Shown here one piece after another: positions 1 to 64,000 of a stretch of 64,000 bases of DNA. The number at the start of each line of letters is the position of its first letter. Position 1 is the first letter of the stretch. The position numbers and the translations under genes are program-made. Source of the DNA: Macrostomum lignano (Eukaryota); the NCBI GenBank assembly GCA_002269645.1, contig NIVC01000362.1, forward strand, positions 372,001-436,000, in the 5' to 3' direction. The notes below the pieces were generated by a model that did not search any database, had not been told where the DNA came from, and worked only from the letters and a program-made list of their open reading frames with translations.

Positions 1-1495
1 GAGCATGACAGCACAGCCCCATAAAAGTAGCCGTAGCAAGCGGATTTGGAGAATAAAATAAATATTTCCAAGGCGCGGTGGATTCATCAGGGAAGTCTTC
101 TCTCTCTCTCCCTGCCTCTGGGTTTAATTCCTTTCCTGAGCACGGCGGGATCAAGGAACTCTTAGAGACAGAATCTGGAATGCTAGCTCTCTACTTTCAA
201 TCAAAGGCAGCTGTGTAGTATAAACAGGACGTAAAGCTAAAAAACTGGTAATTTTTAGGAGGCCGATTTCCTGTAAAAAACACACTGCGGGAATAGGAAA
301 CAACATTTCTATCACAAAGTCAAATATTAAATTTGGTCTGGGACACGGAAGATTACCATTCCTTGAATTTACCATGCACAGCATGCTAATCTGTTGTATT
401 TTATATAGTTGTGCAGTGAAAGTTTCATTTTTATATTGTTGAATCATATTATTTCATAAGCCCAAGCCAAAGTTGTAAATACTCACAAATGAGTGTCATG
501 AGTAACATTTTATGTATGTTAAAGTACTAATCTTCACTGGCTCATATTGAATGCAATCATTGATTTTGTAATGAAAAAAATATTGTTCAGATGGAATTGT
601 TCAGAAAAGAATTGGCATTTCAGATTCTGGTTCTAGACTTCCTTGGCCCGGCCCGAGCCCGCGGGCTAATGGCGAGTGGATCGAGTTAAAATTCTGCAAA
701 GCCAAGGCCGGCATTGAGAAAGAATAGCTAGAGAATGAATGATGAATGCCCTGAAGGACGAGGTGGATGAAAAAATCCGTTAATTTGTTGCCAATGGCAA
801 CAGAGGCGGCTTGAGAAGGCATCTGTTTCGAGAATTTTTTATTTATTCCAGCTGTTTTTTGTTTCCCCGTTGTTATAGGAAATGTATAATTTTGTTTCTA
901 CAGGTCTTACAATTAATTCACCTGTCTCTGGACGGAGCGATGGGAACGTGAGGCTGGAGCAGCTGGGCGGGGCTCTTCAGGAATCCAGCGCATAAGTTAA
1001 ACGCCTCCAAGCAGAAGCCTGCCTCCCGCTGCCAAATATCCTAATTTGTCATTTTATCTTTAACAGACACTTGTAAACCCTTTTTTGCCACTCGGCACAT
1101 AAAGTGCTGACTGGGTTACAGTAGAGGTGCTCCAGGTGTCCAGGTGCCAGGTGTCGTGAACGAAAACTGCTGGCTTAGTAGGGCTGATCGTGCGATAAGG
1201 TACAACCACGCCCCCCCCCCCCATCCAGGCACAGATAACTGTACTTGGCTTGATGGTGAAAGTCAGGGCTGCTGCATGTACACCCAAGAACTACTCAAGT
1301 AGAAGGACGGTAAATGACGTTTCTTGGAAATTTAAGGAGGCAAGTTTTACGAAAAAATGCATTACGGAAATAGGTCTTCATTTTTCAGCACAAAAATTGT
1401 TATTGCCTTTAATAGAAGGGAGACCTCTGATAGTTTGTCTTTTGATATTAATAGCCTTTCTTATAGCTCTATTGATATTCAAAAGTATATTAAAA

Positions 1496-2253
1496 CGAGG
1501 GGTGTCCCAGAAGTAGTGTCACTTTTGCTTGCTTCCACAAGTATTAATGCGTGTTAAAAAATCATATGCCTTAAAAGTTAGCGGCTTATTTTAGCTTTCA
1601 TGCCACGAAAGTCCGAAGTGCTTCCTGCTGTAAGCAACATGCATTTGTTCGCATACCCTTGGCCATAGAAATACACACCGCATTGTGCTTCTATGCTCAC
1701 TCAGAAGAGCTGATCAAGCACAGAGTTGCAAGACAGCAGCTGCAAGATTTGTTCCACTCATGGATCCTAACTTTCACTCTACAGAAGGGCGGAGACACGC
1801 AATGTTTACACTTTGGAGTCTTGGTCAGAAATGCCCTGATATTCACGAAAACCTGACCCGCATTCACGGTCCCGATTCCATCAGTCGACGAACGGTTTAC
1901 AGGTGGATCGAACAGTTCGAGGCTGGCTGTAGATATCAAAGGCCAACCACCTTTGGGTAAGTTGGCAAAACATACTGCCGGCCAGCCTCGAGCTGCTGTC
2001 TTGCAACTCTGTGCTTGATCAGCTCTACTTGTGGCTTTCTTCTGAGTGAGCATAGAAGCACAATGCGGTGTGTATTTCTATGGCTAAGGGTATGCGAACA
2101 AATGCATGCTGCTTACAGCAGGAAGCACTTATAAAAATCGGACTTTCTCGAAAGCTAAAATAAGCCGCTAGCTTTTAAGGCATATGATTTTTTAACACGC
2201 ATTAATACTTTTGGAAGCAAGCAAAAGTGACACTACTTCTGGGACACCCCTCG
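1496..2253 (+). mobile_element. Internally deleted mariner (Tc1/mariner) element with ~250-bp TIRs
   Basis: Begins CGAGGGGTGTCCCAGAAGTAGTGTC and ends GACACTACTTCTGGGACACCCCTCG followed by TA (left flank AA). Interior encodes a mariner-type N-terminal HTH fragment RHAMFTLWSLGQKCPDIHENLTRIHGPDSISRRTVYRWIEQFEAG. No DD34D domain remains. Confidence 0.85.
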
Positions 2254-2272
2254 TAGCTATATATCAATAGTG

Positions 2273-2472
2273 TATCCTACGTACATTTACTGTACCTAGA
2301 AACCATAAAAATGGCACAACTGGACTCATTGATTTGTGAATCTATATTTTATCATTCTAGGAGTATTGCACATTTTGTTACACACAGTCATCAAGCTAAG
2401 CATAATGAAATAGATTCATAAACTAATGAGTCGAGCTGTGCCATTTTTCGGCCCAGTAAATGTACATAGGAT
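2273..2472. mobile_element. ~200-bp fold-back MITE-like element
   Basis: TATCCTACGTACATTTACTG...AAAAATGGCACAACTGGACTCATT at the left matches the reverse complement of AATGAGTCGAGCTGTGCCATTTTT...CAGTAAATGTACATAGGATA at the right. Confidence 0.6.
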
Positions 2473-3574
2473 ATAAGATCATAGAAATCCCAATTTACTA
2501 AACGAAGCTTTATGAATATCAATTAAATAGAGTTATAAGAAAGGCAAGACATATCAAAAAATGAACATTGGTTCTCCCTTCTATCAAAAGCAATAACAAT
2601 TTTGTGCTCAAAAAATGATCACCTCCTAACTCAGGGATTTTTTGGTAAAATTCCTTCCTGCAGCCTAAAATTTCCAAGAAACGTATAGTGTCGCGTCCTT
2701 TTACTTGAGTAACGTAGCATAAGCCATGTACGTCCTACCGCCTTGCTCAAAAGCACAAAAATTAATCTTAATTATTTCATAGCTCGTAATTTTAACAAAT
2801 CACATGCAAAACTTTCCCTTATTTTCGATCTCTATCAAAGCTTCTTCTCTAGTCCATCGTAGACAGACAGGCAACCCGACGCATTAGCAGACAGATTATC
2901 TTAGTTGCAAGTTGGACGAGGGTCTAATAAAAAAGTTCGGTTCCATCATCGGCAAATCCCAGAGTCATGGAACTTTGCCGACCCGCCCGGCCACCCGGGG
3001 AATTGGCGGACCTGCAGATTGCCAGCGGATTTGCAATCAACGCGGGACCCCGGCAGGCAGCGGATAATGCCAAAGCAGGTTTCCGCAAATAACTTTCTAT
3101 CCTGGCGCGTTGGAGATTGCAAGCGGGCGCGAGATTAGTTTTGCGATGAGGAGAACGAGGCCAGCTCTGCATGGATTTCGCGTCTGTCTCAGCAGTAGCT
3201 TCTCAAGTAGACTAGCCAGCCAGCTATATTCATGCAAAGGCGAAGCAAATTCGCCCCCAAAGTAAAAACTCGACGAATCGAACGAAAAATGGTCGGATGA
3301 AATAGCGAGTTTTGATTAATCTGCCAAGGTGTCTGCGTTTCACGATAAGGCTACTTTCAACTAATCACTTCGATCCCTTACTGACTATACCCAGGATGGA
3401 CTTATATCGAAGAACGCTGCGCTTTAAAATTTACTAACCATTTGCGTTTAGTCTCCCCTCGTCGGGACTTAAAGTTAACTTTTTATACTCAACCCTGTCA
3501 CGCGGCATTCAGTAGCGTGAGAGGGAGCTCAGGGGTGCGTAAGCCAGGATTTCTGATTGGGGGGGGGTCTCAGG

Positions 3575-3975
3575 GGGCCGCGCCAAGCCTGCTGAAAAGG
3601 AAGGCGCCCAGCCTGTTGGAAAGGGGGGGGCGCCAAGCCTGCTGGAAAGGGGGGGCGCCAAGCCTACTGGGGGCGCCAAGCCTGCTGGGGGGCGCCAAGC
3701 CTGCTGGAAAGGGGGGCGCCAAGCCTGCTGGGGGGCGCCAAGCCTGCTGGAAAGGGGGGGGGCGCCAAGCCTGCTGGAAAGGGGGGGGGCGCTAAGCCTG
3801 CTGGAAAGGGGGGCGCCAAGCCTGCTGGGGGCGCCAAGCCTGCTGGAAAGGGGGGGGCGCTAAGCCTGCTGGAAAGGGGGGGCGCCAAGCCTGCTGGGGG
3901 CGCCAAGCCTGCTGGAAAGGGGGGGGCGCCAAGCCTGCTGGGGGCGCCAAGCCTGCTGGCAAGGGGGCGCCAAGA
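3575..3975. repeat. GC-rich minisatellite, unit ~19-27 bp (GCGCCAAGCCTGCTGG[AAA]Gn)
   Basis: About 17 tandem copies. Flanks CAGGGGTGCGTAAGCCAGG (~3531) and CCCCTTGGCTACGACCTT (~4012) loosely resemble MITE termini. Confidence 0.85.
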
Positions 3976-5387
3976 TGCTTTCCAGCTGATTGAAGGGGGG
4001 GGGGGCGGCCCCCCTTGGCTACGACCTTACATGTAAAAGCCATGGACAACGCACCTCACCTGGAATCTGGACTTTCGAATTTCAAATCAAGTGCACACTA
4101 ACAAGTTAGCCGAAATAAAGTTCGCAAAAATAATTGCTGGAGAGCGGCAATAGTCAAAATGCAGCACTGAACTGGGGTTTGACATATTCAGTGCAAAGAA
4201 ATCCGCTCTAGAAAAAATACAACTCAAATTATGCCTATATAGTTCCCGGTCTCCGGTACTCGTAGCATTTCACTAACAAAGAGAAGTCCAGAAGGCGATC
4301 CCATTGGAAAGGGAATTAAGTGCTATAAACTGAAAGCTTCCTATTCGCTAATGGATTAAGCATTTTGTAGCGAAAACCGGGATCTAGCAAACTTTGCCCA
4401 GCTTGCGATTGTAGCATCCTTTTATTTTAGTTGTTCATGGTAAGAGTATGCAAGAGTGCAGCCACTTGTGTTGGCATCAGAGGCGTAGCCATTTAGGATC
4501 TTTTTATTCATTAGGCCTGTCTTTGGAGGGACGCCTTGTGCCCAACTCTGGCTAACCATCCTGATCACCAAATGACATTGCTCAACTTTAACTACTTGCT
4601 TAGCAAACCCCTCAGACAGGTAAGAAGTGCAAGACACCTAATAGACAGCTATGGCGAATCACTTTGCATTCTTCTTCATATTAGTTGTTTGCAGCACACC
4701 CCATACGGAACTATCACTGAGGTGTGCTGCAGCTATCCAAACGCACGCCAGCTTTTTTATCTATAAAACGACATGAAATGCGAATTGTTAATTGCCCCTC
4801 TCCAGATACTGAGAAGCTGAGTAGAAAGTGGAAAAAAGCTTCATGAATGCAGATACACGCGTCGACAGCGTCATGTTTCAATGGGCTGCTTCGTGCCAAT
4901 AGGCGCACGAAGTACATTTATACCAGTAGACAATAGAAATTAAAGACGCTAACGGAAGCAAGCATTGTTGAGAACAATGGTATTTGTTTTTACTGGCGAA
5001 CGCAATCCGCTGCAAAGTTGCTGGCGATTGCTGCTGACCAATTATTTTAATGCGATTCTAAATCTGCTGCGATTGCTCTGCTGCTGATAGTAGTAGCGTG
5101 TGTTAAAACTGCTGCGGGCTGGGTCTAAGGCGCGCAGTCGGCATTTGCAATAATAATCTTGCGGACACAAGTTGCAGTAGTCTACTGTATAAGATTGAAA
5201 AGGGCTGGTAAAACAACAGTAAGGTTTGAGGAGTGCAGGCCCGGTGCGTTAGTTTTATTGTCCAGGTATTATCATATTAAAAGCGCGCGCGCGGCAATCG
5301 AAACAGTTCTTTAACATCTTTTAAACAAAGGTCAATTAGGTCGATTTTTATCCGGCGCATTACTGCTGGCGCGCTCGCTTGTTCAGC

Positions 5388-5873
5388 TTAAGATCGCTTG
5401 AACCGGTCGGACTCTTCGCTGTAGAACTTCTTGAATCGGTCTCCACCGTCGAAGAACTTCTTGAATCGGTCCCCGCCGTTGAGGAACTTCTTGAAGCGAT
5501 CTCCGCCAGAAAAGAACTTCTTGAAACGATCTCCGCCAGAAAAGAACTTCTTGAAGCGATCTCCGCCGGAAAAGAACTTCTTGAAGCGGTCGCCGCCAGA
5601 AAAGAACTTTTTAAAACGCTCGGCGTCGCCTCCATAGAAGCGTTTAAAACGATCGGAATTGATGTAGAAACGTTTGAACCGATCAGAGTCGTGGTAGAAT
5701 CGCTTGAAGCGGTCGGAGTCGTGGTAAAACCGCTTAGCCTTGAGCTGGGCAGCGCTTGCTTCAACCTGACGATCGCTGCCAGTCTCCTCGGCCGAACAGA
5801 ATCCAGCAGCCGCCACCAGAAGGAACAGGACGGCAGATGCGACAGCAACAGCCGGCTTTGTCCGAGTCGTCAT
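5388..5873 (-). CDS. Secreted neuropeptide precursor, 161 aa, 11 peptides
   Basis: N-terminal signal peptide (AVAVASAVLFLLVAAAGFCSA), then KR/KK-flanked repeats: FYHDSDRF x2, FYINSDRF, FYGGDAERF, FFSGGDRF x4, FLNGGDRF, FFDGGDRF, FYSEESDRF. Branch/acceptor-like CTAACAG lies just upstream of the ATG. Confidence 0.9.
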   Translation of the reverse strand: MTTRTKPAVAVASAVLFLLVAAAGFCSAEETGSDRQVEASAAQLKAKRFYHDSDRFKRFYHDSDRFKRFYINSDRFKRFYGGDAERFKKFFSGGDRFKKFFSGGDRFKKFFSGGDRFKKFFSGGDRFKKFLNGGDRFKKFFDGGDRFKKFYSEESDRFKRS

Positions 5874-6287
5874 GGCAACTAGTTTACCTCTGTTAGTTGA
5901 CTTTTCAAAACACTTGCTTCAAGTCGCGCAGCCGCTCGGTTAGAAAGAACGATTCCAACTCCAAGCTACAGGAATGGCAGTGAGCAGACGGGCTGTTTGG
6001 AACCCGAGCCAAAATAAGTAAGAGAAGCTGGGCCGGAACCAACCCGCGACGGGTTGATGACGAACCGGCTGCAGCCAATGACGGCTAAGCAGGCGCAGAA
6101 TTGGCAGGCTGGTGGGGGAAGATGAAGGAGAAATCTCCCTCCATAGCCCAATATGGCCAAACCGGAATGTTGTTGCCACCCACACGGCTGTACAACAGCG
6201 ATTCAATTAGCTGTTGAGAGAGGGAGAGTTTACAAAATGCTGTATGCAGGACATATACGAGCTATTTGCCGAGCTGTTGGGGCGGAG

Positions 6288-6630
6288 GGGGCCGTAGCCC
6301 AGCGGTCCAGCGCGACGCTCTGAGGTGCCAGCGGCCCAGGCTCGATTCCAAGTGCAGTCACATTGATTTGGAGCTAAATTGGAATCTCGGCTTGGCTCTG
6401 CTCGTGCAATTAACGGCCTTGAGGGCCAACCCCCAAGGCGCAGTGAAGTGTACATGCCTAACGATAAATAAAGTCAGGGCCGCTGTACACTCCTGTGTGA
6501 GTGTGAGCCTGTGCGTATGACTGCGTACGTATCCGCGCGTTTGTGTGCCTGCTCAGGGGAGTCGGCGGAATTGGCAGCAATGCCTCTCGCCGGTTGTGTG
6601 ACAATGCCGCTTAAAGTGCGCCAGGGTGCA
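6288..6630 (+). mobile_element. tRNA-derived SINE, family A, copy 1
   Basis: A box TAGCCCAGCGG (6295) and B box GGCTCGATTCC (6339) at tRNA spacing (44 nt), no closing acceptor stem. The ~280-bp body is repeated at 25354-25665. Confidence 0.7.
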
Positions 6631-7452
6631 CGCAGCCACCCTGCCGCTAACTAATCTAACAAAAAATAAAGATCGTGAAAAATTCAGAGTTATAGAGTAC
6701 CTAATAACTACCTGTATCTACCTACTTTGTTTAATCAAGGATTTGCATTGTGAAATTTAGGGCTTTGTGTGAAGCCAGTCTTGTCGCATTGAAGCTTTGA
6801 AAGCAATTAGTAAAGTCTCAGTTTCAGTGTTTAATAAATTAAACAAAAACTGAAGCTAAATTGATTTCAATAATTGCAAGAAAAAACCGTAGCAAAGATG
6901 GAATTGGATTGAGAATTAATTGTTTTTATTTCAGATTGAACGCCTACGTTGTATGTTTTGTGCTCAAAAAGATGGTCTTTTACTGCTGAAGAAGTTTGTG
7001 AGCCTGGTCATATTTTATAGATATATATTTTTAGTATATGGGAATTGGCCAATTTATCATAGATAGATCAGAATAACAGACGATTGAATGCGGGAGAAAA
7101 AAGCTCCGCAATGGAGTATGTAGAAAACCGTAGTAAATAGAAGTTCAGATGGCGCATTAGCTGCTGTCATCCTTTCACTGGGCAGCTTGTGACAGACAGT
7201 CGCACACAGAAATGCGTATAACTGGAGTAAGCATAAATATTAGTAGACTTAATAATGCGTATTTAGTACAGTGTATTTTGAAATATTTTACTCATTTGCT
7301 TGTACCTGGATAGTAAGTTAAATTGGTATGGTTGCTAAAATAAACGCGAACTAATATTATTAGCATTAAGACATTTACTGTGTGGCATTAATTATTATTA
7401 TTCCAGTTGTTTATAAAATAAGTCAAGCTGAGTTATCAGTCCTGTCCGACTT

Positions 7453-10400
7453 TCACGCCTCCGTGGGGGCCGGCTTGTCGCCGCCTTCGCCGTTGTCCGC
7501 AACAGCCGCGGCGGCTGGCTTTGATGCTGATTTCTGAATAATACAAATAATTACACGAGTCAGAGGTGAGAAAATGATTAGGGGTGCACCCGTTAGATAA
7601 AGACCGACTATTACCTAACTGATAAAGAGGCCATTGCCAGACTATTAACTGACTGATAAAGAGGCCAATGGTAATTAAGGGTGTGGCGACCCCCCAGTCC
7701 TTGGACTGAACAGCCGTAACGCAGCCTTCAGATGCGCCGCGCAATAGCTGCGGCTGAGCTGTCGGTTGCACATCTGCCCATTAGGGCAGGTGTAATCAAT
7801 TATTTTATTATAATTATTATGATTATGATTATTGTTATTATGAGCAAAACAGTTATTTATATTGTTTATTCACTTAATTCACTTAGAGGCCATATAGAAC
7901 TAAGCAAATTAGTGCTTTAATAAAGCACCGCCATAATTATTCAGATCAATGATGGCCGATTATAAATGGCTAACGAAATGGGAGGGGCCTTCGACTCATC
8001 ACAATTGCCATAATTGGGAGAAAGACAGGCATTCAGTCTTTGCTCTCATATTATTAAATTTATTTTGGATGAAAGCGTGCAGTTCACCTGCAGTGCCTTA
8101 GCTACCAATGCCTCCGCTAAAATTACCCATCAAATTAGTCACGCAATCCAAGCTGATCTATCTAGTTATTTATCGAGATATACATAAAACAGAGAATAAC
8201 TATTTTCCTATAGAAAAGGAGAATCATTCTATCCCTAGAGAAATAGAGTATAATTATACTCCTATAGAAATAGACAAACATCCTATCCCTATAGAAATAA
8301 AAAATAATTCTAGAGAAATAGAGAGCCAGACTATCCCTATATAAATAGAGATCGCTGATATTATATAAAATCGCTGATATAATATTCCAGTCTATTCCCA
8401 GAGAAATAGAGAGCCAGTCTATCCCTATAGAAATAGAGAGCCAGTCTATTCCTTTAGAAATAGAGAATCATTATACTCATAGAGAAATTGAGAGTCATTC
8501 TATTACTAGAGAAATAGAGAGCCATTCTATCCCTATAGAAATAGAGAGCCAGTCTATCCCTATAGAAATAGAGAGCCAGTCTATTCCTTTAGAAATAGAG
8601 AATCATTATACTCATAGAGAAATTGAGAATCATTCTATTACTAGAGAAATAGAGAGCCATTCTATCCCTATAGAAATAGAGAGCCATTCTATCCCTATAG
8701 AAATAGAGAGCCAGTCTATCCCTATAGAAATAGAGAGCCAGTCTATCCCTATAGAAATAGAGAGCCAGTCTATCCCTATAGAAATAGAGAGCCAGTCTAT
8801 CCCTATAGAAATAGAGAGCCAGTCTATCCCTATAGAAATAGAGAGCCAGTCTATCCCTATAGAAATAGAGAGCCAGTCTATCCCTATAGAAATAGAGAGC
8901 CAGTCTATCCCTATAGAAATAGAGAGCCAGTCTATCCCTATAGAAATAGAGAGCCAGTCTATCCCTATAGAAATAGAGAGCCAGTCTATCCCTATAGAAA
9001 TAGAGAGCCAGTCTATCCCTATAGAAATAGAGAGCCAGTCTATCCCTATAGAAATAGAGAGCCAGTCTATCCCTATAGAAATAGAGAGCCAGTCTATCCC
9101 TATAGAAATAGAGAGCCAGTCTATCCCTATAGAAATAGAGAGCCAGTCTATCCCTATAGAAATAGAGAGCCAGTCTATCCCTATAGAAATAGAGAGCCAG
9201 TCTATCCCTATAGAAATAGAGAGCCAGTCTATCCCTATAGAAATAGAGAGCCAGTCTATCCCTATAGAAATAGAGAGCCAGTCTATCCCTATAGAAATAG
9301 AGAGCCAGTCTATCCCTATAGAAATAGAGAGCCATTCTATCCCTATAGAAATAGAGAGCCAGTCTATCCCTATAGAAATAGAGAGCCAGTCTATCCCTAT
9401 AGAAATAGAGAGCCAGTCTATCCCTATAGAAATAGAGAGCCAGTCTATCCCTATAGAAATAGAGAGCCAGTCTATCCCTATAGAAATAGAGAGCCAGTCT
9501 ATCCCTATAGAAATAGAGAGCCAGTCTATCCCTATAGAAATAGAGAGCCAGTCTATCCCTATAGAAATAGAGAGCCAGTCTATCCCTATAGAAATAGAGA
9601 GCCAGTCTATCCCTATAGAAATAGAGAGCCAGTCTATCCCTAGACCCGCAATCAATCAATCAAGCTGCAACTCACCTGGGCGGCACTGTCGTGCTGAGCA
9701 AACTTGTCAAACATGCCATAGAAAGTCTTCTTCTGCCTATTCTTCTCCTCAATAATGCGCTGCTTGGCCAAAGCGATCTGCTGGGCAGCCGCCTGATTTC
9801 CCGGCTCGAGCTGGGCGACCTTCTCGAAATCCTCCCTGGCCTCATCATAGTCGTGAGTTGCCATGCGAGCCTGGCCACGCCGGAAGTAAGCCTTGGCGGC
9901 GTCAGCATTCAGTTTAATGGCTTCGTCGGCTTCCTCAATGCACTGACGATGATCGCCGAGTTTGAAGTGCACCAGACTCAAGTTGAGCCTGGCCGCCAGA
10001 AGCAGAGCGACCCGCTGCTGGCGCAACTCTTCCGGCTTGTCCTCGAAGCCGCTGTCCCATTTGAGAAAGTCGACAACGCGATTATAATAAGTCAGAGCTG
10101 GGCGCATTTTCGACTTTTTAAAATACTCTGTGCCCTTAGCTTTGAGCAGTTCGGCCTGGGCAACTTTTTCTTCTTCGTTGAGCTCCCAGCTTTCCTTCAT
10201 CTTTTCAAAATCAGTGAGCTCCAACTCGTAGACAACGGCAGCGTTGGCTGGCACATTCTGTGCCTGAGCATAGGTCTCAGACACGCTGAAACTCGCCTTC
10301 TCGCCTTTAGTCATGCTTCTCACAGCAAAATCAACGCCCTGCGGCAGTCCAGCCTCGTCGGCTAAACCAACTTCGAAGCTGACTCCCGTCCGAGAATCGA

Positions 10401-10932
10401 ACTCGCGACCTTCGTGCTTGCCAACCAAATTGACGGTGACCATTGCACCTATGCCAGGCTTCTGGTAGCCTTCGCCCTTGCGCAACCAGTGCTTAATAAC
10501 GCCTTTATCCTTGGCCTCGCTAACATCTTCGCCTTCCCAGCGAATCAGTTCGATGTTGAATTTCAACGCCGCATTAGGCGGAATCTTCGCCCCGCTGCCC
10601 GACTTGCCGTAGGCGTAGTCAGACCTCAGCACAATGTCGCACACCTCGCCTTGGCGCATTGTTTTCACGGCCTCGTCCCAGCCTTTGATGACCTGACCGG
10701 CGCCCAGCTTGAAGCTGAACGGCTCGTTGCGATCCCTGGACGAGTCGAATTTCTCGCCGTCCCGATCGCCGCCAAACAGAGTGCCGGTGTAGTGCACAAA
10801 CACGCTGTCCTCAACTGACGGCGTGACCTCGCCGACGCCTTCGGTCAGCACTTTTTTATAGACGCCGCCGTCGCCGCTGATATCGGCGAAGCCCTCGGGC
10901 GGAGTGAAATCATTATCGGCCGAGTCGGACAT
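7453..10932 (-). CDS. FKBP4: FKBP4/FKBP52-type TPR immunophilin, ~445 aa; join(10932..9676, 7533..7453)
   Basis: Two FKBP domains (VFVHYTGTL...KFDSSRDRNEPFSFKLGAGQVIKGWD; DKGVIKHWLRKGEG) plus three TPRs (KAKGTEYFK, LNLSLVHFKL, KAYFRRGQA). Donor CAG|GTGAGT at 9676/9675. Phase-0 terminal exon KSASKPAAAAVADNGEGGDKPAPTEA* ends in TEA like vertebrate FKBP4. FKBP4 versus FKBP5 orthology not tested. Confidence 0.88.
7680..7845 (+). mobile_element. 3' fragment of SINE family B with ATT-rich tail
   Basis: GTGTGGCGACCCCC...CAGATGCGCCGCGCAAT...GCACATCTGCC..TTAGGGCAGG followed by an (ATT)-rich tail. Matches the reverse complement of 39545-39660. Confidence 0.75.
8300..9643. repeat. 27-bp minisatellite (AGAAATAGAGAGCCAGTCTATCCCTAT) in the FKBP4 intron
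   Basis: About 40 near-identical copies, ending ~30 bp from the splice donor. Explains the spurious RDRLALYFY / GIDWLSISI ORFs. Confidence 0.97.
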
Positions 10933-11104
10933 CTTGGAAGAAAATTCTTTCAGGTTTATAAAAGTATTGGTTAGTTCTTGAGAAGATATAAGCGCATGCA
11001 TGGTTTTGAAATATGAGCATTGAATACTGATAGACTCAATACAATATATAATGTATATGTACCATAGACAGCTGGATTCATTTTTAGATCCAGATGCCAA
11101 ATAT

Positions 11105-11390
11105 CCTAGGTTCGATTTCTAAAATTGAAGGTCCCAGGTTCGATTTCTAAAATTGAAGGTCCTAGGTTCGATTTCTAAAATTGAAGGTCCTAGGTTCGAT
11201 TTCTAAAATTGAAGGTCCTAGGTTTGATTTCTAAAATCGAAGGTCCTAGGTTCGATTTCTGGAATCGAAGGTCCTAGGTTCGATTTCTAGAATTAAAGGT
11301 CCCGGGTTCGATCTCTAGCACGAAGGTCCTACGTTAGATCTCTATTATTGAAGGTCCTAGGTTCGATCCCTAGTATCGAAAATCATAGGT
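11105..11390. repeat. 28-bp minisatellite (CCTAGGTTCGATTTCTAAAATTGAAGGT)
   Basis: About 10 tandem copies immediately 5' of FKBP4. Confidence 0.92.
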
Positions 11391-12084
11391 TGATTTGACA
11401 TGAAATAAGCCCACATACAGGTTCGATCTCTAAGAAGATGATTAAATGTTTACCTTCAAATTCCTAAGACAGAATTCCTACTATCTAATAAAAAGGCAGG
11501 ACGCCCCCATCATAAGTGACTTATTAAGCGCAAAAAACGGACAAGTCAGCAGCCAGGATGAGGAGACGCGGTACTGGCAATCGATTCTGAGTATATAGCA
11601 GGGGATTTCTTATTGGGGACAAAAATTTCCCTCTCATACGAGTAGAAATCCAGTTTCACGCGTTAATAGCTATCCCGCCCTATACAGTCAGAGGATGCAG
11701 TGTTGGATTTCAATCCAACAAGGTTCTGACAGGGGGATTTTCGAGAGGAAATTGAAAACCGGCCGCTCCTTAATGAGAGGCGGTGTTAAATAACCTGGGG
11801 TTGGAGACTGGAATACTAATGCTGGCAAAACTTCCAGAGAAAACAGAAAAAAAAATTGTTTAAACACCCAACAGACGCGGTTAAAAGTGAGAAGAACTTT
11901 TGAGAATTCGATTTGGTATCGAGTATCGATTGTTTTAAAGGGGCATGGGCAAATGCTTTGTGCGATTTGGTTTTGGACTTTGGATGAAGGACTGCTGTAC
12001 TCTTTTAGTTTTAGAGCCACTGAAAACCGAATTGGCGCCTCTTAATGATCTAAGTGCATTCTTGACACCTGCCGTGATGATTAG

Positions 12085-12380
12085 CATACTCCTGACACCC
12101 TCCTGAAATCCGGATTGACATCATCCTGACACCCTCCTGACACTCGGATTGACATCATCCTGACATCATCCTGACACCCGGATGGACATCATCCTGACAC
12201 CCTCCTGACACCCGGATGGACATCATCCTGACACCCTCCTGACACGGACATCATCCTGACACTCCGACGGACATCATCCTGACACCCGGATGGACATCAT
12301 CCTGACACCCTCCTGACATCAAGATGGACATCCTGACACCCTCCTGACACAGGCCTTACGCGGGAATTGACATCCTCCTG
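12085..12380. repeat. Composite CCTGACA-based minisatellite
   Basis: Tandem variants of GACATCATCCTGACACCCTCCTGACACCCGGAT. Confidence 0.85.
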
Positions 12381-13854
12381 GCACCAAAATACTGCCCCTG
12401 AATCCCACATTGCCATTTTACCCTCCCCCCCCCAAACCAACGCCACTGCCCCAGCCAAAAATGGCGCACAAAGCAAACCTGGATTGAATTTCAAAATAAA
12501 AATGTTTCAAAAACCGAAACGAGGACGGCAGCGGGGAACTAACTTGAGAATTTCTGGGAAAGAGAAAAAGCAGACGAGAAGCAATAGACAGATTGGGACA
12601 CAGGGGTGAAAGGTGGGGAGGTTAACCAAATTAGGAGATTTTTCTGGAACGCGAAGGATAGAGGGGGATCAGGATTTACGAGTGGGTGGGAGAGACGAGA
12701 GAAGAGAGTGTGTCACGCGTCCACAAGCCTGGCCATCAATGCCCGGCCATGATTGACATTAAACCCGTTTTATTTGGCGCATCATCACAAAATTATCAAT
12801 GAGGATGGAGAGAAATACAAAGGAAAATTTTAAAGCTTACAAGTAATTAATTAATAAAATGTGGGGCCCATAAATTGAATCAGACGATTAACTACAGGAG
12901 GCGAACTAAAAACGCTTTAGTTGGGCCGAAATTAATTTTCGAAATTGCCCCATCCCTCCCCCCACGGCTATTTGATCAGGTAGATGCATTTATTACAGTT
13001 ATAAACTATGACTAAAGAGGATTACAACTTTGCTAGGGATTATGGGGAAAGAGAATAACAATAAAGGTAGTTAGTCTAGAATTTTTATAGACGGTTACTA
13101 GCTAATACAGCTACTAAAATAATGAAGTCTGAATACATACGAATACATGTGTGTATAGTTTGTTCATCGCAGTATTTATTTTATTAAACGAAATTACATA
13201 TACAACGATAAATAAGCATTGTACGGCATTTATTATACTAGTAATAGTGCTCATACATACAATAACATTAATATTAATAAAGCGACGGAGAAAGAAGCAT
13301 TTAAATAAGATTATAACAACATCTAAAGCAAGATTAAATATGCTTCAGAAGTTACTTAATACCGTATTTACCAAATTGCGGTATAACAATAAAAACACAC
13401 AATGACAGATGTACAGTCGGCAATGAATAACATTAACAGACTGGGCAAATATTTCTACAGTCGAAATTAACTGTTTAAGGTTTAAAACATGCATCAGTTA
13501 TCCCAGCGACACATTTTTGTCCCAGTTTGCTTCGGGATAAGATCGCGATCTGATAAACTAGCTGATAATATAGTACAAATATTTAAATTTAAAGCAACCA
13601 AACGATTTGTTTTATTGATGACACCAAAATAAACAAATTTTGCTTTTCTTGGAGGAGACAGACACAAGACACAATGATCGAGAACAATTGGCGATTTAGA
13701 ATTTTCAAAAACAGCAGCAAAAATAGAAAATAAATAAATATGCAAAACATTTTTTCGAATATTTATTCAATTTTATACAGAATGCATAGCGGTTTGGTTA
13801 GAAAAATGGATAATTTACACGCACTGAGATATCCTACACTACTTCGAATAAACA

Positions 13855-14200
13855 GGATCTGGGAAGCTGGTAGCCTCATTATGGGGATCTGGAAGGCTGG
13901 AAGCTTCATCATGGGGATCTGGAAGGCTGGAAGCTTCATCATGGGAATCTGGCAGGTGGTAGCTTCATCATGGGATCTGGGAGGCTGGTACCTTCACCAT
14001 GGGGATCTAGGAGGCTGGCAGCTTCAGCATGGGGAACTGGGAAGAGGGCACTTTATCATGGAGATCTGGGAGACTGTAGGCTTCATCATGGGGATCTGGG
14101 AGGCTGGTAGCTTCATCATAGGGATCTGGGAGGCTCGTAGCTTCTCCCGGGATTCTGAGAAGAGGGTTAGCTTTATAATGGGGATCTGGGAGGCTAGTAA
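13855..14200. repeat. ~30-bp degenerate minisatellite (GGGATCTGGGAGGCTGGTAGCTTCATCATG)
   Basis: About 11 degenerate copies just 3' of the RBBP6 stop codon. Confidence 0.85.
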
Positions 14201-14253
14201 CTTTACTATTCGATCAAACTAAAACACTTAAAAAAAGAGAGAAACCGAAAGTC

Positions 14254-17200
14254 TTAATCCCGCTTCGAAGAGCTTTTCTTTTTCTCCTTTTTACTTTTCT
14301 TTTTCTTCTGCTGATGCTTCCGTTTTTGATCATCTTTGCTCTTCTTACGCGGCGCGACATCCTCATCCGAGCCGGAGGCGGCCTTGCCGGCCCGGCGGTC
14401 GTTTTTGTCCGGCGTTGCCGAGGGGCTTCGGCGATCGGATTTCGATTTGTGTTTCCGCCTGCGGTCGCGTGGAATGAAGAATTTTGGGCGATAGTGAAAT
14501 ATGCGCTGGTTAAATACGAGTAGGCTTTATGACGTGGATCTGCCGTTTCTTAGAATTTACTTGACATTTCTTAGAACTGAATAATGTCCTAGCATTGAAC
14601 TTCAGAGAATTGAATCTCACTTTTTAAAAATAAAACCAGAATTTTTATTATCGAGTAGAGCCACAATTTCTAAGAATCAAAATTCGATTTCTTAGAATCG
14701 AAGTGCAATTTCTTAGAATCGAAGTGCCATTTCTTATAATCGAAGTGCAATTTCTTAGAAATCGAACTTGAATTTCTTAAAATCTAACCAAAATTTCTAA
14801 GAATCAAAACGCGATTCTTTAAAATCGAACTACAATTTCGACAGTTTTTAGCTTGGGGTTGCGATAGGGGCCTCGCGGCCTAATCGCGGCGTTCTGCTCC
14901 CCCCCCCGTCGGTAGTAAGCAAGTAAGTACAGTTTCTAATAAAAAACGCAGTTTCTTAGAATCGAGCCACAATTTCTAGGAAACAAATCGCGATTTTTTA
15001 GAATCCAACTTCCATTTCTTAGAATCGAACTTAAGCTCGTGGAATCTGAGACAACTTGCAAAATTATAATTGCCGCATTTGGATAATTAATCAGACTACA
15101 GTTTAAACAGAAATTATACTAGAATAAAAGCACCGGCGACAGCCAGCCGACTCACTTTCTCGGCGTCGTCTCTGGCTCGCTGGCAGACCGACTGCGGTCA
15201 TCTCGAACGTCGCTGTCGCCGCCTGCCTCGTTGCTGCCGTCGTCCGACTCGCGTCGCCGACGATGCCGCCGTTTCTTTTTATTAGCGACCGGCTTGGCAG
15301 GTTTGGCCGGCTTATTGCTAGAAGAAGCCGATTTCTTGGCCTTCTGCTTCGACTGTGTTTCGCTAGTTGTCGCCGCAGTGACTGGTTTGCTGCTATCAGC
15401 TGTCTGCTTTCGGGAGCTGCTGCGAGTGACGAAATATTTACTTGACCTTATTTTTACTAGTAGCAATATGTGAGATGTGGCGCCTGACTATAGAGATGTG
15501 GCGCTTGGCTATAGAGATGTGGCGCCTGACTATAGATATTTGGCGCCTGACTATAAAGATGTGGCGCCTGACTATAGAGATGTGACGCCTGACTGAGATA
15601 TGGCGCCTAACTATAGAGAGATGTGGCGCCTGACTATAGAGATGTGGCGCTTGGCTATAGAGATGTGGCGCCTGACTATAGATATTTGGCGCCTGACTAT
15701 AAAGATGTGGCGCCTGACTATAGAGATGTGACGCCTGACTGAGATATGGCGCCTAACTATAGAGAGATGTGGCGCCTGACTATAGAGATGTGGCGCTTGG
15801 CTATAGAGATGTGACGCCTGACTATAAAGATGTGGCGCCTGACTATAAAGATGTGGCGCCTGACTATAGAGATGTGGCGCCTGACTGAGATTTGGCGCCT
15901 AACTATAGAGAGATGTGGCGCCTGACTATAGAGATGTGGCGCTTGGATATAGAGATGTGGCGCCTGACTATAGAGATTTGGCGCCTGACTGAGATATGGC
16001 GCCTAACTATAGAGAGATGTGGCGCCTGTTTATAGAGATGTGGCGCCTGACTATAGAGATGTGGCGCCTGACTATAAAGATGTGGCGCCTGACTATAGAG
16101 ATGTGGCGCCTGACTGAGATATGGCGCCTGACTATAGAGAGATGTGGCGCCTGACTATAGAGATGTGGCGCCTGACTATAGAGATATGGCGCCTGACTTT
16201 AGAGATTTGGCGCCTAAACTGACTATAGAGATGTGGCGCCTGGCTTTAAAGATAAGGCGTCTGACTGAGATGGCGCCTGACTATATAGAGATGCGGCGCC
16301 TGACTATAGATGTGGCGCCTGACTGTAGAGATGCGGCGCCTGACTATAGAGGCATGGAGCTTTAACAGACTAGAGGAGAGCTGGTGCCTTAAAAAGTGTC
16401 ATATGCGCCAATGCGATGCTACAAAATTGAAACAGTATTTTGACTATTCAATCAAAACGATAGTAGATATTGGAGTACTGCAGACAGAAAACAATATAGT
16501 TTGCGCAAATTACAAAGCTATTAATAATACGAAGAAGCAATTTCTTTAATTTGATTTTTTATGAAAATTGAAACTGCATTAAATTTGGCCCTGGCTCATA
16601 TTGCTTCTCTAGAAACGCTTTCTATGCTTAAACAAACACAGATTTTCAGCTTGGCAACGATAGCTTTTTGAATTGAATGGAATTGCTTATAATCGATGAG
16701 TCATTGTGCTATTGATAATAACCATTCTAGGAAGTAAGTCATTGTGCTATTGATAATAACCATTCTAGGAAGTAAGTCATTGTGCTATTGATAATAACCA
16801 TTCTAGGAAGTAAGTCATTGTGCTATTGATAATAACCATTCTAGGAAGTAAGTCATTGTGCTATTGATAACCATTCTGAGGAAATTGGTCATTGTGCTAT
16901 AATAACCATTCTGAGGAAATTGGTCATTGTGCTATTGATAATAACCATTCTGAGGAAGTAAGTCATTGTGCTATAATAACCATTCTGAGGAAATTGGTCA
17001 TTGTGCTATATAACCATTCTAGATGGGTCATTGCGATAATCAAATCATTCTAAGAAATAGGCGATTGTGTTAATGATCGTTATAGGAAACGGCCAATTAA
17101 ACGTTCCTATTACTGAGCATACTAGAAATGCGTCATTGTATCAATTTACTCAGGGAACACTCAGTCATGCACTCCGCCCATCCCCTCATTGCTCACCTAA

Positions 17201-19696
17201 CGGCGGCTTCTTCAACTGGCGGCGGGCTTGCTTTCAAGTGGCTTTCAATCATTTTGGCAATGACCGGATTGTGATCCGCTGCCAGGATGCTGCTCCCTTT
17301 GCCATCACCGGCTGTCTGACTGCTGCGACTACCGCTGCTACTTCGACTGTCGCCGCTCTGACTGCGACGCTTTCCATAATCTCTATCCCGATGCTTATCA
17401 GATCGACGCTGCTGCCGTTTATCGCTTGTAGACGCATGCTGCTGCTGTTGTTGCTGACGCGATTTCTTTTTCTGTTGCTGCTTTTTTCGACGAGAGTTGC
17501 GCTCAGAAGATGAGACAGACGAACCGCTGGCGGCTGAGTCGCGGCTCTGACTCCGACTGCGATCTTTTTGGCCCCGGCCAGCGACGCCTACGGCTGCCGA
17601 GTCGCCGCCAGATTTCTTCATAAATTCTTTCATGAAGCCTTCGAAAGCGCGACGATATTCTTGCATATTCAAGGGACCGGCGGCGGAGCTGGACAAACTC
17701 AAGCCAGCAGCGTCGCCTCCGCCAGGACTGCCGGATCGGCTTCGACTTCTGCCGCCGCCGCCGCCGCCGCGTCGGTTTTTGTGACGCCGCGAGGCAGCCG
17801 ATGGAGGCGAACGCGAACGGGACGCGGACGCTTCTGAGCGGCTGCCGCTGCGGCTGCGGTTTTTGAGTCGCCGATTGCTCGGACGCGGGGGCGAACGGCG
17901 GCGAGGCGCCCTTCGAGTGCTGCCGCTGCGGCTCCGGTGACGGTGTCGGCTGCGGCTTCGACTAACACTTCGGCTGCGACTGCGGCTGCCGGAGCGTCGT
18001 CGCTGTCGATGACGCGATCCGGAAGTGGCAGCGCCAGTCGTCGAAACTGACGGAGATTTTCGTCGGTTATGCCGCCTAGAGGACGGACTCTGACTAGAGG
18101 AGCCAGACTTCTGCTGCTTCTGCGGCGGCGGAGCTGGCCGTCTCTTGCCCAAGATAAAGTCTAAACAGGCGTCTTCCTTCCGACGCTTCTCAGCCGCCAT
18201 AAGGCGCAGCTTAATCCGGTTAAATTCTTCTTCGCTCATCGGCGCAACGCCGGTCGGTCGAATTGGAAGGAGACCCGCCGCGGCTCCTGGTGCTGCTGCG
18301 GCTGCTACGCCAGCGGCTGCAGTTGGCAAAGCCCCGGAAGACTGCCGCCCGGCAGCGTCAAGACCGACAATAGCAGGAGCGGCGGCTACGGGCAAAGTAG
18401 GAGCTACAGTAGCCGTGGGAGCCGGAGCTGCTGCAGCAACTGTGGAAGAAACAATTGCATGATGCTGCGAATGTTGAATAGGAACAAGCGGATTAGGAGC
18501 GCCAGGATGCTGCTGAGCAAAATACTGCTGCTGCGCTCCACCAGCCTGCATATGCACCTGATGAAGCGCATGATGCTGCTGATAACCCGGCTGCCCCATT
18601 GGACCTTGAGTCAGCGTCACAGCAGGATGATGCTGAAGATGAGGTCCATGCGGCAAAATCGGCGGAACTATCGAACTTTGTGGCAGCTGGTGTTGCTGGT
18701 GCTGAGATACTGCTGGCTGCATCATCTGAGGTATCCCCTGATGACCCATGTGCTGCTGATGAAAGTGCGCCTGCACCGGCTGAAGGGTGCCAGCATCTGG
18801 CCTAGTAGCATCGTATCGCTGCTGCATAAAGGGCTGACTGTGATGCTGTGCCTGCTGATAATAGGCTTGATTATGCTGCGGGTATGCCTGCTGTTGGGAC
18901 TGGCTGTAGTGGCCAGGCCTTTGATGCTGCTGCGCATTATAACCAGGCGCGTGGTGCTGGTGTTGCTGCTGCTGCTGCTGTTGGGACGGATTTCCCTGGA
19001 GCGAAGTGGAAGACGAAGTGCGCTGCATTTGCGCACTGTCGCTGCTGGTAGCGCCTGCCTGAGACGCCTGCGGCTGCTGTGCGTACTTCTGATTCATCGT
19101 GACCTGCTGCTGGTGCATCATACTAAGAGCAGTGTCGCTCTCGGAAGATCGTTTTAACCTACTGCCGCCACTGCTGCTACTAGGCCCACCAGTTAGTTCT
19201 GGCAACGGCACCAAGCTATAATCCTCTTCCTCATCCTTGTTAAGGCCTATCTCTTCATCCAGTTCGTCGAGCTCAGCTTCGTCTAGTGCGCTACCGTGTC
19301 GATCAAGATTCAAATGAACGATGACGGACGCTTCGGACTCGTCAGAGTCTGAATCAGCGGCCTCTGGGGACTTGGCCATTTCGTCAACTGCAACGACGCT
19401 AACACCGCCGCCGTTGCCGCTTTTGGTGTCCGCAGATGCGGATGAAGCAGATGAAGCAGCGGCAACGGCGGAAGACGGGCCTGATAAAGCTACAGGTGCT
19501 GAAGCTGTAGTGGTCAGCTTCGGCGCAGATGCAGCAGGATTCTGACGCCTAACTAGCGGAGGCTGTGGCTGCTGCTGCTGCTGCGGTCTTTGTTGCGTCT
19601 GAAAGTGCTGCTGCTTTATTTGTTGTTGTTGCTGTTGTTGGTGCTGTTGCTGCTGTTGTTGTTGTTGCTGTTGTTGGTGCTGTTGTTGTTGTTGCT

Positions 19697-19728
<32 letters not shown>

Positions 19729-22700
19729 TGAACAACAGCCGCTCTTTGAGCAGCCTGCTCTAATTGTATCTGTTCAATTTTGTGCTCACGCTGTTTCATA
19801 AAGAAAGCGGTGACCCGGTTTCTGGTGGCAATATTGCACACTAGCATGTCCGTATCGTCAACGGACTCGCCGCAATTCGGACAGCTGTGAAGGGTGGCAC
19901 TGTCAGACTCAGTGTCGAATAGTCTGTTAATAATGCAGTCGTTGCAATAGGTAGAGCCGCAGCATTTAATAATAACAGCGTCTTTAAATACGTCTTGGCA
20001 CAGCGGACACTTCAAATCGTCCGGTATGTCCAACTGTTCCATGGAGTCAACAAGAGTTGACGGATTCTCCTCTTCGCTGAATGGTTTTTTCTCTTTCTTG
20101 CCTAACAGTTTCGCTTCCAGATCCATCTTCGGTATGGCATACTTGCCGTCCTTGGTCATTAGAGCTCCTGGGACAGGATTGTCCACGTACAGCAGGGAGT
20201 CCTTCGGCAGGCCAGTTGTTAGCTTCATTCGCAGCTTTTTATTGTCAATCACCCGGCCGTCGGCGCCTCGGGCACCCTGACAGTCGTAGATCCAGTGGCC
20301 CTTCTGGCCGCAGCGGTGGCACTGGTAGCCCGGCGGCGGATTTCCCGTAGGCCGCTTGCGCACGCTGTAGCTGTAAGTGAATGCGGTGCGGGAGGGGGAT
20401 GCAAATACAGCATTAAAATTTTGGTTCTGGGGAACTAAATTCAAGATGGGGTGCGCAGCGCTTGTGTGTGCTCAGGATTCTGTGGAATGGGTAGAATTGC
20501 CTCGGCGCTGGTGTCGTGGGACGATGTCGTTATTATGAACTGGAGATGTGCGCTGCGAACTGTGAGGATTTAAGACGGGGATTATCCAGATTTCCCGATA
20601 TGAGGATTAAGCAAAGTTGAGGCTCCGTGATATGAGAATGACTTCTCTGAGACCAGCACGAGCATGCACAGGCCGAATGGATACTGTCATGGTCATATTT
20701 AAGCAGTTTACACACGCGCACACACTCTGTGCCGTAGTGGGCTGCCATCTTACGGATGGAAGTTTGCAAGGGTCAAAATTTTCAAGATATTCGATAGCTA
20801 AACTTAATGCATTATCTAGATGCCTAGCACAATATTTGATCAATAAGAGCATTTGTTAATTACCGGAGAAAATGAGTTCAATTATGGATACAGAAGAAAC
20901 GATACGTGTGCTTTATCGGATTGACAACGACAATCCAAACGAAAGTTTATCATATCGATCGACAACATTTTTTTGTCTTTTTAAGCGAAGTAGCTAAAAG
21001 CTTCAAGGTTTTCAAATAATTTGCTACAACTATCGAAAAAATTAGATCCAAAATATTCCGCTAAATTATTGATCAAATTTCAGCACGCGAATACTGGGAG
21101 CCAGCTATAAGAGTTCATTTAAAGTACATGGTGCCCATTTAGATTAAGTGATGAATAACGCCTACTTACTTTACGTGTGCATATTTTTGAGTGGAATATT
21201 CAACCATCTTTTTAATTTTCTCATCCTCGCTCATGTCGGTCCGCTTCGACAAGTCGATCATGCTGGCCGTGGTGGCTGGCGGCTGCCGCTCCTTCGGTTC
21301 CTCCCGCGGTTGCTACAATTCAATTATAAAAATAAGAATTAGCAAAAAATAGTTACTAATAAATAATTTAAAAAGGCCAAAAACTCAGTAAGAAACTTTT
21401 GCAGCATGTAGGCAACCTTTTGGTGGATTTAGCCGGTGTTGACATCGACGATTCAAGTTATTCCAATCGTTTAATTGCGAAATAAGTCATATTTTTAATC
21501 GTTGATAAATGCCTTAATTACAATATGTTATGTAACTGCAAGAGCCTGAGAAGTGTTCTTCAGACAATGTTCCACATAACTCCCATAAAACTTGGCGGAG
21601 TTCATCATTTAGTATATTGTATTAATAGCCGAATGGAGTATGGAATGATTAACTGCTCATCGGGCAATGTGCATTGTAATACTTCCTTGCTGCAAAACTA
21701 GGAGATTACAACATGTCCTTTATTCTCAACCATTTAAGTATATTTGGTGAGGTAAATTTAACTGAAAAAGTACATCATAAAACACTCATAAACGCCATAA
21801 TATTTTATAGAAAAATAGTTGAAAATGATATTATAAAGATAAAATGCAGCTCTTAACACAATACTTTGAATGCAGCAGACAAGCTTATTTACGCAGATAT
21901 GAAAATGCAATATTTATTTTGTCAATAGCACTTTGAATGTATGCACAATGGATAAAAGCAGCTTTTTCATAGTTCTGAATTTGGCCACCTAAGTCTGAGG
22001 AATGATATACACTTGCAGAGACACGCAAACTGCAATGGAATGCGATGCAATCATAAAAGTACAAATTTGAATTATTAAACTAAACTAAAGATGGTCCACG
22101 AAACGAAAGGGTGACGGAACACGTGTGGATTTTTCTTTAATTATCGTTCTCTCCACCACAGAATGCATAAAGATGCGCATTTATATGAGCACAGACATGC
22201 ATTATTTAAGCGCAAGATGTGCCAAGCATAGCAATAGCATTATCGGGTCTGACTATAACTGTAATATAGTACATTTGAAGAAATATTTATGCAAAAAATA
22301 TGAGCTCGCATATTTTGCAATAGCAAAAAAGGACACATTGTTAGTTACGAAGACAGACAGACAGATCAGACAAAGAGATTATTTTAGAAAATATCAATCA
22401 AAAGAGGCATAAAAGCCGGTATGTCACGACAAGTTAATCGTTTGTTTGACAAATTTGGCAAATTGCTTGTAAAAGACGTACTGCTGAAAGCTTAACCCGA
22501 AAATGATTTCTCTCTTTTTTAAATATCTCTCATTTCAATTGTCTCATCAGTCATCATCTTCTTTACCTTTAGAGAGCTACAATAAATCAGCTTTAAAAAA
22601 CCGTCGCACGAACCAATTCGCTACTTACATAAATGTTTGGCTTCGGAAAGTTGGAACTGAAATTGAATAATTGGGTAATTAATATTTATGAGGCACTCAT

Positions 22701-24929
22701 AACAACTATTGATACGTTTTGTGATATGTAGAAATATTTTATACACTTCCGCTCGGCATAGGGGCCATTTCAGGAGCTGGTTGAAGGGGGGTATCAGAGC
22801 TGGTTTGGGGGATTATCAGAGCTGGTTGGGGGGATTATCAGAGCTGGTTGGGGGGTTATCAGAGCAGGTTTCGGGGGGGGGGTTATCAGAGCTGGTTTCG
22901 GAGGGGGGGGGTTATCAGAGCTGGTTTCGGAGGGGGGGGGGGTTATCAGAGCTGGTTTCGGAGGGGGGGGGGTTATCAGAGCTGGTTTCGGAGGGGGGGG
23001 GTTATCAGAGCTGGTTTCGGGGGGGGGGGGTTATTAGAGCAGGTTTCGGGGGGGTTATCAGAGCTAGTTGGGGCGATTATCAGAGCTGGTTAGGGGGGAT
23101 TATCATGCAGAGCTGGCTGGGGGGGATTATCAGAGCTGGTTGGGGGGGATTATCAGAGCTGGCTGGGGGGATTATCAGAGCTGGTTGGGGGGGATTATCA
23201 GAGCTGGTTGGGGGGATTATCAGAGCTGGTTGGGGGGATTATCAGAGCTGGTTGGGGGGGATTATCAGAGCTGGTTGGGGGGGATTATCAGAGCTGGTTG
23301 GGGGGGATTATCAGAGCTGGCTGGGGGGGATTATCAGAGCTGGTTGGGGGGGATTATCAGAGCTGGTTGGGGCGATTATCAAAGCTGGTTTGGGAGGGCG
23401 ATTATCAGAGCTGTTTGAGGCGATTATCAGAGCTGGTTAGGGGGGATTATCAGAGCTGGTTGGGGGGGGGGGATTATCAGAGCTGGTTTAGAAGAGATGT
23501 TTCATGGCTGAATAAGGGGCGACTCTCAAGCCAGTGTGATATTAAGGTGCAGTTCTTAACAAAAAAGACGATTTCTTTGCAAAGGAAAAAAATGCTTATA
23601 GATGTCAACAAGAGCATGGAGAATAAAAACTCACTCTTTTCCTGGCGGCCTACTCTTAGCAACTCGTTTCACAATAACAGAGGAATAGTTGTGCACCACT
23701 TGATTCTCGGACGCGAAGGCTGCAATAAAATTTGGGATTGGGACAGGTGAACTCAGGATCTAAATGATTCAAAGATCTGGGAATATAGGAGTTTATCCCA
23801 GCTTAGGAATCTGGAGATGTAATTTTCCTACTTGAATAGCGAATAGAACTCTCCAAGCGATGATTTTTTAATAAATAGCATTTCCATTTTCGAGTGGCGG
23901 AAGGTGATAAGGAAAAAGTCATAATTTACGACTGCTATATATTTTAAAATAATTTGAAGCTTTATTATCAATTTTACTGCCAAGTAAAACTAAAGGCTTT
24001 TATCAGCTATTTAGGTTTATTGGTAATAACTAATTAAAAGACCAATTTGACTAATGCCTCGAAGGCAGAATCTTAGATCTGGAATCCAAGAATAGGGATT
24101 ATCTCAATCTGAGGATCTGGGAATAATAATTATCTCAATATGAGGATCTGGGAATAGGGATTATCCCAATCTGAGGATCTGGGAATAGTAGGGATTATTT
24201 CAAACTGAGGATCTGGGAAGTAGGGATTATCTCAATCTGAGGATCTGGGAATAGTAGGGGTTATCCCAATTTGAGGATCTGGGAATAGGGATTATCTCAA
24301 TCTGAGGATCTGGGAATAGTAGAGATTATCCCAATCTGAGGATCTGGGAATAGTAGGGATTATCTCAATCTGAGGATCTGGGAATAGTAGGGATTATCCC
24401 AATCTGAGGATCTAAGAATAGTAGGGATTATCCCAATCTGAGGATCTGGGAATAGTAGGGATTATCCCAATCTGAGGATCTGGGAATAGTAGGGATTATC
24501 CCAATCTGAGGATCTGGGAATAGTAGGGATTATCCAATCTGAGGATCTGGGAATAGTAGGGATTATCCCAATCTGAGGATCTGGGAATAGTAGGGATTAT
24601 CCAATCTGAGGATCTAGGAATAGGGAATAATCATTATCTGAGGATTTGGGAATATGGATTATATCAATCTGAGGATCTGGAAATAGTTCTAATCTTTGAG
24701 ATGCGTTATCTCAATCTGGAGTAGATAGGCTTGAGACCAACAAGAGATTAAACAACTCACGCTTTCCAGTGCTAGAATCGTACAATTCCAAATCGCAGTC
24801 TTGCACTTTAAAGCCGCGCCGTTCGCGGATGACTTTGCGCAGATCGCGAACAGTCAGGCCGGAGCCGTCGAAGTGAATCTCCTCCATTTCTAAGTCGGAT
24901 TTCAACTTGAAGAATATGGTGGAAGCCAT
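14254..24929 (-). CDS. RBBP6: RBBP6/Mpe1-like E3 ligase, ~1349 aa; join(24929..24761, 23719..23635, 22576..22567, 21312..21170, 20370..17197, 15419..15156, 14458..14254)
   Basis: DWNN domain (MASTIFFKLKS...DLELYDSSTG; NYSSVIVKRV), MSEDEKIKKM, zinc knuckle CHRCGQKGHWIYDC, RING CPLCQDVFKDAVIIKCCGSTYCNDCI...CPNC, polyQ, RS-rich region and Lys-rich tail. All junctions are GT-AG and phases sum to 4050 nt. The 10-nt exon is inferred from phase. Confidence 0.9.
14660..15030. repeat. Degenerate ~21-bp repeat (TTTCTTAGAATCGAAGTGCAA) in RBBP6 intron 6
   Basis: Repeated TTCTTAGAATCG / TTCTAAGAATC units. Confidence 0.7.
15472..16350. repeat. 21-bp minisatellite (GAGATGTGGCGCCTGACTATA) in RBBP6 intron 5
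   Basis: About 40 copies with a visible higher-order block of variants. Confidence 0.95.
16700..17030. repeat. 38-bp minisatellite (GTCATTGTGCTATTGATAATAACCATTCTAGGAAGTAA) in RBBP6 intron 5
   Basis: About 9 tandem copies. Confidence 0.92.
22790..23490 (+). repeat. G-run minisatellite (GATTATCAGAGCTGGTTGn) in RBBP6 intron 2
   Basis: About 28 copies of ~22-28 bp, each with a G5-G12 run. Explains the GGIIRAG / GDYQSWL ORFs. Confidence 0.95.
24090..24700. repeat. 34-bp minisatellite (CTGAGGATCTGGGAATAGTAGGGATTATCCCAAT) in RBBP6 intron 1
   Basis: About 18 tandem copies. Confidence 0.95.
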
Positions 24930-25353
24930 GATTCTGGGCTGCTATATTTAGAGCAGCTACGACTCTTCGCAAACAAATCTTCAATTAATTTAGTCGACGA
25001 GCCTCAGTTTGCAGTGCTATTTTAATTACATAAAATGACATAAATGGTTCAGTCTTATTAGTAACAATGATATAAAACTAACTACAGTCTGTAAATAAGA
25101 CCTATTAGTTAGCATATAAATTATTTACAATCAGTCACAACTGCAACTTTCAAGAAAATCTTTGTTGCTCAGGTTGTCATAAGTGTATTGGGACGCATCA
25201 ACTTTAACATTTTGTTTGACATTCTGAATATGGACCCCGGATGCCTAATTAGATGTCTTTCAATTAAAGTTCCATGCTCCATAATTTTGAAGTATCTAAA
25301 GATTTCACGAGTTCTATCAGTTGTCAAATTTGACTAATTTGTAACAACGGAGT

Positions 25354-25665
25354 CAGGGGGCCGTAGGCCGGTGGTTCAGCACAGGCTCGATTCCAAGTGC
25401 AGTCGCATTAACTTGGGGCTAAATTGGAATCTCGACTTGGCTCTGTTCGTGCAATTAACGGCCTTCAGGGCCAACCCCCAAGGCACAGTGAAGTGTACAT
25501 GCCTAACGATAAATAAAGTTAGGGCCGCTGTACACTCCTGTGTGGTGTGCCTGTGCGTATGACTGCGTACGTATCTGCGCGCTTGTGTGCCTGCTCAGGG
25601 GAGTCGGCGGAATGGGCAGTAATGTCTCTTAAAGTGCTTAAGGCTTAAAATGCGCCAAGGTGCAA
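25354..25665 (+). mobile_element. tRNA-derived SINE, family A, copy 2 (deletion in head)
   Basis: GGGGGCCGTAG...GGCTCGATTCCAAGTGCAGTC...GCTCAGGGGAGTCGGCGGAAT is closely similar to 6288-6630. Confidence 0.7.
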
Positions 25666-26711
25666 ACAACCCTCGGACTTCCAATAATAACAGACATGGA
25701 TTTTGCAGACACCTACAACTTCTGTGAGTCAGAGGGCTCAGCAGTGTAAAGCGTAGGAGGGTAAAATATGATTGGTTTTTTATTTAATATTGAAATTTTC
25801 TAACTGACGCCAGCTGGCATTTTGGTTTTCAAAAGAAACCTAGGCAGTTGCCAAATTCTTTTAAAATATCTACAGGTATAATCTCTTTCAAAGCAGAAAA
25901 TCAGACTCCGGTATATATTAGCCAAGATCAAAACGGAGATAGGAATCTATCTCTCAGTTCATCTATTCGTCTCTCTAGCTCCGCAGAGAGAAAGCCAATC
26001 AATATGCAAGGCTTAATTAATGCTTCAAAATTCTAATAGGAAAATGCGGCCTAGAACTGGTTCGAATACGACAGACGGTTAACCCTCCCTTCAATTGGCA
26101 TCCGCAAATCCCTAGTTGACACTGAAATAGAGACAGAGAATGAGAGAAGCAAAGATTGAAAATAATTCTATGCATCCGTCTCTCGTATTTGAGGATTTTT
26201 TCAGGCGCTCTATCGCCCCCTCCCCAGGTTTAGTAGAGCTTATTAAAAACTAGTGAATGACAACATGAACAGGCAGCGAACTGTGTCTGCTTGCTGTAAC
26301 AAAAATCCTATAGGGATTTCTCTCGATGGAGGATATTTCAATACTCTATAGCTCTCTCTCCGATACATCAATAAAACCTCGCAGACAGACCTCGTCTTCG
26401 TTAATGGAGAGAGAAAATAGGAAACTGTTTGATTGAGAAAAGTTTTCGGCTAATAAAAACCAAATTTGCATATGAATTCGATGCCCTCGATAAGAATATT
26501 TTACTTTGAAGCTGATTCATACTATATATTTCGCATTTTCCAAATAGGGTATTAAAAAAGAAAATTAATTACAATACAGAAAGCTGACGTCTAGACTTGA
26601 AGGCAATGCAGTGAAGTGTTGTTACGATATAACTTGATAAGAGTTGATAATTTTGGAGCTAAGCCATGGATGAAAAAATGAAAGGTATTACTGATTGTTA
26701 CTCAAAACATC

Positions 26712-27050
26712 TTGAATAGTTGCAGCCTAGATCAAAGCATCTGGAACAGTTGCAGCCTAGATCAAAGCATCTGGAACAGTTGCAGCTTAGATCAAAGCAT
26801 CTGGAACAGTTGCAGCTTAGATCAAAGCATCTGGAACAGTTGCAGCTTAGATCAAAGCATCTGGAACAGTTGCAGCTTAGATCAAAGCATCTGGAACAGT
26901 TGCAGCTTAGATCAAAGCATCTGGAACAGTTGCAGCCTAGATCAAAGCATCTGGAACAGTTGCAGCTTAGATCAAAGCATCTGGAACAGTTGCAGCTTAG
27001 ATCAAATCATCTGGAACAGTTGCAGCTTAGCTCAAAGCATCTTGAATATT
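26712..27050. repeat. 30-bp minisatellite (TAGATCAAAGCATCTGGAACAGTTGCAGCY)
   Basis: About 11 near-perfect copies. Confidence 0.95.
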
Positions 27051-28439
27051 TGCAAGTTGCGACTTGACTCAAATGATCTCGAAAAGTGGTAGCCTAACTC
27101 AGGATAATCAAGACGGCGGTTCAAAATAAGGTCATAAGTTAAGTATGGAAGCTCGGTTATAGCAATTTCAAACTGCAGGAGTCACATAGCACCAGTACAT
27201 AATGGAGCAGACGGAGACGCTCCCAAGAGACCTAACAGGCGAAGACGTCTTCTCTTTAACCAAGCAAGCAACACAAAAATGAGCTGGCTGGAAAAATCAG
27301 TTTGCAAGAATCTCATTTTCTTCCTCTCTTGCTTCCCCAAACTGCACAGAAGCCACTTGGAGATAACGAACTCTAGAAAAAGGACAGGCAAGCCTCTTCA
27401 TAGACTGCGAGCAGAGTGAGTGCCGATCAAGCAAGTTGTCTCCAACAAATTTTTCCGACGAAAAGAAACGAGCAACAGTTGCTTTAAAGCAATGAAAATC
27501 GAATGAAGCCTGTAGGCACAAATTAGCTTTGGCCCTTCAGCCTCCCTCGAGAGTCGCAAACAATTTATTCCTTCATACCCCCAGCTTTGTAAGCTGCTTG
27601 CTCAAGCGAACGAATAAGAGAGAGGAAAAATAGATGCGACAGACGGACTTTGACGAAAGAGAGAATTGATAAGTGCCAAGTCGAAACTGACAAACCTTAG
27701 GGATTAAGGCACTGAAACCGGGGATTTCAGCAAAGAAGAGAGTTCAAGTCTCAGTTTTCGGGCGCGGTGCTTTCAAAACGTATCGGTTCGATACAATAGA
27801 ATTTAAGGTTATTTTCTGCTACAGAATTGCAGCAAATATTGAACTCAACCAAATGGCAGAGCTTGCTATTCTGAGGCTTAAAAACCCAGCGAATGGCATA
27901 ATAACATAAATTGAAATTGATATATCAGAGAAAAAGGATATAGCCATATGGATAGGAAAGAAGCGCCGCACAATGCCTCAAATAATACAATAGAGCCAAA
28001 AAACAGCAAGCAATCCAGTTAGTATGGAGACTGTGCGCTTTTAATGCAACATATCTCGCAAGATAAATAGAAATGGAAAGTAAAAAGAGATCAGATATAC
28101 ATGCATAGACAAAAGCTCTCTTTGCTACAATAGTTGAATATACACAGACAAGAGCGCTAATGAGATTCCCGCAGAAAAACGTTGTTTGCTAGCTAATGAG
28201 CACACTGCTCATTGGGAATAAACACACACGAACAAGTACAAGTAACACATATAGAAAGTCGAAGGAAATAAATAGGTCGGTGTGTGACCTAAAAGTGTTA
28301 ATTAGTTTTTAAAATACAGTAAAAAGCTCCAATGGGAATTTGTGGCTTATTGAATGATTTTGTGAAAGACCTGAGGGAGACGACGGTAGCGTTACTAACG
28401 AAATGATGTGAGAAAGATGGTAGCGAAATTAAGTAAAAC

Positions 28440-28670
28440 ACCTGATGGAGATGGCAGCAGCACCTGACTGAAGGACATGATGGACTGGAGATGGCAGCAG
28501 CACCGGACTGGAGGACACAAAGGACCGAACATTGCAGCATCACCGGACTGAAGGACACGATGGACTGGAGATGGCAGCAGCACCGGACTGAAGGGCACAA
28601 AGGACTGGACATTGCAGCAGCACTGGACTGAAGGACACGATGGACTGTAGATGGCAGCAGCAGCAGCAAG
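28440..28670. repeat. ~40-bp minisatellite related to the 29.5-31.5 kb array
   Basis: Units TGGACTGGAGATGGCAGCAGCACCGGACTGAAGGACACGA share ACTGAAGGACACGA and GCAGCAGC with the larger array. Confidence 0.8.
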
Positions 28671-29489
28671 CAAAGCACAAAGGAGGGCAAATTTCAGCCT
28701 AAGTACTACTGCACTTAAAAGCTGTCTTCGGCGTTAGCCAATATAACGCATTTTCCATCAGTAAAAGCTTAGGGTTGGGATAATTACGCATGAATAAGCA
28801 ATCCTAGAGGCTGGAAGAAGGCACTCGGGTAAAAAACGCACGCTAAATTAAGGGCAGAAGAGCATTATAGGCACACAGGTAGGAACTATACAGGTGGGGG
28901 AGAATTTTATTGATTTTTCCCGCCCTTCGTTTTGAGAAGTTTTTTACAAGAGTGACAGTTCCCCTGAAAAGAATTCCCATTTTTTTGGGCACGCAACGCC
29001 GCACGCGTGTACGCGTACAACATACAGGCAGGGTTATTATCACAGGTACTGATTTCCGATGCTTACTACAGTACAATCAAGTCCAGTATACAATTTTATG
29101 TTCGCTTTTCTATCAACGTATATTAATATTATAATTTATTCATTGCTGCAGCTTAGCTATATGCTTGCTTGCTGTCGTACTGGCAATAAAAATTGGGGAA
29201 CGAACGAGGCCATGAAGGCGAAGACCCAGCTACAGTGAAGGAGGTTTGGCGAGAGCGGCATCCTTCAATCTAAAATAATCCCCACCTCGGAGCCAAGGTT
29301 TTCAGGCCTAGAAGAGTAACAGAATCCACCTCTGACAGAGCACTCACGGCAGTGACAGGGAATAAAAATTCACACTGCACTCGCACTCCAACACACTTCT
29401 ACTTGCATATTATATATTCCATTATGTTTCTTAGAGTAGGAAAAGAACGTAGTGCATATGCATAATTTTTTTAATATATAATTATCGTA

Positions 29490-31532
29490 TATATTCACAC
29501 TGAGAAAACGAGGGAGGCACTGGAGGTGACAGAAGCAGCCTCAAGAGACTAAAGGACGTGAGGCACTGGTGGCAGCAGCAGCCTTAAGAGACTGAAGGAC
29601 ACGAGGCACTGGAGGTGACAGTAGCAGCCAAGAGACTGAAGGACACGAGGCACTGGAGGTGACAGCAGCAGCATCAAGAGACTGAAGGACACGAGGCACT
29701 GGTGGCAGCAGCAGCCTTAAGACTGAAGGACACGAGGCACTGGAGGTGACAGAAGCAGCCAAGAGACTGAAGGACACGAGGCACTGGAGGTGACAGTAGC
29801 AGCCAAGAGACTGAAGGACACGAGGCACTGGAGGTGACAGTAGCAGCCAAGAGACTGAAGGACACGAGGCACTGGAGGTGACAGTAGCAGCCAAGAGACT
29901 GAAGGACACGAGGCACTGGAGGTGACAGCAGCAGAACTAAGGTTGCCTTGGAGGAGCTCACGAACCGGCAGGCAACCGAGAAAGAGAACAAGGAAACTGC
30001 AGAGAGCTGGATCGCGAACAGAGACACCGACTACATCCTGTACACAGATGGGTCGGTGGGCAAGGACGGTAAAGGTGGAGCTGGTCTCATCATCTACCGG
30101 GGCAGCACGAAGCAGGGCGAAGCTCGAGGATCAGCGGGACAGGGATGCTCGTCCACGCAAGCCGAGATCAGGGCACTCCGTATGGCAATCGATTGGTTGG
30201 ACGCGGCAGACTGGAAAACGGCCACCATCGTGAGTGATAGTCAAGCAGCGCTCCGGGCTTTCCAGGACAGATGGAAGGGTGAATGGCAGGACGTGAGGCA
30301 TTGCTGGCTAAAGATCGCGAAGTGGCCTGAAAGAACCCTGACGATGAAGTGGGTGGCAGGACATGTCGGAGTGGAAGGAAATGAGCTGGCGGACAGGCTG
30401 GCGGCAGAGGGACGAGGCGAGGAAGATGACGTCTGGACAAGGAAAGCGGCCACTAACCACATTCGTAGAGCCCTGGAAGGCAGGATGGAGTGGAAGCACG
30501 AGAGGGCGAAGGAAATCTACGCGAAGAAGCAGCCGGACTGGCGGAAGGAAGGAAAGTGGTACAGAGCGGCCAGGCGCGATTTTGCCAGGTTCAGGACCGG
30601 ACACCACACGGAGCTGGCGGAGTATGGTGCTCGGATTGGAGCCAGGGAGAGTGGAACGTGCCGGCTGTGCAATCTCGAGGAGGAAGGCACGGAACACGTA
30701 CTGTTGAAGTGCCCAGTGATGGACAACATCAGGAGGAAGACCGGCATCACGGAGATGGGCGACTTATGCGCCATGCCCGAAGAATGCCGGGCCCTTTGGA
30801 ACGAGTTCCGAGACCGGGTTAGACTGAAGAGAGAGTAGGACTGTGGTACGGCAACGCCAACAACAACAACAACAGCAGCAGCATCAAGAGACTGAAGGAC
30901 ACGAGGCACTGGAGGTGACAGTAGCAGCCAAGAGACTGAAGGACACGAGGCACTGGAGGTGACAGCAGCAGCATCAAGAGACTGAAGGACACGAGGCACT
31001 GGTGGCAGCAGCAGCCTTAAGACTGAAGGACACGAGGCACTGGAGGTGACAGAAGCAGCATCAAGAGACTGAAGGACACGAGGCACTGGAGGTGACAGTA
31101 GCAGCCAAGAGACTGAAGGACACGAGGCACTGGAGGTGACAGCAGCAGCATCAAGAGACTGAAGGACACGAGGCACTGGAGGTGACAGTAGCAGCCAAGA
31201 GACTGAAGGACACGAGGCACTGGAGGTGACAGCAGCAGCATCAAGAGACTGAAGGACACGAGGCACTGGAGGTGACAGAAGCAGCCACAAGAGACTGAAG
31301 GACACGAGACACTCGAGGTGACAGCAGCAGCCAAGAGACTGAAGGACACGAGGCACTGGAGGTGACAGCAGCAGCCTCAAGAGACTGAAGGACACGAGGC
31401 ACTGGAGGTGACAGTAGCAGCCAAGAGACTGAAGGACACGAGGCACTGGAGGTGACAGCAGCAGCATCAAGAGACTGAAGGACACGAGGCACTGGAGGTG
31501 ACAGCAGCAGCCTCAAGAGACTGAAGGACACG
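29490..31532. repeat. 44-46-bp minisatellite (GAGACTGAAGGACACGAGGCACTGGAGGTGACAGCAGCAGCATCAA), interrupted by a LINE fragment
   Basis: Tandem copies on both sides of 29935-30871. Confidence 0.95.
29935..30871 (+). mobile_element. 5'-truncated non-LTR retrotransposon (I-group-like): RNase H plus C-terminal CCHC motif, (CAA)n tail
   Basis: Open frame with LYTDGS, AEIRAL, IVSDSQAAL, WVAGHVGVEGNELADRLA, FRTGH and CRLC..EGTEHVLLKCP. Stop at 30838, (CAA)n tail, and ACAGCAGCAG duplicated at 29925-29934 and 30872-30881. Confidence 0.9.
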
Positions 31533-32849
31533 AGATTGCAACGCACAGCATGCGCCAAAATATTCCGAGGCGATGACAACTACATGTTGATTCATAAATA
31601 AATTACAAATTCATAGCCAAAACCTGTAGTGTAACGCACACATACGAAGAGAGACGAAAAAGGAACTCAGAGATTGAGGGGTAAAAAAGCTTTAGGTATT
31701 GATTTCTGTTTATTGAAAGAGTGCAAGATAGACAGGGCGGGCGGTAGGAAGAGAAAAACCGATTTTGCTACTCAAAGCCTTCTTGACCTAAACTGGTGCT
31801 TCAATTTCAGGAAAGAAAACACCCAATTTTTAAGTGCCTCTTAAGCTGGAAAAGGGGCAAGAAGACGTTGTCAGTAGAACCACTTTAATAAATAGGGTTT
31901 ATGGTTTTCTGTTTACCCAACACTTTCACGACATGTACTTTTTAACTAATAAACTAATGTTCGTCTATTGTGAATATCTTATGGTCTAATCTAATAATAA
32001 ATCAACGCGAAAGAAAAAGTTGAGAAATAAAACAACACAGAGACATCATAATGATTGCTACTAAAGGCGGTATAATTAAAAATCTCTCCAGAGAAACCGT
32101 ATAATTAATAGTTCGATTAAATTAGTTTTAGTACTACTTAGTTACTCGCGCATATCACCTTGTCGGTGTTTTTTGATCGAGAGAAATAATTGTGACTATA
32201 AATAGTTTACCGTATACATAATATAAGCGTAGACTAATATTACCATAATAGCGTGACTAATATAAACTACGACTTGTTTTGGCACAAATAATTGCACGAT
32301 GCACACTTACTTTGACTGGTTTTATTATTATTATTATCACTCAATAAGCTATATTGATAGACGCAACAGTTATTATCAGAAACAGAGGAAATCTATTATA
32401 CTATTCATAACAGCAACAAACCACCATTTAACTAGAACAAGCAGAAAGAAGGCAAATAACAGACATTAACAGCAAGTATCAGAAATATATGATTAAAATT
32501 GAGAAGATTTACTACCATTCAAAAGTACATTAACAGTCTGTTTTTATAAACAATAAATCGATTTCCGCTTTAGTTCAGTACTTATCAGCTTGTTTAATCG
32601 GCTTTCTTGCCGCTATTCACCGATATGTAGTGATAGAGTATGACCAAAAGGAACAGGCATACGCTGAGCAGATTGGCAAAGATTGACAGTTGCACGTCCG
32701 TGATCATGATGGGTCCAGTGTATTGCTGCTTTTAGTGCATGCAATGTATTGTTTTTACTTGAGCACGATTATTGAAAACATAATGAGCAGTTATGGGTCT
32801 AAAATATTAGCATGCGTAACTAACTACCTGCTTCTATCTGAACTTTAAT

Positions 32850-33515
32850 ATGTGAATCTGTCTATTAGTGTGTGAATGGATCTAATAGCGTGTGAATCTG
32901 TCTATTAGTGTGTGAATGGATCTAATAGTGTGTGAATCTGTCTATTAGTGTGTGAATCTGTTAATTAGTGTGTGAATTTGTCTATTAGTGTGTGAATCAG
33001 TCTATTAGTGTGTGAATCTGTCTATTAGTGTGTGAATCTGTCTATTAGTGTGTGAATCTGTCTATTAGTAGGTGAATTTGTCTATTTGTGTGTGAATTTG
33101 TCTAATGGTGTGTGTGAATGTCTATTGGTGTGTGTGAATTTGTCTATGGTGTGTGTGAATTTGTCTATTGGTGTGTGTGAATCTGTCTATTAGTGTGTGA
33201 ATGGATCTAATAGTGTGTGAATCTGTCTATTAGTGTGTGAATCTGTTCATTAGTGTGTGAATTTGTCTATTAGTGTGTGAATCTGTCTATTAGTGTGTGA
33301 ATCTGTCTATTAGTGTGTGAATCTGTCTATTAGTGTGTGAATCTGTCTATTAGTGTGTAAATCAGTATATTCGTGTGTAAATCTGTCTATTAGTGGGTGA
33401 ATTTGTCTATTTGTGTGTGAATCTGTCTATTGGTGTGTGTGAATCTGTCTATTAGTGTGTGAATCTGTCTATTAGTGTGTGAATCTGTCTATTAGTGTGT
33501 GAATCTGTCTGTCTA
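32850..33515. repeat. 20-bp minisatellite (TGTGAATCTGTCTATTAGTG)
   Basis: About 32 tandem copies. Confidence 0.95.
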
Positions 33516-34442
33516 TTAGATCGGTAACGTAAAATGATATGTGAATAAGGTACACATGAAAAATCATGCCTAATATTCTACATAAACACTTTTACATTGC
33601 CTAACAAATGCTTGCACGCAATAACAATCTTTTTCTAGACTAAATTTCCAAGAACTAGACCATTACAAAGATGAAATAATGAAAATGATTCAGTTAGCCA
33701 AAGAAGAATATTAATGTGATGGTAAATAGCTATCAACATTAATATATTTATAGTCTATACGATGAGGTGTGATAACAGTGACACGAGAACATTTTAAAGA
33801 GAGTTTGTTAACAACTTGATTAAAATCCAATTTCATATACATATTGTATAATTCCGGTGCATAAATAAATTAGTAATATTGGTTGAATTTACACGGAAAA
33901 TTTATGCTACCGAACAGAGATAAGAATTAAGGTTGGGCTTTCAAATTTGAACGGCTGTTTTCTAACTCTGCATGACAAGGGCTATGCTAGATTATACGAG
34001 ATCTACTACTGACTGACACAAGCTTAACGACAGATAGATAATAAAGTAAACAAAAAATAGTTTTACAATGCAATTAGTTATAACACATAAACGATATATA
34101 TGCCAATGTATTATAAATTAAATATTTTCTGAATAAGAAGTCCGTAAGGAGTCTCTAGCGAACAAAAATATTATGCAATGTAAGCTTGAAAAAGCTTTAT
34201 AATTATATAATAGTTACGCGGAGGAACATTATAATAATAATTAAATTAGCTAAGGATACACAACGGAAAAAATTGAACTCTTTTTCTCTCTTAGCAAGAA
34301 AATAAAATCAAATTAGATAATTATTATTGATCAATCAAGACCACAATACCCAGGTTGTGTACTACACTATAATGAAACGAAACACCAAAAACGACCCAAA
34401 TATGTTTTTCCAGTTTAATAAATAGTCTATTAATTAATTTGC

Positions 34443-34742
34443 TTAATTAGGGGCCGCATAACTATTCACCATATTCAATCGATACTGAATGCCGCTAAAT
34501 ACCAATAGCAGTACGTAGATGCCGGCAGCGATGAAGCAATTATTAGATAACTGCTTGTACCGATCGTCAATGTATTGATAACTGTAGCCAGAGCTGGCCC
34601 ATTTCGCCTGGTCAAAGTAGATATCTTCGGCTAGAGCGACCGCATTGACACGGGCAAATATGCCAAGCAGTAGCAGCATCACAATGCCCCACACTGACAG
34701 TACAAGCAGTGAGACTGACAATTTCGGGCCGAGCAGAGCCAT
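34443..34742 (-). CDS. RNASEK: Ribonuclease kappa / V-ATPase subunit f-like, 99 aa, single coding exon
   Basis: MALLGPKLSVSLLVLSVWGIVMLLLLGIFARVNAVALAED...Y...SNNCFIAAGIYVLLLVFS: two TM segments with the family GPKLS..SVWG..ML..LG.F and NCFIAA.IY motifs. Confidence 0.9.
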   Translation of the reverse strand: MALLGPKLSVSLLVLSVWGIVMLLLLGIFARVNAVALAEDIYFDQAKWASSGYSYQYIDDRYKQLSNNCFIAAGIYVLLLVFSGIQYRLNMVNSYAAPN

Positions 34743-34981
34743 GTTCTTGATGCTAATGACCAACTATTTGCTTTAGATTAATTTTAGCAAGCAATTATAC
34801 AAACAATATTCAAGTCTTTGTCGTCGAAACAGTTAAGCATGCATTCAATATTCGAAATGATGGTTAAAAATTAAAAAATCATAAAGATAAAAACACAAAA
34901 CACTTCTGACTCAACAGCTGGATAAAATAGTTAGTTAGGATTAGAAAGTAAAGCTGGGTTATCTCTAACACACTGCATAAC

Positions 34982-35722
34982 CAAACGGGAAGTCAACTGA
35001 CCTACATGACCAAACGGGAAGTCAAATAACCTACATGACCAAACGGGAAGTCAAATAACCTACATGACCAAACGGGGAGTCAAATAACCTACATGACCAA
35101 ACAGGAAGTCAAATAACCTACATGACCAAACGGGAAGTCAAGTAACCTACATGATCAAACGGGAAGTCAAATAACCTACATGACCAAACGGGAAGTCAAA
35201 TAACCTACATGACCAAACGGGAAGTCAAATAACCAACATGACCAAACGGGAAGTCAAGTAACCTACATGATCAAACGGGAAGTCAAATAACCTACATGAC
35301 CAAACGGGGAGTCAAATAACCTACATGACCAAACGGGAAGTCAAGTAACCTACATGACCAAACGGGAAGTCAAATAACCTACATGACCAAACGGGAAGTC
35401 AAATAACCTACATGACCAAACGGGGAGTCAAATAACCTGCATGATCAAACGGGGAGTCAAGTAACCTACATGACCAAACGGGAAGTCAAATAACCTACAT
35501 GACCAAACGGGAAGTCAAGTAACCTACATGACCAAACGGGGAGTCAAATAACCTGCATGATCAAACGGGAAGTCAAATAACCTACATGACCAAACGGGAA
35601 GTCAAATAACCTACATGACCAAACGGGAAGTCAAATAACCTACATGACCAAACGGGAAGTCAAATAACCTACATGACCAAACGGGAAGTCAAATAACCTA
35701 CATGACCAAACGGGAAGTCAAA
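34982..35722. repeat. 29-bp minisatellite (CAAACGGGAAGTCAAATAACCTACATGAC)
   Basis: About 25 tandem copies just upstream of RNASEK. Confidence 0.96.
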
Positions 35723-37034
35723 CAACTAGACAAACAACTAACAAAATGTAAACCAAAGTTAAAAGACTTTTACAGTTTAAACTAAGCAAATTTTATATAT
35801 TTCAACAATTTAGCGTGCATTCGAACAAAAATTGGATATCAATAGCGGAATCTATATAAAAATAGTTATGAAATACTGAATTAGAAAAACACGCAGAACG
35901 CAGAGATTTCGCGAGATGGGAATTTAATTTAGAGATAATTATTGGGAGAAAAATATTAAACTAAATTATTACTGTATAGGACTGATTCCAAATTAATTTA
36001 TCAACGAGATTTGATTTACAAATAAGTAAAGATGAAAGTCGCACGTAAGATTCAATAACGATTATTACAAATATTTAAAATCGCTAGCACAAAGAATCAA
36101 ACATCTTCACCAAACAACTCCCACGTAATGCACGTTAATTAGAAAAAATAACTGAATTTTTACATAGAAAAATCTTTACCACAATTAAAAAACACAACGA
36201 TTACAAATTAACCGCAGTACACTACTCAATCTTGACAACTTAAAGTAGTAGATAGCGTATTTTTTCTTGACGTGTGCTTTAGATAATTATACTGCGCAAA
36301 ATTTACAGATAAGGACAATTAAATATAGCTTGTACTGTCTCTCTGATAATGGAATTCTTCATTAACTCACAGGAAATTGACACGTAAATCTTAAAATAAA
36401 GTATTTATACCATTAGTCTGCATTTAGCCAATATATTGCTTGTTTCATTCGAATAGAGAAGCCAATAGACAGAACTCAAAGGGATGGGGCAGCCAGCTGA
36501 CTCAACACAAAGGAAATCAAATGGGTTTAAGATGGACTCTAAAGATTAGGAAGAAGCTATGTTAAGGGCCTTTGGTTGCTACTTAAAGGGCGTAACGGGG
36601 TCAACTGACCCCCTCACTGAGGGTGTCACGGCTCAGGGTGGGTGGGGGGCAACGGGGTCAGATGACCCCCCGTCGAGTAAATCAGAGGGGGGAGATGACC
36701 ACCTTTCAAGTAAACCAGAGAGGGGTCAGATGACCCCTCACGAGGAAAACAGAGGGGCTACGAATTAAAAAAAGCCATACTTTTTACCTGCCAGGTTGTT
36801 ATCCAGGATTTTAGAGGAAGAGCAAGGGGGTCCGTTGACCCCGAAAAATTGATAAAAAATGTCTTACTAAAAAACCTTATCAAAGGATATGGAGTCAGCT
36901 GACCTCCCTACGCGCTAGACTCGACCCTGCTCCAATCAGATTAGTGCATACTTCTACTGTTGACAAGTGAATTATCAAATTCATGTAATAAAGAATCGCG
37001 TATAGTTTAATAAAACAACAAACAATCGTACGCA

Positions 37035-39428
37035 TCAGGCATTAATAGGCTGATAAGCGCTGACAGCGCCGTCTGGCGCCGGCTGTCGGCACCTGCGCAC
37101 GCACAGATAGATAACGGCGGCCGACATCAAAAGAAACGGCAGACCCAAGCCGCACAGAATGACAATAATTACCAGGGTTGACACAGCATCGGCTGGCGGC
37201 TGGCCGAGGCCAACGGAAACCGTCCTTGGAGAAGGTAAAGTAAATTAAAGTTTGGTTTACTAGCGCGTAAAAGCTGTAGCCGAAATCAAATTAAAATGGC
37301 TGGGATTTTTAGCTTTCACTTAGTAAAAAAATTAAAATACTGTTAGAATAGGACCCATATTACAATTGATACCAATCTAGCACTACGGTTTTTAATAGCC
37401 GGATCTGAACCAATGACAATGGCAATTGAATTTTCGATAATGGCACCTAGATGTTCGATAATGGCACCCAGATTGTCTATAATGGCACCTAGATCTACTA
37501 TAATGGCCCCTAGATTTTCGATAATGGAACTTTGATTTTTGATAATGACAAATAGATTTTCGATAATGGCACTTAGATTTTCGATAATGGCACTGATTTT
37601 TTCAATAAAATGGCATTTAGATTTTTGAAAATGGCTCCTAATTTTTTGATAATGGCACTCAGATGTCCGATAATAGCACCCAGATTTTAATAATGGCACC
37701 TAGACTTTCAACAATGACACCTAAATATATATTTTCGATAAAAATCAATATAGATTTCTATTATATAATTAGCACTCTTGATTAAGGCAGATGTAAGATT
37801 TCTAAATGAACCTAAAAAAAGACTTATTAAAAAGTAATAAAAGCCCGAATAAAATGTAAAGCACTCACCACACAGTATAGTTAGTTGCAGCGTAAAACTT
37901 GTCCTTGGGAATGCCAAATGTGACATTAATAGCTCTGGCGCCGGTTAACTGAAGCAAATCGCCTCCATACAATGGATAGGCAAAGCTATTGTTAAGCGCC
38001 TCAGTTAAGCCAACTGACAACTGAACAAGGTCCGTATGCTTCACAACTGTACTGTTACTAATAGTACGCTTCTCAGCTTTATAGCACACCGGTTTCCATT
38101 GAGCGTAGCAAGAATCAGGCGAAAGCCAATTAGACATTCGAAATACACCGGGCGTGAATTCGTCATCAATATTGAGTACGTATTCAATCTTCTGTTCTCT
38201 CTGCATTCCATCGGCATCTGGTGTGCCGTCTAAGAGAACAGTTTCAACACCGAATCTGGCATCTGGCACGCTGCTAAACAGATCTTTGAGTTGGAATTCT
38301 ACTTGAGTATTATTGCTAGTGAATTGCAACTGAGGCAGATCGTCCGCTCTGCCTACTGTAGGCGACAATTGCACTTTTAATTTCAAACTGCTGCCGTTCT
38401 TTTTAAATATTTCAGCTAGCTGTTCGTCTCCAGCGTTATCAACTGAGTAAGTGGCCGGGTCAACCTCCGGTGCCATCGTTTCTGGTGCGATTCATAATGG
38501 CGATTAGGATGAGATATAGGTGCCCTATAGTAATCAATTATAGGCTGGTTTTCTAATGGGGTTTAAAGGGAATTCTACAGATTAGAGGAGAATTCTATTA
38601 GTGGATTAGAGAAAGTTCTATTATCGGATCAGAAGGGAATTCCATTACCGGATCGGAGGGGAATTCTATTATTTGTTTAGAGGGGAATTCCATTATCGGA
38701 CCGGGGGAATTCTCTTATCGGATCGGAGGGGAATTAATTTATCGGATCGAAAGGGAATTCTATCATCGAATCGAAAGAAAATTCCATCATCGGATCGAAG
38801 GGGAATTTTATCATCGGATCGGAGGGGAATTCTAATGTGGAGATTCCTAAACTGTAAGACCCGTAGATACAGGAGACATTTAGTGCAAAGCAGATCTATT
38901 AGCACCTTACCCATCATACTATAAGCAGACAAAACAAACTGAGTCAAGCCGTTGCTCAGAATCTCCGGTGCCTGTTCCAGCCGCCACAGAAAACTACTGA
39001 ACGGATAGACGTGAGTAGTATTAACAGGATTTGTTGGAATCTCGACTTTGTCATTCTTGTCGGAGTATTCGATTAGCTAAAATTATATATAAAGGATGCA
39101 GTTGAAAATATCATTATCAAATTAGCATTGTGTCAGAGTACTGGACTTACATTGGTGAAAGCAAAAGTAAACTTCGACATTAATTTAGCTTTCGGATTGC
39201 TAAACGACAAAGCACTGGCCTTGTCCGTTGAATTGGCAGAGAATATATCAGGCCAGGACACGCTGGCTACTTGTTTAGGATCGTCAAATTGAGCATAGGA
39301 GATGGCCACATCGCCGAGGCCCTCGCCAACTGTGACAAATACATGTAGAGAATCTGCGCTGCGTTGCAAGCGACTGTACACAAGCAGGGTGCCGTTGTTG
39401 CACAGCGATTGACAGCTTGGATTGACCT
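37035..39428 (-). CDS. GLMP: Glycosylated lysosomal membrane protein (GLMP/NCU-G1)-like, 5'-partial; join(39428..39151, 39076..38911, 38442..37869, 37224..37035)
   Basis: Motifs EVNPSC..C, LIEYSDKND, LPQLQFTSN, SIDDE-like IDDEFTPGVF, YAQWKPVCY, TNYTVW, VGLGQPPAD, a TM helix with GLGLP, and a C-terminal YQPI (YxxPhi) lysosomal signal. Exon phases are consistent. Confidence 0.85.
37430..37740. repeat. 21-bp minisatellite (GATAATGGCACCTAGATTTTC) in a GLMP intron
   Basis: About 14 degenerate copies. Confidence 0.88.
38600..38840. repeat. ~22-bp minisatellite (ATTATCGGATCGGAGGGGAATTC) in a GLMP intron
   Basis: About 10 degenerate copies. Confidence 0.85.
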
Positions 39429-39537
39429 CTGTTACGAACTAGGGTTATATAGGGAAGAAAATGTTTATGTAGTAAAGTAATGGATTTTGCTGATTTGTTT
39501 TTCTACACAGTCAAGAGCTAAGGTTTTATATGCTCAA

Positions 39538-39838
39538 TGATAATAATAATAATTGACTACGCCTGCCCTAATTGGCAGATGTGCAACCAACAGCTCAGCC
39601 GCAGCCATTGCGCGGCGCATCTGAAGACTGTTCAGTCCAAGGATTGGGGGTCGCCACACAGCTTCAATTACCCCAGCTAATGCTGGCACTCATTTTACAG
39701 CTGGGTGAACTGAAGCAATACAGAGTGTGTTAAGTGTCTTGCTGAAGGACACACAAATTGTTCCAAGTGGGATTGGGATCAAATCCTTAGCCTTCTAGTC
39801 ATGAGTCTGACGCTCTAACCATTAGGCTACAGCCCCCC
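39538..39838 (-). mobile_element. Full-length tRNA-derived SINE, family B, with a CORE/Meta-like central block
   Basis: Minus strand reads GGGGCTGTAGCCTAATGGTTAGAGCG (A box)...GGATTTGATCCC (degenerate B box)...GTGTCCTTCAGCAAGACACTTAAC...CACCCAGCTGTAAAATGAG...(ATT)n. The 3' part recurs at 7680-7845. Confidence 0.75.
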
Positions 39839-40349
39839 TTAGGTTCACAAACATTAAATTGCTTTTTTCATTGAATTACTTTAAAAAATCAATTGTTATA
39901 TAATATGTTTTATAAGTAAGTTTCTATCCAAATTTAAATATAATACTACCTTTGTAGCATAATACTGGGGATCAGGCAATATCACATTTTCAAGATTTTA
40001 AAGACTCAATGCCTATATTTAATTAACTTTAGAAGTACAATACAATAATGCATTTTTTTCCAGGTTCTATCACCTGTAAAGTCAAAGTGTATAAATAAAC
40101 TATCAATTTTTCTTCCTACTTACTAGGGTAGAAATACAACTCTACTATGAGTAGAGTTAAAAGGATGACCAGATTGAAAGATGTAACAGTTTAAAAAAAA
40201 TCATTTCAAGCTGCACAAGTCAACTTTTTTCCAAGAACACAAAACCAAGGTTAAAACTGACAAGTGTGCCAAGAATTACATGTTTAAAATTTTGTCTAAC
40301 CCCTACATAATAAAAAAATACAAACACACACCACACACTAAAGTTTTTT

Positions 40350-40985
40350 GGGGGGTGCTTACTATCAAGGGGATGCTTGCTCTCTAGGAGGGTACTTGCT
40401 ATTTGGGAAAGAGGGATACTAGCTACATGTATCTACAATTCTACATGTATGGGATTCTTTATATCTAGAGATGTTTGCTTTTTAGGGATGCCTACAAAGA
40501 AGAAAGAATTGGTTCTTAAAAGAATATGCTTTATAAATTGTTTTCCATGAATAATATTTGCTCCTTTATTATTGGGCACCCTGAAGGGGGGCACTAGATT
40601 GCTAGTCTTTCTTTCTCAAAATAATAAAAAGACAATAAAAAAAGCATTTGCAAGGATAACAGGCATCCCCCTTAAATAGAAAACAGTCTCCAAGACAAAA
40701 AACATTCCTCTATATAGCAAGTATCCCCAATAATAAGCAACCTTAGACATCAAACATACCCTAAGATAGCAAGTATCCCCTAGATAGCAAGCATACCCCC
40801 TAAAGAGAATAACTCTCAGATAGCAAGCATTCCTAATAGTAAACAACCCTAGGCAGCAAGCCTCCTAAAGATAGCAAGCATCTTCTAATAGGAAGCACCC
40901 TAAGTAGCAAGCATCTTGTGCATCCCTTAGATAGCAAGTACCCTCTAATAGTAAGCAATTCTAAGCAGCAAGCATCCTTCCAAAA
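40350..40985. repeat. Two diverged repeat arrays in opposite orientation (ATGCTTGCT.. / ..AGCAAGCAT)
   Basis: Left units such as GGGATGCTTGCTCTCTAGG; right units such as CCTAAGATAGCAAGTATCCC. Confidence 0.6.
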
Positions 40986-41170
40986 AGCTAGGGATTGGAC
41001 ACGATCACAATTTCATGAATTCACAAACATTTTTTCACAATTATGATTTCCTTGAAACCCATTTATGAGGTCATGAATTACTGCTTATTTTTGTGTTTAA
41101 ATGATAACTTTCTATTTAATTTAGTACAATAAAAATGTGAACACAATTGTTGACTTTACAGCAATACTAG

Positions 41171-42290
41171 TGAAGTGAGCACTAGTTTAGTGTTAGGTGC
41201 CCCCTTTATCAGCTGTGCCCTGCGCCCTTCTGAGCTGTTGGCTGCCGCTGGCCGCAGCTCTCCCTCTCGCTCCCTCTCCCTCTCGACCTCTCCCGCTCCC
41301 TTCTCTCCCTTTCCCTCCCTCGTTGTCCTTTTGTCTGCCTGCGCTCCCTTTTGTCCCCCCTTTTTCCGGTTTGTTTGCGTTCCCAGCGTCTGAGCTTCTC
41401 CGCTCAGCCTGTCCTTGATTCTTTGTCTGTCTCCATCCCCCCTTTTGTGTGGCTGCGTTCTCTTGGCTCGAGTCCAGCCAGTTCCGCTTGTCCTCTCTCT
41501 GTCTGGCCGTACGGGAGCGGATCACGTGCCCCAGGCGCTCTGTCCTTTTGCGCTCCCTTGTGCAATCTCGTGTGTCAGGCTCTAAATTAGGAAAGGCGTC
41601 CTTGCCTCTCAAGTTGGGGGTTCCGCGCCTGTTTCTAAATTTAGATCTGAATCACGCCAGATTGGGGGGCAGTGAGAGCGGCCTTGCGTACTCTGGCGCA
41701 ATGGGGAGGCTTTCACTGTATGGTGAAATCGATCCGCTACCCTATAAGTACGGGCCTCTCGTGCCTCTGTTTGGCAACCCTCTGTGAAACCTCTCGTTTA
41801 CCTGTGCGTTAACTCTTCTGATAACTGCTCTCTTGGAAGTCCAGCGCAGCTTGCGCTAGGCCTTGGCCAACCCATTTGATTTCTGATCCATCTGCGACTG
41901 TGTGTCCTCGAGTGTGCTAAATCCCAACCGAACTAACAGAGACTAGCACAGTTCCTCATCCCCGCACTTGAGCCCGGCAGGACCGCTGACGAGGTGTGCA
42001 CCGGTACGAACTGTCAAATCTGCACGGCGTGCTGAGTTCTCGTGTCTCGTTTATTTCGCTCAGCCCGGAGTCTCCCTCACCGAAGTACAAGATCCGAGCG
42101 AGCTGGTGGCAGCACTACCTACTCTACAAGTATCGTTTCTAAGAAACAGGCAGCTAGAGGTCACCGCCCTGCGCCAGGAAACCTACCAGGCCATCCCGAG
42201 TCAACATCGAAGAAGCCTGTACATCACTGGTGGCAGCGATTCTATTGAAGACCTCGAGACAACCCAGAGACAACAACAACAAACACTTCA
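41171..42290 (+). repeat. 5' LTR (1120 bp)
   Basis: TGAAGTG...CACTTCA terminal inverted repeat; colinear with 50335-51491. Confidence 0.93.
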
Positions 42291-42291
42291 C

Positions 42292-42309
42292 TGGAGGCAG
42301 CGGTGGGAT
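42292..42309 (+). promoter_or_regulatory. Primer-binding site, tRNA-Leu type
   Basis: TGGAGGCAGCGGTGGGAT begins 1 nt after the LTR and matches 17/18 to the complement of a tRNA-Leu 3' end as I recall it (TGGTGGCAGCGGTGGGAT). Confidence 0.8.
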
Positions 42310-42378
42310 CCGACTTCGAAACACCCAAGCCAACCGCCCTTTTTCGAGAACGACTTTTCGGTCAGCTACGAGATCAGC

Positions 42379-43553
42379 ATGTTCAACGAGCGAGACGAGA
42401 GCCGGAGTAGCAGCCGGCTGGATCAGCACATCAGCAGTTCGAGGCCTGCGGCAGCAGACGCCGCCGCAGCAGCAGCAACGACCGGTGACTTCTGTCAGAG
42501 GCCCGCGCCGAGGCGAAGTGTACGAAGCGAGGTGTCCGAGGACCCGCCAGATGAGCTTCTGCGAGGCTTGGATGACCTTGGCCAGACCGTCAGACCCTTG
42601 GACCTGAGGACCATGATGGCAGCCCTGCAGCAGCAAATAGAGCGACCGGTGAGTAAACAGATTAAGATTGTTAAATTTACTCCAAGTCAGGACATTCATG
42701 TCTGGCTTGCCGCGTTCGAGCAGCGTTGCGAGATTGAGCGAGTCGTCGACCCGTTCGAGATGAAGCAGCACCTCATCGCGAGTCTAGATCTGTCTACTGC
42801 GTATCCAGCCCTGCCCAGCATGCATCTGCCAAGGTTCGCCAGCTACGAGGAGGTTAAACAGCGTTTAATCGAGCGATTTACGCGCCACGGTGGCGCTGAT
42901 GAGTATCGAGAGCTTCTAAGGAGGCGTCAGCAAGGCAAGAATGAGTCCGTAGAAGAGTACGCTGACTCGCTGCGCACCCTAGGGGAGCGCGCATACCCGA
43001 GGATGCACCCCGAGGACCGCGAGAAGGAGCTGGCTGATCAGTTCCTTGCCGGCCTGCGAACCACCCCAGATCTGCGAGAACGACTGTATTGGGTGCGCCC
43101 AAACAAAAGCTTGCTGCAATTCGAGAGCTGCACCGTCTAGAAGGTGCCAGAGAGCTGGCTCAGCGCTCCGCTCAACCCCCGGTTAGGATGTTGGACGGGG
43201 AGCAAGACGCTCGCCCGATCCCAGACGCCACTGCGCAAGCCCTGTTAGCTTTGACTGAAGTACTCGAGAAGCAGCAGAAGCTGCTCAGCGACTTGGCTCA
43301 GCGTGATCAGCAGCAGCAGACGAGCCCGCCGACGAAGGCCATGATCTGCTATGGCTGTGGTCAGCCAGGCCACCGTAACGCCCAGTGCCCGCTCCGCCAG
43401 AACCAGGGAAACGGCCAGCCGGAAAGCGCCCACGGCACCGCCCTCCGAAGAGCCGAAGCCCCGGCTACTTGGCAGACTCCGAGAGGTCACGAGAAGAAGA
43501 GGATGTCGGCTGCGCAGGCGCCAATGCCCAGTCCGACAGTCGCTCGTCAGTAA
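42379..43553 (+). pseudogene. gag, with one frameshift near 43090-43140
   Basis: Capsid-like VWLAAFEQRC and RRRQQGKNESVEEYADSLRTL; zinc knuckle CYGCGQPGHRNAQC in the second frame. Confidence 0.85.
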
Positions 43554-46500
43554 GTGGCGCGGAGCCCGGAGGTTTCGTGGACACCTCCGATGATCAAAAA
43601 ATCCATGTGCGTGAGGCCGATCCGTACGTCACAGGTCGAGTTGCGAGTCGAGAGGTCGCTTTCCTGCTAGACAGCGGCAGTAGGAAAAACTTTCTTGGTT
43701 CGTCAACCTGGGCCGCTATTAGACGCCGGATGCCTCGGTGTATCATATCGCATGCTATCCCAGACTGCGTGACCATGTACGACGGTACGCAACTACCCCT
43801 TGCTTGTAAGGTGATCATCCCGGTGGAGTTCGGTGATGTCGTCGCGGACACCGAATTTCTCGTCACGGTCACCGATTGTGAAAATTTACTTGGTGTATCT
43901 TTCATGCGTGAACATTGCCAAAACTTGGACTTCGCTCAAGGAATGCTAAAGTTCAACAATGGCGCGTGCATTCCCGTTCGCTATTCGCGCCGTGAGCTTC
44001 AATCATGCCGGGTGTACACCTCCGAGAAGTGCATCCTGCCGCCGAGAAGCTCAGCGCTGCTGGCCGTCCAGTTGGATGTCGGCCACCCCGAGAATCGAGG
44101 ATCGCCATCAATCGTCGAGTTGGTGAAGTCGAGACTGCATCCCAGCTGCAACACTCTGGAAGCAGCTCCAGCTCTGATGACTATGCCTGAAGGTCGAGGC
44201 TACATCGAGGTTGTCAACACTGCTGACTGCGAGGTGTTCCTGCAGACGGGCATCCGCATTGGTGTTGCGAAACCACTTAGAACTGCCGACCTGATGTACC
44301 TGGAAGAGACGCCGGAACCTGAAGTTCGACATCTGCCAAGGAGCCCTGCAGAGCCCAGCACAGCTTGGCTAGAGGAAGTCGAAATCAACAGCGAGCTGTC
44401 CGAAGATCAACGACAGAGAGTGCGAATTCTACTAGTTGAGTGTCAAGCAGCCTTCTCGAAGCATCTGCTAGACGCTGGCCTGACACACCTGGTGACCCAC
44501 GAGATCATGCTGAAGGATCGGACACCAGTTGCGCTACCACCGCGCAGGATCCCGCCTCATCTGAAGGACAAGCTAGACGCCCTGCTAGACGAGATGCTGG
44601 CGAAGCACATCATTCGCCCGGCCTTTTCTAGCTACAACTCGCCAATGCTGATAGTGCCCAAGAAGGACGGCAACATCCGGCTGGTGCATGACTTCAGAGC
44701 TCTCAACAACAAGTGCGTGTACCACCCGTACCCGCTGCCGCACATTCAGGAGACTTTCGCAAAGCTGCGTGGTGCCCAGTGGTACTCTAGCTTGGATCTC
44801 GCTCAAGGATTCTGGCAGATCCCGCTGCGCGACTGCGATCAGCACCTGACGGCGTTCTCTGTGATTGACCGCGGACAATTCTGTTTCAATGTTCTACCGA
44901 TGGGTCTCCACGACAGTCCCGGAAGCTTTCAGCGTTGCATCAATAAGCTCCTGGACGGCCTGACGTCAAAGACTGCGCTTGGCTACATGGATGACATCGT
45001 GGTGCACTCCGTGACCTTCGAGGAGCAGCTGGACAACCTGCGGACTGTACTCCAGCGGATTATCGCAGCCAACCTCAAGATCAAGCCGAAAAGTGCCATT
45101 TGTTCCTCAAGGAGCTGCATTATCTAGGTCACGTCGTGACTCCCGACGGCCTGAAGACCTGTGAGGACAAGATTGCGCAGATCCGTGATTGGCCCGTGCC
45201 ACAGTCCGTTACTCAACTAAGACAATTCCTAGGCCTCGCCAATTACTACCACAAGTTCGTGAACGGCTACGCTGGATATGCTGCGCCGCTGCATGCCCTG
45301 ACTCGAAAGGACATCGGCAGCCTGCGGCAGCATTGGACTGATGAGCACCAGATAGCGTTAGACACGTTGAAGAAGAAATTGTGTTTGACTTAAGTTCTCG
45401 CTCTGCCTGAGTTCAACTGTGAAGTTTGTCCTCGACACTGATGCCTCAGACATTCGCATAGGCGCTTGTCTTGGACAACGGCAATCCGACGGCGTCGAGC
45501 GCCCAATTGTATTCTTTAGCCGGAAACTTCGTGATCCTGAGAAGCGCTACACGGTTACGAAGAAAGAGCTGCTTGCAATCGTGGACGCTATGCGACATTT
45601 CCATCATTATTTAATTGGCAAGAAGTTTGAAGTTCGTTCTGACCATCGGGCCTTGCTGTGGCTGCTGAACCAGACGCAGGTCACAGGCATCTTGGGCCGT
45701 TGGATTGAGCGACTGAGCGAGTTCCGCTTCCAGCTTCACCATCGCAAAGGCAAGGACCACGCCAACGCTGACGCCCTGTCAAGACGCCCGGAGACACCAC
45801 CGGTTGACTTCAAGCATGGCCGACTGCTTGAGCATCCCGATTCTGCAGCCCGACACGATGATGACACCAGCTTGGAGCCGGACTTGAACACCACCCGGAA
45901 GGCCACTGCAAGACCAGCCCTTTCGAAGAAGGTCCGCACTCGCAACAAGGAGGCCAAGACTGCCCTGGCCGAAGACCTGAAGGCCACCGCGCCAGCAGCC
46001 CTTCAGCACGACGACCATCGCCGCAGTCAACGCCAAGAGACCGGTCTGGACAGCAACCCGGAGGCCACTGACACCTCAGCCCTCCGCAGCGACGCCCATG
46101 CCAACTGCCGATACTTGGAGATTCGCCCAGACGAAGCCTCGGAGGCCCCTGCTGACGTAGACCTCCTTGACGATGTCCAAGACAGCGGATCTCGGGACAT
46201 GGAGACGCCCATGGACCACGACTCAGAGGCCACTGAACAAGCAGCCCTCCTGATGACGGCCCACAGTGCAGATCCAGATCAGCAATGTAACTGCAAACCC
46301 CCGGAGTTTTGCGCTGAGAGTTCTCGCCGTGTTGACAGAGGCCAGACTCTCGCGACGGCTGCAAGGTCAACGCTCTGTCCCCCGAGCCGACAGACAGCTG
46401 CTCATCGCCTGTGCGGAAAGTCGAGTCCCCCGTTGCGACACCGCCCAGTGCAGGAGAAAACTCACCCAATGTCGACGATTTTGGAGCCGACGGCTACGGC

Positions 46501-48590
46501 TGCCTGCGACGGGGCGTGCTTAACGTGTTGCGTCTCGCCCTCCAGCCAAGAGTCGCCTGGGCTGTGCAGTGGAGGCAAGTGCACTGCTCCAGCTGCAGAA
46601 ATTTCTGTCAAGAGAGCGACGATGAGAAACTTCGAAACGAGATCAGCGATCGTACGCCGACGTTGTGAGACAAAGTCCCTCGGAGCGACCTAATCCTGAC
46701 GCCAACAAGACGGAGTCGTGTGATCAACTGCGAGCCAAAGAAGCGGAGACTGCGGGAGTCATGACCCCTCAGCCATGCCGTGCTGTGCTCACGGATTTTC
46801 TGAGGTTGCTGATGACGCGGCAACAGTTTGTCGACGCGCAGCGCGCTGACTGAGCTATCAGCTACGTGTTCAACCTGGTCGAGAACAAAGCCCCGAAGCC
46901 CGAGTTCGACGCCCGGTTGCGGCTGACGAAGGAGCAGCGGAACCTGCTCGGATATTTCGAGAATCTGCGAGAGGACAACGGCCTGCTGATGATCGACCTG
47001 ACTGATGGCCAGCAGTCCTCGAAGGTTGTCCTACCCGAAGCCCTCGGTGCCCAGGTGCTCCAGGAGCTCCACAGTTCGCCACTGTGTGGACACCTAGGCC
47101 AGACAAAAACGCGGAAACGACTGCGAGAAAGATTCTGGCGGCCCGGATTAGCCCGTGTCACCGAGAATTTTATCAGCGAATGCCGTGCCTGTCTCGAAAG
47201 CAAATCGCGAAGGCGAGACAAAGTTCCAGTTCAAAGCTTCCCAGGCTGCGAAGTACTAGGAAGAGTACACTGCGATGTAGTAGGCCCTATTGCCCAGAAG
47301 AGCAAGAGCGGGAACCGCTACATATTGACCTTGTGCGATGCAACGTCGAAGTACCCGTTCGCCTACCCGATGAGGAACCAGAAAGCCAAGACTATCATCA
47401 AGATCCTGCAGGAGCGCCTCATCCCAGATTTCGGTGTACCCTGTTGGATCCACACGGACCAAGGAACCAACTTCACCGGCTCCGCTTTCAAGAAGTTCTG
47501 CAACCTGTTTGGCATTCGACATACTACAACAACTCCGTACAACCCAGCTTCCAATGGTCAAGTCGAGAACCTCAACAAGCAGCTGAAGAGCGTTCTCACC
47601 TGCCTCCTCGAGCGAAACCACAATGACTGGGACACCTTCCTTCCAGCCTGCCTGATGGCTCTCCGCTCCAGTGTACACCCGGTGACAGGATTCACGCCCC
47701 ACTACCTGGTGTTCGGCCGTGACTTCCGACTGCCGATCGACAACGCGCTGAAGAAGCTGCCCGAGTATGCCGACTTGCCCGACTATGTCAAGGACTTCCA
47801 ACGCCGTCTCGACGATGCCACCGAGCTAGCCAAGGATCGTCTGCATCTCCATCAGCAACTGCGAGACGAGCACTACTCCAACCTGCCGAAGGCCAAGAAG
47901 CTCAAGCCCGGTGATTTGGTTTTCCTCAACAACCCGGTGCTCGAACCGGACGAGGCAGCGAAGTTTCATCGACCCCGCAAAGCACTCTATGAAGTCATAG
48001 AACCCAAAGGCGAGGTGGTCTACAAAATTCGCCGTAGACTGTCCAATCCGCGAGCCAGACGGGATGAACTTGTTGTTCATCGCCGCAACCTGCTCCACGT
48101 TCCTGACGCTGACTACGCGATGATTTCAGATCCCGAAGTCGAGAAGGCGAAGAAGCGCAGACGACAGCCAGATGATCCTGACGGTGCAGGACCCGCGACC
48201 CTGCCACCGGTTCCCGAGGACGAGCTCGAAGATCCCGATGACGACGAGGATGACGATGTGAGGCCGGCTCTCTGGTGGTACTTCCGGCCTCTGGCGATCC
48301 CGGAGGTGCAGCCAGGAGGTGGACCGATCACGACACCAGCGAACCAGGCAAGTGCACTTCGGCGTGAGCCAGTGCCGTATGGTGAATGCCACTTGCGTGA
48401 GCCTGTTTCTAATGCATCTGTGCCTGCTGCTTCCTTTTCGCCTGTCCATGTCCCTACTCCCCCCGAACCTTTTTCTGCAGTAAAATCTCGTGTACCATCG
48501 CCATGCACCACTCAGGTGGAAGCGCCTGTAGAGCCTGTAGGTTTAGGTAGGCTAGCTAGGGATCGTAGGCCTCCAGAGGCTTCTTATTAG
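43406..48590 (+). pseudogene. pol (protease, RT, RNase H, long linker, integrase), disrupted
   Basis: FLLDSGS; YNSPMLIVPKKDG, LDLAQGFWQI, VLPMGL, YMDDIVV; LDTDAS...ELLAI...SDHRAL...NADALSR; HSSPLCGH..C, HCDVVGP, HTDQGTNF, GQVENLN, KPGDLV. Frame breaks near 45100, 45400, 46670 and 46851. Confidence 0.93.
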
Positions 48591-48632
48591 CGACAAACTA
48601 GGGCGCAAACGTACGCTAGTCGCACCGCCCGC

Positions 48633-49904
48633 ATGCGCGCACAAAATTTCAACCATTTTAGCGAAGAATTGCACCAATCTCGCCCGCCAAAACGAACGGA
48701 CCACTCAAGCTCCGACGAGCGAGCGACAGCGCAGTGCAGACAGCTGTTCTGCCCTGGCGATGCTGGCCCCGCCATCGGCGCAGCTGCTGGCCAATGGGAA
48801 AGTGCGCCCCGGACTCCCTGGGTCCAGCGCGTACATCCCAGATTGCGTCTTGGCCAGACTCTGTATAGTCGGTCCCCGTCACCGCCGCCCAATTGACGAT
48901 CGCTGCCGCCGGACCGACGCCGTAACGACCAGACGCCTTGGTCAAGGGACGCCTCGCGACTGCGACGTCGCCGAGGACGCGGACGGCATCACCAGCGACA
49001 GGAGAACTCGCAGCCGGAGGTCATTGACCTCACTGGCGAAGACTCCGCTACCCGGATCCACCGTTTGCGGTCCTCGCTGAGCCACCAGAGTCATGATGAC
49101 CCACGGGTCAGCCCGAGATCAGAGGCCCACCGGCAGCGACATCCCCGACGACCTGTCAATCCGGTGACCATGGCAAGGCCATCGGCGGCCGCGCCCTTGC
49201 ATCTACCCGGAGGCCCAACCAGCTTTGCCGCTTTTGCGGCCGCATTCGGTGCAGACGGCCCTACAGCTAGGTCTTCCATTCCGGAGACGCTGAAGCCCAT
49301 TGCCAGTCAGCCGCAGGAAGATCCCCCGGGTAAAACTGCAGCAGCGGCCGCAAAGCTGATTGTGACTGGGGGCAACAGGGCTCCGACATTGGTGAACATG
49401 GGCACCCAGACCTCCGAGGCTGAATTCAGCGACGCCAACGAGATTACGTATAGCTGGAGCGACCTCGCCGAGGAGCTCCAGCTTGCTCTGCCACAGGCCC
49501 CGCCCAACTCCCCGGCCGAGCCCCGCTGCATCAATGCCGCCACCCAGGCTGAGGGCCCATCCAGGGCCAACGCATACATTCAGGCAGCCAACCCGCATGA
49601 TGCCGACCTCCAGCCGACACCAAGTGAGCCCATCAGCTTAGCCCACACCGTTGCCGAGCATCTTGCCGGCTGTTTTGTGGCGGCGGCTCAAGATGGCGAA
49701 TGACCCTCCTTCAATGAGCCCATCTGGGCCGAGATGCGGGCTCTTGATGACATCGAGCGCCAAGCCATGATGGACCACAGTGCGGACATCGCCGGTGCCG
49801 CAGTCCGCCATCCTGAATACCTGGCTGTGCTTAGGGCGGTGGCCCGCCGTATCGCCCGTGTGATGGCTGGCCGAGTCCCGGACTTGCCCGACTGCATCGC
49901 CTAG
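48633..49904 (+). pseudogene. Third ORF of the Gypsy element (424 codons, two in-frame TGA), unknown non-env product
   Basis: ORF-track segments 48633..48896 and 49065..49703 are in one frame. Reading through TGA at 48894 and 49701 extends to TAG at 49902-49904 (...PSFNEPIWAEMRALDDIERQAMMDHSADIAGAAVRHPEYLAVLRAVARRIARVMAGRVPDLPDCIA*). Confidence 0.7.
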
Positions 49905-50323
49905 GCCACCTGGCCCTGAGCCACCCAATCTGGTAGCCTTGACGCTGACACGTGTGCTCACCACTGGGTCGGCCGTCGCCAGGACGCACCCACCTCTTTG
50001 CTTGATGCCACGCTGAACTTGGCCCTTATGTTGAACAGAAGCGCCAGTTGTGCGCAATTATCTTCTTTCTATTCTCCCTTTTGCATGTGTCATCCCCGGG
50101 GCTCTGCCAACTGATTCCTGGCATCCCACCCATCTATTTAGGCACATTCGCTTTATTTTAATAGTTGGGCTGGCGCCCATTATTATTCATTCAATTTTAG
50201 GTACAATCTTTGTTATCTTTTGCCCTTTTAATAACGCCAAATATTTTACTGCGTGTCTTAAGTACAAATTTAACTTGTTCGTTTTAAATAAAGCACTACG
50301 CTTGCACTCCGCCTCATCATTTG

Positions 50324-50334
50324 AATGGGGAGAG
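50324..50334 (+). promoter_or_regulatory. Polypurine tract
   Basis: AATGGGGAGAG directly abuts the 3' LTR. Confidence 0.85.
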
Positions 50335-51491
50335 TGAAGTGAGCACTAGTTTAGTGTTAGGTGCCCCCTTTGTCAGCTGTGCCCTGCACCCTTAAGAGCT
50401 GTTGGCTGCCGCTGGCCGCAGCTCTCCCTCTCGCCCCCCCTCTCTCCCTCTCCCTCTCGCTCCCCCTCTCTCCCTCTCCTTCTCTCCCTCTCCTGCTCCC
50501 TTCTCTCCCTTTCCCTCCCTCATTGTCCTTTTGTCTGCCTGCGCTCCCTTTTGTCCCCCCTTTTTCCAGTTTGTTTGCGTTCCCAGCATCTGAGCTTCTC
50601 TGCTCAGCCTGTCCTTGATTCTTTGTCTGTCTCTATCCCCCCCTTTTGTGTGGCTGCGTTCTCTTGGCTCGAGTCCAGCCAGTTCCGCCTGTCCTCTCTC
50701 TGTCTGGCCGTACGGGAGCGGATCACGTGCCCCAGGCGCTCTGTCCTTTTGCGCTCCCTTGTGCAATCTCGTGTGTCAGGCTTTAAATTAGGAAAGGCGT
50801 CCTTGCCTCTCAAGTTGGGGGTTCCGCGCCTGTTTCTAAATTTAGATCTGAATCACGCCAGATTGGGGGGCAGTGAGAGCGGCCTTGCATACTCTGGCGC
50901 AATGGGGAGGCTTTCACTGTATGGTGAAATTGATCTGCTACCCTATAAGTACGGGCCTCTCGTGCCTCTGTTTGGCAACCCTCTGTGAAACCTCTCGTTT
51001 ACCTGTGCATTAACTCTTCTGATAACTGCTCTCTTGGAAGTCCAGCGCAGCTTGCGCTAGGCCTTGGCCAACCCATTTGATTTCTGATCCATCTGCGACT
51101 GTGTGTCCTCGAGTGTGCTAAATCCCAACCGAACTAACAGAGACTAGCACAGTTCCTCATCCCCGCACTTGAGCCCGGCAGGACCACTGACGAGGTGTGC
51201 ACCGGTACGAACTGTCAAATCTGCACGGTGTGCTGAGTTCTTGTGTCTCGTTTATTTTGCTCAGCCCAGAGTCTCCCTCACTGAAGGACAAGATCCGAGT
51301 GAGCTGGTGGCAGCACTACCTACCCTACAAGTATCGTTTCTAAGAAACAGGCAGCTAGAGGTCACCGCCCTGCGCCAGGAAACCTACCAGGCCATCCCAA
51401 GTCAACATCAAAGAAGCCTGTACATCACTGGTGGCAGCAATTCTATTGAAGACCTCGAGACAACCCAGAGACAACAACTACAAACACTTCA
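50335..51491 (+). repeat. 3' LTR (1157 bp)
   Basis: Colinear with the 5' LTR apart from an expanded CT-rich tract and ~29 substitutions. Confidence 0.93.
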
Positions 51492-54400
51492 CTTCAGTAT
51501 CTATTATTTAATATATAATGGTTTCTTTTATTGTTTTGTTATTTTCTACACTTGTAACTTATGAGCTTATAATAATTATAAATTCATATTCATGATCATG
51601 CCCTACTTTGAAAATTTCACAAAATTTCATGCCTAACCAAAATTTTCTGCTTGTCTGACTTCTACAAAAAGCAATCTGTATCAAACTTCTAATTTTATAT
51701 TTTTTAATATAGCTGCTTATAAATTCTATAACAACTAAATATATAGCAAAGTAAAAACTATGCTGATGGTCATTGGGTGATAAAAACAACCATTAGCATA
51801 GTTTATACTCTGACTATATGTTCAGCTGTTTTAGAATTGTAATAGGCCTAATTTTTATGCCATTAGTTTCTAGGAATTGTGCATTTCAAAAGTACTATTA
51901 TTGTTATACTTTACAAATATTATAAATATTTTCCATAAGCGAAATATCCTGTATATTTTGAATATTATCATTTGTTATAAACTGTATTGCAAAACTTTAC
52001 TATAAAAGGGAGCCTGTTGGAGGCCAAGAAAAATAAATTGTTTTTGTTTCTATATCAGTTTACCTTGTCTGTCTTCTTGCTTCAAGCTTGAAATTGTTCT
52101 AATATCTCAAAATTGAAGCCTTGTTCAATACTTATTGACTTAGTAATTTAGGTAAAAGCATTAAGAAGCCCCAAAATTGGGAGAGATCAAACTGTTCTCA
52201 GAAGAATGAGAAATCCAAATCTAGAATATGAGAAATTGCCTTTTGAAGGCAGGAATCCTACCATAGGGTAGAGAAGTCTAGACTCAGAGTCTGAAAAACA
52301 CACCTCAAGGCAGAATACCTAGCAAGTAAGCTGTGACCCTCTGATCCCAGGAATGCCCAAGACTGAGAGAATAATATCTTTAGAAGGAATAGGATAGACA
52401 GTGCCTAAAGACTGCTCAGGCCAGTACAATAGAAGTACACACGGTACCAATAGAAGTACATACACTACCAATAGAAGTAAATGCATTACTAGTAAAAACG
52501 CAAATAATAACCAGTAAAATGCTGGTAGAGTCGCTCGCTTGGCGAGAAGAATAAATATATGTTGATGTTGATAAATGTTGTAAATGTTGTAAATGATGTT
52601 GTAAATGTTGATATTAAGCTTTCTAATAACCAGTAAGATCAGTAAAGAGAAATAACCCCAATTACAACTTTGGTGACTCAGCGGTGAGATTCTGTATCAT
52701 ACAGGAACACCGCTTTGACAACTTTGGTGGCATTGTGGAATCATTTATAAGGACAGAAGTAAGCCCTATATCAGAATTCATAAATAGCTATATGAAAAAT
52801 TTAGAACTAGAAGTTTAACACATATTGTAGCATTGCTTTTTGAAGCTTTGTTCTATTTATTATGGTTCAAAAGTTACATTACAAGTGCCTAAAGTTAAAA
52901 AATATGATAGGACCCTCTCATAGAATGACCCATATATGTAAAAATGGCTTAACTGATTTTCTTTAAGCTTGTACCATTTAAACAGAAATTTTGAATGGTT
53001 TATATCCATATATGTATAGATAGACAAACCATATTTAATATATGGAAGTTTCAAAAAGCTTTCAAATTCTAACTCTTTAGTCTTTTTTCTATAAACAAAA
53101 CAAAAACATACTTTTTTATCTCAAGGTATAGACTTAATACAATATAATACAATATTTTTATGATTATATAATTGCATATCCATAATCTAGATCAAGTTGT
53201 ATAAGTCCCAAAAATGGGGTGTGCATTGGCCTTGCATGCCCAAAGTTTGGCATGCTTACTTGGTATGTACTTTATGCAATAATATAGAAAATTTTATATT
53301 AGGAAGAAAAATATTAACAAGTTTATTATTAAGTATAAATTCAAGCTTTTGGTTTTTGTAAGCATAAATTTATGTGGTCATTTTTTGTTACTTAAAGTGA
53401 CTATTACTGAAATAGCTATTACTTAAGTGGATTATTCATGCATATTTGGTATGCTTGAATCTTAAAAAATTTGTATTTGAAGGAAAGAAACAAAGAATTG
53501 GGGAAGAAAGAAAAGAGAAAAAGAGAAAAGGAAAAGAAAAAATGAGAAGAGAGAGAAGGGAAAGAGGAGAAAGAGAAAGAGAAAGAAAAGAGAAAAAGGC
53601 AAGAAAAGTCATATACAAAGAGCAAAGTGAAAATTAAGTTTCAATTGAGGGAACTAAGTTGCATTGAGAGGATCTAAGTTGCAATTGGGAGAAGCTAAGT
53701 TGCACTGGATAGGTGAAATTTTGAAGTTGGACAAATATGGTTGCAATGCAAAATTTCTTATTGTTGCAACATTTTTTATAATTTCCAATATATAGATCAG
53801 AACTAAATTTGTTCTTTTCTAGTATAAATTTGAATTTGTGGTGTATGGAATTATTTTTTCTAACATACTATGTAACAGATTTGGGGTATGGGTACATACT
53901 TAAAATTTTGCTGAAAACACTCTAGCATACTCTAGATACCTTCTTGAAAATGGCTCATATATCCTTGGTAATTCCTTAAAAGCTTTACATCAACAAAACT
54001 TGAGTTGCAATAAAGCAAAATATGTTGCTTATTAAAAAATACTAAGCCTAGCTAATGCCATATTATTGTTTGTGCCAAAATGTACTAGGCCCTAGCTTAT
54101 TGTAGATATGAAAATTTGGAACTTTTTGCTTTGATTCTAGTTTACATTGCAGATGGTATGCATATATGCTAGTACCTTTCTGGTGCACTTTGTTGGCATA
54201 CATTATTTGGCATACATAAATAATACAACCATGTATACTTTTTAAGTATAAAAATTTTAGTGAATAAATTCATGCCCTGCATGAAAATTGTAATGTAAAT
54301 TATTATTTTTATCATAAAGTAAAAGAAAATCTATATAATCTAAAAAGTTTATGATAAACTTTTTGCTCTTTTAAAATTAACAAAAAATAAAATTAGTAAA

Positions 54401-57400
54401 GGCTTAAATTATTGCTAAGAGCATCAATTTTGCTGCTCTTAGCAATGCTTACATCATTTTTTCTGTAGGTATAATTTAGGTTTTTTAAAATAAAAATATT
54501 TGTAATATTTTAAAGACTTTGTACAAAAGCCTTTTTTAGAAAACTCTACTTGTGAAAATCAAATTATTTTTATGGAGGAATTTTTGGGAAATTTTACATT
54601 TTACATACAGCTAGTTAGATGAGCTAGGATTCTTGTTTTGGCATAGGCCTACACTACTACATGATCTGCAACCTGGATTCTAGTTAATAAACAGGATTTA
54701 ATGCAACATTAATTGACAATTTTAGTAGTTAAACATGTGAAAAACTTTTACAAAAAACAAAAATAAATAAAATAAAACAAAACAAAACAAAAAACAAAAA
54801 ACTTTTCTAAAAAAACTTTTGTAACTTTTACAATTTTCTAGCCCCATAGTCAGGATCATGTCATGGTATACACTCGAATAAAAAGTCCACTAAAAAAATC
54901 TATGCCACTTCATACTGAAATGTACGCCAAGGTCCTAGTCCTAGGAACTTACGCAGGTTTTCTAGGCTTTGCAACAATAAACCAGGATGGAATTCTTGTA
55001 TTTCTTAAGTCAAACGGAATTATGCGATTTTTTAATGGCGCGCAAAATATTTTTTATTGGTCGCATTTTTTATTTTGATACTTAGCACGTCGCAAAATAA
55101 CGAAATAACGAAATAACGAAAGACAATAACGAAAAATGCATTCTAAGAAAATGTAGTGATTTGAATTTTCGTCCAAATACGTATGTTAGAGAATGTTACG
55201 AGTTTCTACTTTTTATAGAATTTTTTCGAATTTTTACTTTTGTGCCTTATTTAGTTTTTACTTTTTATTCTTTTTTTCTTCGTGATCTTAGCAAGTAGGA
55301 TTATCTTTTGCAAAATCCAATATCTCAAGCGCACTTTTGCATATATTAAGAATTAGCAATTTTGTCTGAAATTCTGCGACGCATTTTTTCCGGATTTTTT
55401 GATGCAAAATCGCATTTTTTCGCGCAATCGCATAACGCGTTGTGATTTTTCTGCAAGAATTCCATCCAGGACAATAAATGACCTTTTTTGCGTGTTACAC
55501 ATTTTTAACAATAAAAATTTAACAAATGTATGGTTTTCATTTAAAGTAAATTGGCTTATAGATAATGCCAACAAAAATCAATTTTTTGTTTAAGTTTTTT
55601 TTAGGAAAATTAACACAATTAGTTTGCATGGAATTTTAAATTTTTATAAATCATGAATAGAGTTATGAACTTTCATCTTATGAGTTTTATGGTTTTTATG
55701 GTTTTATAATAAGATTCTGAGGTTAGGCCTACGGCATTATGCCAACAATTGTTAATATTAACTTTGGCATGAAGGTTGGAGTTGGCATACGCTGCTTGGC
55801 GTATTTACGCCACAGCGTCATGCCAAAAGGTATGCCAAAAATATTGTGCCTCATTTTTTATGCCAATTGTATGCCAAAAAAAGTAAAATTTTCAATTGTA
55901 TGCCGGAAATTTCCCGGCGTAATGTACATCATCTTAACTATGGTTCTAGCCTAGGTTATTTAAAAAACTGTTGCCAAAGCCTAAGCTAAGGGATCTCATC
56001 TTATCACTAAAATAAAATAACATTTGCTTGTTACCAAAATGACTATAGTCTGGCAACTAGCTAGGTACAGTACAGTTGTTAATAGGTAGGCATATTCACC
56101 TATGTATATTGTCATGTCATTCACTTTGCTTTGCTTGAACCTTGAGAAGGCCTAAGCCCTACAAGGCAACAGAAATTAACAATAAGGCAAGGTAAGCCTG
56201 TAATTTATAAATTTCACTGGCACATTATGAACAATATTTAGATGTTGAGGTTTTAATAGTCAATCAATAGTAAATTATTTAGATTAAATCAATTGTGCAT
56301 TATGCCTACTGCATACATACCTTATTTTCTGCAGTGGATGGACAGAAAACTGAAAACAAAATGTGAGCAATGACAAAATTAAATAAGCATAAAGGAAATC
56401 GCATCTTAATGATGTTGGGCAAGATCTAGTAACTTCTGCAGCTAGTTCAGTTGAGGTTCAGTTTACGCGTACGATAAAATCCGTTTCAAAACAAATTTAA
56501 AATATTTCTTACACGAAAGAACCATCCTTACTTTTATAAGATTGCTCAAACCAAATGATGAACATTCAACTTTTATGTCTTTATTCAAATAATTTACAAG
56601 CGTAGCTACACAGATAAATATATCAATAGTATACAGTGCTACTAAATTAAATGATTTTTCTTTATTACCGCATACTGTTTGTTAAAACTCGTTTAAAGCC
56701 GAAAAATCGATACTGATAAAAACTATCAAATTTACAAATGACAATTAGAATTTTGTACGCCAGTTAGCATAGAGACACACGCGAAACTTTTCGAAAAGAT
56801 GACTGGCTGCGGAGGTAGCGTTCAGGCCCCTGTCTATAGTTATTAATTCCTTGAAAGCTTTTTTCCATTTGGGCTAGGGCAATTTGACTGTACAAAAGTA
56901 CATTGACCTAAAGTCAAATTATGTATATGTATTTGTATATGATTTGTATATATTTGCGTATGGACTTTATATATGACTTTATTTCCCCTCCCTTATCTAA
57001 GGCTTTGAACTGGATCCGCTCGAAATTCCATATGCTTGAAATTTCTAATGTTAAGAGCTACTACCCTACTCTCCTTGCATGGATAAATCATGGATGAAGC
57101 ATCCATGATGCCATGTATGGATCATACCTGAACATGTATGGAGCCATACCTGATCATACATGGTTCCACGTAAACTTCATCCATGGTTACTTTCCATCCA
57201 TGTACATTGATGTATGATTTTAAATATAATTTTCCTTACTACACTACTGTTAGTAGAACGCAATGTTTGCGTAGGTTCATTTTAAAGCTGAAATTTTCTA
57301 AACAAATTCGGCAGCATCTTTAGTGCTGCTGAGAAATATGTTTCCATTCCCTTATAAATCACTTTCAAAACAAAAAAGTATCAGAACAAATACTTATGCA

Positions 57401-57474
57401 ATTAAATGTAGAAGTAATTGAAAACTCGTATGATGACCATTTCGAGACTTATATTATTAATGATAATTAGGCAT

Positions 57475-58100
57475 AATTCATTTCAAAGTACTGTAAGAAA
57501 AAATAAGACAGCTCAGTCTCAGAGAGCTTTAAAATACAGAATGGACAGAATTTGACGCATTTCAAGGTACTGTAAGAAAAAATAAGACAGCTCAGAGAGC
57601 TTTAAAATACAGAATAGACAGAATTTGACGCATTTCAAGGTACTGTAAGAAAAAATAAAACAGCTCAGAGAGCTTTAAAATACAGAATAGACAGAATTTG
57701 ACGCATTTCAAGGTACTGTAAGAAAAAATAAAACAGCTCAGAGAGCTTTAAAATACAGAATAGACAGAATTTGACGCATTTCAAGGTACTGTAAGAAAAA
57801 ATAAAACAGCTCAGAGAGCTTTAAAATACAGAATAGACAGAATTTGACGCATTTCAAGGTACTGTAAGAAAAATAAAACAGCTCAGAGAGCTTTAAGATA
57901 CAGAATAGACAGAATTTGACGCATTTCAAGGTACTGTAAGAAAAAATAAAACAGCTCAGAGAGCTTTAAGATACAGAATAGACAGAATTTGACGCATTTC
58001 AAGGTACTGTAAGAAAAAATAAAACAGCTCAGAGAGCTTTAAGATACAGAATAGACAGAATTTGACGCATTTCAAGGTACTGTAAGAAAAAATAAAACAG
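57475..58100. repeat. 73-bp tandem repeat inside the DNA transposon
   Basis: About 8.5 copies of CAGCTCAGAGAGCTTTAAAATACAGAATAGACAGAATTTGACGCATTTCAAGGTACTGTAAGAAAAAATAAAA. Confidence 0.95.
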
Positions 58101-58429
58101 TAAATTTTACTGAACAGTCAATAAATAGAATTAGCCGAATTCGGTACGCATTAAGGGCAAGGGCCGACTAATCCTTTACGAAACGAAGTTAATGCTGCAT
58201 TAGTCAATTATTTGCGCACAGAAACTTGGAGATTTTGAATATGGAGAGATCGGACAAAGAGAGGTAACGGTGGGAGTCTGAGAGGGAGGAAGTTGGGCAT
58301 CTGGAAAGTTATTCTGATTCCCTGATGGTTTTATCTTGGTCATGGAGCATAATTTTATTTTCTGCCAGACTTTGCAGCATTAATAATAAAATAATCGGAT
58401 CTAAGGTACGGACACATACTCGTACCTTT

Positions 58430-60730
58430 TTAATCATGTTCAAACTCTTTGAACAATGGCACAGCGCAATAACAGTCTTTGCTGAACGATTCTACTGGAA
58501 CAGCGATGCAGGGTCGATCGACCTCTGAAAAATTAACTATACGTTCGCGTCTGGCCGATCTGGGCGCATTAGACAGGGATATCAATACAAAATTGAATGT
58601 CGAAGACTTTTTGAACATGGATTCCAGCAATGCTTTCCAATTAAGTAAATCGATGGGGAAAGTTGCTGCTGGTACTCGTAAAACAAAATCAAACAGCGAA
58701 CCAATGGGATCCAAAATTTGCACTCGAATAGTATTAGGCTCGAGGAACTCTGCAATAGTGCAGATTTCGCCGGACTTCAATTGGCAAAGATGGTTAGAAT
58801 TTTTCGACGCACAAGCTGAGCTTGTCGAGAAAAAATGTCCATTAAAATAAGCAAGTGAGTTTCGAAGAATACCATGTGGCCTGGATGGCTCTAAAGATAT
58901 AGAGTTAACTGCATCCACTACAATAGAGTCCTTAACACAAGAAAAGTAGTGATGTAGCAACTTTTGAAACAAAAACTTGCGAACAAGCTGTGGGCCAAAT
59001 GACACAGTTCCGCATAAGAACTTTTTGAACATGCCAATGGAGCTCTCAAATGCGAACATAGAATAATTAAATACAGATCCGTACAATTCGTACTGTTCAG
59101 CCATATGCAAAAGCAGGTGGAAATTAAGGCGGAGTACTTTCGGTCCGAATATTTGCTGAGCATTGGAGATAAAAGCTTTGCATAGCTTTTCGATATCAGT
59201 CTTATTTGATTGGGGGCTATACAACATGTGATAAATAAGAACTAAATTAGTTAACAGCAGTTTCAATGGAAAATGCGAAATTCTCTGCAAAAACGTAGGA
59301 AGAAGAAAGTATAGCGCAAAGTTTTTAAAATGCTTTGCTTTCCAATCTGAAAAGCCTTTAAAATTTGTGTTGATTGTGATGCTAGAAGGAGTTATAGATT
59401 GACGAATACAATTAGATATGAAATCCATGCAATTAGCTGAGCAAAAATACAACTCGCGCCTGTTTGCAGGTAATGACAGCTCTTCTAGTAGATACTTGGT
59501 GTGGCCTTCGAAAAAGCAGTGTAAACTGTCAATAGGATTGCAGCTGGGAAACGGAACATAGTCTAACAAGCAACTGCGCATCTTTACGCCAAAAACAGGC
59601 CGATTTCGAATTTGTGCGAGCCGACAGTGTTCAAGATGGGAAGATGGGTTTCTCAAAGGAAACAAGTAGCCTTCACCATAGCGGAAGATCCAGTTTTTAC
59701 CTTTCTCGGATACTTTAAAGCTCTCACCTGGGTGCAAGCACCTAGGACAGCTAAACGCACCATTGTACTGGTGAATGCAGAAGAGCTTAGCAAGAGCGGG
59801 CAAGTCACAAACAAAGAGTGTGTAAAGGACATGAACGGTGTATTCCGAGAATATAAACTGTTTTGGCAAATTGTTCATAATTTCAGACAGAAAAGACTGG
59901 AAATGCGGGACTGCCTTCGATGAAACAAGAGCAATTAGAATTAAATTTGCAAAGCGTTGACGGATGTAAACAGGAAGGTTTAGAAGTTGAGCCTGAAATG
60001 GCCAAAAGCTACTCTGAACAGATTCAAAAAAATTGGCGCCATCAGCTGAGATTAGAAGATGCAAGTGAAGCGACTTGCCAGAAGATAGGCTTAAGCCTTG
60101 TTCTTTAACTATTTTGGAATTCAAAACGTCTGTGTTTTTATCCTTTTGCAATTCTTGCTCATACTGCAGAATAGTTGAAGTGTGGCTGCTTAAGATAGTC
60201 CGCAGCTGTGGAACAATATTGAGCTGTGTCACAGCAACCTTTGACTTTGGGGAATGAACCTGACACTGGCTTTTGCATTCTGGGCAAAAGCCAAATTCAG
60301 ACACGTCACTATCATCAAGAGGGCAAGTATCTTGAATCAATGATTTGAGCAACTTGACGCTATTTGGAAGAGCTAGAGAATCTCTACTAAAAATAGAAAG
60401 TAGCTTCAGGAGTCTATCAAGAGCAGCCTCTGAAACTCCGGAAGTAATTGCCCACTGAAAAATCAGAGCCGCCTGCACACTGGGATCTGAGATGGAAGCC
60501 AAATTCGCTAAGCTATCTGAACTCTCCTCAAGCACAGGCACAGCATTGTTTTCACCAATAAAAGTTTCCACAGCGTCAGGACAGCTGTGCGAGTGCGTTA
60601 CACCGGCTTCGCTTGAAATTGAACTCCTATTACTTGTAGAAAAACTATTTGAGGGAGAAGAAATCGCCTGACAAGAGTAGGCTGAGTAATTAGTAGAAAG
60701 AGAGTGCTCAGATTCTGATTTACTAGACAT
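58430..60730 (-). CDS. EnSpm/CMC-type DDE transposase, 766 aa, uninterrupted
   Basis: ISADG..F....SFWP, VCDLPA, NGAFSCPRC, IDSLHCFFEG, WKAKHFKNF.LY, NFHLLLH, and YSMFAFES motifs typical of animal EnSpm-like transposases. Confidence 0.88.
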   Translation of the reverse strand: MSSKSESEHSLSTNYSAYSCQAISSPSNSFSTSNRSSISSEAGVTHSHSCPDAVETFIGENNAVPVLEESSDSLANLASISDPSVQAALIFQWAITSGVSEAALDRLLKLLSIFSRDSLALPNSVKLLKSLIQDTCPLDDSDVSEFGFCPECKSQCQVHSPKSKVAVTQLNIVPQLRTILSSHTSTILQYEQELQKDKNTDVLNSKIVKEQGLSLSSGKSLHLHLLISADGANFFESVQSSFWPFQAQLLNLPVYIRQRFANLILIALVSSKAVPHFQSFLSEIMNNLPKQFIFSEYTVHVLYTLFVCDLPALAKLFCIHQYNGAFSCPRCLHPGESFKVSEKGKNWIFRYGEGYLFPLRNPSSHLEHCRLAQIRNRPVFGVKMRSCLLDYVPFPSCNPIDSLHCFFEGHTKYLLEELSLPANRRELYFCSANCMDFISNCIRQSITPSSITINTNFKGFSDWKAKHFKNFALYFLLPTFLQRISHFPLKLLLTNLVLIYHMLYSPQSNKTDIEKLCKAFISNAQQIFGPKVLRLNFHLLLHMAEQYELYGSVFNYSMFAFESSIGMFKKFLCGTVSFGPQLVRKFLFQKLLHHYFSCVKDSIVVDAVNSISLEPSRPHGILRNSLAYFNGHFFSTSSACASKNSNHLCQLKSGEICTIAEFLEPNTIRVQILDPIGSLFDFVLRVPAATFPIDLLNWKALLESMFKKSSTFNFVLISLSNAPRSARRERIVNFSEVDRPCIAVPVESFSKDCYCAVPLFKEFEHD

Positions 60731-60779
60731 AAAAATAGCAATTCAAATATTCAAAAGTTACTAGAATTTTTTCCGCAAT

Positions 60780-62729
60780 TCACGGTCCCATTCGCCTTGA
60801 GCGGGAAATGGAATCCCCTGACTCGGGTCCAGAAGCAGCAGTTGAAGTTCGCTTTCTCGCCCGTGTCTCCTCCCTGGCCAGCTGATTGAGATGGTCTCGT
60901 ACAGACTTCCAGATTTCGTGGAAGTCGTAGCCAGATGTTCGATAGCACAATTGAAGCAAACCTGAAAATTCACGAGTATAGTAAAATATTTTTACAATAG
61001 ACATTGTGTACTGTGTTTATAGTAGAAATAGGCTAAATTTAAAAGGAAGTTGATTTATGATGCTAATCATTAAATAGGTCAATGGGATGTATTGAACTTT
61101 AGAACTATTTTTCCTCAATTTCTTTTATCTCAGACCTAAATGTGTTTTTTTAGAAAATATCCCAAGTATTGGATTCAGATCATTTAGCATTAATTAGCCT
61201 AAATTGCTTTATAATAAAAAAATTGCACAAAACTGTGAAAAAATTATATATATATATTTACGTTGAAACTCTGTCACATGCTCAGATGGAGCAGGCCTTC
61301 GGGAACTGCGAGCACCACAGGATGAATCGATTATATGCTCAAGCAAGTAGCCTTCGCCAAATCGCAGCTTGATATACCTTCGGAGGAACACCTTAGGATC
61401 GTTGCAAAGAATTGAAGACAGCTCAGCTAGGGAACCATCAATGCACCTAAATTCCTAAAAAATGTTATTATATAGTAGAACTTTTATACTACAGACGTGA
61501 TGCTGCTGATGCTAAGAAAAAACTGACATACCTCATTTTGGTATTCTTTAATTGTTAGCATTCCACCAAAGTTGTCATCCTTTTTTAAAAGTCGGCATAT
61601 CCTTGCAGCAAGACGCTTCTCAAGAGAAAGCAACTCGGATTGAATGAACAGTTTTAGATCTAGAGTAAGATATATGCTCATATATAAAAATATGGTGATT
61701 TTGATTTTTAATAATGTGATTGTATCATATTAAAAAAATAAAATTATACCTTTCATTGTTGCATCCGATTCACTGTTTACTATCTGTACCCCTCGGAGGG
61801 GTTGCACTTCTTGAATTGCACCTAGTGATAAAAAAGGCTTATTGCTACAAAAATATTGACTCATTTGGTATTTGGTTTTCAATTAGGTGTAATAGAATAT
61901 ACAAACTTGATTCCAAGAGGCCTGTGGCACGAGCTTGCTCATTTTCAACCAAAGATGCCTCTCTCTCAAATGCAGAAATGGCTTTTTCTAAAAAATAATA
62001 ATTAATCAAAAATACAACAAAAAAAACAAATTGCAAACAATTAATAGTTCATATATATTGCAGTTTTACCCATTGATTGAGTAGCTGGTATCGCCAAATT
62101 TGGTTCGCCACTTTCACTATCCACTTCATAAAGCTCGTCAAGTAGTCCATGCTGATGACAACTAGAACTTGAAGCAACCTGCTTTGAACTAGATGACCTT
62201 ATTGTCCTTACATTTGCAATGCCAGCTTGGGGATCTTTCATTGCAAAAAGCTCAATAGCTTGGCTAATCAATGAATCAGTATTTTCAGCCTCACTAACCA
62301 AGTTGGAAAGTTGGTTCATAGTTGAAGCCATTTGCCTTTCACTACCTTTTGCCACAAGTGTAGCAGAAAATAGTTTGCCATACATGCGTAAAAAGACTTT
62401 AGTCCCCTAAAATATAATTTAATAAAGTAATATTACATTTGTAGTTGGAATAATTTGTTTTAGAAACCATGTACTCAATAACAAAATATTATGCATATAA
62501 ATCCAACTTAAAATCTTACTTGTGCAAGTTCCAACTTTTCATCATTAGTTATTGTACTTGGCCAATAGGGAGACCCAAATGCAATGGTCACATATTGCTC
62601 ATCATGGCCAACATTGTGAAGAATAAAGCAGAAAAACAATGCTGAATTGTCATTTCCAAATTTAGAAGTACTTTTTGTCTGCTTTCGAAGAGGCCTAGAA
62701 TTAGATGCACTTAATCCAATATCATCCAT
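60780..62729 (-). CDS. Six-exon transposon accessory gene, 376 aa, putative C-terminal BEN domain; join(62729..62520, 62406..62070, 61987..61907, 61659..61532, 61454..61262, 60961..60780)
   Basis: All introns are GT-AG, phases (0,1,1,0,1) are consistent, 1131 nt are open. The C-terminus DPKVFLRRYIKLRFGEGYLL...SCGARSSRRPAP...QRLLQLCY...EIWKSVRDHLNQLAREETRARK follows the BEN-domain helical pattern by eye. Confidence 0.75.
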
Positions 62730-64000
62730 AACAATTTGTTCTGAAAAAGTTTCACAAGGAGATAAGGTTTGAAGAATCAATCAAGAGGCCAATGACAAAC
62801 CAATTAGAATTGTATATAAAAAAAATTTAATGTAGGGACCCTAGGCCCCTATGATTTTAAATAAAAATTATAATATAAGGCCTAGGCCCTATATATAGGC
62901 CTATAATTATAAAGTTGTGCCATTGTGGATTTTCTGATACAAAGTAGACAATATTAGGCCTAATTGGGCCTAGTCTAGTCTAGTTTTGATTATAGACTGT
63001 ATATTAGATACAAAGGACATGAAAGGTCTCGAAATTAAGTACCAATTACCATAATATACTATTATTTTTTATTATTTTGAAACTGTCAGCCTACCATGTG
63101 ATTTTTATCATTAGGCTATGGCCTAGGTCTAGGATGCCACTTTAGACTAGGCCTTTGGCTTTGGTTAGGCCAACCTATCATTATAAAAATGCAGCAAAAT
63201 ATCATTCAAAAATATACATCTAACCCCTATAGGTTATCTTTGCATCCCAAATATAATATATAATAGGGTTTCTATTTTCTAATATATCTACAAATACAAT
63301 TTTCACTGAAGGAGTGAAGATCAAAATTAGCATGTCAAAAAACCTTACAAGCCACCGAATTTTAAAACTAGCTACCAAAAGTGGAACTGGAAGTATATAG
63401 CTAAGAAAAAACATAAACATAAACATAGCACATAGTGACACATAATGAAATGATGACAACATGCAAGAGTGACAGAGTCCTCTTAGAAAGGAAAAATAGG
63501 CCTAGTAATTTATGTTTATGGGAAGTTAAGTCCGTAATTAACTAAACCGAAACAAAATGGCCAACAAAATTGCTGGTAATATATTCAAAGCAATTTGTAG
63601 GTGAAGATTTTAACAAATTTATTAAACTATTTTTTGTATTTACAATTTCGCTTTTATTAAATATATTTAAAACTTTATTAGATATACATAAAATAGCCTG
63701 AAATTTTTTATAAGCTTAGTTATTTATTTTCCCGTATGAACTCCCTGACATGGATGATTTTACCATGGAAAGTTTTAAAAATCCATGCATGAAAATACCA
63801 TGAACATGCATGATTTATCAATGGATCATGGATCATAGATGATTTATCCATGATAAGAGAGTAGGGTATATATAGCTAAAAAAATTTAGCGGTACTTTCA
63901 ACCATGTGTGTGAATTTTTTTCGAGCGCAAAAAAGTGAAATGTACGAGTTTATGATGCTTTTAAGATTGCGATTACTTTAGCTATAGCGATTCCTTCTAA

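Follow-up and report, generated by a model that had tools for sequence, protein, structure and literature searches.

The open reading frame (ORF) at positions 5388-5873 on the minus strand of the window, the 64-kb stretch of DNA analysed here, is very probably a real protein-coding gene of Macrostomum lignano. With clearly less assurance, we think it likely that this is an unannotated single-exon gene for a small secreted multi-copy precursor of the proneuropeptide or prohormone type, restricted to its lineage. It is best filed as an orphan case of a well-known kind of gene, the multi-copy secretory peptide precursor of neuropeptide type.

Layout of the precursor

The ORF is complete and comprises, in a single exon, 161 codons from ATG to the TAA stop. 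Its translation starts with MTTRTKPAVAVASAVLFLLVAAAGFCSA, continues with EETGSDRQVEASAAQLKA-KR and 11 repeat units, and ends with one Ser. Among the 161 residues there were 29 F, 21 K, 18 R, 16 G and 15 D.

Residues 1-28 (5790-5873, minus strand) form a predicted signal peptide, MTTRTK / PAVAVASAVLFLLVAAAGF / CSA, with cleavage predicted before EE. As judged by eye and by hydropathy, it has three parts: a basic n-region, an uncharged core of 19 residues with Kyte-Doolittle values of 2.6-2.9, and a CSA/E cleavage-type motif. For a multi-copy proneuropeptide we looked for such an N-terminus on a short precursor (<500 aa), and the 161 aa found here agree with this. The acidic spacer EETGSDRQVEASAAQLKA comes next (5730-5789, minus strand) and leads into the first cleavage site, KR, in the context K-A-K-R. 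Signal peptide and spacer make up a non-repetitive leader of 48 codons before the array, starting at the ATG. At the other end, the last KR is directly followed by a Ser codon and the TAA stop (5388-5393, minus strand). About 130 nt 3' of the stop there is an AATAAA hexamer, a candidate polyadenylation signal (5254-5259, minus strand). On the other side of the gene, CGTCA occurs twice as a half-CRE motif at ~190 and ~210 nt before the ATG (6058-6083, minus strand), but motifs this short carry no weight.

The array holds eleven units of 8-9 residues with the consensus F[YFL]x3-4[DE]RF, with KR or KK between them. Nine units are 30 bp long and two are 33 bp long. Units 1-3 (5640-5729, minus strand; 3 x 30 bp) read FYHDSDRF-KR, FYHDSDRF-KR and FYINSDRF-KR. 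Unit 4 (5607-5639, minus strand; 33 bp) reads FYGGDAERF-KK and is a hybrid of the two unit types, combining FY with GGD and KK. Units 5-10 (5427-5606, minus strand; 6 x 30 bp) consist of four copies of FFSGGDRF-KK, followed by FLNGGDRF-KK and FFDGGDRF-KK. Unit 11 (5394-5426, minus strand; 33 bp) reads FYSEESDRF-KR. The 11 units thus give similar short peptides between convertase-type sites, with KAKR at the entry and KR-S at the tail, and seven distinct peptides are predicted from them. In none of the 11 units does a Gly stand directly before the K/R pair.

An initial annotation, made from the letters alone, had the coordinates, the 11 copies and a consensus of the F[YFL]xxx[DE]RF type right, and its signal peptide and its lack of a Gly amide donor were borne out by the translation. 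It had also split the precursor into two blocks, FY..SDRF/KR (type A) and FF.GGDRF/KK (type B). Both unit types exist, but unit 4 is a hybrid and unit 11 is again of the FY..SDRF/KR type. The layout is therefore A A A A/B B B B B B B A, with the FF.GGDRF/KK block inside the array, and by this arrangement the block sits within an older array. Its further claim, that the block is a recent 30-bp expansion, held up, because units 5-8 are nearly identical (1-3 bases apart, all differences synonymous) and the number of units differs between two genomic copies (10 vs 11). Tandem Repeats Finder (TRF) described the 30-bp array as 6.2 copies with 88% matches and no indels. Judged from these patterns, the FF.GGDRF/KK block is a young and still unstable tandem expansion.

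Coding gene or open minisatellite

In the M. lignano genome ORFs alone are weak evidence for a gene, because minisatellites with long ORFs are very dense. The 64-kb window contains more than 20 separate minisatellite arrays with periods of 20-73 bp, for example at 15472-16351, 22774-23488, 24093-24687, 30872-31535, 32851-33510, 34976-35726 and 57479-58101, and several of them are open in two or three frames. The ORF at 5388-5873 could likewise be a non-coding 30-bp minisatellite, and not a gene, if its frame is open by chance and a hydrophobic stretch happens to precede it. Such an origin would fit the abundance of open arrays in the window and the two further frames that are also open over the precursor array. 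It would also fit the NCBI annotation, which has no gene model for the precursor at the allelic site on NIVC01000268.1, and the lack of homologues in our searches. We nevertheless regard it as very improbable, on the following grounds.

The variation among units is gathered at the third codon position, where 14 of the 20 variable sites within blocks fall (binomial P = 9e-4). Codon differences within blocks were synonymous in 57 cases and non-synonymous in 18 (16:4 in block A and 41:14 in block B). The synonymous excess was found only in the frame of the precursor; in the other five frames, compared over all nine 30-bp units, most differences were non-synonymous. The first Phe, the D/E, the Arg, the last Phe and the basic pair are invariant across units, while their codons are not: the invariant Arg is encoded by CGC, CGG, CGT and CGA, and Phe, Asp and Lys each occur in both of their codons. 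This comparison of units within the array points to purifying selection on the peptide cores. Control minisatellites of the window whose period is a multiple of three (21-30 bp) had no consistent third-position bias.

The structure of the ORF also speaks against a chance frame. Its length variants are multiples of three, and since units are only 30 or 33 bp long, the reading frame is kept across them. Behind the ATG come a signal peptide of textbook form and then a spacer free of repeats, and the stop stands right after KR-S. The other genomic copy likewise has an uninterrupted frame.

A second genomic copy

The second copy (L001:13920-14375, on contig NIVC01000268.1 of GCA_002269645.1) is an intact ORF of 151 codons with ten units. 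Compared with the window it has one in-frame 30-bp unit fewer, FFNGGDRF taking the place of FLNGGDRF plus FFDGGDRF, and a single substitution in the signal peptide, Val to Phe. The two ORFs are 99.1% identical. The adjacent flanks are as similar as the ORF, with 99.2% identity over 500 bp upstream and 98.0% over 200 bp downstream, so the likeness of the two copies does not speak for constraint on the peptides. Upstream of the ATG, identity falls from 99.2% in the nearest 500 bp to 97.3% further out, a difference too weak to interpret.

The window and NIVC01000268.1 are collinear, with ~94-99% identity depending on the segment. Over the ~20 kb compared, BLAST segments were 82-96% identical, and identity within 2 kb of the gene was ~97-99%. 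As the two are collinear but not identical, the window is, on this comparison, another haplotype, homeologue or assembly of Macrostomum lignano. The species itself follows from a neighbouring gene: an ORF for an FKBP4-type immunophilin (9652-11100, minus strand), 3.8 kb upstream of the precursor, is 100% identical to BOX15_Mlig024991g2 of M. lignano, which is located on the same contig NIVC01000268.1 of GCA_002269645.1. A flatworm origin is hence supported.

Predicted processing and function

After removal of the signal peptide in the ER, the precursor would enter the regulated secretory pathway, where by analogy a PC2-type convertase would cleave on the C-terminal side of every KR or KK, sites known here as sequence motifs. 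A carboxypeptidase E-type enzyme would then trim the basic residues, again by analogy. As no Gly would be exposed, amidating enzymes would lack a substrate and the peptides would stay free acids. The predicted products are 11 free-acid octa- and nonapeptides: FFSGGDRF (four copies), FYHDSDRF (two copies), FYINSDRF, FYGGDAERF, FLNGGDRF, FFDGGDRF and FYSEESDRF. Presumably they would act as intercellular signals at a receptor. For the precursor we infer transcription, the cell type, cleavage, the free-acid state in vivo and the signalling function.

KK is generally a less reliable convertase site than KR. Processing at both kinds of site is known from the planarian Schmidtea, where mass spectrometry detected non-amidated multi-copy peptides cut at KK and KR, e.g., KK.YSYYDSIGSGLL.KR, and where the masses of the PPP-1 and PPP-2 peptides were approximately halved after pc2 RNAi (Collins et al. 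2010, PMC2953531). Knock-down of the pc2 homologue present in M. lignano had a severe effect on hatchlings (PMC4490696).

The main functional rival to a neuropeptide is an exocrine product of gland cells. In that case an adhesive, prostate/seminal, rhabdite or mucus gland cell, and no neuron, would secrete the repetitive precursor, either as an intact disordered protein rich in Phe, Lys, Arg, Gly and Asp, or as a source of peptides with an exocrine role, e.g., as pheromone, seminal or defence peptides. A signal peptide and a composition of this kind also suit a secreted low-complexity protein, and the tail and prostate glands of M. lignano express many lineage-specific secretory transcripts. 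On the other side, dibasic pairs at strictly regular intervals, a K-x-K-R entry, a final KR-S and an 8-9-mer conserved from one pair to the next form the classic layout of a prohormone. Further, the predicted peptides, which have Phe at both ends, are near-neutral to acidic (net charge ~0 to -2), unlike typical antimicrobial or adhesive peptides. We consider a gland product unlikely, yet the alternative to take most seriously, and keep to the neuropeptide-type precursor.

Searches for relatives

The exact precursor protein was absent among ~15 billion collected sequences. A word-indexed search of 5.8 billion cluster representatives, at E <= 0.01 and at E <= 10, returned 41 candidates that shared words with the precursor, none of which scored. 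Pfam had no match at E <= 10, and a scan of metagenomes gave 475 pattern matches, none of them confirmed. In an HMMER scan of 1.84 billion representatives there were 49 matches at E <= 1e-3. We inspected 38 of these, and all but four EFLGamide precursors were translated period-10 repeats. These repeat proteins (with stretches such as …GGDR…, …DRFQRG… or …PFKLDPDR…) were rejected as relatives, being compositional artefacts with G-G-D-R or D-R-F in common.

Published precursor sets were searched too. The motif of the precursor was absent from the planarian prohormone tables, from the supplement of the polyclad larval atlas, from the npp set of the cestode Taenia and from the spiralian precursor compendium of Thiel et al. 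2021 (2.76 million characters). The acoel set likewise held no relative, although it supplied the DRF-KR precedent discussed below. A full-text literature search with the peptide strings and with DRFKK/DRFKR returned irrelevant matches only. The initial annotation had recognised no family, and likewise we found no named family containing the precursor in the libraries, in Pfam or in the published precursor sets; the flatworm npp catalogues of McVeigh 2009 and Koziol 2016 lay outside this scope, and an earlier naming is possible.

These negative results rest on protein libraries and published precursor sets, with few flatworm transcriptomes covered. The libraries include at least one transcript set from a related flatworm, as seen from an FKBP with 71% identity in Logan run SRR30276804. 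Short-read assemblies probably tend to break at 30-bp tandem repeats. As far as these collections reach, the family appears to be restricted to the Macrostomum lineage or diverged past recognition.

Comparison with known peptide families

The precursor could also descend from a known bilaterian family and have diverged strongly; the candidates are pedal peptide/orcokinin, an RFamide (FLP) minus its Gly, and the EFLGamide/TRH type. We compared its peptides with ten multi-copy peptide families by shuffle-controlled alignment, which did not discriminate, since scores for unrelated families reached those of the candidates. Membership in one of these families is, in our judgement, rather improbable, as detailed below. 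Of the three origins considered in the initial annotation (a lineage-specific ligand family, an RFamide family without amidation, a distant pedal-peptide/orcokinin relative), none gained support from our comparisons.

Closest in kind, judged by layout, is the pedal peptide/orcokinin type, to which a distant relationship had been suggested. Both have non-amidated, multi-copy peptides; they differ in length and core, as pedal peptides/orcokinins have ~11-20 residues with a conserved core and the peptides here have 8-9 residues and lack it. The nearest examples are Smed-ppp-1 and Smed-ppp-2 of planarians. Like the M. lignano gene, each encodes a small precursor that has a signal peptide and, between KR/KK sites, non-amidated copies in tandem. 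Their peptides resemble ours in beginning with aromatic residues and Asp, in being rich in Gly at the centre and in ending hydrophobically, and FFDGGDRF can be aligned with PPP-1, (S)FYD--PIGGGLL, and FYHDSDRF with PPP-2, YFDKIGSDLL. However, these alignments require gaps of 2-3 residues, do not stand out statistically from chance, and have shuffle z values (2.2 and 3.9) no higher than those of the unrelated acoel MRF (6.4) and planarian spp-1 (5.4). PPP-1 and PPP-2 are also longer (11-12 residues) and follow [FY]D.IG..LL, whereas the M. lignano peptides end in DRF and have neither the Ile-Gly core nor the Leu-Leu end.

In RFamide precursors each copy carries a Gly before the basic site as the amide donor. 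The M. lignano precursor resembles the RFamides (FMRFamide-like) in its multi-copy structure and in the C-terminal Arg-Phe, an ending common to FLPs. It differs in the acidic residue at position -3, in the obligatory N-terminal Phe and, above all, in the donor: RF was found in 11 of 11 units and a following Gly in 0 of 11. Since an amide donor is lacking at every one of the 11 sites, RFamide membership fails. Descent from an RFamide that had lost amidation, as had been considered, is possible but unsupported.

A useful precedent for free-acid peptides ending in -DRF, and for labile amidation, exists in acoels. The 'DRFamide (FxxxFamide)' precursor of Diopisthoporus gymnopharyngeus has several xFVDRF-KR copies without Gly beside amidated copies (Thiel et al. 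2018, PMC6188537). Like the M. lignano precursor, it is a lineage-restricted multi-copy precursor with free-acid DRF copies from a small marine worm. It belongs to another phylum, Xenacoelomorpha, mixes in amidated copies and has the spacing F-x-x-x-F, compared with F-x6-7-F here. The peptides of M. lignano do not fit FxxxFamide: position -5 is D, N, G or E and not Phe, F/Y occupies the first two positions, and F stands at position 8 or 9. The tripeptide DRF that the two precursors have in common is too short to argue homology. Orphan multi-copy peptides are also documented in acoels, as is amidation that is mixed or that differs from one species to the next for the same kind of multi-copy peptide (Thiel 2018, PMC6188537).

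The EFLGamide type provided the only genuine prohormones among the library matches inspected (E 1e-6 to 1e-4). They were four proteins (P0141, P0147, P0161 and P0166) with 5-10 tandem RFSEF[LIV]GG-KK units. Like the FF.GGDRF/KK block, the lophotrochozoan EFLGamide/FSEFLGamide precursors have period-10 repeats with KK sites and much F, G and K. They give amidated products (Gly-Gly-Lys-Lys), and the block A units of the M. lignano precursor show no similarity to them. In the BLASTP alignment the cleavage sites were out of register: KK of the query stood opposite their Ser-Glu, and their KK opposite Gly-Asp of the query. With cleavage sites aligned to peptide cores, the match reflects periodicity and composition and not homology. 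Repeat artefacts also outscored the EFLGamide precursors by far in the HMMER scan. We rejected membership in the EFLGamide/TRH type, given the register and the missing amide donor.

A bolder proposal is that the peptides are ligands of an unrecognised signalling system restricted to Macrostomorpha, with a free-acid -DRF end. It would have arisen from an RFamide or pedal peptide/orcokinin ancestor, by loss of amidation and shortening of the peptide, or de novo, by expansion of a minisatellite behind a signal peptide. We hold this specific proposal to be on the unlikely side, apart from the broader assignment to a proneuropeptide-type precursor.

Significance for flatworm neuropeptide research

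M. lignano is a transgenic and RNAi-amenable model. If the reading as a peptide precursor is right, the gene would give this species a candidate signalling molecule, a free-acid F…DRF peptide in eleven copies, and would show that small repetitive secretory genes are overlooked by genome annotation. According to a 2026 review (PMC13551398), work on flatworm neuropeptides has concentrated on parasitic species and freshwater planarians, with polyclads a recent addition. The neuropeptide complements of flatworms are not yet thoroughly sampled, and for this field the precursor would be a worthwhile addition.

In kind, an orphan precursor is unsurprising, as lineage-specific multi-copy peptides are present in the Thiel 2018 and Thiel 2021 surveys. 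Precursors of orphan multi-copy peptides, and copies that have changed between the amidated and the free form, are already on record (Thiel et al. 2018, PMC6188537). Should the gene truly lack relatives, it would document how a peptide family recently arose and expanded, its copy number differing between genomic copies. A new signalling system, if true, would offer a young, copy-number-polymorphic example of the birth of a neuropeptide family in a genetically tractable flatworm. A gland product, or an unexpressed sequence, would be of minor interest.

Genomic neighbourhood

Exact-sequence look-ups of five other ORFs of the window gave no record, and Rfam and tRNA scans of the 64-kb window found nothing. 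The exact sequence of an intact 766-aa ORF (58430-60730, minus strand), located in an AT-rich stretch (GC ~0.3-0.4), was absent from the protein collection. Its sole Pfam match was DUF1258 (E = 5e-14), and it may be transposon-derived.

A 27-bp minisatellite (8207-9642) starts ~10 bp past the stop of the FKBP4-like gene, at the expected site of its 3' UTR. It has ~53 copies with 90-97% matches and higher-order periods of 54 and 135 bp, and contains ORFs of 340-356 aa in two frames.

Two retroelements were recognised. A Ty3/gypsy-type LTR element (41968-48590, plus strand) carries Retrotrans_gag, RVT_1, RT_RNaseH and rve domains; since gag, RT, RNase H and integrase lie on separate ORFs, its polyprotein frame is interrupted. 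Its G + C content is 56-62%, compared with 31-45% around it. An ORF of 296 aa with RNase H / RVT_3 / zf-RVT domains (29948-30838, plus strand), probably the tail of a non-LTR retroelement, is flanked by 44-46-bp minisatellites (29514-29934 and 30872-31535).

From cellular genes, we detected a large RBBP6-like single-exon ORF (17193-20444, minus strand) with a zinc knuckle, a RING domain and a long tail of poly-Gln and Arg/Ser-rich sequence. Another exon (37865-38476, minus strand) belongs to a lysosomal membrane protein of the NCU-G1/GLMP type.
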